Shown: positions 1 to 64,000 of the stretch, piece after piece | Position numbering within the stretch: the stretch's first letter is position 1 | Layout of the letters: each line of letters starts with the position of its first letter | Assembly: GCA_965223325.1 (NCBI GenBank) | Contig: CBDCWI010000002.1 | Location: forward strand, 1,632,001 to 1,696,000 | Source: Candidatus Multivoradales bacterium | GTDB lineage: Bacteria; Acidobacteriota; Thermoanaerobaculia; Multivoradales; Multivoraceae | Direction of reading: 5' to 3' | Length of the DNA: 64,000 nt | Position numbers and translations under genes: made by a program | Notes under the pieces: generated by a model | Seen by the model: only the letters and a program-made list of their open reading frames with translations | What the model was told of the DNA's origin: nothing | Database searches by the model: none

Positions 1-71
1 CGCGCCGTGGCTTCCCCGATTCCGCGAGACGCCCCCGTGATCAGGGCAGTTCTTCCTTCGAGTCGAAACAC
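1..71 (-). CDS. fabG: 3-oxoacyl-ACP reductase FabG, N-terminus only (runs off window start)
   Basis: Manual translation from GTG at 71 gives MFRLEGRTALITGASRGIGEATA (SDR TGxxxGxG motif). AAGGAG RBS upstream; follows fabD. Confidence 0.85.
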   Translation of the reverse strand, partial: MFRLEGRTALITGASRGIGEATA

Positions 72-107
72 CGCGAGTTCTCCTTCGTTGGCGATTCGGC
101 GAACCGT

Positions 108-1025
108 CTAAGACTGGGCCGGCAGGGACTGGGGATCGGTGATCGAAGTAGGACGCACTCCTTTGAGGATCCTCTTGACCATGCCGCTCAGTACCTTACC
201 GGGCCCAACCTCGACCCAGGCCTCGGCCCCGAGCTCTTCGGCACAACGAATCGAGTCGACCCAACGCACGGCACCGTCGATCTGACGCACCAGGGCGTCG
301 CGGGCCGCGTCACCGGTGGTGACCGCCCGCGCGTCGACATTGGTGATCACCGGTACCTCGGGGTCGCGAAAGGTCGTCTCCGCCAGGAGCGGCGCCATGA
401 CCTCGCGCGCCGGTGCCATCAACGAGCAATGAAACGGTGCCGAAACCGGCAGTTCGATGGCCCGTTTGGCGCCTGCCGCCAAGGCTCTCTCTGAGGCCCG
501 CGCGACCGCCGCTGTCTCGCCGGCGATCACGATCTGGCCGGGGGCATTGTCGTTGGCGATCTCACAGACCTCGTCACCGGCTGACTCGGCAACCACCAGC
601 TCGAGTTCGCCGCGCTCGAGCCCAATGATCGCAGCCATCGCACCGACGCCAACCGGCACCGCGGCCTGCATCGCCTCGCCGCGTCGACGCACCATCCGCA
701 ACGCGTCACCGAGTTCGAGAACCGAGGCTGCCACCAGCGCCGAATACTCACCCAGGCTGTGTCCCGCCACCAGGTCGGGGACGACGCCACGTTCGGCCAC
801 CACCCGCTGGATGGCCACCGAAGTCGCGAGGATCGCCGGCTGGGCGTTCGCGGTCAGCTGAAGTTCTTCTTCGGGACCCTCGAAGCACAGCTGCGAAAGC
901 GCAAAGCCGAGGGCATCGTCAGCCTCCTCGAAGACCGCGCGGGCGGTCGGGTACTCGAGCGCAAACGCATGTCCCATGCCCACCGCCTGCGAGCCCTGGC
1001 CGGGAAACAAGAAAGCCGTCTTCAT
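108..1025 (-). CDS. fabD: malonyl-CoA:ACP transacylase
   Basis: FLFPGQGSQ, AQPAIL, GHSLGEY catalytic motif and LPVSAPFH. Start moved to ATG of MKTAF. Confidence 0.97.
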   Translation of the reverse strand: MKTAFLFPGQGSQAVGMGHAFALEYPTARAVFEEADDALGFALSQLCFEGPEEELQLTANAQPAILATSVAIQRVVAERGVVPDLVAGHSLGEYSALVAASVLELGDALRMVRRRGEAMQAAVPVGVGAMAAIIGLERGELELVVAESAGDEVCEIANDNAPGQIVIAGETAAVARASERALAAGAKRAIELPVSAPFHCSLMAPAREVMAPLLAETTFRDPEVPVITNVDARAVTTGDAARDALVRQIDGAVRWVDSIRCAEELGAEAWVEVGPGKVLSGMVKRILKGVRPTSITDPQSLPAQS

Positions 1026-1063
1026 GATGCCCTCCGCACTGAGAGATCCTCTCGCAGATCGCG

Positions 1064-2122
1064 TCAACCGACCTCGGAAGCCGGAGGCTGATCCAGGCGC
1101 TCTCCATCAGCCGACTCCAGCCGATGGAGCCGTTCGAGTTGGTCGCTGATCTTGCGCGCCGTGTCGTGCTCACAGAACTCGACCGCCCGTCGGATCGCAT
1201 TCTTGATCGCATTCGCGTTCGAGCGCCCGTGAGCGATGAAGCAGCCGCCCTCGAGCCCGAGCAGTGGCGCACCGCCGTACTCGCTGTAGTCGAGCCGTTT
1301 CCGAAACGCCTTGACCGCCGGCATCGCGAGCAGCATGCCGACCTTGGCGACCGGGTAACGATCGAGCTCCTCTTTCAACATACCGGTCATCAACTCGGCC
1401 ATCGTCTCGGCACTCTTGAGCAGAACGTTGCCAACGAAACCGTCGCACACCATGACGTCGCAGGTTCCGCGGAAGATGTCACCGCCCTCGGCGTTACCGA
1501 TGAAGTTGAGCCCCGATGCCTCGATCAGCTCGAAGGTCTCGCGCGTTGAGTCGTTGCCCTTGCCTTCTTCCTCGCCGATCGAGAGCAGACCGAGGCGTGG
1601 CTCTTCGATACCGAACACCTCATGAGCGTAGAAGTGACCCATGACGGCAAACTGCCGCAATTGCTCCGGTTTGGCGTCGACGTTGGCACCGACGTCGACA
1701 ACCAGGGTTCGCCCGGTGACGTTGGGGAGCACCGCGCCAAGTGCCGGCCGATCGACACCCGGGCTGGTGCCGATCACCATCTTGGCCGCGATCATCACGG
1801 CGCCGGTGTTGCCGGCGCTCACGAACGCGCCGGCGCGACCTTCCCGAACCATCTGCGTGCCAATGCGGATCGACGAGCGGCGCTTCTTGCGAATTGGCGT
1901 GATCGCCGGCTCGTGCATTCCGACCACCTCGTCGGCGTGCTCGATCGCAAGACGCGCGCGCACATCGGCCGGCACCTGATCGCGATCGAGAACCGCCTCG
2001 ATGCGTTCACGCTGACCGACCAGGAGAACCTCGGTGCCATCGTCGCGCACGGCCTCCACAGCACCACGAACCGGGTCTTCCGGTGCGGAGTCGCCGCCCA
2101 TCGCGTCGAGCGCGATCAACAA
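1064..2122 (-). CDS. plsX: phosphate acyltransferase PlsX
   Basis: IALDAMGGD, SAGNTGA, DVGANVD, VCDGFVGN, YGGAPLLG and IAHGRS motifs; lies between rpmF and fabD. Confidence 0.97.
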   Translation of the reverse strand: MLIALDAMGGDSAPEDPVRGAVEAVRDDGTEVLLVGQRERIEAVLDRDQVPADVRARLAIEHADEVVGMHEPAITPIRKKRRSSIRIGTQMVREGRAGAFVSAGNTGAVMIAAKMVIGTSPGVDRPALGAVLPNVTGRTLVVDVGANVDAKPEQLRQFAVMGHFYAHEVFGIEEPRLGLLSIGEEEGKGNDSTRETFELIEASGLNFIGNAEGGDIFRGTCDVMVCDGFVGNVLLKSAETMAELMTGMLKEELDRYPVAKVGMLLAMPAVKAFRKRLDYSEYGGAPLLGLEGGCFIAHGRSNANAIKNAIRRAVEFCEHDTARKISDQLERLHRLESADGERLDQPPASEVG

Positions 2123-2198
2123 GGCTAGGCAGCCTCGTCAGAAAACAGTGGGATCGGCCTTCGACGAACGAAGATCGTGCCGCTCACGAGCAAACGGC

Positions 2199-2384
2199 TC
2201 AGAAACCGTCTTCGACCTGAACGACTTCACGACCCTTGAAGTGGCCGCACTGGCGGCAGGCGCGATGGGGCAGCTTGACCTCACCACAGTTGGTGCACAC
2301 CGAACTGGCTGGCTGGTCGATGGCGTCGTGGGCGCGCCGACGGTTGCGGCGGGCCTTGGAGTGGCGTCTCTTGGGATTTGGCAT
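2199..2384 (-). CDS. rpmF: 50S ribosomal protein L32 (zinc-ribbon form)
   Basis: MPNPKRRHSKARRNRRRAH...CTNCG..KLPHRACRQCGHFKG. Confidence 0.97.
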   Translation of the reverse strand: MPNPKRRHSKARRNRRRAHDAIDQPASSVCTNCGEVKLPHRACRQCGHFKGREVVQVEDGF

Positions 2385-2534
2385 CTCTTCTTTATCTCCT
2401 GAAGTTCTCGTTCGGCGCACCGAAACCGAGAGCCGTTCTGGATGGGGTCAAGTCCTATTCTGACTGGTATCGGCCCGGACTGCGAGCTTTCTCTCTTTTA
2501 GTGTCTTCGCGGGATGCTCTCGATCAGGCCTCGG

Positions 2535-3062
2535 TCAGGCCTCGGGCAGCTGATCGCGCAGACCCGCAAGTGCCGACCAACGAGGGTCAGACTCTTCCTC
2601 GCAGTCACAGCCTTCTCGCCGCGGTGTTCCACACGACGGGCAAAGCCCCTGACAGTCGTCACGACAGAGGGGTTTCATGGGGACATTGAGCATCATCTGC
2701 TGGTGCACCAGGGGATCCGTATCGATCGAGTCGCCCTCGAGTGCCACCACGTCGAGATCGTCGGCCTGAAGCTCGAGATCCTCGGGCAGGTCTGTTTCAG
2801 CTGTCTGCTCGACCGCGACCATGGTCACGCGATCCTCGACCGCAACGACGAAAGCCGCCAAGCAGCGGTCGCAGTGGAGCGTCTGTTCGTACTGGATGCC
2901 GCCATCGACCAGGAACCCAGGGCGCACGAAAGAAACCTGGCCGTCGCAGGCAACCGGACCGATGGCGGAGACGGCCGGATTGCCGAGAACCGCGGGCTCG
3001 ACGGCCAGCGTTTCTCGCCACGCCATCACGTCGTTGCGTATGTCTTCGAGGTGAAATCGCAT
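2535..3062 (-). CDS. yceD: YceD/DUF177 family protein
   Basis: CDRCL and PMKPLCRDDCQGLCPSCG...DPRWSAL motifs; conserved position upstream of rpmF. Confidence 0.92.
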   Translation of the reverse strand: MRFHLEDIRNDVMAWRETLAVEPAVLGNPAVSAIGPVACDGQVSFVRPGFLVDGGIQYEQTLHCDRCLAAFVVAVEDRVTMVAVEQTAETDLPEDLELQADDLDVVALEGDSIDTDPLVHQQMMLNVPMKPLCRDDCQGLCPSCGTPRREGCDCEEESDPRWSALAGLRDQLPEA

Positions 3063-3391
3063 GAATGATCTCTCGCGCCGGGCCTCAGAAAACCTGAGCC
3101 CTTCAAAGGGCGCACGGTGAGCTTCTGGGCACGGAGGCGTTTGGCGGCCCCTGTCGGTCTCGGAGGCGCTCGGCTGGGACAGGAGCCGTCGACTGTGCCT
3201 CGCTGCCGGGTGGGCATCGCCATGACAAGCGTCCGCTGGCATCTCCTCAGGAAGCATGCCGCGACCTTCGAGCGCCAGCGCCAGTCGGCCACGCCTTCAG
3301 ACTCGCCAGGAAGCGCGAATCCTAGGCGATCGCGCCCCTCCGGTCAACGCATCGATCACCCTCCACGAAGTGGCCTGCACCGCCTCGAGGC

Positions 3392-4768
3392 TCAATCGCC
3401 GGCAGTCGCCAGGAGGGCCTCGGCGGCCCCCATCTCGAGGCGCAGTTGACCGTCCGCCGAGACTTCGAGGTAGGCGATTTCCTGGTCGCTCCAGGGGCGC
3501 AGCACGGTTTCCCAGTCGCGCCAACGACGGCGCTCCCGCCGCGAGACCAGCGGCACCGCCGACAGGCCGTCGGCAATCGTCGCCGCCATTTCGGCCATCA
3601 GGTCGGGCCGCAGCCAGACCATGAGACCCACTTCGGGATTCCCTGCCAGCGCCTTCTCGAGCGCCAGCTCGATCTCCGGTAACAGCTGACGGGCCCGCGC
3701 GCGCGAGGCACGATCGAGTGCTACCAGCCGCCAGGAACCGACGCTCTCTTCGTCCAGATCGACACCGAGGGTGCGCGCCAGGCTCTCGGCGGGAAGCTCG
3801 AACCGGCGCTGGCTTCCCGCGGTGAGTGTCGCGGCGCTCGGAAGGCTCATGCGACCGGCCAGCACCTCGGTTTCGACGACCAGGAGCGCTCGCGCATCCG
3901 TAGTCGATGTCCCGCTGGCCTCGAGTGCCAGCAGGTAGTTGCCCTGCTCGAGGATGGTGCGCGCCTCTTTGGTTGCCGCACTGGCGGCTGATTCGCCGAG
4001 CGCTCCCCGGGGGAGAAGCTCAAAGGCCGCGAAACCGTGGACGCCGGCGGTGCGTAGGAGTTGATGCTCCCCGGCCGGCACCGGCCCCAGAGCACGCGCC
4101 AGGGCGAAGCGCAGGAGCGCCGGCGGTTCACCAGCTGCTCCCGACGGCGTCGGCCTCGCACGACGGCCGCCCTCCCCACCGCTGGGGCTCTCGAGAGTCC
4201 AGGTCAACCCGATCCAACGCACCTGCCCCGCTCGGCCATCGACTTCGACGTCGCCACCACGCAGCCAGGGATTGCCCGCCAGCCAACCCGCCACGCGACC
4301 GACGACTGCCATCGACGGATAGATGCGTGCAACGACCTCCAGGCGACTCTCAGCCTCCGCCGCGTCCGACCAGGCGATGGCGAGCTCGCGCGCCGGCGGA
4401 ACGCGGAAGGGGCCGAACCCGGGGAGCGACGGCGCCTCGGCATCGCCTTCACCGCCGAGACGCCACAGTGCGGCGACGAAGTCGTCGCCACCGGTGACCC
4501 GGGAGAGCCGCCCCAGGTTCTGATGCGGGTACGGAATCCACACCCGGTAGTCGAACGAATCGTCGTCCAGGACGGCTCGAACCAGCGGGGCCCGAGGAGT
4601 GGCCGAGCGCTCGCGTGGGCCGTACCAGTACGCCAGGTGAGCCAGACCGGCGAGGAGCAGCACGAGCACCACCAGGGCGGCCCGCCAACTCAGCCGGGAG
4701 CGTGACCCGTCGGTGACCGCCCGCGGCGATGAGTCCGCTCGCGACAGCTTTGCCTTGACCCGCTTCAT
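3392..4768 (-). CDS. hypothetical membrane-anchored protein
   Basis: 458-aa ORF with one N-terminal hydrophobic segment; divergent from the glycosyltransferase genes; no family recognised. Confidence 0.65.
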   Translation of the reverse strand: MKRVKAKLSRADSSPRAVTDGSRSRLSWRAALVVLVLLLAGLAHLAYWYGPRERSATPRAPLVRAVLDDDSFDYRVWIPYPHQNLGRLSRVTGGDDFVAALWRLGGEGDAEAPSLPGFGPFRVPPARELAIAWSDAAEAESRLEVVARIYPSMAVVGRVAGWLAGNPWLRGGDVEVDGRAGQVRWIGLTWTLESPSGGEGGRRARPTPSGAAGEPPALLRFALARALGPVPAGEHQLLRTAGVHGFAAFELLPRGALGESAASAATKEARTILEQGNYLLALEASGTSTTDARALLVVETEVLAGRMSLPSAATLTAGSQRRFELPAESLARTLGVDLDEESVGSWRLVALDRASRARARQLLPEIELALEKALAGNPEVGLMVWLRPDLMAEMAATIADGLSAVPLVSRRERRRWRDWETVLRPWSDQEIAYLEVSADGQLRLEMGAAEALLATAGD

Positions 4769-4836
4769 CGAGGTCGCAGTCTACGCGCGACGGCCGGTAC
4801 CGAGAGATCGCCAGTCCCGGTATCGTTAGCGTCCTC

Positions 4837-6039
4837 ATGAGTCACGCCATCGCCATCGACGCCCGCAAGCTACGGGACTTCGGAATCGGCACCTACATCC
4901 GTCACCTGCTGGTCGCCCTCGGCGAGATCGACGGTGAGAATCGCTACATCGTGATCACGGCGCGCGAGGAAGATCGCATTCGTTCGCTGCCTGAGAACTT
5001 CGACTTCCTGGTCGACCGCTCGCCGGGGTATTCGATTCGCGAGCTCGTGACCCTCTCCTGGCGACTCTTGCGAACCCGTGTCGATCTCTTCCACGCCACC
5101 CACTACGTGCTGCCAGCCCTGGTGCCGTGCAAATCGGTGGTGACGATTCACGACATCATTCACCTGCTCTACCCCGACTTCCTGCCCAACCGTCTCGCCT
5201 TCTACTACGCCCATCGCATGCTGCGTCGAGCCCTCGAGCGAAGCGATCGGGCGATCGTGGTCTCCCAGAACACCAAGATCGATCTGCTCGAGTACTTCGA
5301 CATCGACGGCAACAAGGTCGAGGTGGTCTACAACGGCGTTTCCGAGCGCTTTCGGGTTCCGACCGAGGATCGGGAGCTCGACGAACGACTCAAGCTGCTC
5401 GACCTGAAGCGTCCGTATCTGTTGTTCGTCGGCAACCCGTCGAAACCACACAAGAACCTCGACAGCGTCGTGCGCGCCTACGCCGAAGCCCGCGAAATTG
5501 CCGACTTCGATGCGCCGCTGGTGTGCGTGGGCGCCCGCGAGGGCTCCGACTTCAAGATCCAGCAACGGGCGCAGCAACTCGGCATCGGCGACCAGGTCCG
5601 CCTCGTCGGCCACGTCGCAGCCGAGGTGTTGCCGGCGATCTACCAGGGCGCGAGTCTCTTCCTCTACCCCACCCTGTACGAGGGCTTCGGGTTGCCGGTG
5701 GTCGAGGCCATGGCGTCAGGCGTGCCGGTGATCACCTCGAACACTTCGGCCCTCAAGGAGATCTCGGAGGGCTACGCCCATCTCGTCTCCCCCCTCGACG
5801 TCTCCGAGATCGCGCGTGCCATCGCCCACTGCATGACCGACTCGGAGCATCGTTCGTCGTTGGCCCGACTCGGCTTGCGGCGTGCGCGGGACTTCTCCTG
5901 GGAGCGCACCGCCCGCCGCACTCTCGACGTCTACATGGCAGCGCTCGGAGAACCACCGGCGACGGACCCGAGCGTCTACGAGAACACCGGTGAGATGCAA
6001 CTCTTCGACGGCGTTGACAGCGGCGACCGAACGTCTTGA
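4837..6039 (+). CDS. GT4 family glycosyltransferase
   Basis: IAIDAR...GIGTY, VVTIHD, YEGFGLPVVEAMASGVPVITSN and FSWERTA. Confidence 0.95.
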   Translation: MSHAIAIDARKLRDFGIGTYIRHLLVALGEIDGENRYIVITAREEDRIRSLPENFDFLVDRSPGYSIRELVTLSWRLLRTRVDLFHATHYVLPALVPCKSVVTIHDIIHLLYPDFLPNRLAFYYAHRMLRRALERSDRAIVVSQNTKIDLLEYFDIDGNKVEVVYNGVSERFRVPTEDRELDERLKLLDLKRPYLLFVGNPSKPHKNLDSVVRAYAEAREIADFDAPLVCVGAREGSDFKIQQRAQQLGIGDQVRLVGHVAAEVLPAIYQGASLFLYPTLYEGFGLPVVEAMASGVPVITSNTSALKEISEGYAHLVSPLDVSEIARAIAHCMTDSEHRSSLARLGLRRARDFSWERTARRTLDVYMAALGEPPATDPSVYENTGEMQLFDGVDSGDRTS

Positions 6040-6075
6040 AGTCGAGCCAGAAGCGACACCGACCTGGAACCTGAG

Positions 6076-7221
6076 GTGAAAAGCGACAACCACGCGGCGC
6101 AGAAGCCGGCGCTGGTCCACGACTGGTTGACCGGTATGCGGGGTGGCGAAAAGGTGCTGCTCGAATTGGCGCGTATGTACCCGGAAGCGCCGATCTACAG
6201 CCTCTTCCATTTGCCCGGCTCGCTGTCGGAGGAGCTCGAGAGCCGGGAGATCGAAACCACCTGGCTCAACCATCTGCCGGCACTCGGTCGCTACTACCGC
6301 TACGCCCTGCCGCTTTTTCCGCGTGCCATCGAGAGCCTCGATCTCAGCGAACACGATCTCGTCATCAGCACCAGTCATTGTGTGGCCAAGGCTGTACCGA
6401 CCTCGCCCGGGGCGGTGCACGTCAGCTACTGCCACACCCCGGTGCGCTACGCCTGGGATCAGGAAGCTGCCTACTTCGGCACCAGCCACACACCCTGGGC
6501 GCGCGCCCGCGCCGCCTTCTTCGAGCGCCTGCGCCTGTGGGACACAGCGACCAGCGTGCGCGCCGATCGATTTGTCGCCAACTCGTCGTTCGTGGCCGAA
6601 CGCATCCGGCGCTACTGGGGTCGAGACGCCAGGGTCGTCGCCCCACCGGTCGACACCGAGTTCTTCACCCCGGGTCCGGACGATGAGCCGCCCCGCCGCG
6701 ACTACTGCCTGAGCGTCGCCGCTCTGGCTCCCTACAAGTTGGTCGGTGACGGGATTGAAGCCTGTGCCCGACTGGGAATGCGCATCCTGGTGGTTGGCGA
6801 TGGACCCGAACGGCAAAAGCTCGAGGGGCGCGCCGGCTCGCATGTCGAATGGCTGGGACGGGTCGACGACGAAACCCTGCGCACGCTCTACCGGGGCGCT
6901 CTCTGTCTGTTGCAGCCCGGTGTCGAAGACTTCGGCATCTCGTCGGTCGAGGCGCTGGCCTGCGGTACGCCGGTGGTCGCCCGCGGCGCCGGCGGCATCC
7001 TGGACATCGTCGAGGACCGCGAGCACGGCGTCCTGTTCGACGGCGACGCTAGCGATGGCCCGGCGGCCACCGCCGCCGCGATCGAGACCTGTCGCAGGCT
7101 GCAGTTCAACTCGTTGGATCTCTGCCGGCGGGCAGAGCGCTTCTCGCAGCAGAACTTCCGCCGCTCGATGGCCCAGTGCATCGAAGAGGCGACGACCGCG
7201 GTTCGCCGCCAGCAGGGCTAG
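6076..7221 (+). CDS. GT4 family glycosyltransferase (mannosyltransferase-like)
   Basis: LVHDWLTGMRGGEKVL, YCHTPVRYAW and EDFGISSVEALACGTPVV. Confidence 0.93.
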   Translation: MKSDNHAAQKPALVHDWLTGMRGGEKVLLELARMYPEAPIYSLFHLPGSLSEELESREIETTWLNHLPALGRYYRYALPLFPRAIESLDLSEHDLVISTSHCVAKAVPTSPGAVHVSYCHTPVRYAWDQEAAYFGTSHTPWARARAAFFERLRLWDTATSVRADRFVANSSFVAERIRRYWGRDARVVAPPVDTEFFTPGPDDEPPRRDYCLSVAALAPYKLVGDGIEACARLGMRILVVGDGPERQKLEGRAGSHVEWLGRVDDETLRTLYRGALCLLQPGVEDFGISSVEALACGTPVVARGAGGILDIVEDREHGVLFDGDASDGPAATAAAIETCRRLQFNSLDLCRRAERFSQQNFRRSMAQCIEEATTAVRRQQG

Positions 7222-7288
7222 CGGGCCGCCATTTCCTCCAGAAATTTGATTCAACCGGTGGACAGACGGCCCCGATCGGCACAGAATA

Positions 7289-7402
7289 TGGGGAACCGAC
7301 ATCCGCCAGGCGGGTGAGTCACCGGCAGGGAGGCACCCCTGGGCACCACTTGGGGGCCGTGCCGGTGTAGGTTGCAGAAGGTCTACTTCGAACTCGAATC
7401 CA
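7289..7402 (+). ncRNA. candidate cis-regulatory RNA resembling the central part of the ydaO/yuaA (c-di-AMP) riboswitch
   Basis: Ordered motifs GGGGAACC..GGGTGAGTC-[stem CACCGGCA/TGCCGGTG]-TAGG-[stem]-CTCGAATCC, compared with ydaO GGGGGACC..GGGUGAAUC..GUAGG..CCCGAAUCC recalled from memory. The flanking P1/P2 and CAGCUAAC parts are not seen. Confidence 0.45.
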
Positions 7403-7440
7403 AGGGACACCGCCTCTAGAGGGCGTACCTTTCTTTTCTT
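7403..7440 (+). terminator. intrinsic terminator/attenuator-like hairpin
   Basis: CGCCTC-TA-GAGGGCG-type hairpin (extendable by AAGG/CCTT) followed by TTTCTTTTCTT, about 35 nt before the next start codon. Confidence 0.55.
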
Positions 7441-7474
7441 CGGGGACCGGCTCAGGGAGCGCGGCCGGCAGGGG

Positions 7475-8911
7475 ATGGAGGAGATTGGCTTGATCGATCA
7501 GCGACACCGGCGCACGGCCGTGCTCTACCTGGCGAACGACCTCGCCATGGTGGTCGCCGCCTTCCTCGCCGCCTGGTATCTGCGCTTCGAGTTGCAGTAC
7601 GTGCCCATCGAAGGAGACGTGCCAGCGTTTTCTCCCTACACCCGTCTGTTGCCCGTGATGCTCCTGGTCTGGCCGACGGTCTTCTACTTTCACGGTCTCT
7701 ACCAACCGCGCCGACTGCTCAGTCGAGTCGACGAGACGGTCGCTCTCACCATCGCGGTCCTCCTCGGCACAACCTTCCTGGTCGCAGGCACCGCGCTCTA
7801 TCGACCAGAAGTCGCAGGGACGCCGTTTACCTTCAGTCGCGTCTTCCTGGGGACCTTCTTCGCCACCAACCTGGTGATGACTGCGACCGGGCGCTTCATG
7901 TTGCGCTCCCTCTTGCGCTGGGTGCGCGTCCGCGGTCACAACATCCAGCGCATCCTGGTCGTCGGTGCCGGCAAGCTCGGCAAAGAGATCACCCAGAAAC
8001 TCCTCGGCCATCGAGAGCTGGGCCTCGAAGTGGTCGGGTTTCTCGACGATGATCTGGGCAAGGCCAAGGGTGAGTACTTCGGAGTGCCGGTGATCGGAAC
8101 GCTCGACGACGTCTCGGGCGTGATCGAACGGCAGAGAATCGACCAGGTGATGATCGCGCTCCCCCTCGATGCCTGGAAGAAGACCCAGCGGGTCCTCGAA
8201 CAGGCTGGCAACGAGTGTGTCGACGTCAAGGTCGTGCCGGACGTGTTTCAGTACGCCACCCTGCGCGCCTCGCTCGAAGAACTCGACGGCACCCCGGTCA
8301 TCAACCTCTCCCAGGTTCCGCTGCAGGGCTTTCGCGGCCTGGCCAAGCGCGGCATCGACGTCGCGCTGTCGGGCGTTCTGATGCTTCTCCTTCTGCCCCT
8401 CCTGCCCTTCGTAGCGGCGCTGATCTGGCTCGAAGATCACGGCCCCGTGTTCTACCGCCAGGAACGCATGGGCCTCGACGGTAGGCCTTTCATGATGCTC
8501 AAGCTGCGCTCGATGCGGGTCAACGCCGAGTCGACCACCGGGCCGGTATGGGCAGTTCGCGACGATCCGCGCCGCACACGATTCGGCGCCTTCCTACGTC
8601 GCACCTCGCTCGATGAGCTCCCGCAGCTCTGGAACGTCTTCCTGGGCGAGATGTCGCTCGTCGGGCCACGCCCCGAGCGCCCGACGTTCGTCTCCGAGTT
8701 CCGCCAGGAGATTCCGAATTACATGGTCCGCCATCGCGTCAAAGCCGGCATCACCGGCTGGGCGCAGGTGCATGGCTGGCGTGGCAACACGTCGATCAAG
8801 AAGCGCCTGCAGTACGACCTCTACTACATCCAGAACTGGACCCTGGGGCTCGACCTGAAGATCATGTGGATGACTCTGCGCCACGCGATGCAGCATCGCA
8901 ACGCGTACTAG
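7475..8911 (+). CDS. undecaprenyl-phosphate glucose phosphotransferase (WcaJ-like priming glycosyltransferase)
   Basis: Four N-terminal TM helices, a Rossmann-like ILVVGAG domain, then KRGIDV, KLRSM, DPRRT, SLDELPQLWNV, MSLVGPRPE, KAGITGWAQV and DLYYI. Confidence 0.95.
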   Translation: MEEIGLIDQRHRRTAVLYLANDLAMVVAAFLAAWYLRFELQYVPIEGDVPAFSPYTRLLPVMLLVWPTVFYFHGLYQPRRLLSRVDETVALTIAVLLGTTFLVAGTALYRPEVAGTPFTFSRVFLGTFFATNLVMTATGRFMLRSLLRWVRVRGHNIQRILVVGAGKLGKEITQKLLGHRELGLEVVGFLDDDLGKAKGEYFGVPVIGTLDDVSGVIERQRIDQVMIALPLDAWKKTQRVLEQAGNECVDVKVVPDVFQYATLRASLEELDGTPVINLSQVPLQGFRGLAKRGIDVALSGVLMLLLLPLLPFVAALIWLEDHGPVFYRQERMGLDGRPFMMLKLRSMRVNAESTTGPVWAVRDDPRRTRFGAFLRRTSLDELPQLWNVFLGEMSLVGPRPERPTFVSEFRQEIPNYMVRHRVKAGITGWAQVHGWRGNTSIKKRLQYDLYYIQNWTLGLDLKIMWMTLRHAMQHRNAY

Positions 8912-9633
8912 TTTTGTGCGTGGTTTTGCGGCTTTTGGGTCGCGGGTGGAGGGTGCTCGCGCGATGCTGAGCGGGGATCGATCTCGACAAGCGTCGCGTC
9001 GTTACCACGCACAAAACTAGTGTCACCCCGCCAAGCGCAGCAAGCTGCGCGGCTCGGCTCGGAGCTTTGCTCCGAGCGCCGATGACGGAGCGACAGCTGA
9101 AAAATCGCAACGCGGACTAGTTCTGTGCGTGGTTTTGCGGCTTTTGGGTCGCGGGTGGAGGGTGCTCGCGCGATGCTGAGCGGGGATCGATCTCGACAAG
9201 CGTCGCGTCGTTACCACCCACAAAACTAGTGTCACCCCGCCAAGCGCAGCAAGCTGCGCGGCTCGGCTCGGAGCTTTGCTCCGAGCACCGATGCGGAGCG
9301 ACAGGTGGAAAGATCGCAACGCGGACTAGTTCTGTGCGTGGTTTTGCGGCTTTTGGGTCGCGGGTGGAGGGTGCTCGCGCGATGCTGAGCGGGGATCGAT
9401 CTCGACAAGCGTCGCGTCGTTACCACCCACAAAACTAGTGTCACCCCGCCAAGCGCAGCAAGCTGCGCGGCTCGGCTCGGAACTTCGTTCCGAGCACCCA
9501 TTGTGGGGCGACAGGCGAATATCGGAGCGCGGAGGACCTCTTGCCTGTTCTTTCTCAACCCACCTGCTAACCCAGTTCGCTCTTGGGTGACTGCTCCTTC
9601 TGTCACCCCGCCTGATGCAGCAAGCTGCGCGGC
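8907..9633 (+). repeat. tandem array of 3 x 209-bp palindromic intergenic elements plus a partial copy (CTAG-hairpin family, locus 1)
   Basis: ACTAG at 8907, 9116 and 9325 (period 209). Unit 1 has a perfect 18-bp inverted repeat at 8907-8924/9004-9021. A partial TGTCACCCCGCC..GCAGCAAGCTGCGC copy lies at 9601-9633. Confidence 0.95.
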
Positions 9634-9677
9634 GCTTGATGTAGCCTCTTGGTACTCCCGATGAGAAGCCGAGATCT

Positions 9678-10805
9678 ATGCTTGTGACTGCGTTCTTGCT
9701 TGCTGCGGCGCTGACGACACCGCTCCGTGCCGACGGTGATGTTCGGCTTTCCAAGGGCACTGAGTACCTTGAAGCGGGAGGGCTTGGCTTGGCTGACGAT
9801 GTTTCGCTGGGGCGTGGTGCCGCGGTGGTGCTCTGGGATCAGACCGCGGCGCCGTCCGGCAATGGTGTTCCTGTGCAGAACGTCGAAGCTGCCCTGGATT
9901 CTTTCGACAGCATGGCGGCGGATGACTTCGAGGTGCCGGACGGTGACGGTTGGGCGATCTCGGGAGTCAACTTCACCCTTTCCTTCAGTGGCGCTGGGCC
10001 GGTCGATACGGTCGACCTCGCGATTCTGGCCGACGACGCCGGCGCGCCGGGCGCGGCCCTGTGGAGTTACAGCGGTCTTGGCGGCACGCTGAATGGGGCT
10101 GACCTCAACGTCGCGCTGCCCACGCCGGCGATTCTCGGGCCGGGAATCTACTGGCTGCAGGGTGTGATCAACATGGAGTTCGATTGCTGCGGCCAGGTGT
10201 TCTGGAGCAACAGCATCGACCAGACTCTCAGCCCCAGCCACTGGTCGAACCCCGGCGACGGTTTCGCGACCACCTGCACCACGTACATGCCGGTGCCAGT
10301 GTGCGGGGTCGGCGGGGGGTTCCCTGACTTCTTGTTTCAGATTCTCGGTGTCGCAGCGAACGCTGACCTCACGCTGACGAAGACCAGTGATGCCGAGGCG
10401 GTCACCGCGCATGACCGTCTCATCTACACCTTGACTGCCGGCAACCTGGGGCCGAACCAGGCCGACAATGTCGTGGTCACAGAGTCTCTTCCGGCGGGTC
10501 TCGACTTCGTCTCCACCAGCGGTTGCCTGGAAGATCCAGTGGGTGTCCCCACCTGCACCCTCGGAACCCTGGCCGCTGGAACAAGCGCCCAGTACACGGT
10601 GACTGTGAGGGTCGACGAGTCCGCTTCGGGCCTCTTGACCAACAGCGCCGAGGTCACTGCCGACGCCTTCGATAGCGACCCAACCACGGGCGGAGCCTCG
10701 ATTGCCGTGCGGGTCGGCGCCCCGGTACCGCTACTGCACCCGGTGGGGCTTGCCACCTTCGCTGCCTTGATCCTGCTTGCAGCTCGGGGGCGACTGCGGG
10801 GCTAG
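9678..10805 (+). CDS. secreted DUF11-domain protein with IPTL-CTERM-like C-terminal anchor
   Basis: Signal peptide; ADLTLTKT..LIYTLTAGNLGP..ADNVVVTESLPAGL (DUF11); C-terminal VPLLHPVGLATFAALILLAARGRLR (motif, TM helix, basic tail). Confidence 0.8.
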   Translation: MLVTAFLLAAALTTPLRADGDVRLSKGTEYLEAGGLGLADDVSLGRGAAVVLWDQTAAPSGNGVPVQNVEAALDSFDSMAADDFEVPDGDGWAISGVNFTLSFSGAGPVDTVDLAILADDAGAPGAALWSYSGLGGTLNGADLNVALPTPAILGPGIYWLQGVINMEFDCCGQVFWSNSIDQTLSPSHWSNPGDGFATTCTTYMPVPVCGVGGGFPDFLFQILGVAANADLTLTKTSDAEAVTAHDRLIYTLTAGNLGPNQADNVVVTESLPAGLDFVSTSGCLEDPVGVPTCTLGTLAAGTSAQYTVTVRVDESASGLLTNSAEVTADAFDSDPTTGGASIAVRVGAPVPLLHPVGLATFAALILLAARGRLRG

Positions 10806-10965
10806 ACGAACACGCCCCTCGAACCGGACCTGGAGCACTCCGCTCGCCGTAGCAGCCGCGGCAGCAGGCGAAGAGGAGTGCGGAACTCGCCAGCCCGCAA
10901 AGCCGCTTACTCGCGCCCTATACTCTCGCCCAGTTTCCCCGCCACGCTCTCGGAATTCGGTTCTC

Positions 10966-12596
10966 GTGCGTAGATCACAGAAAAGACTTCTCCTCGCGCT
11001 CGCCATCCTGCCGCTCCTGTTGCTGCTCGCGGCGCTCGTCTACCAGATCGGCATGACCAGCCTCGAAGGTGACCCGCGCGGCTTTTGGGACAGCCTTGCG
11101 TGGGCGGCCGAAACCCTTTCGACGACCGGTTACGGTGAGGATGGGCGGTGGGCGCATCCGGTCATGGTGGTCTTCGTGATCGTGTTGCAGTTCGTCGGCG
11201 TCTTCCTGGTGTTTCTAGTCTTCCCGATCTACCTCATCCCGGTTCTCGAGGAACGCTTCGAAGCGCGCCTCCCCACCGAAGTCAAGCCGATGCATAACCA
11301 CGTGGTCATCTTCCGGTCTGGCCCGGCGGTCGAGCTACTGGTCGAACAACTCACCCACGCCGGGATCGAGACCTTGTTCCTCGAAGAAGACGAGGCCGTC
11401 GCACGGCGGCTCGTCGACCAGGGGCACAAGGTCCTCGTCGGCAGCATCGACGACGGCGTTCTGGAACGTGCCCACCTCGAGAAGGCGCGTTGTTTGATCG
11501 CCAACAGCTCAGACGACGAAGATGCGGCCGCGACACTCACCGCCCGCCAGCTCGGCTTCGAAGGTGACCTCTTGGCTTTGGTCGAGGAGCCCTTCCATCG
11601 TCAGCCCATGATGCTCGCGGGCGCGACCGCGACGTTCACCCCTCGCCATGTGCTCGGTGCAGTCCTGGCCGCACGCGCCAGTCGCCGCGTCAGCCCAGCC
11701 GTCGCTGGCGTCCAGTCGCTCGGCAAACGACTGCGGGTCGGTGAGGTTCACATTCGGCGATCGAGCGAGCTGGTCGGCCAGACACTAGAAGCGTCACACC
11801 TCGGTCAAACGACCGGAGCTACCGTGATCGGGCAATGGGTCGGCGGACGCCTCGAAGCTCCCGTCGGTCCCGATGCCGTCATCCAGCGGGTGCCAACCTG
11901 ATCGTCGTAGGCAGCGACGCAGCCATCGCTCGCCTGGGGGAACTCGGTCGTGGGACCTTCATGCTCAGTCGCCAGGGTCGATTTGTCATCGCCGGTTGCG
12001 GTGAGGTCGGGGCGAAGGTCCTGCAGCTGCTCCGAGACGTCGACGAAGACACCACCGTAATCGATCGGGATCCCACGAACGCGCCCGATGTCGTCGGAGA
12101 CGTACTCGACCCGCGAGTGCTCGAGAGCGCCGACGTCGACAGCGCCCAGGCGGTCATTCTGGCGCTCGACACCGACGCCGCAACGTTGTTCGCCACCGTC
12201 ATCCTGAAGGGTGTGGCCCCAGACGTTCCGATCTTTGCTCGCGTCAACCGAGCCGAGAACGTCGAGCGCATCCACGCCGCTGGCGCAGAGTTCGCCCGCT
12301 CTCTCAGCCAAGTCTCGGGTCAGATGCTCGTCCGCCGCTTGCTGGGCGAGGCCTCGATCGCGCTCGATCCACAGCTCAAGGTGCTGCAAATGGAAGCGAC
12401 CCTGATGGCCGGCAGCCATCCAGCCAGGATCGGCATCCGCGAACGCAGCGGGTGCTCGATCGTCGCCATCGAACGCGGCAGCGACCTGCTCACCGAGTTC
12501 GACGACGACCTCGAGATCCAGGCCAGCGACAAGGTCTACATATGCGGCTCGAGCGAAGCCACTGAACTCTGCCGGGAACTCTTCGCCCCGGAGTAG
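10966..12596 (+). pseudogene. potassium channel with tandem TrkA-N/TrkA-C (RCK) domains, interrupted by a single-base frameshift near 11887
   Basis: TLSTTGYGE pore motif and TrkA-N/C in the frame ending 11901. The continuation GANLIVVGS..FVIAGCGEVG..TrkA-C is in the -1 frame and ends at 12596. May be a sequencing indel. Confidence 0.8.
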
Positions 12597-12634
12597 CGAG
12601 AGCAGGCCCTGACTCACTCAGAGCAGGGGGAGCG

Positions 12635-13918
12635 CAACGCAGAAGGCCTACGCCGTGGAGCGCCCGCGCCGCAAATAGGTCTTCAGCGGCGCCACACCAA
12701 ACCACGGCACGCCGGCCGCAAGCTCGCAAACAACCGGTGTCACTCGACACATCGAAGCCAAGAATCCGCGGCGCGCGCACGCCCATCGAAGTCAGAGGAC
12801 GCAAGTGCAGGGGAAGCGCCAACGCAGAAGGCTCACGCAGCGGACCGCTTGCGCCGCTAATGTGACTCTAGCGGCGCCGGTGGTAACGACCGCCCGCCAT
12901 CACGAGCTCGCGCGACCAACGCACCACCTCTCCAGCCCGCAGCTCGCGGGCCGCAAGCTCGCAAACACCGGTGTCACTCGTCACATCGAAGCCAAGAATC
13001 CGCGGCGCGCGCACGCCCATTGAAGGAAAGGAGCGCAGGTGCAGGGCGGCCGCCAACGCAGAAGGCGCACGCAGCGGACCGCTTGCGCCGCTAGTGTGAC
13101 TCTAGCGGCGCCGGTGGTAACGACCGCCCGCCATCACGAGCTCGCTACTCCAACGGCACTGCCCACCAAACCACGGCACGCGAGCCGCAAGCTCGCAAAC
13201 ACCGGTGTCACTCGACACATCGAAGCCAAGAATCCGCGGCGCGCGCACGCCCATTGAAGGAAAGGAGCGCAGGTGCAGGGCGGCCGCCAACGCAGAAGGC
13301 GCACGCAGCGGACCGCTTGCGCCGCTAGTGTGACTCTAGCGGCGCCGGTGGTAACGACCGCCCGCCATCACGAGCTCGCTACTCCAAGGGCACTGCCCAC
13401 CAAACCACGGCACGCGAGCCGCAAGCTCGCAAACACCGGTGTCACTCGACACATCGAAGCCAAGAATCCGCGGCGCGCGCACGCCCATTGAAGGAAAGGA
13501 GCGCAGGTGCAGGGCGGCCGCCAACGCAGAAGGCTCACGCAGCGGACCGCTTGCGCCGCTAGTGTGACTCTAGCGGCGCCGGTGGTAACGACCGCCCGCC
13601 ATCACGAGCTCGCTACTCCAACGGCACTGCCCACCAAACCACGGCACGCGAGCCGCAAGCTCGCAAACACCGGTGTCACTCGACACATCGAAGCCAAGAA
13701 TCCGCGGCGCGCGCACGCCCATTGAAGGAAAGGAGCGCAGGTGCAGGGCGGCCGCCAACGCAGAAGGCTCACGCAGCGGACCGCTTGCGCCGCTAATGTG
13801 ACTCTAGCGGCGCCGGTGGTAACGACCGCCCGCCATCACGAGCTCGCTACTCCAACGGCACTGCCCACCAAACCACGGCACGCGAGCCGCAAGCTCGCAA
13901 ACCACCGGCGACGCTAGA
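12635..13918 (-). repeat. tandem array of about 5.5 x 234-bp palindromic intergenic elements (CTAG-hairpin family, locus 2)
   Basis: GCTTGCGCCGCTA at 12847, 13081, 13315, 13549 and 13783 (period 234), with a degenerate copy at about 12635-12840. The terminal unit has a 17/18-bp inverted repeat at 13803-13820/13901-13918. Confidence 0.95.
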
Positions 13919-14477
13919 ACTTAACGCCTGCTACGTCGTCGGCGGTGGTCGGCACGGCGGCTGCTGAACGCTGCCAGGGCTGCAGCTGCACCATCGCGGC
14001 GATGGTCGAGCGCGATGTCACCTCGCCGTCGACTGCAGTGAGGCGACTCGACGTCGTGGTGAGGGCGTGGTTGATCGTGTGGAAGGTCGCGTCGCCAGAG
14101 TTGACCTGGCAAAGATCACAGGGCATGTCCTGGATCGGGACGGCCCGCGTCGCCTGAATCTCGTGGACGTACTTCTCTTGACTGTCGAAGGCCGGCCCGT
14201 TCTGTTCCGAGATCCGCACGGTGACCGAATCTGTCTTATGGTCGTGCAGGATCTGAGCGGTGGCGACAGCCAGCCCTGACTCGTTGGCGTAGAAGGTCTT
14301 CTCAACCACCCGCTGGCTTGCAGAGAGGTCTCCCTCGAGCGAGGTGATCAGAGTCAGACTCAGCCCAACGGCGGTGAGCACGAACATCACCATCAGCGTG
14401 ATGACATAGGCGCTACCGGCTTCGGGATGGTTCTGCGGAGTCGGTCCGGAGCATGACGGATGGTTCTGGTTGAGCAC
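13914..14477 (-). CDS. PilX-like minor pilin / pilus assembly protein
   Basis: EAGSAYVITLMVMFVLTAVGLSL...TFYANESGLAVA matches the PilX N-terminal pattern. GTG start with GAGG upstream; start uncertain. Confidence 0.75.
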   Translation of the reverse strand: MLNQNHPSCSGPTPQNHPEAGSAYVITLMVMFVLTAVGLSLTLITSLEGDLSASQRVVEKTFYANESGLAVATAQILHDHKTDSVTVRISEQNGPAFDSQEKYVHEIQATRAVPIQDMPCDLCQVNSGDATFHTINHALTTTSSRLTAVDGEVTSRSTIAAMVQLQPWQRSAAAVPTTADDVAGVKF

Positions 14478-14543
14478 TGGAGATTTCCTCAATAAACCTG
14501 AAAAAATAGTATGAGACACGAGGCAACGCCGTCGATAAATAGT

Positions 14544-14549
14544 ATTATA
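14544..14549 (-). promoter_or_regulatory. consensus -10 box (TATAAT) in an AT-rich patch upstream of the pilX-like gene
   Basis: ATTATA on the + strand, about 70 nt upstream of the start; no good -35. Confidence 0.45.
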
Positions 14550-14633
14550 CACATTACACCAGAACAACGCACGGCTGATGTCGAGAGATGGCCCCGATAG
14601 CGTGAGTACGGCGTAAATTCTCTCGCTCGTCGC

Positions 14634-15809
14634 CTAGCGAGAGGTCAACTCCGCCATCGCGGCAGCAGCCTTTTGGGCGCTCTTGCTCCAGGTGTAGCTT
14701 CGCGCCCTTTCCAGCCCACGCCGACTGAGGTCGGCGCAGGCGGCCGCGTCCCCCCACAGGCTGGCGATCGCGTTGCCGAGACCGCCCGGTTCTTCCAGCG
14801 ACACCATGCGCCCGGCGTCGCCCAGGACCTCGGGGAACGGCTCACGGTCACTGGTGATGACCGGCGTGCCATGCCACATCGCTTCGACGACCGGCAAGCC
14901 GAAGCCCTCATAGAGAGAAGGCAGCACGAACATCCGAGCCCCCCGATAGAGCGCAGCCAGATCGTCGTTCGAGACGTAGCCGAGCCGGTGCACCCGCCCC
15001 GACAGCGGCTCGCTCTCCTGCAACGCGCTGATCTCACCGCTTCCCCACCCCAGAGGACCCGCCAGGACGACCGAGCCATCGAACCGATCGGCCAGGATCA
15101 ACTCGCGAACCGCACGCAGAAGACCCGCCAGGTTCTTGCGCGGCTCCACAGTCCCTACAAAGAGCAGGTAGCCACGCCCGAGGGTGCGCTGGATGGCCTC
15201 GGAGCGCATGCCTCGAGCTCTGAGAAGGTCACCCACTCTCTTCTCCGCTTCGCCTGCCGCGGGGGTGGTCCGTCGCTCATCGACTCCACCGGGCACCAGA
15301 CGAACCCGCGCTGGATCGAGCCCGAGCTCGTTCACCGCAGCACGACCGGTGGCTTCCGTAAGCACGAAGACTCGATCCGCACCGCGCACCGAAGGCCCTA
15401 CAACCCGCGCCAACGCCAATCGATTGCGACGCGACATCGTCTCGGGATAGCGCTTGAAGACCAGGTCGTGCAGGCTGACGATAGTCGGCAGCTCACCGAG
15501 GAGCGGCAACGGTAGGACCTGCAAAGGGCCCCAGAAGAGGTCGAGGTCTCGCCGGCGGACCTCCCGCGCCAGCCCCGACTGCAACCACATCGTCCCCCAG
15601 CGGGCCGTCAAGCCAGAGAGGCCGCGCCGCTCTGCGACCACCTCGCGCACATTCGCGGGCAGGGCATCCGGCAGGAGAGGCCTGGTCGTGAAGGCGTCGA
15701 AGCGCCACGAGGGCTCGAGCATCGTGAGCTCTTCGAGCAAGCTGCGCAGGTACACTCCGGTCCCGGTGAGAGGTGGCACTAGAGCACGAGCATCAATTCC
15801 GATTCGCAC
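14634..15809 (-). CDS. GT4 family glycosyltransferase
   Basis: VRIGIDAR, IVSLHDL, FVGTVEPRKN, YEGFGLPVVEAM and YTWSKSA. Confidence 0.93.
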   Translation of the reverse strand: MRIGIDARALVPPLTGTGVYLRSLLEELTMLEPSWRFDAFTTRPLLPDALPANVREVVAERRGLSGLTARWGTMWLQSGLAREVRRRDLDLFWGPLQVLPLPLLGELPTIVSLHDLVFKRYPETMSRRNRLALARVVGPSVRGADRVFVLTEATGRAAVNELGLDPARVRLVPGGVDERRTTPAAGEAEKRVGDLLRARGMRSEAIQRTLGRGYLLFVGTVEPRKNLAGLLRAVRELILADRFDGSVVLAGPLGWGSGEISALQESEPLSGRVHRLGYVSNDDLAALYRGARMFVLPSLYEGFGLPVVEAMWHGTPVITSDREPFPEVLGDAGRMVSLEEPGGLGNAIASLWGDAAACADLSRRGLERARSYTWSKSAQKAAAAMAELTSR

Positions 15810-15846
15810 GGGCGCTGACCCTATCAATGGGGGTTCAGAGACCGCA

Positions 15847-16920
15847 GTGGAGCGTCGCAGTCGGCGTCTTTTGACGAGCGCGACGATCTGGCTTTTCGTC
15901 TGCTGCTCCCTCGCCACAGGCTGCGAGCCGCCAGGGGGTCCGGCTCCCGGACCCCTGCTCTACGACCTCGGCTACAGCCTGCCCGTTGCCAGGGGCACCA
16001 CCGAAGTGCGCGTGCTGCGCCCGGGCGACGAAGCTTCCCGCGCCTTTCTCGGCGAGGGCTTCTCGTGGCGTGAGCGCGACGGCTCCGGGCGCAGCTTCGC
16101 GTGGAGTGACGGCCAACAGTCGACGGTCTACTTCAGGCTCTACGAGCCGCGACCCTTGCTTCTCAAACTCGGCGGAACCGCACATCCTTCGTTGGTTCGA
16201 GAAGGCCAGCCCCTCGAGATTCGGGTCATTGCGACCCCTGTGGCGACCGCTGACCCCACGACCGCGGCCCGGCAAAACGAAGGATCCGCCGTTGCCCGTT
16301 CGGCCTCCACCGCGGTGGGAACAGTTCACTTCCCCGGTGAGGCTACCCGCGACCCAACGATCGAGATCCCACGACACGTCCAGGGAAACGGGGAAGGTCT
16401 CGCAATCACGCTCGTCTACGGTGGGGAGGGCGAGAGCCGGCTGGCCCCGGAACGTGCGGCGGATGGCACCGGTCGCCAACTGGCGGTCGCCTGGCATGAA
16501 ATCCGTCTCGGCGACGCGCAGCCTGAAGCGGGTGAACCAGGACCGGTGAGCTTCGAACCGCTGCCGGGTCGAGATGGATCCCTGCTGCTCCCGACCGCCA
16601 CTCGCATCAGCTGGCAGGTCGACCTCCCACCTGATGCCCGTCTCGCTTTCCACGGCGTCGAGTTCCATGGCGACGCCCACCGGCTACGGATCGAGGTCCG
16701 CGCCGGTGCGGAGAGCGTCGCGGTCCGCGAGCTCAGCGCGTCGGCGCCTGCCTCCGAGTTGTCGCTTCTCGTGATACCCATCGAGCGCGAAGAGTGGACG
16801 AGGGTCGAACTGGCCCTCACCGCACTGCCAGAGCGCGACTGGCCGGGCCTCGACGGCCGGATCACGATCGAGCGCGCCCTCGTCCGCGAACCGGCGAGCG
16901 CTCCGGGCTCCGAGGGCTAG
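15847..16920 (+). CDS. hypothetical lipoprotein
   Basis: GTG start gives a basic N-region, hydrophobic stretch and LATG-C lipobox; beta-rich body; no family recognised. Confidence 0.6.
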   Translation: MERRSRRLLTSATIWLFVCCSLATGCEPPGGPAPGPLLYDLGYSLPVARGTTEVRVLRPGDEASRAFLGEGFSWRERDGSGRSFAWSDGQQSTVYFRLYEPRPLLLKLGGTAHPSLVREGQPLEIRVIATPVATADPTTAARQNEGSAVARSASTAVGTVHFPGEATRDPTIEIPRHVQGNGEGLAITLVYGGEGESRLAPERAADGTGRQLAVAWHEIRLGDAQPEAGEPGPVSFEPLPGRDGSLLLPTATRISWQVDLPPDARLAFHGVEFHGDAHRLRIEVRAGAESVAVRELSASAPASELSLLVIPIEREEWTRVELALTALPERDWPGLDGRITIERALVREPASAPGSEG

Positions 16921-16950
16921 TGCTGGAAGTGAGACCAAAGGGCGCAACGC

Positions 16951-19041
16951 TCAGGCCGAGCGCCGCGCTCCATCCTGCTCGCTAGAAGGGGCGATCGCCT
17001 TGTCGCTGCCGGCTTTCATCACCCGGCTCGCTTCGCGCAGGGCGCGCGCCACTTCGCGGCGCTCCGCCGGTGAGAGCTCTTGCTGGCCGAAACTCTCGCG
17101 CAAGTACAACCCCAACAGGCGATCGGCTGACGCCTTGGATTCCGGGAATCGCAGCACCACCCGTTCGCGCACATCGACCGGTGCCACCGCCGCATCGATC
17201 TCGACGCCACGCTTCTCGGCGCGCAGCCGAAAGCGCCCGAACGCGCGCGTTGCCGAGAACCTCGGACGCGACAACCAGGCGCCGGTCAGGAGGCCTGAGG
17301 CGGCGAGAAGTGCCCACCAGATCATTGCCTCCGGGGGCGACTGACGTTCGAGCTCATCAGCGGTTGCGGGCAGCGAAACCGGTTCAATGAGGCCGAGCAT
17401 CAGCTCTCGCACCGAGGCGAAAAAGCTTCGCTGATCGCGCGCACTGAACGAAATGATGTAGCGGTCCCAGCGAAACTGCACCCAGTCCCATGCCTGCCGC
17501 AACACGAGGTGGAGCGACGGCGGTGCCGCGATCGGTCGGCCGGCGGGTGGCGTCGGGTCGAACGTCACCCAGCCTTCTTCGGGAATCCAGGCTTCGACCC
17601 AGGCGTGCGCGTTGTTTTGTCGCACCACGTAGTAGCCCTCGATGGGGTTGTACTCCGCACCCAGGTAGCCGGTGACGAACCGCGCCGGGATGCCCTCGGC
17701 CCGGAGCATAAGAACCATCGCCGAGGCAAAGAACTCACAGTGGCCACTCTTGAACGTAAACAGAAAGTCGTCGATGGGTGCATCGGCACTTCGCCGCAAG
17801 AAGTCGAGCGTGTACTCGTACTCACGAATCAGATGAGACTCGACCCGTCGGGCGCGCACCCGGCTGGTTCCTTCACCGGCGACCTCGGAGGCAAGAGCAC
17901 GGATCTCGGGGCTGATCCCATCGTCGGCCATCGTCGGCTCGTCGAAGTCGAGCGGGTCGGGCGGCAGAGCGAGCGCTACCGGCAAAGACGACAGACCAAC
18001 CTCGAATTCGAGGACTGTGCGCGGGGGCGTCGGGAAGAGAAAGCTACCGCCGATGGTGCGGCGCAGCGCCGGCTCCTCCATTCGCAGCTCCATCGCCTCG
18101 ATGGGAAGCGGGAGGCCGCGAGCCCGGAGTGGCTGCATCCAGACTTTCATCCGTGATGACGGCCGCCCCTCCGAGAGTACATAGCGACCGGCTCGATCGC
18201 GGCCGATCGTGTCCATCACCGTCGCCGGCTGCCACGATGCTCCGACGTAGCGGTCGTAGGCGCCGCCTTTCCAGCGGAAGTCGCTCGCGGGCAGGTCGGC
18301 CTGGTCCATCTCGATGCGAATGGCAACTTCGGTACTCGTGCGCGCCTGGCCAATGACGTCGAGCGTCACCTCGTCGCTGAAGCCGAGACCGAAGCTGGCG
18401 GTGGACGAGTTGGTTCTGCCGGTCAGGTACGGACTGCCGAAGCGCGGCAGCAGAGTAAAGATCGGGACTGCAACCAATGCGGCCGCCAACGTCATGGCGG
18501 CGACGAAGCGCTTCACCGAGCGCGGCCCGAGAACCAGGCGCCCGGGTTCTTCGTGAAGGTCTTTGAGGTGGAGATAGGTAAAGCGCGTCAGGAGCAACAG
18601 GCCAAAAGACATCACCGCGACCAGGTAGACGACGATCGCCGGATGGGTACTGGTTGCGATCGAGGTCACGAACACGAAGAAGAGGCCAATCGTGGCGTGC
18701 CACTTATCGCGCTCGTTGCGTAGCGAGAAGAGTTTGGCTACCAAGGCAAAGAGAGCCAGATGCATCATCGGCCGGACCAGCGAACCAGCAAACCACACCG
18801 TCATGTCCAGCACCAGGAAGGGCAGGTAGAGGCAACCCAGGGCGTTGAGCATCCAGGGACGCAACCACCTCTCGGTGCCACTCGCCGCCCGGTAGAGGTA
18901 GACCCCGATCGCCGCGAGAAACAGCACCAGGAAAGGCCAGCCGACGACCCCCCCGGGGCGCGGCTCGTTGAGTGGAAGGGGCAACGGGGCCAGCAAGGCA
19001 AAGACGCCGAGCAGCAGTCGCTTGTGGCGAGCGAACTTCAC
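16951..19041 (-). CDS. DUF3488/transglutaminase-like membrane protein (TgpA-like)
   Basis: Multi-TM N-terminus; GHCEFFASAMVLMLRAEGIPARFVTGY, HAWVEAW and FDPTP (Cys-His-Asp triad). Confidence 0.93.
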   Translation of the reverse strand: MKFARHKRLLLGVFALLAPLPLPLNEPRPGGVVGWPFLVLFLAAIGVYLYRAASGTERWLRPWMLNALGCLYLPFLVLDMTVWFAGSLVRPMMHLALFALVAKLFSLRNERDKWHATIGLFFVFVTSIATSTHPAIVVYLVAVMSFGLLLLTRFTYLHLKDLHEEPGRLVLGPRSVKRFVAAMTLAAALVAVPIFTLLPRFGSPYLTGRTNSSTASFGLGFSDEVTLDVIGQARTSTEVAIRIEMDQADLPASDFRWKGGAYDRYVGASWQPATVMDTIGRDRAGRYVLSEGRPSSRMKVWMQPLRARGLPLPIEAMELRMEEPALRRTIGGSFLFPTPPRTVLEFEVGLSSLPVALALPPDPLDFDEPTMADDGISPEIRALASEVAGEGTSRVRARRVESHLIREYEYTLDFLRRSADAPIDDFLFTFKSGHCEFFASAMVLMLRAEGIPARFVTGYLGAEYNPIEGYYVVRQNNAHAWVEAWIPEEGWVTFDPTPPAGRPIAAPPSLHLVLRQAWDWVQFRWDRYIISFSARDQRSFFASVRELMLGLIEPVSLPATADELERQSPPEAMIWWALLAASGLLTGAWLSRPRFSATRAFGRFRLRAEKRGVEIDAAVAPVDVRERVVLRFPESKASADRLLGLYLRESFGQQELSPAERREVARALREASRVMKAGSDKAIAPSSEQDGARRSA

Positions 19042-20141
19042 GCCTTGCCTCCCACCGCGCGCCGCGAATCGACTTCGAAAGCTCCGCTATCACGCCTCGC
19101 CGCCTGCTCCTGGGGACCACCGAGCCGGAGAACCTTGCCCGAGCCCCGTGGCAGCTCGAGCGGTTCGGCCTGTCGCGGGCGCACCTCGACCAGCGCCAGC
19201 GCCTCGAGGAGCGCTCTGCGTTGGCGCGCGCCGCCCGCCGACGGCAGATGGTCGTCACGAGTCAGGAGCTCAATCTCGAAGCCCTGCGCGAGCGCCACGG
19301 TGCCGGCCGTTGCCGCCTCGCGCACCCGGAACTCGAAGAGCTCGAGTTCCTGACCAGCGAGAGGTCCGACGGCGTTGTCGAGCACGATCGCCAGGCGTCG
19401 ACTCTGCTCGCGGGCCCGTTCCCTCAGGATGAAACGTCCGGTTCGCGCCGACTGCTTCCAGTGAATGTCGCGCGGGTCGTCGCCTCTACGCATCTCACGC
19501 AGGCCGTAGAGGTCGTGCCCGAAACCGCGCTGGCTCGAGGGCTCTTCGCCGATCTGGCCGGGCACGTCGAGGCGGCGCTCGCCCTCGGCGAGCAGGCGCG
19601 GATAGACCAGGACTTGGCCGTCGATCAAAGCGGTGCGCGAAATGCGAAACAGTCCGAACGGGAACAGAGTGCTCAACCACATTCTCTCGGGGCGCCACCG
19701 GCCGCGGGCCGGCAACGTGACCTCCTGCTCGACCCGCACGACGTCCATCGCACGGCGACGGCGACGGAGGTGTACGACCAGGGCCGGAGCAGCCGCATTC
19801 GAAAGAGCGATCTGAACCAGCCAACGAGGAAGAAACGCCGAGGAGTTGGAGACCCGCACATCGATCGACGCCGGCTCGCCCGCAAAGACCTCATCCTGGG
19901 CCGACACCTCGACCTCGAGCGCGCGGAGGTTGCGTTTCCCTGCAACGACCGACAACAGGCCGACCGCCATCATCGCCGCCATCAACATGTAGAGGGCGTT
20001 GTTGCCGGTGTTCGAACCGGCTACAACGATCACCGCACCGAACAAACCAAACCAGAGCCCGACGCGAGTCAGCTGGACGCCGGTCGGTCGCTCGGTGTTC
20101 TCGCCCTCTGGTAGAGGGTTGGTTTTCCGGTCCTCGGACAC
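19038..20141 (-). CDS. DUF58 domain protein
   Basis: NTGNNALY, TLFPFGLF and LREMRRGDDPRDIHWKQSAR; lies between moxR and the transglutaminase; 4-nt overlap. Confidence 0.92.
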   Translation of the reverse strand: MSEDRKTNPLPEGENTERPTGVQLTRVGLWFGLFGAVIVVAGSNTGNNALYMLMAAMMAVGLLSVVAGKRNLRALEVEVSAQDEVFAGEPASIDVRVSNSSAFLPRWLVQIALSNAAAPALVVHLRRRRRAMDVVRVEQEVTLPARGRWRPERMWLSTLFPFGLFRISRTALIDGQVLVYPRLLAEGERRLDVPGQIGEEPSSQRGFGHDLYGLREMRRGDDPRDIHWKQSARTGRFILRERAREQSRRLAIVLDNAVGPLAGQELELFEFRVREAATAGTVALAQGFEIELLTRDDHLPSAGGARQRRALLEALALVEVRPRQAEPLELPRGSGKVLRLGGPQEQAARRDSGAFEVDSRRAVGGKA

Positions 20142-20156
20142 CTGAACGTGAGCCCC

Positions 20157-21128
20157 TCAGGCCGGCACTGGAATCTCGGCCACCAGTTCACCCATCGCGC
20201 GACGGCGCGCCTGGGAGTCGGCCCCGGGGCGAGCGAGAATCAAGCGGTGCGCGAGAACGTCGGTGACGACGTTCTGCACGTCGCCCGGGGTGGCGAAGTC
20301 ACGCCCTTCGTACAGCGCCAGCGCCTGGACCGCCCGGTAGAGCCCCTGTACGGCGCGAGTTGAAACGCCCAGGGCAAAGCGTTCGCTGTCGCGGGTGCGA
20401 TGGGCGATCGCGAGAATGTAGTCGGCCAGCTTCTCTGCCACCTTGACCCGCGGCACGGCGCGCTGCAACCGGACCAACCGATCCGCGTCGAGGACAGGTT
20501 CGAGACCGTACAAGCGGTCGCCCACTCCGCCGTCGAGCAGCAGGTTGCGCTCCTCGGATGCCGAGGGGTAGCCGATCTGGAGCGTCATCAGAAAACGATC
20601 CAACTGCGACTCGGGCAGCGGGTAGGTCCCGTGGTGTTCGAGCGGATTCTGGGTAGCGAGAACGATGAACGGCTCGGGAAGCCGGTGGCGCTCACCCTCG
20701 GCAGAGACCTGATTCTCGCTCATCGCCTCGAGCAACGCGGACTGAGTCTTGGGCGTTGCCCGGTTGATCTCGTCGGCGAGCACGACGTTCGCAAAGATCG
20801 GTCCCCGGGTGAATCGAAACGACTCGCTGCGCTGGTCGTAGACCGAAACGCCGAGAATGTCGGACGGCAGGAGGTCGCTGGTGAACTGAATGCGCTGGAA
20901 CTGCACCCCGAGACTTGCGGCGAGTGCCCGCGCCAGGGTGGTCTTACCGACCCCCGGAACATCCTCGATCAAGACATGCCCGCGGGCCAGGAGGGAGACG
21001 ATGGCGAGGCGAATCACTTCGCGCTTGCCCCGAACGATCGACGCGACGTTGTCTTCGAGGCGCTTTAGGACTTCAGTTGGTTCGTCGAGCGCAAGGACGG
21101 TTTTCGATGATGAGGGTTCCGGCAACAT
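20157..21128 (-). CDS. MoxR family AAA+ ATPase
   Basis: HVLIEDVPGVGKT, RIQFTSDLLPSDI, LADEINRATPKTQSALLEAM, ATQNPLE and LPESQLDRF. Confidence 0.96.
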   Translation of the reverse strand: MLPEPSSSKTVLALDEPTEVLKRLEDNVASIVRGKREVIRLAIVSLLARGHVLIEDVPGVGKTTLARALAASLGVQFQRIQFTSDLLPSDILGVSVYDQRSESFRFTRGPIFANVVLADEINRATPKTQSALLEAMSENQVSAEGERHRLPEPFIVLATQNPLEHHGTYPLPESQLDRFLMTLQIGYPSASEERNLLLDGGVGDRLYGLEPVLDADRLVRLQRAVPRVKVAEKLADYILAIAHRTRDSERFALGVSTRAVQGLYRAVQALALYEGRDFATPGDVQNVVTDVLAHRLILARPGADSQARRRAMGELVAEIPVPA

Positions 21129-21406
21129 GTGAGGATCCTGAGGGGCTTTGAGGAAAAGAGAACGAGGAGGGGCGCGGTCAAGAGGGCCGGGCACCCTGAG
21201 GTCCATCCTTCATGAACCCGCTTGACTTCCTTCGGCGCAGGAGACAGGAACTTCCAAGAAGAGCGGTCAGCGAGCCGTCGCCCTACGGTCCCCAAAAACT
21301 AGGATATCGCATTTTTCTAACAAAAGCTCCCCCGAGAACCGCCTCCAGATCGTAGTCGGACTGGGTCTCTTCGACCCCCCTTGGCCTGACCGGTTCCCTC
21401 TCGGCG

Positions 21407-21955
21407 TCAGGAGGCGAGGGCCGCGTACTCGGGGTAGGCGCCCCGATCGGCCATTGGAATCGACGGCCGGACCTCGACGTGGAACCCGTCATTCTCCTGG
21501 AAGTCGACATCTTCGAGAACGATCGTCAGCTGACTCGCCGACCCCTTCTGGATGTCCGACGTATCGACGGTTCGACGCCAGTGTTGGCGCTCCTGGCCGG
21601 CGGCATCGGCCTGCGAAATATCGAGCGTCAGCTGCGGAAGGGTGTCGGCAGAGTCTGTCGACACGAGAACGCTGAGCAGTACGTCGGGGTTCGGGGGCTC
21701 GATGACCACCGCCTCCTCTTCGCTGGCCGCGTCGCCTGTGTCGGCAGTCGCCTCGTCGGTGACTTCATCGACCAGGTCGGCGGCTGCTTCACGCAGGACG
21801 AAGTTCTGGAGCTCGGCTTTGTACGCCGACCGCGCCGCCTCGAACGCCTCCTCGGGGCTCTTCTGCCGACAGGCGGAGGCAAACGCTGCGACACAGATCA
21901 AGCTGGCGGCAAGCAGCGCGCCCGTTGAGAGAGAGAAGGGGTAAGACCGTTTCAT
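21407..21955 (-). CDS. hypothetical lipoprotein
   Basis: MKRSYPF...AAFASA-C lipobox; GGAG RBS upstream. Confidence 0.7.
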   Translation of the reverse strand: MKRSYPFSLSTGALLAASLICVAAFASACRQKSPEEAFEAARSAYKAELQNFVLREAAADLVDEVTDEATADTGDAASEEEAVVIEPPNPDVLLSVLVSTDSADTLPQLTLDISQADAAGQERQHWRRTVDTSDIQKGSASQLTIVLEDVDFQENDGFHVEVRPSIPMADRGAYPEYAALAS

Positions 21956-22260
21956 CACAGATTCTCCTGGAGGGCCAACGAGCCTCTGAACGAGGGGCTC
22001 CCGGCTTCTAGTTGGCACGAACCTCGGTTCGGCGCGGTTCGCATGTTGTCGTCTTGCTCGAGTTGCGGGCAGTCTACCTGTGCTCGTCGATAGGGGATCT
22101 TCGACCGGCCTGGCCCTCCTCCGCAGCGCGGATCGGGCGCCAAAGGCTAGTCATTTGGGGGAGTTCTAGGCTAGAATTACGAGATTCAAGGCGTCACCTT
22201 CGCCATCGGCTCCACCCTCGGCGGGTTCCACATCGCCTGGGAAACACTGCCCACACCACC

Positions 22261-22707
22261 ATGAAATCCGACAAAGTCGCGCAACTCGACCAACTGCTCG
22301 GAACGGCCAGTGCCGCCCGAGACCACGAAAAGCAACGCCAGCGTGAGCGTCTGATCGAAGAACGTCGCCACCTGCATACTTTTCGCCAGCTCACCGACCG
22401 GGTCATTCGCCCGACGGTGCGTGAGTTCATGCAGCGCCTCGAGAGCGGCGGCCATCTGACCCGCCTGCGCAGCATGGCCGAGAACCGCATTCGCTTCGAC
22501 GTCCTGCTCGAGAGCGGCAGCCGGGTCGCCGGTCTGCTCGAGATCGAGCTCGTCGAGGGGAGCCGTGGCCAGATTCGCACCAAGGCGCTACGCAACCTCG
22601 GCAGCATGTTCGAGGACACGACTCCCATCGCCGAGTTCGACGCCGACGTTCTAGGAGACCTTCTGCTCCGCTTCGTGCGCGAGCTCACCTCGCTGCCGCC
22701 GCGCTAG
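22261..22707 (+). CDS. hypothetical protein
   Basis: ATG-started 148-aa ORF filling the gap before the convergent murB; no family recognised. Confidence 0.65.
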   Translation: MKSDKVAQLDQLLGTASAARDHEKQRQRERLIEERRHLHTFRQLTDRVIRPTVREFMQRLESGGHLTRLRSMAENRIRFDVLLESGSRVAGLLEIELVEGSRGQIRTKALRNLGSMFEDTTPIAEFDADVLGDLLLRFVRELTSLPPR

Positions 22708-22712
22708 CCGAT

Positions 22713-23705
22713 TCAGGCGCTCTGCGATTCCCAGAAGCGTTGGCCGAGCGATCCCGCCAGAATCACCTCGGGCATCAGTCCGATGCCGAAGCGCTCACGG
22801 ACCGCGGCGCGTGCCCGGCGCATGAGGGTGAGCACGTCCTCGGCGGTGGCGCCGCCCAGGTTGACGATCACGTTGGCGTGTTTCTCGCTGATCTGGGCAC
22901 CACCAACTCGTAGGCCCTTCAGTCCACAGGCGTCGATCAGGCGACCGGCGTGGTCGCCCTCCGGGTTCTTGAAGATCGAACCGACATTGGGCTTTCCCGA
23001 AGGCAGGCTGGCCCAGCGCTTCTTGTTGAGCTCGTTGATGCGCGCCAGGGCACGGGCACCATCGCCGCGCTCGAGCTGGAAGGTCGCAGCGAGAACCAGC
23101 TCTCCGGTCTCCTCGATCCGGGTGCGTCGGTAGCCAGGATCGAGCGCGCCAGTCGGTACCGACGCGATCACCCCCTGCCGGTCGACCAGTGTGGCGGTCA
23201 CCAGCACGTCCTTGACCTCGGTACCGTAGCAGCCGGCGTTCATGCGAACGGCACCACCCACCGAGGAAGGAAAGCCCGATAACGCCTCGAGACCGAGCAG
23301 GTTCTGCCGCGCCGTCTGCTGCGCGAGACGGGCCAGCGGAACAGCCGCTCCCGCGATCACCTGCTCGCCCTCGATGTGCCACTCCGCCAGTTCACCGGCC
23401 AGTCGCAGGACGATCCCTGCGAGGCCCTCGTCGGGAAAGAAGACATTCGAGCCGAGACCGAGAACAAAAAAGGCACACCCGGTGCGCGCCGCCAGGCGCA
23501 CGACACTCGCCGCCGCCTGTTCACTGTGGGCGGTCACCAGGAACTCTGCCGCACCGCCGATGCGCAAAGTCGACGAACGCGCCAGCGGTGCGTTGGCTTC
23601 GACCTCGAGATCGGCGATCGCTTCGAGGTCGGCACGGCGGACCGTTCCCGCCGGGTCTTCGGCGCCGCGGGGAGAGTCTCCGCGGTTGCGTTCAGTGGTC
23701 GACAT
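22713..23705 (-). CDS. murB: UDP-N-acetylenolpyruvoylglucosamine reductase
   Basis: [48 protein letters not shown] and PEV. Confidence 0.96.
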
Positions 23706-23781
23706 GGGTACCTGCCAGCTCCAGCGGCCCTCTGGTCCTCTGACGCCCGCTAACTCGAGCGAACAGAGAATTTACGCCTGC

Positions 23782-23810
23782 TTGACGCCTCGCCTCGAAG
23801 GCGCTACTGT
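23782..23810 (+). promoter_or_regulatory. putative sigma70 promoter of recA
   Basis: TTGACG (23782-23787), 17-bp spacer, TACTGT (23805-23810); about 100 nt upstream of the recA ATG. Confidence 0.55.
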
Positions 23811-23910
23811 CAGTCTACCCCCTACTGCACCGGAGACCCCTCGAGCGACTCTGAGATCTCCCGATGGCGGCCCACCACTTCTCCCCAAAGATCCAAGGAG
23901 CGAGTTCCAC

Positions 23911-25005
23911 ATGGCACAAAGCAAACAAGGCGACAAAGAAAAAGCGATTGATGGCGCCCTCAGTCAGATCGAACGCCAGTTCGGCAAGGGCGCGATCATG
24001 CGCCTGGGCCAGTATGAGCACGTCGGTATCGAGTCGATCCCCACCGGCTCGATCGCCGTCGACCACGCCATCGGTACCGGCGGCTTCCCGCGCGGGCGCG
24101 TGGTCGAAGTCTATGGGCCCGAGTCGAGCGGCAAAACCACCCTCGCCCTTTCCGTCGTTGCGGGCGCACAACAAATGGGTGGCTCGGCGGCCTTCATCGA
24201 CGCCGAGCACGCGCTCGACGCTGAATACGCCACCCGCATCGGCGTCGACATCGATCAGCTGCTGGTCTCACAGCCCGACAGCGGCGAACAGGCGCTCGAA
24301 ATCGCCGAGATGCTGGTGCGCTCCAACGCACTCGACATTATTGTCATCGACTCGGTGGCCGCCCTCGTGCCGCGCGCCGAGCTCGAAGGCGAAATGGGCG
24401 ACTCGCACGTTGGCCTCCAGGCCCGCCTGATGTCGCAGGCCCTGCGCAAGCTCACCGCCATTGTCGCCAAGAGCAACACCTGTCTGGTGTTCATCAACCA
24501 GATCCGCGAGAAGATCGGGGTCATGTTCGGTAGTCCCGAAACCACTACCGGTGGCCGGGCGCTCAAGTTCTACTCATCGGTGCGCATCGACATCCGTCGC
24601 ATCGCGGCGATCAAGGATGGCGATGTCGTCGTGGGCTCGCGAGCACGCGTCAAAGTGGTCAAGAACAAGGTCGCGGCGCCGTTCCGTCAAGCCGAGTTCG
24701 ACATCGACTACGGCGAAGGCATTTCAAGGCCGGGCGAGCTCGTTGACCTGGGAGTCGAGCACAAGGTGGTCCAAAAGAGCGGCGCCTGGTACTCGGCCGG
24801 CGACGTGCGTCTCGGCCAGGGACGCGAGAACGCCAAGCAGTTCATGCGCGACAATCCCGAACTCGCCTGGGAGATCGAAGTGCAGATTCGCGAAGCACTC
24901 GGTCTACCCGAGCGCGTCGGTGGCAAACCCGCCGCGGCGGGTCCTGAGGTCCCGCCGCCAGACGCCGAAGCCGCGGCAACCGGTGCCGACGCCGTAGAGA
25001 ACTAG
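23911..25005 (+). CDS. recA: recombinase RecA
   Basis: [41 protein letters not shown] and [21 protein letters not shown]; no intein. Confidence 0.99.
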
Positions 25006-25230
25006 CGCTTCGCGTGGTTTCGGCCGTTGTTTCGCGGGCCTTGGTCGGGGCGGCGGCGATGGTGGATTGACCATCTCGTGCTGGCCCTGCGTCGTTACCA
25101 CGCGAAGCGCTAGTGTCACTCTTGCCGCGCAGGCGGGTCCGCTGGGCGGGCAGCATGCCTCCGGCGGCCGCCCTGCACTAGCGCTCGTGGACTGCCAGGA
25201 TCCGTCGCGCGCGGCGGATCCTGGCCGCCC
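25001..25230 (+). repeat. single copy of the CTAG-hairpin intergenic element (locus 3)
   Basis: Perfect 18-bp inverted repeat at 25001-25018/25097-25114, with GTCGTTACCA and CTAGTGTCAC. Downstream GTCCGCTG and GGCGGCCGCCCTGCAC are shared with the 234-bp unit. Confidence 0.88.
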
Positions 25231-25340
25231 CGAAACGGCGCCTCCGATGCCCGACCGAATCGATGGCCTCAGCTCGCGCGGAATGCTGGTTCGGGCCGGC
25301 GGTGGCGACTGCAGCATCCGGCGCTGGTAGATTGGCGCCG

Positions 25341-27119
25341 ATGTTTCCCCTTCCAGGCCTCTCTTCTCGTTGGCGCCGGCTTTCGACCCGGCGTTCGCGG
25401 ATCGCCTCAGTCGGCGCGGTGGTCTCTTTCATCGTGCTCTTGTTTCCGCTGGTGCTTTCGGCGCAGGAGATTGGAGCTGGCACGGCGGCAGCGCCTTCGC
25501 CACCCCATTTCGGCCTGTGGTCGATCCTGCCGCCGATCGTTGCCATCGGTCTGGCGCTCCTCTTCCGCGACGTCGTAGTGGCCCTGTTCACCGCCGTGTG
25601 GACGGGCGCCTTTCTGGTCGAGTACTTCGCGCAGGGAAGCGGCTTCTTGTGGAGCCCGGTGCGCGCCCTGGGGCGCACCCTCGACCGATTCGTGCTCGAC
25701 GCCATCATCGATGCCGACCACGCAGCGATTCTGGTGTTCTCGGGACTCCTGGGCGCAATGGTTGCCGTGATCGGTCGCTCGGGCGGCGCGGTGGGCGTCG
25801 TCGAGCGCCTACGTCCCTTTGCTACCAACCGTCGACGCGGGCAACTCGCGACCTGGTTCATGGGCATTGCGGTGTTCTTCGACGACTACGCCAACACCCT
25901 GATCGTTGGCCCCACCATGCGCCCGATCACCGACAACCTGAGGATCAGTCGCGAGAAACTCGCCTACATCGTCGACTCGACGGCCGCACCGATCGTCAGC
26001 CTGGTGCCCATCTCGACCTGGATCGGCTTCGAAATCGGCATGGTCGAAGACGGCCTGCGGGTTGCGGGGCTCGACCGCGACGCCTTCTTGACGATTGTCG
26101 CCTCCATCCCGTTTCGCTTCTACCAGATCCTTGCCCTGGTACTCGGCTTGATGATCGCCATGCGCGGTCTCGACTTCGGCGCCATGCTGCGTGCCGAGCG
26201 GCGCGCCGTCGAGCGCGGTGAACTGATGGCCAGAGATGCCAAGCCACTGGCAGACTTCGAGTCCGACGGCTTCGAACCCGAAGACGACGTCACCGCCAGA
26301 GCGCGCAACGCCATCCTTCCGATCCTGACCGTCGTCGTGTTGACCGTCATCGGGCTCTGGACGACGGGTTCCAGCGGGCTCGAAACGGAAGCCATCGGCC
26401 TCGGCCGCATCCGCGACGTGATCGCCAACGGCGCCAGCACCACCGCTCTTCTCTGGGCCAGCCTTGGTGGGGTGATGGTGGCCGCCGGTCTGGCGATCGG
26501 CCAACGCCTTCTCAGCCTCGAGCAAACGACTCAGGCAGTCGTCTCGGGAATCAAAGCCATGATGACGGCCTTCGTAGTGTTGATTCTGGCCTGGGCACTC
26601 GGCGACGTGTGCGGCGCGATCGGCACCGGCCCCTACCTGCAGCAGGTCACGGAAGGCAATCTCGCCCCGGGCCTCCTGCCGACGGTTGTCTTTGTCCTCG
26701 CAGCCGCCACCGCCTTCGCCACCGGCACGTCCTGGGGCACGATGGGCATCCTCACTCCGCTGGTGATTCCACTGGCGCATGGGCTGGTGATCTCGAGCGG
26801 CGGAGCGGTCGGCCAGGGAAACTACGAAGCGGTGCTGCTCGGGACGGTCGCCGCAGTCCTCGCCGGCAGTGTCTGGGGAGACCACTGTTCACCGATCTCC
26901 GACACCACCATCCTCTCGAGCATGGCCTCGGGCTGCGACCACCTGGCCCACGTGCGCACACAGATTCCCTACGCCATGCTCGCTGGCACCATGGCGATCG
27001 CGCTCGGTTTCCTGCCTACCGGTTTCGGTCTGGCGTGGTGGATCGCCCTGCCGCTCGGCCTGATCGCGATCGTGGGCACCATCCTCCTGGCAGGCAAGAG
27101 CGCCGAAGAGACTACCTGA
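25341..27119 (+). CDS. Na+/H+ antiporter NhaC-family transporter
   Basis: WSILPPIVAI, FFDDYAN, SREKLAYIVDSTAAP, FATGTSWGTMGI and GDHCSPISDTTILSS; start uncertain. Confidence 0.9.
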   Translation: MFPLPGLSSRWRRLSTRRSRIASVGAVVSFIVLLFPLVLSAQEIGAGTAAAPSPPHFGLWSILPPIVAIGLALLFRDVVVALFTAVWTGAFLVEYFAQGSGFLWSPVRALGRTLDRFVLDAIIDADHAAILVFSGLLGAMVAVIGRSGGAVGVVERLRPFATNRRRGQLATWFMGIAVFFDDYANTLIVGPTMRPITDNLRISREKLAYIVDSTAAPIVSLVPISTWIGFEIGMVEDGLRVAGLDRDAFLTIVASIPFRFYQILALVLGLMIAMRGLDFGAMLRAERRAVERGELMARDAKPLADFESDGFEPEDDVTARARNAILPILTVVVLTVIGLWTTGSSGLETEAIGLGRIRDVIANGASTTALLWASLGGVMVAAGLAIGQRLLSLEQTTQAVVSGIKAMMTAFVVLILAWALGDVCGAIGTGPYLQQVTEGNLAPGLLPTVVFVLAAATAFATGTSWGTMGILTPLVIPLAHGLVISSGGAVGQGNYEAVLLGTVAAVLAGSVWGDHCSPISDTTILSSMASGCDHLAHVRTQIPYAMLAGTMAIALGFLPTGFGLAWWIALPLGLIAIVGTILLAGKSAEETT

Positions 27120-27371
27120 TCGGTGAATCCGGGCTCAGGGACGGGAGCGAGGAAGGCGCGGAATAGAGAGGCCCGTCCTTTGGGTTCAGGCCGGCAGGCG
27201 AAGAGTCGTTGACCCTAGTATTCTCTGGGCCCCTCGAGGCGCTCTTCCAGCCCCGCCTGCGCCCCTTCGTCTCGAACACCTTTCTCAACTCGATTGCGCC
27301 GACTACGTAAGCGAGTCGAGGCTCGCCTTCATCCATCGCTTGAGCGAAACCGCTTTCTCGGAGACTCCCCA

Positions 27372-30300
27372 ATGCCCTCCCCAACCTCCTGCTCGACTTC
27401 AACCGGTTCTCGACTCGGCATGCTGGCCGCCGTGGCCGCAGGTCTCTGGCTCGCCCTCTGCATACCGACGGCCAGGGCGCAGGAACCGTCAGACGACGAG
27501 AACGTCTGCAAGCCCTGTGCGGGCGTCATGGTCGACGACCCCGCCGTTCTCAGTCGGCTGCTTCCGCCTCAGGACGACTCGGGGTCGATCTTCGTCGGTT
27601 GGTCTCTCGACCTGGCGCGCGACGCCACCACCTTCCCCGCCGCGCTGCCCGCTCACCTGACGCCGTACGTCACCGCCACCTTTCGCATCGCTCCGCCGTT
27701 GCTCGAACGCGAAGAGGAGTTCGCCACCCAGCTCGAGCGACTCGCGAGGGCGGTGCGCGCGACCGCGAGAACAGGCGGCGAAGCCGCATGGGTCGAGCTG
27801 CGCTGGCAAGGCGAAGCCGATCGCGCAGCGACGGCAGAGGAGTTCGCCTACTTCCTCAAGCGGGCCGCCGTCGCAGTGACGGGCGCCGCCAGCGGCGCGC
27901 GGGTGGTCGTCGGACCACTCGGCACCGGTGACCTCGACTTCCTGCGCAACCTCTACAGCGCCGAGACCGAGGCCTACATCGACGCGGTCTCCTCTTCTGA
28001 GTCGTCTGCCGAAGCAGTCGAGACCTTTGCAGCGGTGGTCAACGACCTCGACCCCGGGGTCGCGGTCGTCGTCGGCCCGCTCACTCTCGGCGACGACCGG
28101 CAGCAGGCGAGTAGCGACCTGGCGGCGCTCGACTTCGAAGACGGAGAGCTGCCAGGCACCGGCGCCAGCGCCGTCGCTTCACAGGCCTTCCGAGCACTCG
28201 CGCGAACTGCCGAGATGGCTTCGGCAGGTGCCTCTCTCACACTCTTCCGTTTCGACGACCGCCTCGAGTTGAACGCCGCGAATCTCGCGCCGTTTCGCTT
28301 GCTGGCCCGTGAGTTCCGCGGCGACATTTCTCCCGACCCCTACTCTCAACCCACCGGCGCTTCGGCTTGGAGTTTCGTGCGCGGCGAAGATCTCGGCCTA
28401 CGCGTCGTAGTGGAAGCTCCGGCTGATGCCGACCGGGTGACCATTGAGCTACCCGACCCGCAGTTGCGGTCGCCGAAACTGCTCGATCCACTGAGCGGCG
28501 AAACGCAGGAGCTCTACAGCGGGCAACGCACCGGCACGGGCTACCGCGTGACGCTCGATGAACCTCCACGATCGTTCGTGCTCAGCTTCGATCGCATGAG
28601 TGCCGCCGAGGCCGCCGCGCTCCAGGGCGTCGAAGGCGTCGACGACCGGGTCGAGGTCGAAAGCACCCGCCAGATTCCGGTCGAGGAGATCCTGCGTCGC
28701 CTGCAGGCTTTCGAGGACGCGCAAGTGCGCCTGCTTGGCACCTACATCGCCAACAACGCAATGTCGCTGCGCTTCCAGCTCGGCGGCACCCAGAGCCTCG
28801 ACGCCACCTTCTCCGGAGCGTTCTTCTTCCGCCAGGGCAAGGACTTTGACTGGGCGTGGCAGGAGCTGTTCATCAACGGCGTCAAATGGCGGCACAAGAC
28901 GTTGCCCGAGATTCCGCTCATTCAACCCGAGAAGGCAACCGCGATGCCGGTCGAGATCAACTTCGACAAGCAGTACCGCTACCGCCTGAAGGGCTCGGGT
29001 ACCGCCCAGGGGAGGGCGTGCTGGGTGGTCGAGTTCGAGCCGGCAGTCGAGATCACGCCGGGTAGTTCCCTGTGGCAGGGAACTCTGTGGGTCGACAAGG
29101 AGCTCTTCGGACGGGTCAAGACCAGGGCCATTCAGCTCGGCCTCGAGGGCGAAGTGGTCTCCAACGAAGAAACTCGCTTCTACACGCCGCTCGATCGTGA
29201 CGGTCAACCAACAGAGTGGTCGAACGACGCCACCTACCTGGCAACCCGCCTGGTCGGGCAGCAGATCTTCTCGGTGATCAACTCGGCGGTCGTCGTCGAA
29301 CGTGAGCTCCTGCTGACCAACATCGAATTCGACCCCACCGACTTCGACGCCCGTCGCGAAGCAGTTCTCGCCTCTCCTGCGACCATGGTGCGCGACACCG
29401 AGAAGGGGATGCGTTATCTGGTGACCGACGATGAAACCGGCGAACGCGTGGTTCAGGAGAACCTCGACCCGAGTCGACGGTTCCTGGTCGGCGGTGCGTT
29501 CTACGACGAGTCGTTCGACTATCCCTTGCCACTGGCGGGCTTCAACTGGCTCAACTTCGACTGGCGCGGGACCGGAACCCAGACCAACGTGTTCATCGCC
29601 GGGCCGCTCATCACCGCCGACATCGCCACCCCGAGCCTCTTTGGCTCGAAGTGGGAAGCCGGAATCGACGCCTTCGCGCTCGCCTTCGCGGGTACTGACT
29701 CGATCTACCGTGGCACGCGCGAGGCCACTGAAGAAGACGTCAAGACACTACGCCCCAACATCGACTTCACGCTCGGCCGACCGCTCGGCGCGTTCAACAA
29801 GGTGCAGTTCGAGTACAGCCTCGGGTGGAACCGCTTCGATGACGACGACGGCACGTCGCCCGATTTCGTCTTGCCCGAGGACCATCTCGACCACCGCCTC
29901 GGCCTGCGTTGGCAGTTCAACCGCTCAGGCTGGAAGGCACGCGCCGGCGGCTCGTTCAACATCCGCGGCGACTGGTCCTTCTGGGGACTGCCTGACAACA
30001 CCGAATTCAGCCCTGACCAGGAGGAGTACATCACCTACGGCGCGGCGATCGGCAAGACCTGGCATCTGCCGAAGTTCATGAAATTCGGGGCCGAGATCGA
30101 GTATGTCGGTGGTGAAGACCTCGACCGCTTCAGCCAGTATCAGTTCGGTCAGTTCAGCGACATCCGCGTGCATGGGTTCCGGAGCGATCTCATTCGCGCC
30201 GAAGAAGCCTGGGGAGCCCACCTCTCCTACGGCCTCAACCTTGGCGAGGTCTTTCGCATCGACCTGCTCGGCGACGCCGCTTTGGCAAGCAACGAACAAA

Positions 30301-30455
30301 CCGGGCTCGACGAAGAGTTCCTCGCCGGCGTCGGAGTCGCGGGGACCTTCATCGGACCTTGGCGAACGATCGTCAACCTCGATGTCGGCAAGGCGGTCTC
30401 TGGCCCGGATGACGGCTACAGTGCCTTCATCGCCTTCCTCAAACTATTCAGGTAG
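27372..30455 (+). CDS. large secreted/outer-membrane protein (N-terminal alpha/beta domain, LolA-like middle, C-terminal beta-barrel)
   Basis: Signal peptide; YRYRLKGSGTAQGRACWVVEFEP..GTLWVDKE (LolA-like pattern); C-terminal about 330 aa of amphipathic strands ending AFLKLFR. Confidence 0.7.
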   Translation: MPSPTSCSTSTGSRLGMLAAVAAGLWLALCIPTARAQEPSDDENVCKPCAGVMVDDPAVLSRLLPPQDDSGSIFVGWSLDLARDATTFPAALPAHLTPYVTATFRIAPPLLEREEEFATQLERLARAVRATARTGGEAAWVELRWQGEADRAATAEEFAYFLKRAAVAVTGAASGARVVVGPLGTGDLDFLRNLYSAETEAYIDAVSSSESSAEAVETFAAVVNDLDPGVAVVVGPLTLGDDRQQASSDLAALDFEDGELPGTGASAVASQAFRALARTAEMASAGASLTLFRFDDRLELNAANLAPFRLLAREFRGDISPDPYSQPTGASAWSFVRGEDLGLRVVVEAPADADRVTIELPDPQLRSPKLLDPLSGETQELYSGQRTGTGYRVTLDEPPRSFVLSFDRMSAAEAAALQGVEGVDDRVEVESTRQIPVEEILRRLQAFEDAQVRLLGTYIANNAMSLRFQLGGTQSLDATFSGAFFFRQGKDFDWAWQELFINGVKWRHKTLPEIPLIQPEKATAMPVEINFDKQYRYRLKGSGTAQGRACWVVEFEPAVEITPGSSLWQGTLWVDKELFGRVKTRAIQLGLEGEVVSNEETRFYTPLDRDGQPTEWSNDATYLATRLVGQQIFSVINSAVVVERELLLTNIEFDPTDFDARREAVLASPATMVRDTEKGMRYLVTDDETGERVVQENLDPSRRFLVGGAFYDESFDYPLPLAGFNWLNFDWRGTGTQTNVFIAGPLITADIATPSLFGSKWEAGIDAFALAFAGTDSIYRGTREATEEDVKTLRPNIDFTLGRPLGAFNKVQFEYSLGWNRFDDDDGTSPDFVLPEDHLDHRLGLRWQFNRSGWKARAGGSFNIRGDWSFWGLPDNTEFSPDQEEYITYGAAIGKTWHLPKFMKFGAEIEYVGGEDLDRFSQYQFGQFSDIRVHGFRSDLIRAEEAWGAHLSYGLNLGEVFRIDLLGDAALASNEQTGLDEEFLAGVGVAGTFIGPWRTIVNLDVGKAVSGPDDGYSAFIAFLKLFR

Positions 30456-30466
30456 AACCAGAGCAG

Positions 30467-30922
30467 GTGACTTCGCTGGTCGACTTCCTCCGCGCCCTCG
30501 GTCTGCTCCGCACCTCATCGGGCCCATCCTCGGGCCGAGAGGCAGATCGACATCCCGAAGGTGACGCTCCGGACGACACTCCGGATGTCGCTCTGGGCGA
30601 TGGAGTGCCAGACGCGATCGAAATCGAAATCACCGACGTGCTCGACCTGCACTCCTTCCCGCCGCGAGACGTGCGCGACATCACGCTCGCCTGGCTCGAC
30701 GAAGTGGTGCTGCGAGGGTTCTCCGAGGTGCGCGTCGTCCATGGCCGTGGCAAGGGCGTCCAGCGCAGAATCGTTCAGAGTGTCCTCTCGAAAGACCCGC
30801 GTGTCGTATCCTTCTGTGATGCGCCGGCGGGGCGTGGCGGTTGGGGCGCAACCGAAGTGCGGCTGGCGGTGCAGAGTGAACCGACGGCCGAGCAGTCCGA
30901 TGCAGGTTGCGATACCCGCTGA
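30467..30922 (+). CDS. stand-alone Smr domain protein
   Basis: LDLHSF, VRVVHGRGKGV and GGWGATEVRL. Confidence 0.9.
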   Translation: MTSLVDFLRALGLLRTSSGPSSGREADRHPEGDAPDDTPDVALGDGVPDAIEIEITDVLDLHSFPPRDVRDITLAWLDEVVLRGFSEVRVVHGRGKGVQRRIVQSVLSKDPRVVSFCDAPAGRGGWGATEVRLAVQSEPTAEQSDAGCDTR

Positions 30923-30994
30923 GCTTGCGGCCGTCACCGTCGCCTATGCGATTCGCCTGCCCAACCTGAAGACCCGACCTCGGAACCACCGACC

Positions 30995-31750
30995 TTGACC
31001 GTAGAAACTGACCAGGAGCTCGCACTCCTGCGTGCGATTGGTGCGATCGTCGCCGACTGCATGCACCATATGGCCGACGCCCTCGAACCTGGGCTGACAA
31101 CCGGAGAGCTCGACGCAGTGGGCGCGCAGTTTCTCGAGACCAGGGGCGCGCTCTCAGCCCCGCGGGTCACGTACAACTTCCCCGGTGCCACCTGCATCAG
31201 CATCAATGAGGAAGTGGCGCACGGGATCCCTGGAGAACGCCGCATCGAGAGCGGAGACCTGGTGCACATCGACGTTTCGGCATCCAAGGATGGCTACTTC
31301 GCCGACACCGGCGCGACGTTCATCATCGGCGAAGCGAGCGACATTCAGAAACGTGTCTGTGCCGCCGGTCGGTGCGCGCTCGATGCCGCGATGTCGGCAG
31401 CACGCACCGGTGCTCGGCTCCGCGACGTCGGCCGAGCGATGGAAGAGGAAGCGACCCAAGCCGGCTTCCGCGTGATCCGCAACCTCTGCTCCCACGGCAT
31501 CGGTCGTGCCTTGCACGAAGAACCGGAGTCGATCTGCGCCTACGAATCGCCGCGCGAGACCCGCACTCTCTCTAGAGGCCAGGTGCTGACGCTCGAGCCC
31601 TTCGTGACCGACGGCGAACCCATCGCCACCCAGGCCGCAGACGGTTGGACGCTGCTCAACCGAAGAGGCGCCTGGACGGCGCAGTACGAACACACCCTGG
31701 TGATCACCGACTGCGAGCCCATCGTGTTGACAGAGCCCTCCGGCGGCTAG
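30995..31750 (+). CDS. map: type I methionine aminopeptidase
   Basis: TCISINEEVAHGIP, IDVS, ADTG, HGIGRALHEEP, LTLEP and AQYEHT. Confidence 0.96.
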   Translation: MTVETDQELALLRAIGAIVADCMHHMADALEPGLTTGELDAVGAQFLETRGALSAPRVTYNFPGATCISINEEVAHGIPGERRIESGDLVHIDVSASKDGYFADTGATFIIGEASDIQKRVCAAGRCALDAAMSAARTGARLRDVGRAMEEEATQAGFRVIRNLCSHGIGRALHEEPESICAYESPRETRTLSRGQVLTLEPFVTDGEPIATQAADGWTLLNRRGAWTAQYEHTLVITDCEPIVLTEPSGG

Positions 31751-32301
31751 CCCGCTCCAGCGTCACGGCGCCCGGCCGGGCGATCGATCGCGAACTGATT
31801 GAGCTCTTCATCGTCGCCGGGAAGAATCACCGTGCCTACGAACCGCATGCCCACTTTCTCGAGCACCCGCATCGAAGCGCCGTTGGTCTTGCTAGTGATC
31901 GCCAGAATCCGTTCGAGTCGATGCTCGCGGAAAGCCCGCTCGAGTACCCACGAAGCGGCTTTGCTCGCCAGGCCATGGCCGAAAAACGACTCGAGGAGGG
32001 CGAAGCCCAGGTCGGGATGTGCCAGACCCGGCCGCACAACCAGTCCAGCGACGCCAACCGGTGATTCGGGATCTTCCGGGAGCACGACCGCCTCGAGACC
32101 GAAGCCATTTTCTCGATAGCTCGCGAGCGGCCCCTCGTCGAGGTACCGAAGAGCGTCCTCGACCGTACGGACGCCGCGATCGCCGATGAACTGGTGAAAA
32201 GACGGTTGATTGAGCAACTCGAGCATGAACGCCGCGTCTTTCGCCGCGAGGGGACGAATACGGATCTCGAGGCTCTCGGGCTCAGCTCCTTCTTCAGCCA
32301 T
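31747..32301 (-). CDS. GNAT N-acetyltransferase (RimJ/RimL-like)
   Basis: DAAFMLELLNQPSFHQFIGDRGVR, DLGFAL..GHGLA and NGASMRVLEKVGM. Confidence 0.9.
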   Translation of the reverse strand: MAEEGAEPESLEIRIRPLAAKDAAFMLELLNQPSFHQFIGDRGVRTVEDALRYLDEGPLASYRENGFGLEAVVLPEDPESPVGVAGLVVRPGLAHPDLGFALLESFFGHGLASKAASWVLERAFREHRLERILAITSKTNGASMRVLEKVGMRFVGTVILPGDDEELNQFAIDRPAGRRDAGAG

Positions 32302-32347
32302 CGACTCTCCCAAGTCGTCAGTGTAGACGAAGGGCCTCCGGAAGGGG

Positions 32348-32965
32348 TCAGGTTTCTGAGGGCAGTCGCAGGTCGCCGATGCGTTCGAAGTAGTACCGCA
32401 GGGTGACATTGGAGCCAAGATCACGAGGGCAGCCGAAGGTGAAGCGGAGGCGTGCCGCGCCGGCAATCTTGTCGATGTCGTCGGCCGCTACCAGAGGGTC
32501 GACACCCGACACCTCCCAAAGTTCTGCCTCGGGCAAGCCGACCTCCGTCGACACTGCCGCTGCTCTTAGATCGGTCCCGATCGGTACCAACGAGAAATCC
32601 CACGGATCCCAATGCTGCATCTCGCCACCGGCCCTGGTGGGTGTGATCGTGCATTCGACCTCCCAGAACGACAGCGCTACTTCACCGTCGTCTTCTGGTG
32701 GACCCTCTCCGTCATCGGGGTCTCTCGGCCGGGCGGTTGAACGCACGTGATGCAGCTCGAAGTGTGCATCACGGAGCACGCTCGACTTGGCCTCGAACAG
32801 CCGGGTACCGAAAGCGCGCAAGCTGCGACGGCCCAGCCAGCGCAATACGAAAACCAGGACGACGAACAGGACAAACAGCACAACCAGTGCCCGGAGAGCG
32901 GTGGTGACGAAACTGAGAGCCACGATGAACCCAGCTGCGCTTGAACCAGACGGGAGCGTCGGCAT
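32348..32965 (-). CDS. hypothetical membrane-anchored protein
   Basis: N-terminal TM segment; AAGGA RBS upstream of MPTLP. Confidence 0.6.
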   Translation of the reverse strand: MPTLPSGSSAAGFIVALSFVTTALRALVVLFVLFVVLVFVLRWLGRRSLRAFGTRLFEAKSSVLRDAHFELHHVRSTARPRDPDDGEGPPEDDGEVALSFWEVECTITPTRAGGEMQHWDPWDFSLVPIGTDLRAAAVSTEVGLPEAELWEVSGVDPLVAADDIDKIAGAARLRFTFGCPRDLGSNVTLRYYFERIGDLRLPSET

Positions 32966-33184
32966 CGGACTCGATCCTTTCTGAGCGTTTGAAGATTCAG
33001 ATTCCGGCAGCGGCGCCGAACCCGAAACAGACGTCAATCTAGTGAAGGTGTGCCCGAAACGAAGGCGGAACACACAGACGTCCGGTAAGACGTCAGCGGG
33101 CCAATTCTTGCCGATTGTTGCTGAAACAGCTGGATGATCGTACCGGTGTCTGGCCTTCGCCGTATGTGCCTGAGAACACAGGAT

Positions 33185-33250
33185 TCTTGGGAATATCTTG
33201 GACTGTACCTGAAAGGTTCTTGAAGACTTATTGAATAATTCTTGAATATA
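33185..33250 (+). promoter_or_regulatory. six 11-bp-phased imperfect direct repeats (TCTTGRA-like) upstream of M10 protease 1
   Basis: tcttgggaata|tcttggactgt|acctgaaaggt|tcttgaagact|tattgaataat|tcttgaatata. Confidence 0.6.
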
Positions 33251-33331
33251 TGGCTAATCTTCGATATCTTTGTTCCGTCGCGATCGGCTTGGGAGAGCAC
33301 GAGCGACGCCAACAACGACCGCAGGGTAGCC

Positions 33332-34606
33332 ATGAACATTTCAAGTCTGATCCCGTCTGCTTCCGCCCTGATGCTGCTGTGCAGCCTCGCTGGCCCCACT
33401 CTCGCCGTAAGCCCTTCTGAGTTTCCGCGCCCGGACCTGGTGTTCGCGCCCGGTACGCCGCAGCACTACGTCGACAACATGAACGAACGCTACGGCACGC
33501 TCGACAGCATGACCTCCCGCGCCCACGCCGGCTCGCGCTGGATCGCGACGGCGACCGATGGCGGTGGCCTTCAGCCCGGCGACCCGATCACCTTGACCTG
33601 GGGCTACCTGGCCGAGGGAACGATGATCGAGGGCGACGCCGGCGAGGCGGCCTCGCCCAACAACTTCCACGCCTGGATGAACTCGCTCTACCCGGGCGGC
33701 TTCGCCGAGTGGCACCCGCTCTTCGTCTCGATGTTCGAGCGCTGGGGGGCGGTGGCCGGGATCACCTACGTCTACGAACCGAACGACGACGGTGCCGAGT
33801 TTCCCCGCGAGCGCGGACTCCTCGGCGTACGGCCCGACGTTCGCATCGGCGCACACCGCATCGACGGCAACTACGGAATGCTCGCCTACAACTCCTACCC
33901 CACCCGCGGCGACATGATCCTCGACTCTTACGACGCCTACTTCGACAGTAAGGCACTCAACTCGCTGCGGCTGCGTAACACCATCGCCCACGAGCATGGT
34001 CATGGCATCGGCCTGCGTCACGTCTGCCCCGCCAACGGCACCAAGCTGATGGAGCCCTGGCTGTCGACCAACTTCGACGGTCCACAGCACGACGACATCC
34101 TCGGTGCGCAGCAGCACTATGGCGATCCCAACGGCGCCAACAACTGGTCCTCCACGGCAACAGCGCGCTCTACGACCTCAACCACCTCCTACGCCAGCAT
34201 CGACTCAGGAACCGAGGAGGACTGGTTCTCGGTCCAGCTACGTGCTGACGAACCGATCGATGTCCGCGTGATCGCCGAAGGTGCCGCCTACAGCATCGGT
34301 TCCGAAGACGACGCGTGCCAGATCAGAAACGACGACTCGCGACTCCATCGCGACCTGGGAGTCGAGTTCCTCGACCGCAACGGGCAGACGGTGCTCGCCT
34401 CTTCCGACACCTTCGGTCCCGGCGGCACCGAGCGCTTTCAGGTCCGCGCCCCGAACACAGGGCGCTACTTCGTACGCGTACACGGCGCGTCCGGCCTCGG
34501 AGTTCAGCCCTATCGACTGCAACTCACCGGCGAGCGCACCGCGAACCCGCTCATCAGCTTCAACGACTTCGAAGGGGGTAAGGCGAACGTGTTCCATCGG
34601 CCCTGA
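33332..34606 (+). CDS. secreted matrixin-like (M10) zinc metalloprotease with PPC-type C-terminal domain
   Basis: Signal peptide, HEHGHGIGLRH zinc motif, LMEP Met-turn and EEDWFSVQL..GRYFVRV (PPC). Confidence 0.88.
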   Translation: MNISSLIPSASALMLLCSLAGPTLAVSPSEFPRPDLVFAPGTPQHYVDNMNERYGTLDSMTSRAHAGSRWIATATDGGGLQPGDPITLTWGYLAEGTMIEGDAGEAASPNNFHAWMNSLYPGGFAEWHPLFVSMFERWGAVAGITYVYEPNDDGAEFPRERGLLGVRPDVRIGAHRIDGNYGMLAYNSYPTRGDMILDSYDAYFDSKALNSLRLRNTIAHEHGHGIGLRHVCPANGTKLMEPWLSTNFDGPQHDDILGAQQHYGDPNGANNWSSTATARSTTSTTSYASIDSGTEEDWFSVQLRADEPIDVRVIAEGAAYSIGSEDDACQIRNDDSRLHRDLGVEFLDRNGQTVLASSDTFGPGGTERFQVRAPNTGRYFVRVHGASGLGVQPYRLQLTGERTANPLISFNDFEGGKANVFHRP

Positions 34607-34640
34607 GCCGCCCACCGTTCGCCGACCTCTCGATCGGGCG

Positions 34641-34784
34641 AGAGGCCGGAGAAGGGTCTCGACGAGCGCTGCCCGGCTCCTCCCCCGGTCAGCGTCCTCT
34701 CCCACGGGGTCTTACGAGGCTCCGGGATCCTGACCCACCCTGCGGCGCCCAGCAGCGTTCCTCAGAGACCCTTCTCCGGCCTCT
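34641..34784. repeat. perfect 20-bp inverted repeat enclosing about 104 bp
   Basis: AGAGGCCGGAGAAGGGTCTC (34641-34660) and GAGACCCTTCTCCGGCCTCT (34765-34784); inner GAGCGCTGC/GCAGCGTTC. Confidence 0.85.
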
Positions 34785-34969
34785 TGCGCCCCGACCCACC
34801 CTCATGACGAGGGCTCTTTCTCATTGAGCCTCACTCCTTTGCCGCGCTCGACTCTCGCCAGGGTTTGCCATACTCAGCCTCACGTTTGATGCCTGACATC
34901 CGAGGCACCAGCGCAGGGTCCGTGCCGATCGGCGACCGGTCACCGGCCGGGTGCACCAGGCGAAGCCCG

Positions 34970-35923
34970 ATGAATCCCATGACAGAAGCCCACCTCCACC
35001 GACCGAGAGTCTCAGCGTCTCTCAGAAGTCTCGCGCGGCCGCGGAGTTCTTCCCTAGCGTTTGCGGTCTCCGCTTTCGCCATGCTTCTGTACGGCGGTCT
35101 CGTGTCCTCGCAACAGGCTCCCGACCTCTCCTGGGCTCGCGTGACCTGGTCGGAACTCGAGCTCAAGGCGAAGAAGCTCTTGATGACGGCGACCGCCAGA
35201 GTCGAGCTCACGCCGGTACCAGGAGCAAAGGCACGGGAACAACTCGGCCCGCTCGGCTCCGGCACGCCGCGCATGCCGAGAGAGACGGCCATCCAACTCG
35301 GTTTGCACTCAGACTTCGTCGGTCGCCGCTCGAGTACCAGGCTGTGGGTCGACCCCGCCGACGCCTCGGCCTTCGAGCGCCACCAGATCGAGAGTGGCAA
35401 GCGCCAGCGCTCGAAACGCTATCGCTACGCTAGCGAAGGGGTCTGGTCCGAGCGTCTGGTCCCGAGAGACAAGTCTGAGAGAACCCTCGCACCCGAGCGT
35501 TGGAGCGACCGACAGGAAAAGTTCGACCAGCTCCCCGCAGCCAGGACGCGCGGTCTGAGCGAGCCCGGCGCGCTCCTCTACCTGATCTCGGCAGCGGCAA
35601 TCGAGGACCTCGAGCAAGGCATCACCTTTCCGGTCTTCACCCGCGGGCAAACGACGGCGGTCGTCGCTCGCGGCGTCAAGCGGGTTGCCGTGCCGGTGAA
35701 CTTCAACGTCGCGGGCAAAACCATCTCAGGTGACCGTGCCGCACTCCTGGTAACCCTCGACGCCGAGTCCACCGACGGAAAGGAAGAGTTCGAGTTGCTC
35801 GGTCTCGAAGGTGACATCGAGATCTACCTCGATCTCGAGCACCGCATGCCGCTCATGATCTCGGGACGGGTCTCACCGGTGGGAAAGGTGAACATTCGCC
35901 TGACCCGGGCGACCCTGCGCTAG
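34970..35923 (+). CDS. hypothetical exported protein (DUF3108-like beta-rich)
   Basis: Hydrophobic N-region; C-terminal DIEIYLD..RMPLMISGRV..GKVNIRL resembles the DUF3108 end; start uncertain. Confidence 0.6.
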   Translation: MNPMTEAHLHRPRVSASLRSLARPRSSSLAFAVSAFAMLLYGGLVSSQQAPDLSWARVTWSELELKAKKLLMTATARVELTPVPGAKAREQLGPLGSGTPRMPRETAIQLGLHSDFVGRRSSTRLWVDPADASAFERHQIESGKRQRSKRYRYASEGVWSERLVPRDKSERTLAPERWSDRQEKFDQLPAARTRGLSEPGALLYLISAAAIEDLEQGITFPVFTRGQTTAVVARGVKRVAVPVNFNVAGKTISGDRAALLVTLDAESTDGKEEFELLGLEGDIEIYLDLEHRMPLMISGRVSPVGKVNIRLTRATLR

Positions 35924-35937
35924 CCGAGATCCTTTCT

Positions 35938-38409
35938 TCAAGCGTCGAGCGGCTCGCCGGTATCGAACAACGGCTGCGCGATGCCGCTTGTCGAAAGTGA
36001 CCAGGGCGTCCACAACAGAAGCTGCTGGTTGACTGCGATATCAGTCTTGAGGGGACGCACGTCAATGCGCTCGAGCTCAGTGTCGGCCTCCTCGAGCCGC
36101 TCTCGCAGCGCGTCGAGCTCCCGCGCCGCCTCGGCCTCCAACTCGGTTTGCTGTTCGAGCAACACCTCGAGCTTCTCCTCGGCGTGCTCGACGTCTTCTC
36201 GATCTTTCGAGCTGCGGCCGAAACCACGAATCGCCATCCCGGCGCGTCGAACGGCGGTGGCGCTGAGCTTCTTGCGCCCCATGAGAGTCCCGAGAACCCC
36301 TACACCGACATTGACCAGCGCGGAGCGCTTGCTGTCTTTGAGTTGCACCTTCTCCTTCTCGACCCGCTGGCGCGCCGTCAGGAGTTTCCCCTCGAGCGAC
36401 TCGAGCTTCTTGGCGTAGCTTTGACGCAGCTTCTCCACTGCTAGATCGCGCGCTTCCTTGAGGTCCTGCTGAATACGGCGTCGAAAGTCGCCCTCGGTTT
36501 CGCCAGGCTCGGAGTACTGCTTGAGTCCAGGGTGTTTCCAGATGGTCTCGAGCTGGGTGCGGTAGAGCTCCGACGACATCTTCTTCGCCGCCGCACTCCA
36601 GGATTTCTCGCGCATGCCCGGCGCGGCGAGCGGCGCGAAGCGGGCCCCCTTCTCGGGCCGCTTCCAGAGCTTCGGCTCCTCGGGCAGGCGCGCCGCCTCT
36701 TCCCAGCTGAGGCTGCGCGAACCCTCCTCGATGGGCGCAACCAGAAAGATCTCTCGCCAATCATCGAGACCAACACTGGTGCGCTTGAAATGCATCTCCG
36801 CCGCACCGAACATCATTGGCCGGTAGACCAGCTCCTGGTTGTCCTGCAGGTCCTCCTGCGGACGAAGGAAGCGCTCCACCACCGCCGCCGGCAGCTGCGG
36901 CCGCTCGGCAGCTTCGGAAGCCTCGGCTGCGACCTTGTTGGCCGAAGCCTCGCGAGCCTTCTCTTTCGCAGTCGGCCTGGTGAGTGCGCGGCGCGCCCCC
37001 TCCATGAGGCGTTGAATCTCCGCCCGCACCAGCGGCCCGCGCAAGTAGGAGAGCACCCAGCGGGTCTCGAGCACGACCGGTGCATCTTCGTGCACATTGT
37101 TGAGCAGGAAGCGGCGCTTACCGAGCCGACCAATCGTCTCTTCAAGCTCGCTCTTGTCGAGTTCCCGGCCGGCATCGGTCGACGCACCCTCGAGACCGCC
37201 CAGCACCCGCGCACGATCACGCTCCGTCTGAAGGCGGCCAATGAACCAGCTGCCGCAGTTCGAGAGGCCTTTGTAGTCGAGATCGACCGGGTTCTGCGTC
37301 GCCAGCAGGACACCGACGCCGTAGGCGCGCGCCTGCTTGAGCAGCGTCAGCATCGGGACCTTGGAGGGCGGATTCGCCGTTGGCGGAAAGAAGCCGAAGA
37401 TCTCGTCCATGTAGAGGAGGGCCCGAAGACTGCTGGTTCCGGTCTGCGACCGCATCCACGAGACCATCTCGTTGAGAATCAACGTGACCACGAACATCCG
37501 CTCGGCATCACTCAAGTGAGCAATCGAAATGACCGAGATCTTCGGCCGCCCGTCGGGACCGTACAGGAGGTTCCCGATATCGAGTGGCGCACCTTCCATC
37601 CAGGCCGAGAACCCGGGTGACGCCAGCAGGTTGTTGAGCGACATCGCCAGAGCGCTACGCTCCTTTGCCGGCAGGAACGTCTCGAGATCCATCACTCCCA
37701 GGCGATCGAACGGCGGCTCGACGATGGCGCGGATCATTCCCGCAAGATCGAGATCCTGACCGTCGCGCCAGGAATGGTCGAGGATGTTCGAGATCAGAAT
37801 ATGCTCGCGACTCTGCAGCGGATCGGCCTCGATGCCCAGAAGCGACAGCAGCCCTGAAACCGCCGACTGGGTGCGCTCGCGCAGCGCGTCCGGGTCATCT
37901 CGAACGGCCTCGCCCGGGGCGGCAAAGGACCGCAGCACCGAAAGCGAAAGCCCCGAAGTCGCACCGGGGGTGTAGATCGACACCTCGGCAGCTTCCCTGA
38001 AACGTTGGATCCGGGATGGTTCCTGACCCCACTCAGCCAGACCGTTCTTCCACAGCTCGGCCGTGTCAGCGGCGTACTCGGCCGTCGAACGACCGTTGCG
38101 GGTCGCCTCGGCCGGATCGACCCAGGGCTCGAAGTCCTCTGGCCGTAGCTGGGGGAAGGTCAACATGAGGTTGCCCATGTCTCCCTTGGGATCGATGACC
38201 AGACTGGGAATGCCATCGATCGCAGCCTCCTCCAGGATGCCCACCGAAAGACCCGTCTTGCCGCTCCCCGTCATGCCGACAATCACCCCATGCGTGGTCA
38301 GGTCACGCGAGTCGTAGAGCACCGGCTCGTCGCTGGGCTCACCGTCTTCCGCGACGCGCCGACCAAGGTAGAAGGTCCCGAGTTTTTCGTAGTCCGCTGC
38401 TGCAACCAT
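35938..38409 (-). CDS. HerA/FtsK-superfamily ATPase (DUF87/DUF853-like) with C-terminal coiled coil
   Basis: THGVIVGMTGSGKT (Walker A), IDPKGD, LLYMDEIFG (Walker B) and LATQNPVDLDYK. Confidence 0.88.
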   Translation of the reverse strand: MVAAADYEKLGTFYLGRRVAEDGEPSDEPVLYDSRDLTTHGVIVGMTGSGKTGLSVGILEEAAIDGIPSLVIDPKGDMGNLMLTFPQLRPEDFEPWVDPAEATRNGRSTAEYAADTAELWKNGLAEWGQEPSRIQRFREAAEVSIYTPGATSGLSLSVLRSFAAPGEAVRDDPDALRERTQSAVSGLLSLLGIEADPLQSREHILISNILDHSWRDGQDLDLAGMIRAIVEPPFDRLGVMDLETFLPAKERSALAMSLNNLLASPGFSAWMEGAPLDIGNLLYGPDGRPKISVISIAHLSDAERMFVVTLILNEMVSWMRSQTGTSSLRALLYMDEIFGFFPPTANPPSKVPMLTLLKQARAYGVGVLLATQNPVDLDYKGLSNCGSWFIGRLQTERDRARVLGGLEGASTDAGRELDKSELEETIGRLGKRRFLLNNVHEDAPVVLETRWVLSYLRGPLVRAEIQRLMEGARRALTRPTAKEKAREASANKVAAEASEAAERPQLPAAVVERFLRPQEDLQDNQELVYRPMMFGAAEMHFKRTSVGLDDWREIFLVAPIEEGSRSLSWEEAARLPEEPKLWKRPEKGARFAPLAAPGMREKSWSAAAKKMSSELYRTQLETIWKHPGLKQYSEPGETEGDFRRRIQQDLKEARDLAVEKLRQSYAKKLESLEGKLLTARQRVEKEKVQLKDSKRSALVNVGVGVLGTLMGRKKLSATAVRRAGMAIRGFGRSSKDREDVEHAEEKLEVLLEQQTELEAEAARELDALRERLEEADTELERIDVRPLKTDIAVNQQLLLWTPWSLSTSGIAQPLFDTGEPLDA

Positions 38410-38493
38410 CGTAACCTCTCATCGAACGCGGGAGTCGCCGGGCCCGTCCCTCGACCTCAGACCTTCTCCAGGGCAGACGGTCCCTCGCTCTTG

Positions 38494-40575
38494 CTACCCG
38501 GCAGGCACTCCACGATAGCGGACGATCTCGGAGTCGAACAGCACCGCGCCTTCGCCTTTGCTGACGATCAGCTTCTCGAAGTGGTCAACCACTTTCTGGC
38601 GGCGCTCTTCGAGGCGTTCCATCTCCCACTCCTGCAGCACATCGCCCAGTTCGCGCTCGAGAACCGGGGCATCCAGGTCACGGAGGCGTTCGAACATCAC
38701 CCGCTCGACGCGCCGCAAGTCTTCGAGAGCCGGGATCTCGCTGCTGGCGCCAAAGGCACGCGTGTGGTCGATCAACCACAACTGCCAGGACTCGTCAATC
38801 AGGAGGTTGCCCTGGTTGCGGTCAGTGTTCATGATGACCGCGTCGAAGACTTTCATGACCGCCTGCTGGTTCTGCCAGTCGATCGGAATCGGAGCCCAGT
38901 CCTTCTCTTTCTGACGGTCACCCTCAGTGCGCGCCTTCTCGACCCATAGTTGAAACGACGCCGGTCCACCTCGCCACGTTCGCTGCACGGCGACTGGCAC
39001 CATGTCGAGGCGCAAGAGACGGGCCAGGCGGTAGGCGGCAACCTCGAAACGATGGGAATCGATGAACGGAGCCAGCAAGCGGCCGTCTTTCAGGCGATGC
39101 TTCGCCTGGTGCTTGTCGACTGTTCTGATCACGGCCCGCGCGATGATGTCGCGGCCTTCGAGATCGACGCGCGTCGGCTTGTTGACACCGGTTGGAATCT
39201 GATCTTCGCCGATGATCTTCGCGGTTGCCAGGAACTCCTCGACTTCCCGATGGCTACCAAACGGCAGCACGGTGTCGCTGGGCCCGAGCCAGCGGTGCCG
39301 CGTGGTCCGGGTCAAGGTCGGGGGCAGCGGGGCGCCAGGACCGAAGTTGTCCGGCGGTGGCGGCACCTCGAGAAGGACCTCCTCGTCCGAATCAGCGTAG
39401 ATCACTCTCCAAACGCCATCGTCGGTGATCTCGAACGCCGAGGCGCGCCCGCCATAGGTTCGCTTGAGCATGCCCGTATCCAACAGAACGACTCGGCCAC
39501 CGAACCTCGGAGTCACGCGAAACCCCTTGATCGGAGTGTGACCAACAACCAATGCTCGGGCGCCTAGCCGCTCGAGATGTTGGGTGACGAGCACATTCCC
39601 CTCTTCGTCGTCCCAACGCGCGAAGCCTCGAAACCAGAGTGGCCCATCGGGATCAACCAGAGTCCATTCGTCGTAGCCACGACAATCGGCCAAGGCTTCG
39701 AGTGAACCTTCGAAGAAGGCACGCTGCTCGGGGTCGAGCTTGCGATCGAGTTGCTCGAGCAGGTACTCACGCTCGAGATCACCGGCACGGGCGAGCTCGT
39801 AGGCCCCCGCCGTAGCCGTAGCGACGCCACCTTCGACCGCCATGCTGCGGCAGCGGTCGTAGGTCTCGAGCTCCCAACGAACACGCTCGTTGAACTCTTC
39901 GAGGCTCTTCGTGCCGTGGGTTGGATGCAGGCCCGCGTGCAAGAAGATCACGTCTTCGACCCGCGCGATGATCGGCAGCGTCCGCAACCAGGAACCGATT
40001 GCACCAGCAGGTGACAGCGCCGCCTGGTACTCAATCCAACCGGGTGGGCGGTTGGCGAGAAACTCCTCTTTGTCTTTGTTTGACGTTCCAGCTGCACCGC
40101 GACGCTTGCCGAGTCGCTTGCTGCGCCGCTCGAGGAACAGAACGTGGTCTTCCCAGGCCTGCGCGCGACGGTCCTCCGAGTGCTCGTCGATGAACTCGGC
40201 CAGTGCATCTGCAGCGACGTCGCGGTAGATGCCGAGCAGGTTCATGCCCTCGTGGTTGCCCAGCAGCACGGTCACGCGACCATTGTCCTGGGGGGCTTCG
40301 CGCTGCAGTCGTTTGAGCAGCTCGACGACCCGAATGTGGTCGGGGCCTCGGTCGAGAAAGTCGCCGGTCTGGACGAGGTGCGTACTGCCACCGCTCCAGC
40401 GCAGCTCTTCGTCGACCAGCTCGAGTTTTGAAAGAAGCGCGGTCAACGAATCGTAGTCGCCGTGAATATCCGCAATCGCCACCACCCGGGCCGCCACCGG
40501 GCCGGTCGCCGCGAGCGACAACAAGACGAGAAGCCCTGCGATGAGGGCCTGCCAGCCACTGAGTCGCAGTCGCAC
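38494..40575 (-). CDS. exported fusion: Shewanella-like PPP metallophosphatase plus atypical (PI3K/HipA/Fam20-like) kinase domain
   Basis: Signal peptide; phosphatase motifs ADIHGD, GDFLDRG, GNHE, HAG, GPLWFR, GHT and LDTG; C-terminal FEVAAYRL, NTDRNQGNLLI and LIDHTRAF. Confidence 0.85.
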   Translation of the reverse strand: MRLRLSGWQALIAGLLVLLSLAATGPVAARVVAIADIHGDYDSLTALLSKLELVDEELRWSGGSTHLVQTGDFLDRGPDHIRVVELLKRLQREAPQDNGRVTVLLGNHEGMNLLGIYRDVAADALAEFIDEHSEDRRAQAWEDHVLFLERRSKRLGKRRGAAGTSNKDKEEFLANRPPGWIEYQAALSPAGAIGSWLRTLPIIARVEDVIFLHAGLHPTHGTKSLEEFNERVRWELETYDRCRSMAVEGGVATATAGAYELARAGDLEREYLLEQLDRKLDPEQRAFFEGSLEALADCRGYDEWTLVDPDGPLWFRGFARWDDEEGNVLVTQHLERLGARALVVGHTPIKGFRVTPRFGGRVVLLDTGMLKRTYGGRASAFEITDDGVWRVIYADSDEEVLLEVPPPPDNFGPGAPLPPTLTRTTRHRWLGPSDTVLPFGSHREVEEFLATAKIIGEDQIPTGVNKPTRVDLEGRDIIARAVIRTVDKHQAKHRLKDGRLLAPFIDSHRFEVAAYRLARLLRLDMVPVAVQRTWRGGPASFQLWVEKARTEGDRQKEKDWAPIPIDWQNQQAVMKVFDAVIMNTDRNQGNLLIDESWQLWLIDHTRAFGASSEIPALEDLRRVERVMFERLRDLDAPVLERELGDVLQEWEMERLEERRQKVVDHFEKLIVSKGEGAVLFDSEIVRYRGVPAG

Positions 40576-41087
40576 TACAGATTCCCCATCGCTTCGTCTG
40601 GAATCACCGCCGGCGTAGCTCGCAGATCGGAGTCGTCCTCTTCTTCACCCGAACGCCAGCGACGGTCCTGGAGGATGCGGCGAAAAAGGCCCTTCACGAT
40701 TTCAATGTTGTTCGAGAGCAAATCAAAAAAGTCATCGGCTTCGAGCACCAGTGCCGTCGTGCGACTCACAGCGCGCGCCGAACCGCGGCGCAGACGACCC
40801 GAGAGAACTTCGCGCACGCCGAACGGCTCGCCGGCGCGCACCTCAAGGCTTCCGCCATGCGCCTCTTCGACCGTCGCCAACCCATCGACGACGCAGTAGA
40901 TCGCCAGCGGTTCGCAGTTGGCCTCGTAGATCAAGGCGCCCTCTTCGAAGGTTTCGGTGCGCGCGATCTCGGCGATTCGGAGGATCTCGCGGGCGCTGCA
41001 GAAGCGGAATAGATCGATCTGCTGCAATAGCATGACGATCTCGATCCTCGCCGGCGCCGACGGGTCGTTGTTGGCGAAACCACTCAT
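40575..41087 (-). CDS. cyclic-nucleotide-binding domain protein
   Basis: LLQQIDLF..RIAEIA..F..GALIY..AIYCVVDG..GEPFGVREVLSG..RRGSARA; stop overlaps the next start by 1 nt. Confidence 0.88.
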   Translation of the reverse strand: MSGFANNDPSAPARIEIVMLLQQIDLFRFCSAREILRIAEIARTETFEEGALIYEANCEPLAIYCVVDGLATVEEAHGGSLEVRAGEPFGVREVLSGRLRRGSARAVSRTTALVLEADDFFDLLSNNIEIVKGLFRRILQDRRWRSGEEEDDSDLRATPAVIPDEAMGNL

Positions 41088-41137
41088 CCCTGAACTGAAT
41101 CAACCTATCACGCGGCCCGCTCATTCCAGGCTCCCAT

Positions 41138-44014
41138 TCACTCGGCATTAGCGGGCACGCCAAGAGGGCCCGGCCCGGCAAGACGAGCGAGAAGCCAATG
41201 TGCGGTTTCGGCGGCAATCTCGCTCGTTGACGTCGTTGCCTGCTGCGCGACCCGTGCCGCCACTCTGGACTCGAGCGCCTGTGCCACCTCGTAGAGAGCC
41301 GCAGCAGCGATCCACTCGCGGGCGTGATCGACGGGCTTCCCATCGGCGCGCGTTGCGGCCAGCGAGAGTTCGCATAACGTCTCGGCGCGCCCTTCTAGAA
41401 CCTCGCCGGTCTCGCGCTCGGCCAACCGCAGGCGCGCCGTCAGCGGAAGATCGTCGATGACCGAGAGCACGGCCCGACGCAGGGGGCCCGTCAGGATGTT
41501 GTCGAGGTACTCGAGGGCATGACCTCCGACCTCCGTCGAGGTGGAGTGAAGACCACGCCGAACCAGGCCGATGTCGGAGCGGTCGGCGAGCATCTCGAGC
41601 AGGTCGAAAATGTTGTGGACCAACTCCTGCATCGACTCCGCCAACAGGCGCTCGAGGAGCGAAGGCACCTTGCCTTCGGCGAAGCAGACCTGGCCACCGA
41701 CGAGCTTGAAGCGCCGGAGCGGATCGAGGGCAGCCAGGCGTTGAAGCCTCGCAAGGTAGGCACGACACTCTCTCTCGATCTGGCTCCTGACCGCTGCCGC
41801 CTGTTCGTCGCTGAAGCGGAACCCCTCTAGCGAGCGCAGCGCCTCGATCACCTTGCGCCTCAGGAAGGAGTCGCTAGAGTCGAGACTGGCGATCAGCGCT
41901 GCCATCGCGGACTCGGTTCCGACCCGCGCAACCGTCTTGGGAAGCGCCCGGCGCACCCACAGCTGCTCGTCCTCTGCCGACATGAAGTGAGCCAGCGCCG
42001 GTACGACCGTCTCCCCATAGCTGACCAGCGTTGAGCGCGCCTCATGCTTGACGTGGCGATGGCCGAGAAGCGAAATCAGAATCGGAATGTAGAGCGGTTG
42101 CGGCCCGGAGTTCTCCATCCGCCTCGAAAGCGACGCCACGGCAGCACGAACCACCGCCGGGTCGCGATCGTAGAGCAGGGTGACCGCATGCTGCTGGAAG
42201 CGCGGCTCGGGTACTTCGGCAAGCGCCTTGGCAGCTTCGATCCGAACGGCGGCCGACGAATCGGTCACCAGCTCGACGAACGCGGCCTCAGCCTCCGCCA
42301 ACCACGACTCATCTTCTTGCGCGGCCAGGCATGCCACGGCGGCGGCGCGAACCCGCAAGTCGCCGTCGTGCAGTCTGGTGCGCATCAACACCGGAGCCTC
42401 CTGGTCCGACAGTCTTGCCATGGTGCGAATCGCAATCGCCCGTACATCGGGGTCGTCGTCACCGATCAGCGAGGTGACGAGGGGCAAGGCCTCGCGCCGC
42501 TCAGCGGCCGCAACGACCTTGAGCACTCGAAGGCGCACGGCGGCGTCCTCGTGGTGCAAGAGAAGCGGCGGTACCAAAGACCCCTTACCGTGTGCAGTGA
42601 GGAGCTCGATTGCACCCAGCGCGCGCTGGCCGTTGAGACTGCCCATCGCTTCGACGAGTGCCTCAATCGCCCCCGGCGAGGAGAGATCGAAACGACGCGC
42701 CAACTCGTTCTCACTGATTCCACTCGGCGCCAGGCTCTGACGTAGGGAAGCGACGTACTCGCGGCGAGCCGAGAAGGTAAACAGCAACCAACCCAGGCAC
42801 GCCGCCAGCGTCAACCAGCCGGCATCGAGCGGCGTGAGCAACCCGAAGGTAACCAAAAAGAGCAGGAGGGCGGCGGCGCTCTTGGCAAAGCGCTGGACCA
42901 GAACGTCGATGTAGGCCTTCGCCTTGCGCCGGTCGCGCTCGGGAACCGGGACGAAGAGGAGTTCGCGGGTCGACTGGTCGAGAGAGTGCCTTAGGCCGTT
43001 CTCCCCGACTTTCAGACCCGCAACGATCAGAAGAATGAGTGCCGGCGCGAAACTCACCGCAAAGAACAGCATCAGCGTCCCGGCAATCAGACCGCTCGGC
43101 AGGACCCGCATGGCAAAGCCAACGCCAAGGGAACGATGAATGCGCGAGGTGAGAAGCAACTGAAAGGCGAACGCCGCCAGCCCCATGACGCTGAAGACGT
43201 TGCCGAACACCAGGGTGCGTTCGGCTAGCGAACTCGTTTGCTGCTCGACAACCCAGTTGAACTGCAGGTCGATGACCTGTGCGACCACGACGCTGAGCAC
43301 CATGAGCGCCGAGATCGCCATCAGAAGGCGCGAACCGAGAATCACCTCGAGACCGCCGCGCGGATCATTCCCCGACACCGGCTCCGGCTCGGGCCGTCCC
43401 TGCGCTCGTGCGCGGGACTCAACGAAAAACGTCAGGATCGCAATGCCGCCGAGAAGAATCGCCGCCGCGATCAAGGTGCGCTGCGGGTCGCCGCCCACCA
43501 GACGCGGGATCTGACCACCGGCAACCGCTCCTAGGAGTCCACCGGCGCTGATGAAACCGAACAGACGCCGTGCTTGGCGCGGATCGAAGAGCTGCTGGGC
43601 GAACGACCAGAACTGGCTCATCGCCAGAACCGTGGCCACCGACACCCAGAGGTAGAACAGCACGCGTATCCACGCCGAAGGCTGCGCAAACAAATAGGCG
43701 AACACCAGCATGCCGGTTGCCAGGAGAGTCGACGTCCCGGCCAGGACCACCTGCAGACGCCATCGATCGGTCGCCGCGGCATACAGTCGAATGACCGGAT
43801 AGGCCACGATCGCAACCAGCAGATAGACAAAGGGCAGGCGCTCGGCACCCAGCGAGTCGACGAAGGTCGACTGGCGCACGGTCTTGGCGGCGTACTGAAA
43901 CGTCCCGAGCAAGAAGCAGTGCGAGAAGAACAGGAAGGCGAGCATCGACTCGCGTCGCCTCAGGTCGACTCCCAAGGCACGCAGGAGCGCCCGCAATCGG
44001 GAAGCGAGACTCAT
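41138..44014 (-). CDS. Npt1/TLC ATP/ADP-translocase-like MFS transporter fused to HEAT repeats
   Basis: About 12 TM segments with KTVRQSTF, QFWSFA..FDPRQARRLFG, LRHSLDQSTRELLFVPVP..KAKAYIDVLVQRFAK; followed by D.D..VR..A HEAT repeats. Confidence 0.88.
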   Translation of the reverse strand: MSLASRLRALLRALGVDLRRRESMLAFLFFSHCFLLGTFQYAAKTVRQSTFVDSLGAERLPFVYLLVAIVAYPVIRLYAAATDRWRLQVVLAGTSTLLATGMLVFAYLFAQPSAWIRVLFYLWVSVATVLAMSQFWSFAQQLFDPRQARRLFGFISAGGLLGAVAGGQIPRLVGGDPQRTLIAAAILLGGIAILTFFVESRARAQGRPEPEPVSGNDPRGGLEVILGSRLLMAISALMVLSVVVAQVIDLQFNWVVEQQTSSLAERTLVFGNVFSVMGLAAFAFQLLLTSRIHRSLGVGFAMRVLPSGLIAGTLMLFFAVSFAPALILLIVAGLKVGENGLRHSLDQSTRELLFVPVPERDRRKAKAYIDVLVQRFAKSAAALLLFLVTFGLLTPLDAGWLTLAACLGWLLFTFSARREYVASLRQSLAPSGISENELARRFDLSSPGAIEALVEAMGSLNGQRALGAIELLTAHGKGSLVPPLLLHHEDAAVRLRVLKVVAAAERREALPLVTSLIGDDDPDVRAIAIRTMARLSDQEAPVLMRTRLHDGDLRVRAAAVACLAAQEDESWLAEAEAAFVELVTDSSAAVRIEAAKALAEVPEPRFQQHAVTLLYDRDPAVVRAAVASLSRRMENSGPQPLYIPILISLLGHRHVKHEARSTLVSYGETVVPALAHFMSAEDEQLWVRRALPKTVARVGTESAMAALIASLDSSDSFLRRKVIEALRSLEGFRFSDEQAAAVRSQIERECRAYLARLQRLAALDPLRRFKLVGGQVCFAEGKVPSLLERLLAESMQELVHNIFDLLEMLADRSDIGLVRRGLHSTSTEVGGHALEYLDNILTGPLRRAVLSVIDDLPLTARLRLAERETGEVLEGRAETLCELSLAATRADGKPVDHAREWIAAAALYEVAQALESRVAARVAQQATTSTSEIAAETAHWLLARLAGPGPLGVPANAE

Positions 44015-44190
44015 CGCCGCGGGCCTTGGGCAGCAGGCGAGACGAGACCTCCAGGCCCTCTGTTCATGGACCCCCTCTGGCGGGCACGGTGCTGATTGAC
44101 CTCACGTGACCTCTGTATACGTTGGGAAGAGTGCAATAGATGCTAACCGAGTGACCCGCACGACGATCGAGAGCCCGGTACCATTGCCCT

Positions 44191-46164
44191 ATGACCGGTT
44201 TCGCATGGCATCCCGGCGCCGAGCACCTCGAACAGAGCCGCATCGCGCGCTTCATGAATCGCCACAGCATCGCGACCCCCAGCGAGCTACGGAGGCGCTC
44301 GACAGACGACCTCGCCTGGTTCTGGCAGGCAGCAATCGAGGACCTGGGAATCGAATTCGATCAACCCTACGAACAGGTCCTCGACAAGAGCGCCGGCGTG
44401 CCCTTTACGGAATGGTTCACCGGCGGCCGTCTCAACCTGGTCGGCAACTGCCTCCACCGCCATCGCGGCGGCCCCCTGGCCGATACCCCGTGTCTAGTGG
44501 GTCTGCACGAGACCGACGGCTCTGGCACCGAAGAGGTGCGCTACACCTTCGCCCAGCTCGCCGCCGAAGTCGACCGCTGCGCCGCTGCTCTCGTGCGGGC
44601 CGGTATCGAGCCTGGCGATCGGGTCGCCGCCTACATGCCGATGATCAGCGAAGTCGTCGTCCAGATGTTGGCCACCATTCAGGTCGGGGCGGTTTTCGTA
44701 CCAGTCTTCAGCGGCTATGCGCCGGCGGCCCTGGCAGAGCGGGTCCAGGACGCCAAGGCACGCCTGCTTTTCGTTGCCGACCGTTCCTCGAGGCGTGGCA
44801 AGCCGGTCGCCATCCTGCCCAACGCGCAGGAGGCGCTGGAAGAATGCCCGAGCGTCGAGAAGATGGTGGTCGTCGTCCGAGGTTTGCCCGGCGACCCGGA
44901 AGTCGAGCTCGACCTGGGTCGAGACGTCGCCTGGTCTGAGTTTCTCGCCAGCGGAAGCGGTGCCGGACAAACCGGTGAGCCGGTTTCGATGGCAGCGATG
45001 GATCCGGCGCTCATTCTCTACACCTCGGGCACCACTGGGCGACCGAAAGGCACCGTACACTCCCACGCCGGCACCCTCGTGCAACTCGCCAAGGAAGTCG
45101 GCTACGCCTTTGACGTTCACCCCGGCGACCGCTTTTTCTGGTTTACCGATATCGGCTGGATGATGGGTCCCTGGGCGATCATCGGCGGCCTCTTCCACGG
45201 CGGCACCGTCTACCTCTACGAAGGTGCCATCGACCACCCCACACCCGATGCGCTCTGGGCACTGCTCGAGAAGCATGAGATCAGCATCTTCGGGATCTCG
45301 CCCACCGCGATTCGGATGTTGATGGGGCTGGGGACCGAAGTGGTCGAGCGCCGCGACCGCAGCGCCCTGCGCATCCTGGGCTCGACCGGCGAACCGTGGG
45401 ACCCTGAGAGTTGGCAGTGGTACTTCGAACACCTGGGCGGCAAGCGCTGTCCGGTGATCAACATTTCGGGCGGCACCGACATCATCGGCTGCTTCTTGTC
45501 ACCGCTGCCCGTCGATCCGATCAAGCCGTGCTCTCTGGTCGGGCCAGGCCTCGGGATGGCGGTCGAAGTGTGGAATGACGAAGGCCAGCCGGTTAGAGGC
45601 GACGTCGGCTACCTGGTCGCCACCCAGCCCGCACCGTCGATGACTCGCGGGCTGTGGGGTGATCGCGAGCGCTACCTGGAGGCCTACTGGTCGCGGTGGC
45701 CCAACGTCTGGAACCACGGCGACTGGGCAATCATCGACGAGGACGGGCAGTGGTTCCTGCAGGGCCGTTCGGACGACACCCTGAAGGTCGCTGGGCGGCG
45801 CATCGGGCCCGCCGAGCTCGAAGGTGCGCTCATCGAAACCGGCCACGTCAGGGAAGCGGCAGCGGTCGGCGTACCCCACGACATCAAGGGCACCGGCATC
45901 GTCTGCTTCGCCGTCCTGCTGCCGGGTATCGAAGCGACCGAGGAACTGCGCCAGGAACTCGAGGCCGCAGTCGTCAGGCGACTCGGTAAGGTCGACCGCC
46001 CGGAGCGCATCGTCTTCGTCCCCGACCTTCCAAAGACCCGCTCGGCCAAGATTCTGCGGCGCATGGTGCGCGCCCGCTACCTGGGTGAGGACCCGGGGGA
46101 TCTGGCCTCGGTACAGAACCCTGAAGCGCTGGCGGGAATCCCCGTAGCCTCCACGGAGGTTTGA
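44191..46164 (+). CDS. acetate/acyl-CoA ligase (AMP-forming)
   Basis: ILYTSGTTGRPKG, DIGWMMG, GSTGEPW, HGDWA, GRSDDTLKVAG and LPKTRSAKILRR. Confidence 0.93.
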   Translation: MTGFAWHPGAEHLEQSRIARFMNRHSIATPSELRRRSTDDLAWFWQAAIEDLGIEFDQPYEQVLDKSAGVPFTEWFTGGRLNLVGNCLHRHRGGPLADTPCLVGLHETDGSGTEEVRYTFAQLAAEVDRCAAALVRAGIEPGDRVAAYMPMISEVVVQMLATIQVGAVFVPVFSGYAPAALAERVQDAKARLLFVADRSSRRGKPVAILPNAQEALEECPSVEKMVVVVRGLPGDPEVELDLGRDVAWSEFLASGSGAGQTGEPVSMAAMDPALILYTSGTTGRPKGTVHSHAGTLVQLAKEVGYAFDVHPGDRFFWFTDIGWMMGPWAIIGGLFHGGTVYLYEGAIDHPTPDALWALLEKHEISIFGISPTAIRMLMGLGTEVVERRDRSALRILGSTGEPWDPESWQWYFEHLGGKRCPVINISGGTDIIGCFLSPLPVDPIKPCSLVGPGLGMAVEVWNDEGQPVRGDVGYLVATQPAPSMTRGLWGDRERYLEAYWSRWPNVWNHGDWAIIDEDGQWFLQGRSDDTLKVAGRRIGPAELEGALIETGHVREAAAVGVPHDIKGTGIVCFAVLLPGIEATEELRQELEAAVVRRLGKVDRPERIVFVPDLPKTRSAKILRRMVRARYLGEDPGDLASVQNPEALAGIPVASTEV

Positions 46165-46219
46165 ACAACCCTTGACATTCCAACCCTCACCTTCCTCCTC
46201 TCGACCGGAAACCCAGCGA

Positions 46220-47104
46220 ATGAACTGGCCCCCTGTTTCGACTCTCCGCCCCCTCAACCGACTAAAGCGTCTCCTCTGCCTCGCCATTTCGCTGTGCTGG
46301 ATCGGCCCCTTCGCCGGTTCCGCGCTAGCCGCCCAGGAGCCACTCGAGGTGGCACCCGGAAGCACCGTGCGCTGGATTGCTCTCGGAACGCAGACCTGCC
46401 ACCTCCGTGGAGCGGCAGGAGACGACCGCAGTTGGCCCGCCAAGAAGGGCATTTGCTACATCCCGATCGACCTGACGCGCACCGGAACCATCGAAGCCAT
46501 GCGCACCTTTCCCGACGGCCGTTATGAGCGCCTGACACTGCGGGTCGGCGACTATCCCTACCCGGAACAGCACATCAAGCTGCAAGATGACAGTCGCGTC
46601 AACCTCTCAGATGCCAATGCCGCGCGCGCCGGGCGCGAGCGCAAACTCATCGACGCCCTGTGGCCCCGCGAAACCGCCAGCCAGTTCGAGCTGCCGCTCC
46701 ATCCGCCGCTCGCCCAGCTTCCTGAGGGTGGTCGGTTCGGAACGCGGCGGGTGTTCAACGGTCAGCCGCGTGGCCCGCACACCGGCCGCGACTATTCCGT
46801 GCCCCGCGGCACTCCGGTGCTGGCGACCGCAAATGGACGGGTCGAACTCGCCGGCGATCACTTCTTCGGCGGCAAGAGCATCTTCATCGACCATGGGGAA
46901 GGACTGATCAGCATGTACTTCCACCTCGACTCGATCGACGTCGAGCAAGGCCAGCTCGTCGAACGCGGCAAGCCGATCGGCAAAGTCGGGAGCACGGGGC
47001 GCTCGACCGGACCGCACCTACACTTCGGGCTGCGGTGGCATGGAGCGCGAGTCGACCCGGCACCGTTGATGGCGGACCCGGAAAAGCTCACCAGCGCCCG
47101 CTGA
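46220..47104 (+). CDS. M23 family metallopeptidase
   Basis: PHTGRD (HxxxD), MYFHLD and GSTGRSTGPHLHFG; signal peptide. Confidence 0.93.
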   Translation: MNWPPVSTLRPLNRLKRLLCLAISLCWIGPFAGSALAAQEPLEVAPGSTVRWIALGTQTCHLRGAAGDDRSWPAKKGICYIPIDLTRTGTIEAMRTFPDGRYERLTLRVGDYPYPEQHIKLQDDSRVNLSDANAARAGRERKLIDALWPRETASQFELPLHPPLAQLPEGGRFGTRRVFNGQPRGPHTGRDYSVPRGTPVLATANGRVELAGDHFFGGKSIFIDHGEGLISMYFHLDSIDVEQGQLVERGKPIGKVGSTGRSTGPHLHFGLRWHGARVDPAPLMADPEKLTSAR

Positions 47105-47129
47105 GCATGTAGGCCTCTGAGGCAATTGA

Positions 47130-49526
47130 ATGGCCGATCCACCTGAACCAAAGCGAAGGGTACCCATCGTCTACGAGCCAACGGCTGGTGAGCTCTTCGC
47201 TGGGCGCTACCGGATCGAGAGCCTGCTCGGTCGCGGTGCCGCGGGCGCGGTGTGGGCGGCAACCGACGAGGCAGTGGGAGACCGCCTGGCGCTCAAGCTT
47301 CTGACCGCTGGCCCCGGCGACGCCGCCGAGCGCTTCCGTCGCGAGGTGCGGTTGGCGCGCCGCGTCACCCATCAGAACGCCGTCCGCATCTTCGATCTCG
47401 GCACGGTCGACGGCGTGCTCTATCTGACGATGGAGCTCATCGATGGCGAGAGTCTGCTCGAGACCCTCGAGCGCGAAGGTCGCATTGCAGTTGCTCAGGT
47501 GCTCGATATCGGTCGTCAGATCGCCACCGGGTTGCACGCCGCACACGCCGTCTCTGTCGTCCACCGCGACATCAAACCGGCCAACGTTCTTCTCGAGGTC
47601 GGCGGCCGCGTCGTTCTAACGGACTTCGGCGTCGCGCGGGCCGTCGCCAGCGATCCGCAGCTGACGGTAGGAAGCGCGATGATCGGAACGCCGTCCTACA
47701 TGGCGCCCGAACAAATCGAAGGCGGCACCGTCAGTCCAGCGACCGATCTCTACGCACTCGGAGCTCTGCTCTACGAGATGGCGACCGGGCGCTGCCCGTT
47801 TGTCGAAGACTCGGCGGTCGCCACCGCGGTGGCGCGCCTCCACAGACCACCCGAAGACCCACGCACGCACGCTTCGCTGCCTGACCAACTGGCGGCGCTC
47901 ATCCTGGAGCTCCTCGAGCTTGCTCCCGAAGATCGACCGACCGGAGCCGAGTACGTCGCGGCCTTACTCGGTGAACTCGAAGCGAAGGCCAGCGACCCAG
48001 ATGCTGCCGAAACCTTCATCGCGGTAGAGAGCCAGGTCGGAGACCGAGGTGTCAGCGCTCGAACAGGTGCTGCCACCGGCAGCGATGCGGGGGGCACCTT
48101 CGTCTCGATCGCTCCGGAGAACCGCACCCTGGCCGTCTTGCCGTTTCGCCACCGCGGACCATCCGAACACTCCTACCTCAGCGAGTCGCTGGCCGAAGAT
48201 CTCGTCGACATCTTCACCGCGACTCGCGGCTTGCGAGTCACCGCCAGCGGGGCGACCGCCAAGTACCACGGGCAAACCGTCGATCCGCGCGAGGCTGGAA
48301 GGGAGCTAGGGGCCGACGCGATCGTCGACGGCAGCGTGCGCATCGCGGGGACCAAGGTGACCGTGTCCGCAAGGCTGATCGATGTGCAGCCGGGCGAACA
48401 GCTGTGGGCAGACCGTTTCGATCTGGCGCTCGATGATGCGGTATCTGACCCGGACGTCACCGCCCAGCGCATCGCCGAACAGCTACGTCGCGAGCTCGAG
48501 CTCTTGAGCGCCCGGCACCAGGCGCCGGCGCAAGCGATCGAGCTCTTGATCAGGGCGCGCGAGCGTTCACTGTCGGGCGAGATCGCCGACGACGCGTTCA
48601 CCGAAGCCATGAAGCTGCTCGATGAGGCGATCGCCCTCGCTCCATCATTCGCCCTGGCCATAGCGACCCACGCCGAGTTCGCGGTTCGTCGATGGTTCCT
48701 GCCATCACGGGGCTCGGACGAGGACTTCGCGCGCGCGGCTCACGAATCCGTCGCGCGCGCCCTCCTGGAGGCCGCCGAGATTCCGCTCAGCCACTTCGCC
48801 GCCGGCCGCTTGGCGGTCAGCGATGGGCGCTTCTCCGATGCCGCGAGCGAGCTGGGGTTGGCGCTCCGCATGGCTCCCACGTTCGCGGCCGTCTACGACT
48901 ACCTTGGCATGCTGCAGTGCGAAGCCGGTCGCGCCGACGAGGGGGAGCGCAACATCGTGCTGGCGCAGCGCATCGATCCCAGCCTCCCGGTGAGACCCGA
49001 GCTTGCCCGCCGGCGGGCCTTGGCCAACCAGCTCGACGAGTACCGCGAACTGATCGAGGAAATGCGCGCAACGCCGTCAGCATCGCGCTTCATGGTGGAC
49101 TCGATCGAGATGCGTGTTGCAGGTTGGTACGGCGACGTCGAAGGAGTCAAGCGGTGTCGGCCCGCCTCGCTGCTTCCTCCCGAAAGCGAGTTCCTGGACT
49201 TCATGCTGGCTCAGCAGGCCTGCCTGATTGGCGAAGGCACACCCGAGGACCTGGTGCGCAACCTGGAGCGAGTACTCGGCTCGGGTGGCCCACGCCTCGA
49301 CGCGTTCATCCGTCAGTTGACCATCGAAGCCTTGGCGCCCGCAGGTGCCACTGAGGAGGCGATGGCACAGCTGCACGTTGCAGTAGCCAAGCCGGCCTTC
49401 GTCGATGCCGACTGGATGGAGCGCTGCCCCGCCCTCGAGTCTTTGCGCAGCCACGAGGACTTCGGCGGCCTCAGCGACGAGGTCCGGCGTCGAGCGGACG
49501 CGATCTGGTCTGTGCGCGCGTCATAG
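47130..49526 (+). CDS. Hanks-type Ser/Thr protein kinase with TolB-like and TPR regions
   Basis: LGRGAAGAV, LALK, HRDIKPAN, DFG, GTPSYMAPE and DLYALG; then LAVLPF domain and helical repeats. Confidence 0.93.
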   Translation: MADPPEPKRRVPIVYEPTAGELFAGRYRIESLLGRGAAGAVWAATDEAVGDRLALKLLTAGPGDAAERFRREVRLARRVTHQNAVRIFDLGTVDGVLYLTMELIDGESLLETLEREGRIAVAQVLDIGRQIATGLHAAHAVSVVHRDIKPANVLLEVGGRVVLTDFGVARAVASDPQLTVGSAMIGTPSYMAPEQIEGGTVSPATDLYALGALLYEMATGRCPFVEDSAVATAVARLHRPPEDPRTHASLPDQLAALILELLELAPEDRPTGAEYVAALLGELEAKASDPDAAETFIAVESQVGDRGVSARTGAATGSDAGGTFVSIAPENRTLAVLPFRHRGPSEHSYLSESLAEDLVDIFTATRGLRVTASGATAKYHGQTVDPREAGRELGADAIVDGSVRIAGTKVTVSARLIDVQPGEQLWADRFDLALDDAVSDPDVTAQRIAEQLRRELELLSARHQAPAQAIELLIRARERSLSGEIADDAFTEAMKLLDEAIALAPSFALAIATHAEFAVRRWFLPSRGSDEDFARAAHESVARALLEAAEIPLSHFAAGRLAVSDGRFSDAASELGLALRMAPTFAAVYDYLGMLQCEAGRADEGERNIVLAQRIDPSLPVRPELARRRALANQLDEYRELIEEMRATPSASRFMVDSIEMRVAGWYGDVEGVKRCRPASLLPPESEFLDFMLAQQACLIGEGTPEDLVRNLERVLGSGGPRLDAFIRQLTIEALAPAGATEEAMAQLHVAVAKPAFVDADWMERCPALESLRSHEDFGGLSDEVRRRADAIWSVRAS

Positions 49527-49606
49527 CGAGACGGTCAAGGAGCCCGAGGGCCGAGCCGAACCCGACAGCAGGCGGGTTCAGTCGGCTCCCGTCAAAAGCG
49601 TGCTAC

Positions 49607-51781
49607 CTACTTATTCCCCTTGCCGTTGCCATTCCAGTTTCCATCGTCGCCACTCTCGAAGCCATCTTCATAGATCTTGCCCTGGCGTGCACGACGGAAG
49701 AATGCCTTGCAGGAAGTGGCGCTGCTGATGGTGAAGCGCGGAGCACATTGGGCGTCACCACGCCATCGATCGAAGACGTAGCCGGCGTCTGGTACGGCCT
49801 CGAGCAGAACCTCATCGCCGCGCGCAAAACTACCGGAGCAGGTGCCGCCCGAGTCGCGGTGACAGTTGATCGCGCTCGGATGAGAAACGATCCGGCCCCT
49901 TCCGTTGCCTCCAAAGGTAATGCCCAGGCGAACGGTCGTCGTAGCGGTGTCGAATCGGGCGGTGCAACTGCGGGCAGCGCTCATTCTGACCTCGCCACCC
50001 TGGCACTCCGCATCGCCGCTCCAACCGACAAACAGAGAACCGGAGCTTGGACTGGGAGTCAGCACAACGTTCGTATCCTCGGCAAAGGCCGCCGAACAGG
50101 TCGAGCCGCAGGAGATTCCGGAAGGACTGCTCGTGACAGTGCCCGACCCGGAACCGGTACGAGAAACCGTCAGCACGTGAGTCGGTGAGCTCGTCAGCTG
50201 GAAGGTCGCGCGGCAGGTGCGGTCACCGTTCATGGTCACGCTGGGGCACGCCGAAGATCCACTCCAGCCTGCAAACTCGGAGCCACTGGCGGGGGTCGCC
50301 GTCAGAGTCACCGTCGCCCCTTCGTCATAGGACTGCGAACAGTCACTGCCACACTGGATCCCGGCGGGGTCAGACGTCACCGTACCGCTACCGCTGCCGA
50401 GCCGTTCGACCGTCAAGCTGTGCTGTTCGGGTGGTAGTGCGCCCGAAACGTCGAGTTCGAGCCGATAGAGCTGTGCTACCGCACCACCGCTACCGCGAAC
50501 GACCGCGAAGTAGGTACCACTACCCGAAAGCCCGACGTTCTCGAGAAGCTCGGCGGCACCGAGACCGCTCGCGTCGGTCGACTCGATCAGACTGCCATCG
50601 GTAGCGAGGATCTCGAGCTCGAGGTCGAGTTGGCGACGACTGTTGAGCGTCGTGCCGGCCGAACAGGACCCGCCCGACTGCTGCGGGCCGCTCAGGTAGG
50701 AGCTACCGACCGGAGTGACCCTAGCCGTTACCGAGGCACTCGAACCGACGCTGAACGAGAAAAAGTCGACATCGCTGGTGTCGTCGAGACTGACGTTGTC
50801 GATGGTTGCCGATCCGTTCGAGAGTGATGCGGGCCTTGCAGTGCCCAGCGCGTCGTCGTCTTCCCGGTCGTCGCCGTAACCTCGGTTGACGGCCAGGATG
50901 TCGTCGTGCTGCGGTCCGTCGAAGGCCGTTGACAGGAACGGTTCCATCAACTTGGTCTGGTTGACCGGGCAGACGTGCGAGATGCCGAGACCGTGGCCAT
51001 GTTCGTGTGCCAGCACGTTCCGGAGGATGCGCGAATCGTTGGCGGTGTTGGCGAGGGTGCCATCGGCAGTATCGAGCACCATGTCGCCGAAGTTGGGAAA
51101 GAAGTTGTACGCCAGGACTCCACTGTTGCCGTCGATTGTGTGCCCTGAGATTCGAACGTCGCCGCGCACACCGAGAACTCCGGCCGGCATGCTGGCCTGG
51201 GTCAAGCTCGCCCCGTCGTCTGCCGGCTCGAAAACGTAGGTCACGCCCGAGAGTTCACCCCAGCGATCGAAGACACTCTGAATGATCGAACGCCACGTGC
51301 TCTCACTTCCGTAGACCGAGTTCAGAAACGAGCGCAGGTTGCTCGGCGACGAAGGTTCGCCGTTCCAGCCCTGGATGGGCGTGCCGTCTGGCACCACGCT
51401 CCAGGTCAGCGTCGTCGGTTCGCCCTCCTCGAGACAGCATCCATCCGTTGCAGTGCGCGTCCACCGTTCACCATCGTCGTACTGATGGCGCGTTGTGGGA
51501 GTCGATTGCAGCGAACTGAGCGTCGTCCACAACTGTCTCGTCGCGTACGACTCCACCACGTGGTCCGGCGTACCGGGCGCAAAGCAGGTCGCGGGCACCA
51601 GCAAGCGACGGGTCATCGCGTCCGCGTCTGGCGCAGGTTGAAGCGCAGTCGTCTCCGTGGCTGCGGAGGCCAGGAGTGGACTCGTGAGCGGGACTGGAAG
51701 GATTAGAACGAGGAACAAAAGAGGTTTGGGAAGAAAGCAAACATTCGACAGCAGACATCGCAGCGCTGAGCGACAACCCAT
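49607..51781 (-). CDS. secreted matrixin-like (M10) metalloprotease with PPC domain and three InlB-B-like repeats
   Basis: HEHGHGLGISH and LMEP; repeats GSGSGTVTS.P.GI.CG..CS..V.LT..P..GS.F.GWSG; paralog of 33332-34606; start uncertain. Confidence 0.87.
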   Translation of the reverse strand: MGCRSALRCLLSNVCFLPKPLLFLVLILPVPLTSPLLASAATETTALQPAPDADAMTRRLLVPATCFAPGTPDHVVESYATRQLWTTLSSLQSTPTTRHQYDDGERWTRTATDGCCLEEGEPTTLTWSVVPDGTPIQGWNGEPSSPSNLRSFLNSVYGSESTWRSIIQSVFDRWGELSGVTYVFEPADDGASLTQASMPAGVLGVRGDVRISGHTIDGNSGVLAYNFFPNFGDMVLDTADGTLANTANDSRILRNVLAHEHGHGLGISHVCPVNQTKLMEPFLSTAFDGPQHDDILAVNRGYGDDREDDDALGTARPASLSNGSATIDNVSLDDTSDVDFFSFSVGSSASVTARVTPVGSSYLSGPQQSGGSCSAGTTLNSRRQLDLELEILATDGSLIESTDASGLGAAELLENVGLSGSGTYFAVVRGSGGAVAQLYRLELDVSGALPPEQHSLTVERLGSGSGTVTSDPAGIQCGSDCSQSYDEGATVTLTATPASGSEFAGWSGSSACPSVTMNGDRTCRATFQLTSSPTHVLTVSRTGSGSGTVTSSPSGISCGSTCSAAFAEDTNVVLTPSPSSGSLFVGWSGDAECQGGEVRMSAARSCTARFDTATTTVRLGITFGGNGRGRIVSHPSAINCHRDSGGTCSGSFARGDEVLLEAVPDAGYVFDRWRGDAQCAPRFTISSATSCKAFFRRARQGKIYEDGFESGDDGNWNGNGKGNK

Positions 51782-52097
51782 TAGGACTCTCCAAAGGAAG
51801 GAAAAAGGACTGGGGGAAACCCCAGAACGAGAGGGCCATGGAAAACAGATGGGCGCAGAAGTGCGGGGGCAGAAGAGCCACCAAAGGAGGGAATGCCAGC
51901 ATTGTACACATAAGTCGCTATATGTGCACATGGGATCACCCTCCTACCTATCTATGGTTGTGTGGCGATTCCCCCAACAGGCCAGACGCACCCCTGGCCG
52001 CCGCCAACCTCGTCCGGACTTGTCTGATGTCACACACCCACAAGGACTTGCAGCCCCTGTGCGCCTCCCCGATACAGCACCCCCGTTGTCACCTCCC

Positions 52098-52163
52098 AGG
52101 CGTTCCCCGGGCATTCCCCGGGCATTCCCCGGGCATTCCCCGGGCATTTCCCGGGCGTTTCCC
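52098..52163. repeat. 6 x 11-bp tandem repeat (GGGCATTCCCC)
   Basis: aggcgttcccc|gggcattcccc x3|gggcatttccc|gggcgtttccc. Confidence 0.92.
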
Positions 52164-52274
52164 GGGCGATCGACTGGGGTGATTCTGGGAAACGTCGGAA
52201 GGGTTCGGTAGCTGGGGGGGGGTGCGGGGGGCGGCGCTAGACTGGCGCACCCGCTCTGTTTCCAGGAGGTTCCG

Positions 52275-53666
52275 ATGATGACTTCGTTGGCTAGTCGTAC
52301 CCACCGTTCGACGCCGCCCTGTGTCGCCGTAGCGACGCTGTTTCTCGTGATCGCCTCCTGGCTCGGAGCGACTGGTCTCGCGGCCGACGACTGGCCTTCG
52401 TGGCGTGGCGACGGCGATGCGATCTGGAGCGAGGCCGGGCTCATGCAGGAGTTTCCCGCCAACGGTCTCGAGGTGCGTTGGCGCACGCCGATCAAGGAGG
52501 GCTACGCAGGCCCGGCGGTTTCTGATGGGCGGGTGTTCGTATCCGACTTCGAGCGCATCAAGCAGACCGGCCGTCTCGGCGGCCGGGAGCGTGCCCTGGC
52601 GCTCGACGAGGAGACTGGCGAAGTGCTCTGGACGCACAGCTGGAACGTCAACTACTCATCGATCATGGCGTCGTATGCCGAGGGACCCCGCGCGGTGCCA
52701 ACGGTCGACGGCAACCACGTCTACTTTCTCGGTGCCGCCGGGCACTTGATCTGCCTCGACGTGCGTTCTGGCGAGGTGTTGTGGATGAAGCACTACCCCA
52801 CCGCCTATGACGTCAGCGTGCCGGTCTTCGGCTTCTCGAGCACACCGATTGTGCGCGGTGATTCGTTGATCGCCATCGTCGGCGGGGCACCCGACGCCCT
52901 GGTCGTCGCCTTCGACAAGCGGACCGGCAAAGAACTCTGGCGGTCGCTCAAAGCGAGTTCGGAGCCTGGCTACTCGCAGCCGACCATCGTCCGGGCCAAC
53001 GGCCGTGACCAGCTGATCATCTGGCACCCGCAGGGGCTCGCCGGCCTCGATCCCGACGACGGCACGGTGCTCTGGAGCTTTGCCTATGAGGCCAAGTCCA
53101 CCTTATCGGTGGCAACGCCCGTGGTCGCCGACGACCGCGTCTTCGTCACTCAGTTCTACGGTGGTTCGCTGATGCTCGAGCTCATCGAAGACGAGAGGGG
53201 GATCTCTGCTCAGGAGGTCTGGAAGCTCTCTGGCCGCAGCGAAATGCCTGATGAAACGGTCGCCCTACACTCACTCATCACGACGCCGATCTTCGACGGC
53301 GAAACGATCTGGGGCATCGACAGCTACGGCGAGCTGCGGGCGCTCGACGCAGCGACTGGCGAACGCCTGTGGACCGACACCACGATGGTGCGCCAGGGCC
53401 GCTGGGGTTCGGCGTTCATGGTGGCGATTGGCGACCGCTGGTTGGTCGCCAACGACCAGGGCGAGCTGATCATCTGCCGCCTCGACCGTGAGGCGTACCA
53501 GGAACTCTCGCGCACGACCCTCATCGAGCCGACGACCAGCGCGGGGTACGGGCCACGCAAGCTGTTCGACACGAAAGTCAGCTGGGCCCACCCTGCCTTT
53601 GCCAATCAGCACGTTCTGATCCGCAACGATCGCGAGATCCTGTCGGCCTCACTGAGAGCGCCATAG
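52275..53666 (+). CDS. PQQ-binding-like beta-propeller repeat protein
   Basis: Signal peptide, DWPSWRG, repeated ALD..TG..LW units and WAHPAFAN..LIRND. Confidence 0.9.
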   Translation: MMTSLASRTHRSTPPCVAVATLFLVIASWLGATGLAADDWPSWRGDGDAIWSEAGLMQEFPANGLEVRWRTPIKEGYAGPAVSDGRVFVSDFERIKQTGRLGGRERALALDEETGEVLWTHSWNVNYSSIMASYAEGPRAVPTVDGNHVYFLGAAGHLICLDVRSGEVLWMKHYPTAYDVSVPVFGFSSTPIVRGDSLIAIVGGAPDALVVAFDKRTGKELWRSLKASSEPGYSQPTIVRANGRDQLIIWHPQGLAGLDPDDGTVLWSFAYEAKSTLSVATPVVADDRVFVTQFYGGSLMLELIEDERGISAQEVWKLSGRSEMPDETVALHSLITTPIFDGETIWGIDSYGELRALDAATGERLWTDTTMVRQGRWGSAFMVAIGDRWLVANDQGELIICRLDREAYQELSRTTLIEPTTSAGYGPRKLFDTKVSWAHPAFANQHVLIRNDREILSASLRAP

Positions 53667-53675
53667 GCCATCGCC

Positions 53676-54431
53676 CTACGCGAGATCGCCGTACAGCTCC
53701 TGCGTGTTTCGAACCACCTGCTCACGGACCGCCTCGACGGCGAGCTCTTTGAGTTCGGCAATCGCCTCGAGTGAACGCAGCGCGTTCGCCGGTTCGTTGC
53801 GCTCGTCGCGCTCGGGACCGAGGACCGGGCTGTCGGTTTCGACCAGCAGGCACTCGAGGGGCAGCCGCCTCACGAGCTTCTGTTTCTGGACTGAGCGCAC
53901 AATCGACGGCGGGACGGAGAAGAAGAAGCCGGCCTCGACACCCGGAAGTGCCTTCGCGGCCCGTCCATCGAAGGCGTGCATCTGAACCCTCGTCGCGCCG
54001 CGCTCGAGCAACACATCGATGGCCTGGCGCCCCGCCGAACGCGAGTGCACATTGACCGGCAGATCGAGTTCGATGGCGAGGTCGATCATGCGCGAGAAGA
54101 TCTCCTTCTGCAGCTCGAGATCTGTTTCCTCTTTCACCTTCCACCGATCGAGGCCGACCTCGCCAACCGCCACCAACCGGTGGTGTTCGCGCCGGATGAA
54201 GTCCAGGACGCCTTCGGCCTCTTCGAGATCGAGCACCGTCGGGTAGAGCCCTGCTGCGACGCGCAGTTCGGGATGCACCGCTGCCAGCGCGAGATTGCGC
54301 TCGGCGTCGGCGAGCGACTCACCGACCACAACGACTCTGCCCACTCCTGCCTTGCGGGCCCGCGCCAGCACCTCGGCGCGATCCTGATCGAACACCGGGT
54401 CACAGAGATGCGCGTGGGTATCGGTCAGCAT
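53676..54431 (-). CDS. tatD: TatD family DNase
   Basis: DTHAHL, AVGEVGLD, PVNVHSR, MHAF and LLVETDSP. Confidence 0.93.
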   Translation of the reverse strand: MLTDTHAHLCDPVFDQDRAEVLARARKAGVGRVVVVGESLADAERNLALAAVHPELRVAAGLYPTVLDLEEAEGVLDFIRREHHRLVAVGEVGLDRWKVKEETDLELQKEIFSRMIDLAIELDLPVNVHSRSAGRQAIDVLLERGATRVQMHAFDGRAAKALPGVEAGFFFSVPPSIVRSVQKQKLVRRLPLECLLVETDSPVLGPERDERNEPANALRSLEAIAELKELAVEAVREQVVRNTQELYGDLA

Positions 54432-54465
54432 GACTGGAAGTTCATATTGACGGTGCCCCGTAGCC

Positions 54466-55371
54466 TTACGCTCGCTGCGACAAGCGCTCCTCGAGCTCCG
54501 CGACGGTCTTCGGCCAGTCCTTCTTGAGCAACTGCGAGAGCGCCCGATCGGCCAACAGCTTGCCGCCGGTCTGACAGTCGGGACAGTAGTTGCACTCGTT
54601 CTCGGCATACACGATGCGCTGAATCGGAGTACCACACTGCGGGCACGGCTCCTTCCACTTGCCATGGGCCGCCATCTCCGGCCGGAAGGCGGTCACCTTC
54701 TTGGGAAACCCCTCGCCAACCTCGGCGCGCAGAATCTCCGTCCACTCTTCGAGCACGGCTTTCGCCACCTCGAACAGCCGGTCGACCGCCCCGTCGTCGA
54801 GCCGCGACGTCCACTGGAACGGCGACAGACGCGCCCGCAACAAGATCTCATCGGAGTACGCGTTGCCGACGCCACTGAACAGTGTTGGATCCACGAGCGC
54901 ACGCTTGAGGGTGTGATTGCGCAGTCGTAGACGCTCACGAAACTCTTCCCTGGACGCTTCGAAGAGCTCGAGCCCGCCACGATCAACTGTCGCCAGCGCA
55001 TCCTCGCCGTCGAAGACATGCAGCGACGCCCGCTTCCTGGTGCCCGCCTCGGTCAGCAGCAAGGTGCCGGTCTCGAAGTCGAACGCCGCCAGGCCGCGAC
55101 GCCCCGGAATACCGGCGCCTGCGTCTTTCCACTGAAATCGCCCGGCGACCATCAGGTGAACGGCCAGGAACAGCCCGCCCTCGAGCTCGAAGACGATGCG
55201 CTTGCCCGAGCGCCGCAATGCGACGACCTTCCTGCCCGCCGCGTCGGCGAGCGGGGGCGTCACCGTGCGCAGCAAGAAGGGACTTCTGATGCGAACACCC
55301 AGGAGCACAGCACCGAGAACGCGGCGCTCCAGCGCTTCCAGGTACACCACGATGTCCGGATATTCGGGCAT
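54466..55371 (-). CDS. Fpg/Nei family DNA glycosylase/AP lyase
   Basis: N-terminal PE, GKRI, HLMVAG, H2TH motif SGVGNAYSDEIL and C4 zinc finger CPQC..CPDCQ. Confidence 0.93.
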   Translation of the reverse strand: MPEYPDIVVYLEALERRVLGAVLLGVRIRSPFLLRTVTPPLADAAGRKVVALRRSGKRIVFELEGGLFLAVHLMVAGRFQWKDAGAGIPGRRGLAAFDFETGTLLLTEAGTRKRASLHVFDGEDALATVDRGGLELFEASREEFRERLRLRNHTLKRALVDPTLFSGVGNAYSDEILLRARLSPFQWTSRLDDGAVDRLFEVAKAVLEEWTEILRAEVGEGFPKKVTAFRPEMAAHGKWKEPCPQCGTPIQRIVYAENECNYCPDCQTGGKLLADRALSQLLKKDWPKTVAELEERLSQRA

Positions 55372-55684
55372 GGCGACCTAGCGTAGCGTGTCCACGCCTG
55401 GGTGCCCGTCGACGACGATGTGACAAACACACCCCGAGTCGGTCATAGACTCCGACGGCAACATCAGCTGAACGCCAGGCGATCGCGCACCGCGGTGCGA
55501 CGCGGTCGCAGGGCATGGGGAGGGAAGTCACGGTTGGAGTCCCGCCCGCGCCCGGTCTACCGCCCGACGATGTCCGAAAACCATCGATGGCGGGAGGCGA
55601 AGGGGGAGCTGTTGCCGCTGCTTTACCCTCAAACAAAAACAAACCCTCAAACAAGACCGACCACCTCTGACCATAGGAGAGACG

Positions 55685-56587
55685 ATGCTCTTTCAAACTG
55701 ACGAAGCTGCCGAACCCGCGCTCGCCATTCAACCGACTGTCGAGGCGCCGCCGATCCTGGAAGCAACCCTGCGCTCCGTGTTGCCCGAGAACCTCGAGGG
55801 CTCGGCCGCCACGATTGCCAGCGCCCTCACCGGCCTGTTCTATGCCTTGGGCATTTTCATCATCGGTTGGATCGTCGCCAAGTGGTTCGCCGGTATGGTC
55901 CGCCGCATGCTCGTCGCCCGGGGTGTCGACGTCTCGCTCGCCGGCTTCTTGTCATCGCTCACACAGTGGCTGATCATCGCGGCCACCGCGGTCAGCGCGC
56001 TGTCGAAGGTCGGGGTCGAAACCACCAGCCTGATCGCCCTGCTCGGTGCCGGCGGCCTGGCGATCGGGCTCGCCCTGCAGGGGTCCCTCGGAAACTTCGC
56101 CGCCGGGGTCATGGCGCTCCTCTTCCGGCCGTTCACCGTCGGCCAGAAGATCACCGCCGCCGGCCACACCGGCGTGGTGGAAGACCTGGGACTCTTCGCG
56201 ACCACCATGTCGACGCCGGATGGCGACACGATCATCATCCCCAACAGCGAGGTCATGGGCTCGAGCATCGTCAACCACGCCAAGAACGGCAAGTACCGGT
56301 GCAACGTCGACATCGGCGTCGCATATGGCACCGACTACCGTCAGGCGGAGCGGGTCGTCCTCGAGGCGATGAAGCACGTCAGCCTGGCGCTCGAGAACCC
56401 CGCCCCCAGTGTCGCTTTCGGCGGCTTCGGCGCCTCGTCGGTCGACCTGATCGCCCGTCCCTGGTGCCTGCCCGACGACGTTCCTGCCTGCGTCCACGAA
56501 ACGCGGGTGGCGATCTACAAGGCGCTCGATGAGGCCGGCATCGACATTCCCTTCGACCAGGTCGTCATGCATCAGGCCGCGTCGTAG
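55685..56587 (+). CDS. mscS: small-conductance mechanosensitive channel
   Basis: LGAGGLAIGLALQGSLGNFAAG..RPF, IIIPN, IGVAY and AGIDIPF; AGGAG RBS. Confidence 0.93.
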   Translation: MLFQTDEAAEPALAIQPTVEAPPILEATLRSVLPENLEGSAATIASALTGLFYALGIFIIGWIVAKWFAGMVRRMLVARGVDVSLAGFLSSLTQWLIIAATAVSALSKVGVETTSLIALLGAGGLAIGLALQGSLGNFAAGVMALLFRPFTVGQKITAAGHTGVVEDLGLFATTMSTPDGDTIIIPNSEVMGSSIVNHAKNGKYRCNVDIGVAYGTDYRQAERVVLEAMKHVSLALENPAPSVAFGGFGASSVDLIARPWCLPDDVPACVHETRVAIYKALDEAGIDIPFDQVVMHQAAS

Positions 56588-56610
56588 TCAAAGCCCCGAA
56601 GCCTGGTACC

Positions 56611-56640
56611 AGCGGCCCGTCACTAGACGGGCCGCTTCGC
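56611..56640 (+). terminator. GC-rich hairpin after mscS
   Basis: AGCGGCCCGTC-ACTA-GACGGGCCGCT (11-bp stem); weak U-tract. Confidence 0.5.
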
Positions 56641-56759
56641 GTACCGGTTCTGCTCTCGCCCACCGGCACCGGTTCCCCCTCGTCGACTCGGAATCTCCAG
56701 TTGCCGCCCGAGCACGCTACTCTTTCGGGGTGTCTTTCCTGCTCGCAGCGAAGCGGTAG

Positions 56760-57356
56760 ATGACCGGCTACGCCGACGCCAACCACCGCCTGGCCACCTG
56801 GCTCTGTGCAACCGCCGGAGCGAGCGTTGGGCTGGTGGCCGTTGGGACCTGGGCGTTTGCCGAGGCGACCTTCTGGTTCATCGCGCCTGATTTCCTGATC
56901 ATCATCCTGTGCGTGTTCGCGCCCGAATCGTGGAAACGCATCGCGTTCTTTGCCCTCCTGGGCTCGCTGGCCGGAGGCATTCTGAGCTTCATGCTCAATG
57001 GCCTCTTCTTCGACCGGATGGGCGAGATCCTTCGTGCGACTCCGTTCGTCGAGGAGCGCATGCTCACCGAAATCGACGACCTCTACAGGAGCCGCGGCCT
57101 GCAGGGCGTGTTGTTCCAGTCCTTTTCCTTCATGCAGTTCAAGATCTGGACTCACCTCGCCGTCGCGCACGGCTTCCAGCCCATCGTCTACTTCGGCCTG
57201 GTGGGAATCTCGCGAGGGATCCGCTTCCTGATCGTCGCGTTCGCCGCCCAGCTTGCCGGCCGGCTCGCGCCACGCTTCTTCGCCCGCCACGCCGCGTTGT
57301 TTCTGGTGCTCTACACGACGGCGTTCCTGGCCATGCTGCTGGCGGTCGAGACATGA
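56760..57356 (+). CDS. YqaA/DedA-like membrane protein
   Basis: WAFAEATFWFIAPD, GSLAGG, FMQFKIW and ISRGIRF; ATGA overlap with the next gene. Confidence 0.75.
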   Translation: MTGYADANHRLATWLCATAGASVGLVAVGTWAFAEATFWFIAPDFLIIILCVFAPESWKRIAFFALLGSLAGGILSFMLNGLFFDRMGEILRATPFVEERMLTEIDDLYRSRGLQGVLFQSFSFMQFKIWTHLAVAHGFQPIVYFGLVGISRGIRFLIVAFAAQLAGRLAPRFFARHAALFLVLYTTAFLAMLLAVET

Positions 57357-58561
57357 GCTCACCCTGTAGCGGCTGTTCGAGAGGATGCACCGACCAAGAA
57401 GCTGGGTTTGAGATCTCGGAGCGTTTCGAGCGCTTCAACCAGAGGAACGACATCTTCAGCCGTTCGTTCTGGGATCCGGAAATCCGCAGCGAGAAGTCAG
57501 ACCGCTTCTACGAGTCTTACCGGAGACCCCTCGCCGAATGGAAGAAGGTCGACGGCTACCAACAGCGCGATTTCGCCTTGCGCAACGCTGGCTGGCACCT
57601 GGCGGACCTTTTCGCAGAGCGGCTCGAAGAGTCCGATGAAGGAATAGAAAGAGAGACACGGCGCGAGGGTTTTCTCGACTTCCTGACCGCCAACCGCGAC
57701 GGTGCCAGGGATCAGGCGGCGCTCGCACCCCGCGAGATGGCAGCCGAGATCAAACAGGTAGCGCGCCTTCTTGGTGCCGACCTGGTCGGCATTACCGATC
57801 ACGACGAGCGCTTCACCTACAGCCACAAATACTCGCGTGATGGAGAAGAAGCAGTACCCATGGATCTTCCCGAGGGCCTGCACTCGACGATCGTGATCTG
57901 TCATGAAATGGACCACCAGCTGCTGCGCACCGTCCCCTCGGCGCTGTCGGGCACCGCAACTGGAATCGGATATTCCAAAGACGTGGTCACCCTCCTCGCT
58001 CTCGCGCAGTACATCCGCAATCTCGGCTACCGCGCCTACGCCTCGATGAACGACACCGCCGCCTCGATCCCGCTAGCGATCAAAGCCGGCCTCGGCGAGT
58101 ACGGCCGCCACGGGCTGTTGATCGCCCCCGGAATGGGTCCGAGACTACGCATTGGCAAGGTCTTTACCGACCTGCCAATGTCCTACGACCAACCCATTCG
58201 CTTTGGCGTGCGCGAGTTCTGCCAGATCTGCCGCCGCTGCAGCGACAACTGCCCACCGCAAGCGATCGACGCCGGAGCCCCGCAGGAGACCACACACAAC
58301 CGCTCGAACGTGGCCGGAATCCGGAAGTGGACTACTGACGCCGAGAGGTGCTTCGGTTTCTGGGTCACCCAGGTCACCGACTGCTCCATCTGCATTCGCG
58401 TCTGCCCCTACAACCGCTCCTACCCGCAATGGCTCGAGCGTTTGCGCTTTCGCTTGATGGGTTCATCGCTGCGGCGCCTGATGCTCTGGATCGACGATCG
58501 ACTGGGTGGCGGCACGCGCCGCGCACCAAGCTCTTGGTGGCCGGGGCGGGCAGCACCGTAG
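57353..58561 (+). CDS. reductive dehalogenase-like cobalamin/2x[4Fe-4S] protein without Tat signal
   Basis: IKQVARLLGADLVGI, IRNLGYRA, PLAIKAGLGEYGRHGLLI, CQICRRCSDNCP and C-x9-CSICIRVCP. Confidence 0.85.
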   Translation: MSSPCSGCSRGCTDQEAGFEISERFERFNQRNDIFSRSFWDPEIRSEKSDRFYESYRRPLAEWKKVDGYQQRDFALRNAGWHLADLFAERLEESDEGIERETRREGFLDFLTANRDGARDQAALAPREMAAEIKQVARLLGADLVGITDHDERFTYSHKYSRDGEEAVPMDLPEGLHSTIVICHEMDHQLLRTVPSALSGTATGIGYSKDVVTLLALAQYIRNLGYRAYASMNDTAASIPLAIKAGLGEYGRHGLLIAPGMGPRLRIGKVFTDLPMSYDQPIRFGVREFCQICRRCSDNCPPQAIDAGAPQETTHNRSNVAGIRKWTTDAERCFGFWVTQVTDCSICIRVCPYNRSYPQWLERLRFRLMGSSLRRLMLWIDDRLGGGTRRAPSSWWPGRAAP

Positions 58562-58603
58562 GGGGCCCTTGCGAGATCGAGCGCTGGGCGTAAACTAGAC
58601 GGA

Positions 58604-61600
58604 ATGCTGACCACGCTCGAGAGCCTGATCGACGGGCTCGAAACTCACGCCCGCCTCGGGAAACAGATCGTTCACCGGGCCTATCTGCCCGGGCAGCCCA
58701 AGGACCTGGCGGCCCCCGAGCCGCCGCTGCCCGAGCCGCTCGAGCGCGCGCTCGCCGCGCAGGGAATCGAAGCACTCTTCAGGCACCAGGTCGACGGCCT
58801 CGACGCCGCCCGTGCCGGCAAAGACGTGCTCATCACCACACCCACGGCCTCTGGCAAGTCGCTGGTCTTCCAGCTACCGATTCTCGAAGACATCCTGGCC
58901 GGCGGAACCGGTCATGCGCTCTACCTCTTTCCGCTCAAGGCCCTCGGCCAGGACCAGCGCACCAAACTGCTCGAGCTGGCGCGCGCAGCAGGCCTCGAAG
59001 ATGACGATTCCGTGTGCGCTATCTACGACGGCGACACGTCCCGCGGGCAGCGCGAGAAGATCCGCGCCCGGCCGCCGCGGGTTCTGATCTCAAACCCTGA
59101 CATGTTGCACTACGGCATTCTCGGCCACGCCGACAACTGGGCGGATTTCCTCGGCAACCTGCGCTACCTGGTGCTCGATGAACTGCACACCTATCGAGGC
59201 ATCTTCGGTACCCACTTCCATCACGTCTTGCAGCGTCTCTTACGCCTGTCGCGCAAGTTCGGCGGCGACCCCCGCATCATTGCCTCGTCGGCCACCGCAC
59301 AGAACGCCACCGAGTTCGCCGAGGCACTTTCCGACCGTTCTTTCGTCTCCATTGAACGCTCCGGTGCGCCCCGCGAGGGGAGACACTTTCTCCTGCTGCA
59401 GCCAGAGACTTCGCCCTACACCACCGCGATGGATCTCTTCGCCGCGCTGATCAAGCGCGACCTCAAAACCATCGCGTTCACCAAGGCGAGACGCATCACC
59501 GAGCTCATGCACTCCTGGATGGGAAAGCGATATCCCAAGCTGCGCGGCCGGGTCGCCAACTACCGTGCCGGCTTTCTGGCCACCGAGCGTCGCGAGATCG
59601 AGCACAGGCTGTTCACCGGGCAGCTCGACGGGGTGATCTCGACCTCGGCGCTCGAAATGGGCATCGACGTCGGCGGCCTCGATGCCTGCATCCTGGTGGG
59701 CTACCCCGGCAGCATGATGGCCACCTGGCAGCGCTCGGGGCGGGTCGGGCGCGAAGGCCGCGAGTCGATCACCGCTCTCGTCGCACTACCAGACGCGCTC
59801 GATCAATACCTCCTCAAGCGCCCCGACGAGTTCCTCAATCGCCAGTGCGAGCAGCTCGTGGTACGCACTACGATCCCGATGATCGCTGACCCACACCTGC
59901 GCTGCGCCGCCGCCGAACTGCCGCTTCACCGTGAACGAGACGCGCACTACATCGAGACCCACCAACCGACTGTCGAAGACCTGATCTCGCGCTTCGAGCT
60001 CGCCGTCGACAGCAGCGGCAGCGAGCTGCACGCCGTTTCGGCGGCACCGGTTCGCGACATTTCCCTCCGCGGGGGCGGTGCGACCTACACCATCGAGAGC
60101 ACGGTCACCGGGCGCGCGATCGGCAGCGTCGACGCCAACCGGGTGTTGCGCGAATGCCATCCCGGCGCCATGTATCTACACGCGGGGCGCCAGTATCTGA
60201 TCTCGGAACTCGACATGGTGCACCGTCGCGCTCGCGGCGAGCCCGCCAACTCGGATTGGTTCACCGCGCCGTTGGCCGACAAGCACACCGAGATCCTCGA
60301 GGTTGAAGAAGAAAGCACCGTCGGCCCGCTGCGCGCCTGGCGTGGCCGGGTGCGCGTCACCGAGCGCGTTCTCGGCTTCGAGCGCAAGAAAGTGATCGGC
60401 CAAGAGAAGCTCGGCGAGGAGAGTCTCGAGCTGCCGCCTTCGGTCATGGAAACACATGCCTTGTGGTTTGCCGCCGGGCGTGAGATCGAAGACACCATTC
60501 GCGAGCGCGGCGAAGACTGGATGGGCGCGCTCCACGCCACTGAGCACGCCGCAATCTCGCTCTTTCCGGTCCTGGCGTTGTGCGACCGCGGCGACCTCGG
60601 CGGCATTTCGATTCCCTACCATCCGCAGGTTCAGAGCGGCGCGGTGTTCATCTACGACGGCCACGGTGGCGCGGCAGGGGTCGCCGACATCGGGTTCGAG
60701 CGCCTGCCGGAGTTGTTGGCGCGGGTCGCCGATCTGCTCGACGGCTGCGATTGCGAAGACGGCTGCCCGGCGTGCATCCATTCGCCCAAGTGCGGCAACG
60801 GCAATCGCCCACTCGACAAGTCCGGTGCCCGCGAGCTGGTTGCCCTGCTGCTCGGCGAACACACCTCCGAGCTCGTTCAAAACGCCGCCGAACCACCGCC
60901 CCTGCAGCTCGACGCCGAGGTCACACCGACCGGCATGGAGCCCAGCGAGCACGACGTGCCCGAACGCGGCATCTATCGCTGGCAGGGTGGTCGTGCGGTC
61001 CTCAAAGCCGGGGACAGCCGGATCGGGCATCGCGAGAGCCTCTTCGATCTCGACGCACCGCTACCGGAGGAAGCACGCTCGAAGGAGCGCCACGCGGCCA
61101 CCGTTGCAACTCCTGACGGCCCGCCGACTGAGTCGCTCGCTCCACCACCGCAGGCTCGACCGCCGGCTCCGCTCAGCGAGCCTTCGCCTCCGGCCAGTTC
61201 CCCAAAGCCCCGCCGCCCCCGCATCGCCCGGCGGCGCCGCGACCGCCGCGACATTCCGCGCGCCCCGATTCCCCGCCACATTGAACGCACGGTGCTCTTT
61301 GACGTCGAGACGCGACGCGCGGCTGAAGAAGTCGGCGGCTGGCACAACCTGCACAAACTCGGCGTCGCGCTCGCCGTCACCTGCTCGATGGAAGAGGGGC
61401 GTTTCAGCGTCTACCTCGAAGACCAGGTCCAGGGCCTGATCGACGAGCTGCGCGCGGCCGATCTGGTGGTTGGCTTCAACATCATCGGCTTCGACTATCC
61501 GGTGTTGTCGGGCTACACCGGCGAGGACTTCCGACGCACGCTGCCGAGCCTCGATCTTTTCGAGACCGTCGAAGAGACCATTGGCAGCCGCCTCGGCCTC

Positions 61601-61819
61601 GCCCATCTGGCTGAGGCGACCTTCGGCTCGTCGAAGAGCGCCGACGGCCTGCAGAGCATCGAGTGGTACAAGCAAGGGCGCTTCGACCTCATCGAAGACT
61701 ACTGTCGGCGTGACGTCGAACTACTTCGCGACCTCTACCTCTTTGGCCGTCGCGAGGGTCACGTCTTGTGCACGACAAAAGAGAAGAAGGTCGTGCGTAT
61801 TCCGGTGGACTGGCCCTAG
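58604..61819 (+). CDS. DEAD/DEAH helicase with DUF1998 (MrfA/YprA-like) fused to an RNase H-like DEDD exonuclease (MrfB/YprB-like)
   Basis: TPTASGKS, DELH, SAT, STSALEMGIDVG, QRSGRVGR and CDCEDGCPAC; Pro-rich linker; FDVET, GFNIIGFD and YCRRDV. Confidence 0.92.
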   Translation: MLTTLESLIDGLETHARLGKQIVHRAYLPGQPKDLAAPEPPLPEPLERALAAQGIEALFRHQVDGLDAARAGKDVLITTPTASGKSLVFQLPILEDILAGGTGHALYLFPLKALGQDQRTKLLELARAAGLEDDDSVCAIYDGDTSRGQREKIRARPPRVLISNPDMLHYGILGHADNWADFLGNLRYLVLDELHTYRGIFGTHFHHVLQRLLRLSRKFGGDPRIIASSATAQNATEFAEALSDRSFVSIERSGAPREGRHFLLLQPETSPYTTAMDLFAALIKRDLKTIAFTKARRITELMHSWMGKRYPKLRGRVANYRAGFLATERREIEHRLFTGQLDGVISTSALEMGIDVGGLDACILVGYPGSMMATWQRSGRVGREGRESITALVALPDALDQYLLKRPDEFLNRQCEQLVVRTTIPMIADPHLRCAAAELPLHRERDAHYIETHQPTVEDLISRFELAVDSSGSELHAVSAAPVRDISLRGGGATYTIESTVTGRAIGSVDANRVLRECHPGAMYLHAGRQYLISELDMVHRRARGEPANSDWFTAPLADKHTEILEVEEESTVGPLRAWRGRVRVTERVLGFERKKVIGQEKLGEESLELPPSVMETHALWFAAGREIEDTIRERGEDWMGALHATEHAAISLFPVLALCDRGDLGGISIPYHPQVQSGAVFIYDGHGGAAGVADIGFERLPELLARVADLLDGCDCEDGCPACIHSPKCGNGNRPLDKSGARELVALLLGEHTSELVQNAAEPPPLQLDAEVTPTGMEPSEHDVPERGIYRWQGGRAVLKAGDSRIGHRESLFDLDAPLPEEARSKERHAATVATPDGPPTESLAPPPQARPPAPLSEPSPPASSPKPRRPRIARRRRDRRDIPRAPIPRHIERTVLFDVETRRAAEEVGGWHNLHKLGVALAVTCSMEEGRFSVYLEDQVQGLIDELRAADLVVGFNIIGFDYPVLSGYTGEDFRRTLPSLDLFETVEETIGSRLGLAHLAEATFGSSKSADGLQSIEWYKQGRFDLIEDYCRRDVELLRDLYLFGRREGHVLCTTKEKKVVRIPVDWP

Positions 61820-62620
61820 CTACTCCCACTCGAGGTTGCCGCACACGCCCAGCGCCTGGCCGGTGATGTGGGACGCAGCATCGGACGCCAGGAAAAGCAC
61901 CGCTTCGGCAACGTCGGAAGCGCTGATCCAGGTGCGCATCGACACGTGACGCAGAACTTCGGCCTCGGCCTCGTCGCTCGTCTGGCCGTTCTTGCGGGCG
62001 CGGGCTCGCACGAGCTTCTGGCTTTCCGCGTCGTCGATCATCCCGGGCAGCACAACGTTGCAGCGGATGTTCTCGGGGCCGAGCTCCCGGGCGGCGTTGG
62101 ACGACAGGGCCACCAGGCCGGCCATCGAGGCCACGTAGGCCGAGCGCCCGGGCATCCCGGTACGTGCCGCCGTCGAGGCGACGTTGATGATGGCTCCGGC
62201 GCGCTTCGGGCGCAGCACGCGCGCCGCCTGGCGCAAACAACGGAACGCACCGGTCAGGTTGGCGTTCAGGTTCTCGGCAAAGGCCTCGGGCTCGAGGTCC
62301 CAAAGGGCTCTTCGGGTGCCCCGATCGCCGGCGCAGTGGACAAAGACATCGAGGCCATCCATCCAGCCCAGCGCCTCGGAAAACAGTTCTTCAACGTCGG
62401 ACGATGACGAGCAGTCAGTCACCGAGCCGTGCAGGCCTGGGTACTCTCCCAGGACCTCGGCGACGCGCTGCGCCGAGTCGTCACCAATATGCACCCGGGC
62501 GCCGTCGTTCCAGAACGCCCGCGCGACGGCCAACCCGATATCGCTGGCACCGCCAGTGACGACGACACGCTGGACCGGGCGCTCGCGCTCGGGGCTCTGC
62601 AGATCGAGAGGTTCCTGCAT
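61820..62620 (-). CDS. SDR family oxidoreductase with atypical motifs
   Basis: VVTGGASDIG, IINVAS, YVASM, IRCNVVLPG and FLASDAASHITGQ; start uncertain. Confidence 0.85.
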   Translation of the reverse strand: MQEPLDLQSPERERPVQRVVVTGGASDIGLAVARAFWNDGARVHIGDDSAQRVAEVLGEYPGLHGSVTDCSSSSDVEELFSEALGWMDGLDVFVHCAGDRGTRRALWDLEPEAFAENLNANLTGAFRCLRQAARVLRPKRAGAIINVASTAARTGMPGRSAYVASMAGLVALSSNAARELGPENIRCNVVLPGMIDDAESQKLVRARARKNGQTSDEAEAEVLRHVSMRTWISASDVAEAVLFLASDAASHITGQALGVCGNLEWE

Positions 62621-62714
62621 CGCGGTCAGTGAATCTGCTGCATCATGAGAACTGGTCGGAAGGATTGGCGAGGCTATCAGCCTGCGAAAGTGACACCTCT
62701 GAGGTGGCCGACCG

Positions 62715-63497
62715 TCAGAGGTCGTCGAAACGCCCTCCGCGCCCCTTGCCGCTAGAGAAGCGGGCCGCGCCGGGGATCGCTTCGCCTTCGATGACCTCGA
62801 CACCTGCCCTGAACTCCTCTTCCAGGGCCTTTTTGAACCCGGCGTCGAAGGAGCCGTAGGCCGAGCGACGATCGGTGCGCAGGCAGCGCTGGGGGAAACG
62901 GGTCAGCTCGAGGGCGAGCTCCTCCGCCGCAGCACGCGCTTCGCCGGGCTCGACGAGGCGATTGACCAGTCCCATTTCCAACGCTTCCGGCGCCTCCACG
63001 GGACGCCCGGTCAGAATCAGATCGAGCGCTCGGCTGAGGCCGATGAGCCGCGGCAGGCGAACGGTTCCGCCATCGATCAGAGGCACACCCCAACGTCGAC
63101 AAAACACGCCGAGCACGGCGTCACGCTCTGCCACCCGCAGGTCACACCACAGCGCCAGCTCGAGGCCGCCGGCGACAGCGTGTCCAGCGATGCCGGCGAC
63201 TACTGGCTTCTCGAGCACCATGCGGCTCGGCCCCATCGGCCCATCGGCCTCGGCAAACTCGGCCGCCCGATAACGCACCGCCCGTTCGCCGCTGGCGACG
63301 GCGTGCAAGTCGGCACCGGCACAGAACGCCTTGCCTTCTCCCCACAGGACTCCGGCAAGTGCCTCGTCGTCGGCTTCGAAGGCACGAAAGGCGTCGGCGA
63401 GCGCCTCGGCGGTCTGGTTGTCAACGGCGTTACGAACCTCGGGGCGCGACAGGATGACGGTAGTGACCGGCCCCTTCTTCTCGACTCTCACACTCAA
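62715..63497 (-). CDS. enoyl-CoA hydratase/crotonase family protein
   Basis: RPEVRNAVD, AFCAGADL, AVAGGLELALWCD and WGVPLIDGG; TTG start overlaps the upstream TGA. Confidence 0.93.
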   Translation of the reverse strand: MSVRVEKKGPVTTVILSRPEVRNAVDNQTAEALADAFRAFEADDEALAGVLWGEGKAFCAGADLHAVASGERAVRYRAAEFAEADGPMGPSRMVLEKPVVAGIAGHAVAGGLELALWCDLRVAERDAVLGVFCRRWGVPLIDGGTVRLPRLIGLSRALDLILTGRPVEAPEALEMGLVNRLVEPGEARAAAEELALELTRFPQRCLRTDRRSAYGSFDAGFKKALEEEFRAGVEVIEGEAIPGAARFSSGKGRGGRFDDL

Positions 63498-64000
63498 GGT
63501 CCGGACCCCTCCCGAGAGGCGAGATCGATCTCGAGGTCCCGGCTGTCGTAGTACCCGAGACGGCCGGCTCGGGCGCGCAGCGTTCCAGTTTGGGGGGCCG
63601 CAATACGCCCGTTGTAGAGCTTCCACGCCGGTTCGACGTCCTCGCCCCGGTCCTCACCTTCGACGCGCCAAACGATGGCCGCCCCTTCGGTCGCGGTTCT
63701 CAGCTCGAATTCCCAGGCGCCCGCCTGCTCTTTCTTCGACTGCACCACCGGTGCCGCAACCGTCAGATCACGCTCTGGGGGACGAAGAAGCGCCAACAAC
63801 TCACCTTCAGAGAGATCGCCGAGGTCGCCGGTTCTCTCCTTCCAGGCACGGAGCGCCTCTCGCATGGCGTCCAGCTGCGCCTGTTCTTTCGCACCCAAGG
63901 TCGCCTCGGCGGCGGCGAGGTTGTGGGTCTCATCCGGATCGACCTCGAGGTCGTAGAACTCTTCGGGAGGCTTCGATCTCGCCATGAAGGCTGCCGCCGC
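63494..64000 (-). CDS. sulfatase, C-terminal part (gene runs off window end)
   Basis: PEEFYDLEVDPDETHNLA..MREALRAWKERTGD followed by an FN3-associated-like tail. Confidence 0.75.
   Translation of the reverse strand, partial: AAAAFMARSKPPEEFYDLEVDPDETHNLAAAEATLGAKEQAQLDAMREALRAWKERTGDLGDLSEGELLALLRPPERDLTVAAPVVQSKKEQAGAWEFELRTATEGAAIVWRVEGEDRGEDVEPAWKLYNGRIAAPQTGTLRARAGRLGYYDSRDLEIDLASREGSGP

Follow-up and report, generated by a model that had tools for sequence, protein, structure and literature searches.

Pairing of an NTT-type carrier gene with a gene for a predicted exported phosphatase-kinase in many bacteria suggests that ATP is passed to an extracytoplasmic kinase

Introduction

Kinases of the animal Fam20 family work in a compartment to which ATP must be supplied by a membrane carrier. 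The bacterial periplasm is generally taken to be without ATP, and the modifications known to take place there draw on lipid-linked or other donors.

On the carrier side, the pairing of an NTT carrier bearing HEAT repeats (NTT-HEAT) with a cNMP-binding domain (cNBD), as well as the fusion of the two, was reported in 2017 by Major, Embley and Williams (Genome Biol Evol; PMC5381601), with three Acidobacteria sequences among those used. In the portions of that paper drawn on here, the function of these proteins is given as unknown, cAMP-tuned ATP uptake is put forward, and an exported phosphatase or kinase partner goes unmentioned. The NTT-HEAT literature that we searched yielded no functional study.

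Here we describe a locus of Candidatus Multivoradales bacterium (Acidobacteriota) which shares with the published arrangement, as presented in those same portions, the C-terminal HEAT fusion and a cNBD gene lying nucleotides downstream or fused. Beside this pair stands a gene for a putatively exported phosphatase-kinase. The first-pass annotation, made from the DNA alone, knew of no described system of this composition; that holds, as far as our searches reach, for the exported phosphatase/kinase partner, and does not hold for the NTT-HEAT and cNBD pair, which has been on record since 2017 (PMC5381601, as drawn on here). Our searches of the literature on periplasmic kinases or ATP export, on NTT-HEAT, on bacterial or periplasmic Fam20, and on Shewanella-like phosphatases in connection with the periplasm or a signal peptide found no published description of the combination. 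The carrier gene beside the gene for the exported enzyme, a pairing present in many bacteria, suggests that ATP is passed to an extracytoplasmic kinase.

Results

Gene layout and genomic context

The window, i.e. the whole 64,000-nucleotide stretch analysed, contains the following genes:

41138-44014, minus strand: P0001, NTT/TLC-type carrier with a HEAT tail (958-aa ORF)
40575-41087, minus strand: P0002, stand-alone cNMP-binding-fold protein (170-aa ORF without a hydrophobic segment)
38494-40575, minus strand: P0003, 693-aa protein with a predicted signal peptide, a Shewanella-like PPP phosphatase joined to a kinase fold
35938-38409, minus strand: P0004, HerA_C/DUF87 P-loop ATPase (823 aa; Pfam HerA_C 3.6e-9, DUF87 4.2e-7)

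The first-pass annotation had proposed three co-directional genes with a 50-bp gap and then a 1-nt overlap, and the coordinates bear this out on the minus strand: P0001 and P0002 are spaced by 50 nt, and P0002 and P0003 overlap by 1 nt (40575), the GTG start of P0003 overlapping the P0002 stop codon. Each of the three has homologues at 40-55% identity in relatives' genomes and their GC3 is 0.75-0.79, from which we judge the ORFs to be real genes. The adjacency of carrier and kinase is far above chance, because the sole TLC-like gene of the 6.69 Mb source genome adjoins one of only three kinase-like genes. Scanning 35500-44400 returned no sigma-70-like promoter sites, and eight terminator-like sites, no excess over shuffled sequence (mean 6.6).

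P0004, which did not figure in the first-pass annotation, lies on the same strand 84 bp downstream of P0003; no terminator-like site was found in this gap by the scan, and the two genes may be co-transcribed. In 6 of the relatives' 16 loci a P0004 homologue comes next downstream of the orthologue of P0003, and it appears in only 2 of 80 wider loci (the best 80 of 547), both from those relatives' genomes, so that this linkage appears, on sequence comparison, only within the family. A reading of the four proteins as anti-phage defence was dropped: PADLOC gave only weak matches (HEAT-ARM 5.7e-7, PDC-M66A 3.4e-4, and HerA/mad8 down to 2.5e-11 for P0004) and assembled no system.

The carrier

P0001 divides into two parts:

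42701..44014, minus strand: NTT/TLC-type membrane domain, residues 1-438, with about 12 transmembrane helices
41138..42700, minus strand: HEAT-repeat domain, residues 439-958 plus the stop codon (HEAT_2 3.2e-24)

The earlier reading of this protein as a TLC/Npt-like transporter with HEAT repeats agrees with both family and fold matches. Pfam TLC (PF03219) matches in two stretches at 9.1e-11 and 41.7 bits, above its cut-off of 21, and is followed by HEAT_2 (PF13646; 3.2e-24, three stretches) and HEAT (PF02985; 1.4e-9); hydropathy gives about 12 segments. Against TIGR00769, the 'NTP/NDP exchange transporter' family, the score is 37.5 bits for a cut-off of 387.2, so P0001 is by sequence a distant NTT and not a canonical exchanger. 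Among solved structures, phmmer finds AtNTT1 (9j3j, E 3.4e-8) and 9j3n (E 1.7e-4), with the motifs FWxFA and K-x-K-A-x-I-D-V common to P0001 and the NTT structures in the alignment. The AF2 model of the membrane domain (pLDDT 94.1) has AtNTT1/CpNTT1 as all of its top five Foldseek matches (E 4.4e-12 to 1.1e-8; 9j3l at TMq 0.84), and beyond the NTTs come generic MFS proteins, SPNS2 first (2.6e-7, TMq 0.65). As modelled, the domain is closest to the solved ATP/ADP translocators AtNTT1 and CpNTT1. The HEAT tail is probably cytoplasmic, because the predicted topology places it after TM12 and the P0001 N-terminus is positively charged.

The exported enzyme

P0003 comprises three regions:

40489..40575, minus strand: predicted Sec-type signal peptide or signal anchor, residues 1-29 (hydrophobic segment 10-28)
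39376..40488, minus strand: Shewanella-like PPP-family phosphatase, residues 30-400 (Metallophos 1.2e-13)
38497..39303, minus strand: Fam20/PI4KII-like atypical kinase domain, residues 425-693 (from model and fold matches)

The N-terminus has an Arg-rich N-region, hydrophobic residues 10-28 and 'VAA' ahead of the first PPP motif. A signal-peptide-like N-terminus recurs in 57 of 62 full-length homologues, a hydrophobic segment precedes 27 of 30 kinase-only matches, and both kinase paralogues of the source genome have an N-terminal hydrophobic segment as well. P0003 is therefore predicted to be exported, and the first-pass call of a Sec-type signal peptide on a protein that is not cytoplasmic holds as a prediction.

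The phosphatase half, already proposed to be a complete Shewanella-like PPP enzyme, keeps that assignment. Beyond the Pfam Metallophos match (1.2e-13), the motifs GDxHG, GDxxDRG and GNHE are invariant in 13/13 homologues, as are residues D36, H38, D72, R76, N107, H108, H213 and H346. In the PDB, its sequence comes nearest to the cold-active phosphatase of Shewanella (2z72/1v73, E 5.6e-21), with ApaH-type structures at 3.6e-5 or weaker, and NCBIfam returned just sub-threshold ApaH/PrpE matches for this half; by sequence it appears nearer to the Shewanella type than to ApaH or PrpA/B enzymes. A hint of a disulfide between Cys242 and Cys298, co-conserved in 9 of 13 close homologues, was dropped, and no N-terminal Cys column in the wider P0003-family alignment reaches 30/66.

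These matches bear on a reading of the locus as a route for nucleotide uptake, in which the carrier, like the NTTs of parasites, imports periplasmic nucleotides, the exported domains process or bind external nucleotides or organic phosphate, and the cNBD and HEAT tail tune uptake to cell state. All characterised NTTs import nucleotides and cAMP-tuned ATP uptake was proposed for the cNBD by Major et al. (both PMC5381601, in the portions drawn on here); the phosphatase half, moreover, weakly matches ApaH-type Ap4A hydrolases (PRK00166 2.8e-11; 2qjc, 2dfj). Yet its best match is a protein phosphatase and not ApaH (5.6e-21 vs 3.6e-5), a phosphatase would destroy the carrier's own substrate, and it is not obvious what scavenging would need from a domain of Fam20/PI4KII-like fold whose catalytic loop is intact. 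We consider uptake rather unlikely.

The motifs on which a kinase had first been proposed are all present in the translation: the helix-C motif EVAAY (within FEVAAY, 510-515), the catalytic loop DRNQGN (585-590) and the metal motif IDH (602-604). The AF2 model of the domain (pLDDT 94.0, pTM 0.91) leads to Fam20. Foldseek fills its top 11 ranks with Fam20 chains (E 2.6e-9), and VIA-align gives Z 19.7 for Hydra Fam20 (5xom; rmsd 3.2, 237 aligned, 21% identity), 19.2 for DrFam20C1 (5yh0) and 18.0 for 4kqa, then 17.4 for PI4KIIalpha, 15.9 for CtkA and 11.0 for the lipid kinase MavQ, with ordinary protein kinases at about Z 8, well under the Fam20 scores. Across a 66-sequence alignment D585 is kept in 66, R586 in 65, N590 in 62, D603 in 66 and H604 in 64. 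E511 is conserved in 56/66; the usual beta-3 lysine position, however, holds Arg in 53/66 and Lys in only 3/66, which counts against the assignment. The positions were placed from alignment and secondary structure and not from superposition. The model and alignment thus uphold the earlier claim that the C-terminal domain has a kinase fold, with conserved catalytic Asp and Asn and a metal-binding Asp.

Family models fit less closely. Only one kinase family, PI3_PI4_kinase (PF00454), exceeds its own cut-off for P0003, and marginally so (3.5e-6, 27.6 bits vs 27.1, residues 556-617 only); at E up to 0.01 it is matched by 35 of the 66 homologues. Pfam found no Fam20 match (PF06702) in P0003 at E up to 0.1, and 15 of the 66 homologues match it weakly (E up to 0.01, best 2.4e-4). 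Against the SCO1664 family (TIGR03843) the score is 41.8 bits, below the cut-off of 172.4. Clustered at 50% identity, the kinase family falls into at least 2,192 groups, and 27 of 28 longer proteins with this domain also carry Metallophos, the other carrying TPR; TLC occurs in 0/28, so no carrier-kinase fusion was seen among them.

Could the carrier move something other than ATP? Still coupled to the exported enzymes, it might take a different anionic metabolite to or from them across the inner membrane, such as NAD, an NTP besides ATP, a phosphorylated sugar or lipid head group, or what the kinase produces; the enzymes would then form a kinase/phosphatase pair for lipids or glycans and not for proteins. 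NTT relatives do carry varied substrates, e.g. NAD (PMC5381601, in the portions drawn on here), and P0001 lies far under the TIGR00769 NTP/NDP-exchanger cut-off; the fold matches of the kinase domain include PI4KII (Z 17.4), 5xoo (a Fam20 'with sugar') and MavQ (Z 11.0), and its sole kinase family above cut-off is PF00454. On the other hand, a kinase-fold enzyme outside the cytoplasm would still require a nucleotide donor there, P0001 keeps the charged NTT motifs, and among solved folds the two ATP/ADP translocators come closest to it, with other MFS proteins trailing well behind. A cargo of this kind seems to us unlikely.

The cNMP-binding-fold protein

P0002 is, as first annotated, a stand-alone cNMP-binding-domain protein of 170 aa, with Pfam cNMP_binding (PF00027) at 2.8e-9 and 37.3 bits against a cut-off of 27.5. 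The canonical phosphate-binding cassette of such domains reads FGE ... R[ST]A. Here R100 is invariant, the residue that follows it varies among the nine orthologues aligned, and the glutamate of FGE is displaced (FGVxE) in 9/9. Because the cassette is non-canonical, the ligand may not be a cyclic nucleotide.

A multimer model, one of the checks suggested at the outset, was run for P0002 with the HEAT residues 430-958 of P0001 and supports docking: ipSAE is 0.66 against 0.00 for the best control. In calibration, 58 of 80 solved complexes attain the mark on this score, as do 2 of 110 mismatched pairs. Contact agreement between runs is at least 72% and partner pLDDT at least 74. The predicted site lies on the C-terminal HEAT repeats (P0001 residues 786-793, 901-908 and 933-940), with the nearly invariant L786, L790, E936 and T937 on the carrier side and the invariant E16 and V18 on the P0002 side. 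Fused NTT-HEAT-cNBD proteins also occur (P0155, P0209).

Linkage and co-occurrence

Among the relatives' 16 loci, eight have the order carrier, cNBD, phosphatase-kinase and one a rearranged order; two hold the cNBD and phosphatase/kinase genes only, and five are unlinked paralogues. More widely, among 80 loci of P0003 relatives (the best 80 of 547), 40 show a TLC-like ORF in the flanking sequence fetched; 33 of the 80 have flanks of 8 kb or more to either side, and of these 16 have a TLC-like gene and 17 have none. Three gene orders are found: NTT-HEAT, cNBD, fusion (order A); phosphatase, NTT-HEAT, one or more kinases, in Terriglobales-labelled MAGs (order B); and the fusion with a HEAT-less TLC-like gene lying convergently after it (order C), which accounts for 7 of 22 Gammaproteobacteria/Proteobacteria-labelled loci among the same best 80 of 547. 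Kinase genes split from the phosphatase encode a signal-peptide-like N-terminus of their own. The carrier-enzyme pairing occurs in Acidobacteriota, Gammaproteobacteria-labelled and other MAGs. At gammaproteobacterial loci without a TLC-like gene, a substitute transporter was considered and rejected, the conserved downstream ORF being a GMC oxidoreductase. Clustering of 1,028 ORFs from 89 loci gave no further widely recurring partner beyond phosphatase/kinase, carrier and cNBD; the next clusters are antisense frames or family-level neighbours.

Phyletic distribution points the same way. Across 41 relatives, carrier and kinase domain are found in the same 18 genomes and neither is found in 21. 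Of 121 sampled Acidobacteriota genomes, 50 have an NTT-like gene and 31 the kinase. The 50 are made up of every one of the 31 with the kinase and 19 of the 90 kinase-free ones (the 19 including G087, flagged as unpublished). The two matches lie no more than 10 kb apart in 13 of the 31; in the other 18 no kinase and NTT matches are that close together, in part owing to fragmented assemblies. The conservation of linkage anticipated in the first-pass annotation has therefore held up under the synteny and co-occurrence comparison, with several gene orders and a phyletic pattern that appear to span phyla, yet it is not universal. An NTT-like gene in every kinase-bearing genome of the sample fits a kinase that needs the carrier better than the reverse, a further point against nucleotide uptake.

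Might the adjacency simply be synteny inherited among related genomes, with no functional relation? Related genomes do share gene order, and inside the family the flanking acetyl-CoA synthetase and P0004 genes are conserved too. However, the pairing persists through three gene orders and through fusion and fission of the enzyme, while flanking genes are not kept, and the co-occurrence (31/31 vs 19/90) stands against it as well; we give this explanation hardly any weight.

Two loci that lack a Fam20-like kinase, L116 and L112, have NTT-HEAT and cNBD genes followed by PAS-HisKA-HATPase kinases, which are cytoplasmic. These, together with the NTT-like gene in 19/90 kinase-free genomes, indicate at the level of gene content that the carrier has other roles or partners too. 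They also lend themselves to a reading of NTT-HEAT and cNBD as a sensor (a 'transceptor') without bulk transport, for which kinases and phosphatases are interchangeable outputs. Against this, P0003 and its relatives are predicted to be exported, with no membrane-spanning part to connect them to the cytoplasm, and order C keeps the carrier domain though it is without HEAT and cNBD, so the conserved partner would be the transport domain itself. We regard a pure sensor as improbable.

Discussion

The best explanation for the domain identities and folds, export signals, catalytic residues, linkage and modelled HEAT-cNBD interface is that the module is a conserved envelope unit, in which an NTT-type nucleotide carrier works with Sec-exported phosphotransfer enzymes. 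That carrier and exported enzymes are functionally coupled we hold to be highly probable. How might such a unit operate? P0001, in the inner membrane, would pass ATP out of the cytoplasm in exchange for ADP from the periplasm, alone or together with Pi, in the manner of its solved relatives AtNTT1 and CpNTT1. Its HEAT tail, on the cytoplasmic side, would dock P0002, and P0002 would gate the carrier such that ATP is released only on signal. The exported kinase domain of P0003 would then use the released ATP to phosphorylate an envelope or secreted substrate, most likely a protein, with a glycan or lipid possible, and the fused Shewanella-like PPP phosphatase would take the phosphate mark off again.

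The steps of this scheme are not equally firm. ATP as the substrate of P0001, and its outward movement, we infer by analogy from kinship with antiporters only; considering that the host lives freely and has an ATP supply of its own, net flow through P0001 would run outward. ATP released into the periplasm could leak out via porins, which counts against export. We therefore put forward the full mechanism, ATP/ADP exchange feeding periplasmic phosphorylation, tentatively, at somewhat short of an even chance. More doubtful still is the generalisation that many diderms run ATP-dependent periplasmic phosphorylation, with gated NTT carriers fuelling exported Fam20/PI4KII-like kinases and PPP phosphatases.

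Were the mechanism to be true, a carrier-fed periplasmic kinase would overturn the view of an ATP-free periplasm for many bacteria of soils and sediments. The retention of the NTT carriers of 'energy parasites' by free-living bacteria would then have an explanation, and a role would fall to the NTT-HEAT/cNBD proteins, whose presence in such bacteria has been a puzzle since the 2017 catalogue (PMC5381601, in the portions drawn on here).

Set against the systems already described, each part of the locus has a recognisable counterpart. AtNTT1 (9j3j/9j3l/9j3m) and CpNTT1 (9j3n/9j3o) are the best structural matches of P0001 (TMq 0.79-0.84), with TM10-11 motifs in common at 16-17% identity; P0001 is extended by some 520 aa of HEAT tail. 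Relative to the NTT-HEAT and cNBD proteins of PMC5381601, as presented in the portions drawn on here, the third gene and the co-occurrence give the carrier a candidate extracytoplasmic client. The phosphatase half keeps all PPP metal-binding and catalytic motifs of the Shewanella enzyme (1v73/2z72), in a match that covers residues 29-118 only, and differs in being fused to a kinase and in the long insert that separates GNHE from the later His motifs.

For the kinase half, CtkA of Helicobacter pylori (3akj, a 'proinflammatory kinase'; Z 15.9, 196 aligned, 12% identity) is likewise bacterial and belongs to the same fold neighbourhood; we know of no carrier or phosphatase partner for it. Type II phosphatidylinositol 4-kinases have the DRxxxN catalytic loop and IDH/IDx metal motif in common with P0003; however, no lipid-kinase accessory regions were seen in P0003, its PF00454 match is confined to 556-617, and PI4KII acts at the cytoplasmic face of membranes, unlike a domain that is predicted to be exported. 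The best fold match is with animal Fam20C, Fam20B and Fam20A (Z 18.0-19.7, 234-237 residues aligned), and P0003, by prediction, and the Fam20 kinases are alike exported via a signal peptide to an extracytoplasmic compartment. Identity is 18-21%, and P0003 differs in its compact domain of about 270 aa without the Fam20 insertions, its fusion to a phosphatase and its bacterial host. If the proposed mechanism is right, Fam20-type secretory kinases would gain a prokaryotic relative in an equivalent compartment: a counterpart in bacteria to the kinases of the eukaryotic secretory pathway, and possibly their evolutionary source.

Gene arrangement

Four consecutive open reading frames on the minus strand make up the locus, the first three being those of the first-pass annotation:

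41138-44014, minus: P0001, 958 aa, NTT/TLC-type carrier with a HEAT-repeat tail
40575-41087, minus: P0002, 170 aa, stand-alone cNMP-fold (cNBD) protein
38494-40575, minus: P0003, 693 aa, signal-peptide protein joining a Shewanella-like PPP phosphatase to a Fam20/PI4KII-like kinase
35938-38409, minus: P0004, 823 aa, HerA-like ATPase

A gap of 50 nt lies between P0001 and P0002, a stop/start overlap of 1 nt joins P0002 to P0003, and 84 nt separate P0003 from P0004, beyond which is a convergent gene with no Pfam family. The genome (6.69-Mb, 65% G+C) has as its relatives MAGs labelled Thermoanaerobaculia or Acidobacteriota. The divergent stretch upstream (44191-49526, plus strand) encodes an acetyl-CoA synthetase, an M23 peptidase and a Ser/Thr kinase of the Hanks type that has TolB_N and TPR regions. 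Members of the family keep the synthetase and peptidase genes in synteny, but in the wider loci these two do not adjoin the module. Elsewhere in the window, a unit of ~234 bp stands in four head-to-tail copies (12790-13760), repeating a 72-aa plus-strand and a 62-aa minus-strand frame with starts at 12805, 13039, 13273 and 13507; the repeat holds no tRNA, and no Rfam family reaches its gathering score there.

A distant NTT with a predicted cNBD partner

P0001 matches the Pfam families TLC (41.7 bits, cut-off 21) and HEAT_2 (3.2e-24), and falls below the NCBIfam exchanger model TIGR00769 (37.5 vs a cut-off of 387.2). Its membrane domain aligns with the solved plastid translocator AtNTT1 (E 3.4e-8) and with a second NTT entry, 9j3n (1.7e-4), sharing with the solved NTTs the motifs FWxFA and ...S-L...E...P...K-x-K-A-x-I-D-V...K-S. 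An AF2 model of this domain (65 sequences, pLDDT 94.1) returned the five AtNTT1/CpNTT1 entries as the top five Foldseek matches (TMq up to 0.84, E 4.4e-12), the first other MFS transporters following at 2.6e-7 and TMq ~0.65. By sequence and predicted fold, P0001 is a distant NTT, and its homologues are named in databases as 'Npt1/Npt2 family nucleotide transporter', 'AAA family ATP:ADP antiporter', 'HEAT repeat domain-containing protein' or 'MFS transporter'; one homologue, P0182, is from Acanthopleuribacter pedis. Hydropathy places ~12 segments within residues 23-414, after an Arg-rich N-terminus, so that the 520-aa HEAT domain should be cytoplasmic. The public call of the carrier gene (P0125, 935 aa) is 23 codons shorter at its start than the form read here (43946-44014); the motif R-x-x-L-x-R-L-G-x-D-x-R-P, conserved at the N-terminus of carrier homologues, favours the longer form.

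P0002 matches PF00027 at 37.3 bits and has no hydrophobic segment by hydropathy. Across nine orthologues, R100 of the phosphate-binding cassette is invariant and the usual FGE is replaced by FGVxE, which makes the ligand uncertain. A predicted complex of P0002 with HEAT residues 430-958 scored 0.66 vs 0.00 for the best control; agreement of contacts between runs was 72% or more, and the partner pLDDT was 74 or higher. Of 80 solved complexes, 58 reach the mark for this score, as do 2 of 110 mismatched pairs. In the model, the helix at the N-terminus of P0002 (residues 13-36) contacts the last HEAT repeats through an interface that includes invariant or near-invariant residues on both partners. 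Contact at this end fits the fused forms, such as the carrier homologues P0155 and P0209 (~1,118 aa), in which PF00027 lies within the same chain and the cNBD comes after the HEAT end. The docking model is evidence for binding and not for a function.

A predicted exported enzyme with phosphatase and Fam20-like kinase domains

Residues 1-29 of P0003 resemble a Sec signal peptide, with Arg residues, a hydrophobic run at 10-28 and 'VAA' before the first PPP motif; the predicted mature enzyme is residues 30-693. We applied a crude export rule (a 12-residue window of mean hydropathy at least 2.0, K/R just before, and at most 45 residues to GDxHG), which 57 of 62 full-length homologues satisfy; of the five that fail it, two are gene calls starting within the hydrophobic run. 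A kinase encoded by a separate gene carries an export signal of its own: the fetched loci gave 30 kinase-only matches, a hydrophobic segment precedes 27 (one of the 27 is actually a fused form), and three score 1.5-1.8. Both kinase paralogues in the window's own genome have such a segment too. The phosphatase domain (residues 30-400) has all PPP motifs, invariant in 13/13 sequences, and is closest to the Shewanella cold-active phosphatase (5.6e-21). The protein's only cysteines, residues 242 and 298, are both present in 9 of 13 close homologues and both absent in the other four; they could form a disulfide in the exported protein.

The model of the C-terminal domain (residues 425-693, 66 sequences) has a pLDDT of 94.0 and a pTM of 0.91, and Fam20 kinases rank first in two independent structure searches. 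Foldseek gave 5yh0 and 5xoo at 2.6e-9 to 3.7e-9, with PI4KII next, and VIA-align, covering 48,161 chains, gave the following ranking.

VIA-align matches of the P0003 kinase domain
Hydra Fam20: Z 19.7 (rmsd 3.2, 237 aligned, 21% identity)
DrFam20C1: Z 19.2
Fam20 entry 4kqa: Z 18.0
PI4KIIalpha: Z 17.4
H. pylori CtkA: Z 15.9
Actin-fragmin kinase: Z 13.0
HipA: Z 11.7
MavQ: Z 11.0
CotH: Z 11.0
Ordinary protein kinases: Z about 8

Catalytic positions are well kept across the 66 sequences (D585 66, R586 65, N590 62, D603 66, H604 64, E511 56), the expected beta-3 lysine position being Arg in 53 and Lys in three. Checks that could have refuted the first-pass annotation, on predicted export of the enzyme and on a C-terminal kinase fold, both spoke for it. 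Among family models, PF00454 barely exceeds its cut-off for P0003, and the 66 sequences match PF00454 (35), HipA_2 (30), Fam20C (15) and FAM198 (3). The family comprises 2,192 representatives at 50% identity (E up to 0.001), or 1,225 at E up to 1e-10, as stand-alone forms of ~300 aa and fusions of ~700 aa, and its source names are only 'metallophosphoesterase', 'hypothetical protein' or the automatic 'PI3K/PI4K catalytic domain-containing protein'.

The nearest relatives of the phosphatase are protein phosphatases, and those of the kinase are Fam20 (protein/glycan), then PI4KII (lipid). A lipid or glycan target, or a different cargo for the carrier, has these kinase relatives in its favour, set against the ATP/ADP translocators that the carrier most resembles; we regard it as a minority possibility.

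Linkage of carrier and enzyme

Around matches to P0003 in 41 related genomes, 16 loci were compared. Eight keep the order carrier, cNBD, enzyme; one holds all three genes rearranged; two have the cNBD gene followed by a phosphatase and a split kinase, with the carrier on another contig; and five are paralogues of ~30% identity without partners. In the rearranged locus (L017, G007:C1, 6938-14539), what comes after the cNBD gene is, in order, a fragment of 66 residues that matches the P0003 N-terminus, a homologue of M23 peptidases, the gene for the carrier, an additional ORF (~347 aa) and the complete enzyme gene.

A wider set comprised 80 named loci, those ranking best among 547 relatives. In 40 of these, a membrane-domain HMM found a TLC-like ORF inside the fetched flanks, and one more has the HEAT end only, at a contig edge; where at least 8 kb was available on both sides (33 loci), 16 have such an ORF and 17 have none. 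Three gene orders occur: that of the window; in Terriglobales-labelled MAGs, one that lacks a cNBD and runs phosphatase, NTT-HEAT carrier, then a kinase or a pair of kinases (TLC plus HEAT confirmed in locus L058); and, in 7 of 22 loci labelled Gammaproteobacteria/Proteobacteria, a fused enzyme with a TLC-like gene lacking HEAT downstream of it in convergent orientation (TLC identity confirmed in locus L044). When 1,028 ORFs were clustered, no further neighbour proved to be widely shared.

Several loci show variations of their own. One expanded locus (G028:C207:3507-12663) interleaves two NTT-like genes with three kinase-like genes, and another (G084:C23:41353-48880) has five tandem kinase-like matches, with one in-frame stop inside each, adjoining one NTT-like gene. 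In L058 (15132-15542) and five more Terriglobales-type loci, a small ORF (~150 aa), weakly matching DUF5666 (4.3e-5, under the cut-off), comes after the stand-alone kinase genes. P0004, a HerA_C/DUF87 P-loop ATPase whose C-terminal region is long and charged, lies downstream of P0003 in six of the 16 loci from relatives, each of them of the same family, and appears in two of the wider 80 (best 80 of 547), from genomes already counted. No terminator-like site was found in the 84-nt gap before it. P0004 is possibly a family-specific addition, outside the core.

Co-occurrence across genomes

The genome itself carries a single TLC-like gene; its kinase-like genes number three. In its 41 relatives, carrier and kinase domains occur in the same 18 genomes and neither occurs in 21; the remaining two are a fragmented genome with pieces of each and a genome with a weak TLC match only. 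Across 121 evenly sampled Acidobacteriota genomes (at least 90% complete; kinase threshold E up to 1e-10), the kinase domain is present in 31 and the NTT-like domain in 50. An NTT-like gene is found in 31/31 kinase-bearing genomes, which span 19 families by our count, vs 19/90 others, a comparison to which we attach no p-value because related genomes are not independent. The 19 carrier-only genomes include G087, flagged as unpublished. In 13 of the 31 genomes, one contig carries a kinase match and an NTT match no more than 10 kb apart; the other 18 have no such pair, partly through genes on different contigs. The dependence looks one-sided: in this sample the kinase never occurs without the carrier, whereas the carrier does occur without the kinase.

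Chance adjacency, set beside three gene orders and the co-occurrence across the phylum, appears extremely improbable. The conserved linkage required by the first-pass annotation has held up, and the carrier and the exported enzymes very probably function together.

Four carrier loci from genomes without the kinase were sampled. In two of them, L116 (4734-13939) and L112 (1985-9069), histidine kinases of the PAS-HisKA-HATPase type lie after the NTT-HEAT and cNBD genes; L116 additionally has an Omp85-family gene, with an ORF of 548 aa on the upstream side and another metallophosphoesterase on the downstream side. Such neighbours are what a module devoted to signalling alone might have, a role that we consider improbable.

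A possible mechanism, and comparison with known systems

An exported kinase-fold domain whose catalytic loop is intact needs a nucleotide donor outside the cytoplasm, and since its sole conserved partner is related to ATP/ADP antiporters, the simplest mechanism is that the carrier supplies the ATP. As an antiporter in an ATP-making cell, the carrier would move ATP outward and ADP back, perhaps with the HEAT/cNBD part acting as a gate on the cytoplasmic side. We advance this full scheme, of ATP export and carrier-fed periplasmic phosphorylation, tentatively, at somewhat under an even chance. We think uptake or sensing of external nucleotides by the same carrier unlikely.

Our literature search found no functional study of NTT-HEAT proteins, and neither an exported kinase/phosphatase partner nor carrier-fed periplasmic phosphorylation; in a Fam20 review that we checked, 'bacterial' appears once only, in the reference list. 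NTT-HEAT proteins, the downstream cNBD gene and a triple fusion were described in 2017 by Major, Embley and Williams (PMC5381601), whose account, in the sections concerned with these proteins, leaves their function open and suggests cAMP-tuned ATP uptake; our tentative scheme would have the ATP move outward, to an exported enzyme encoded beside the carrier.
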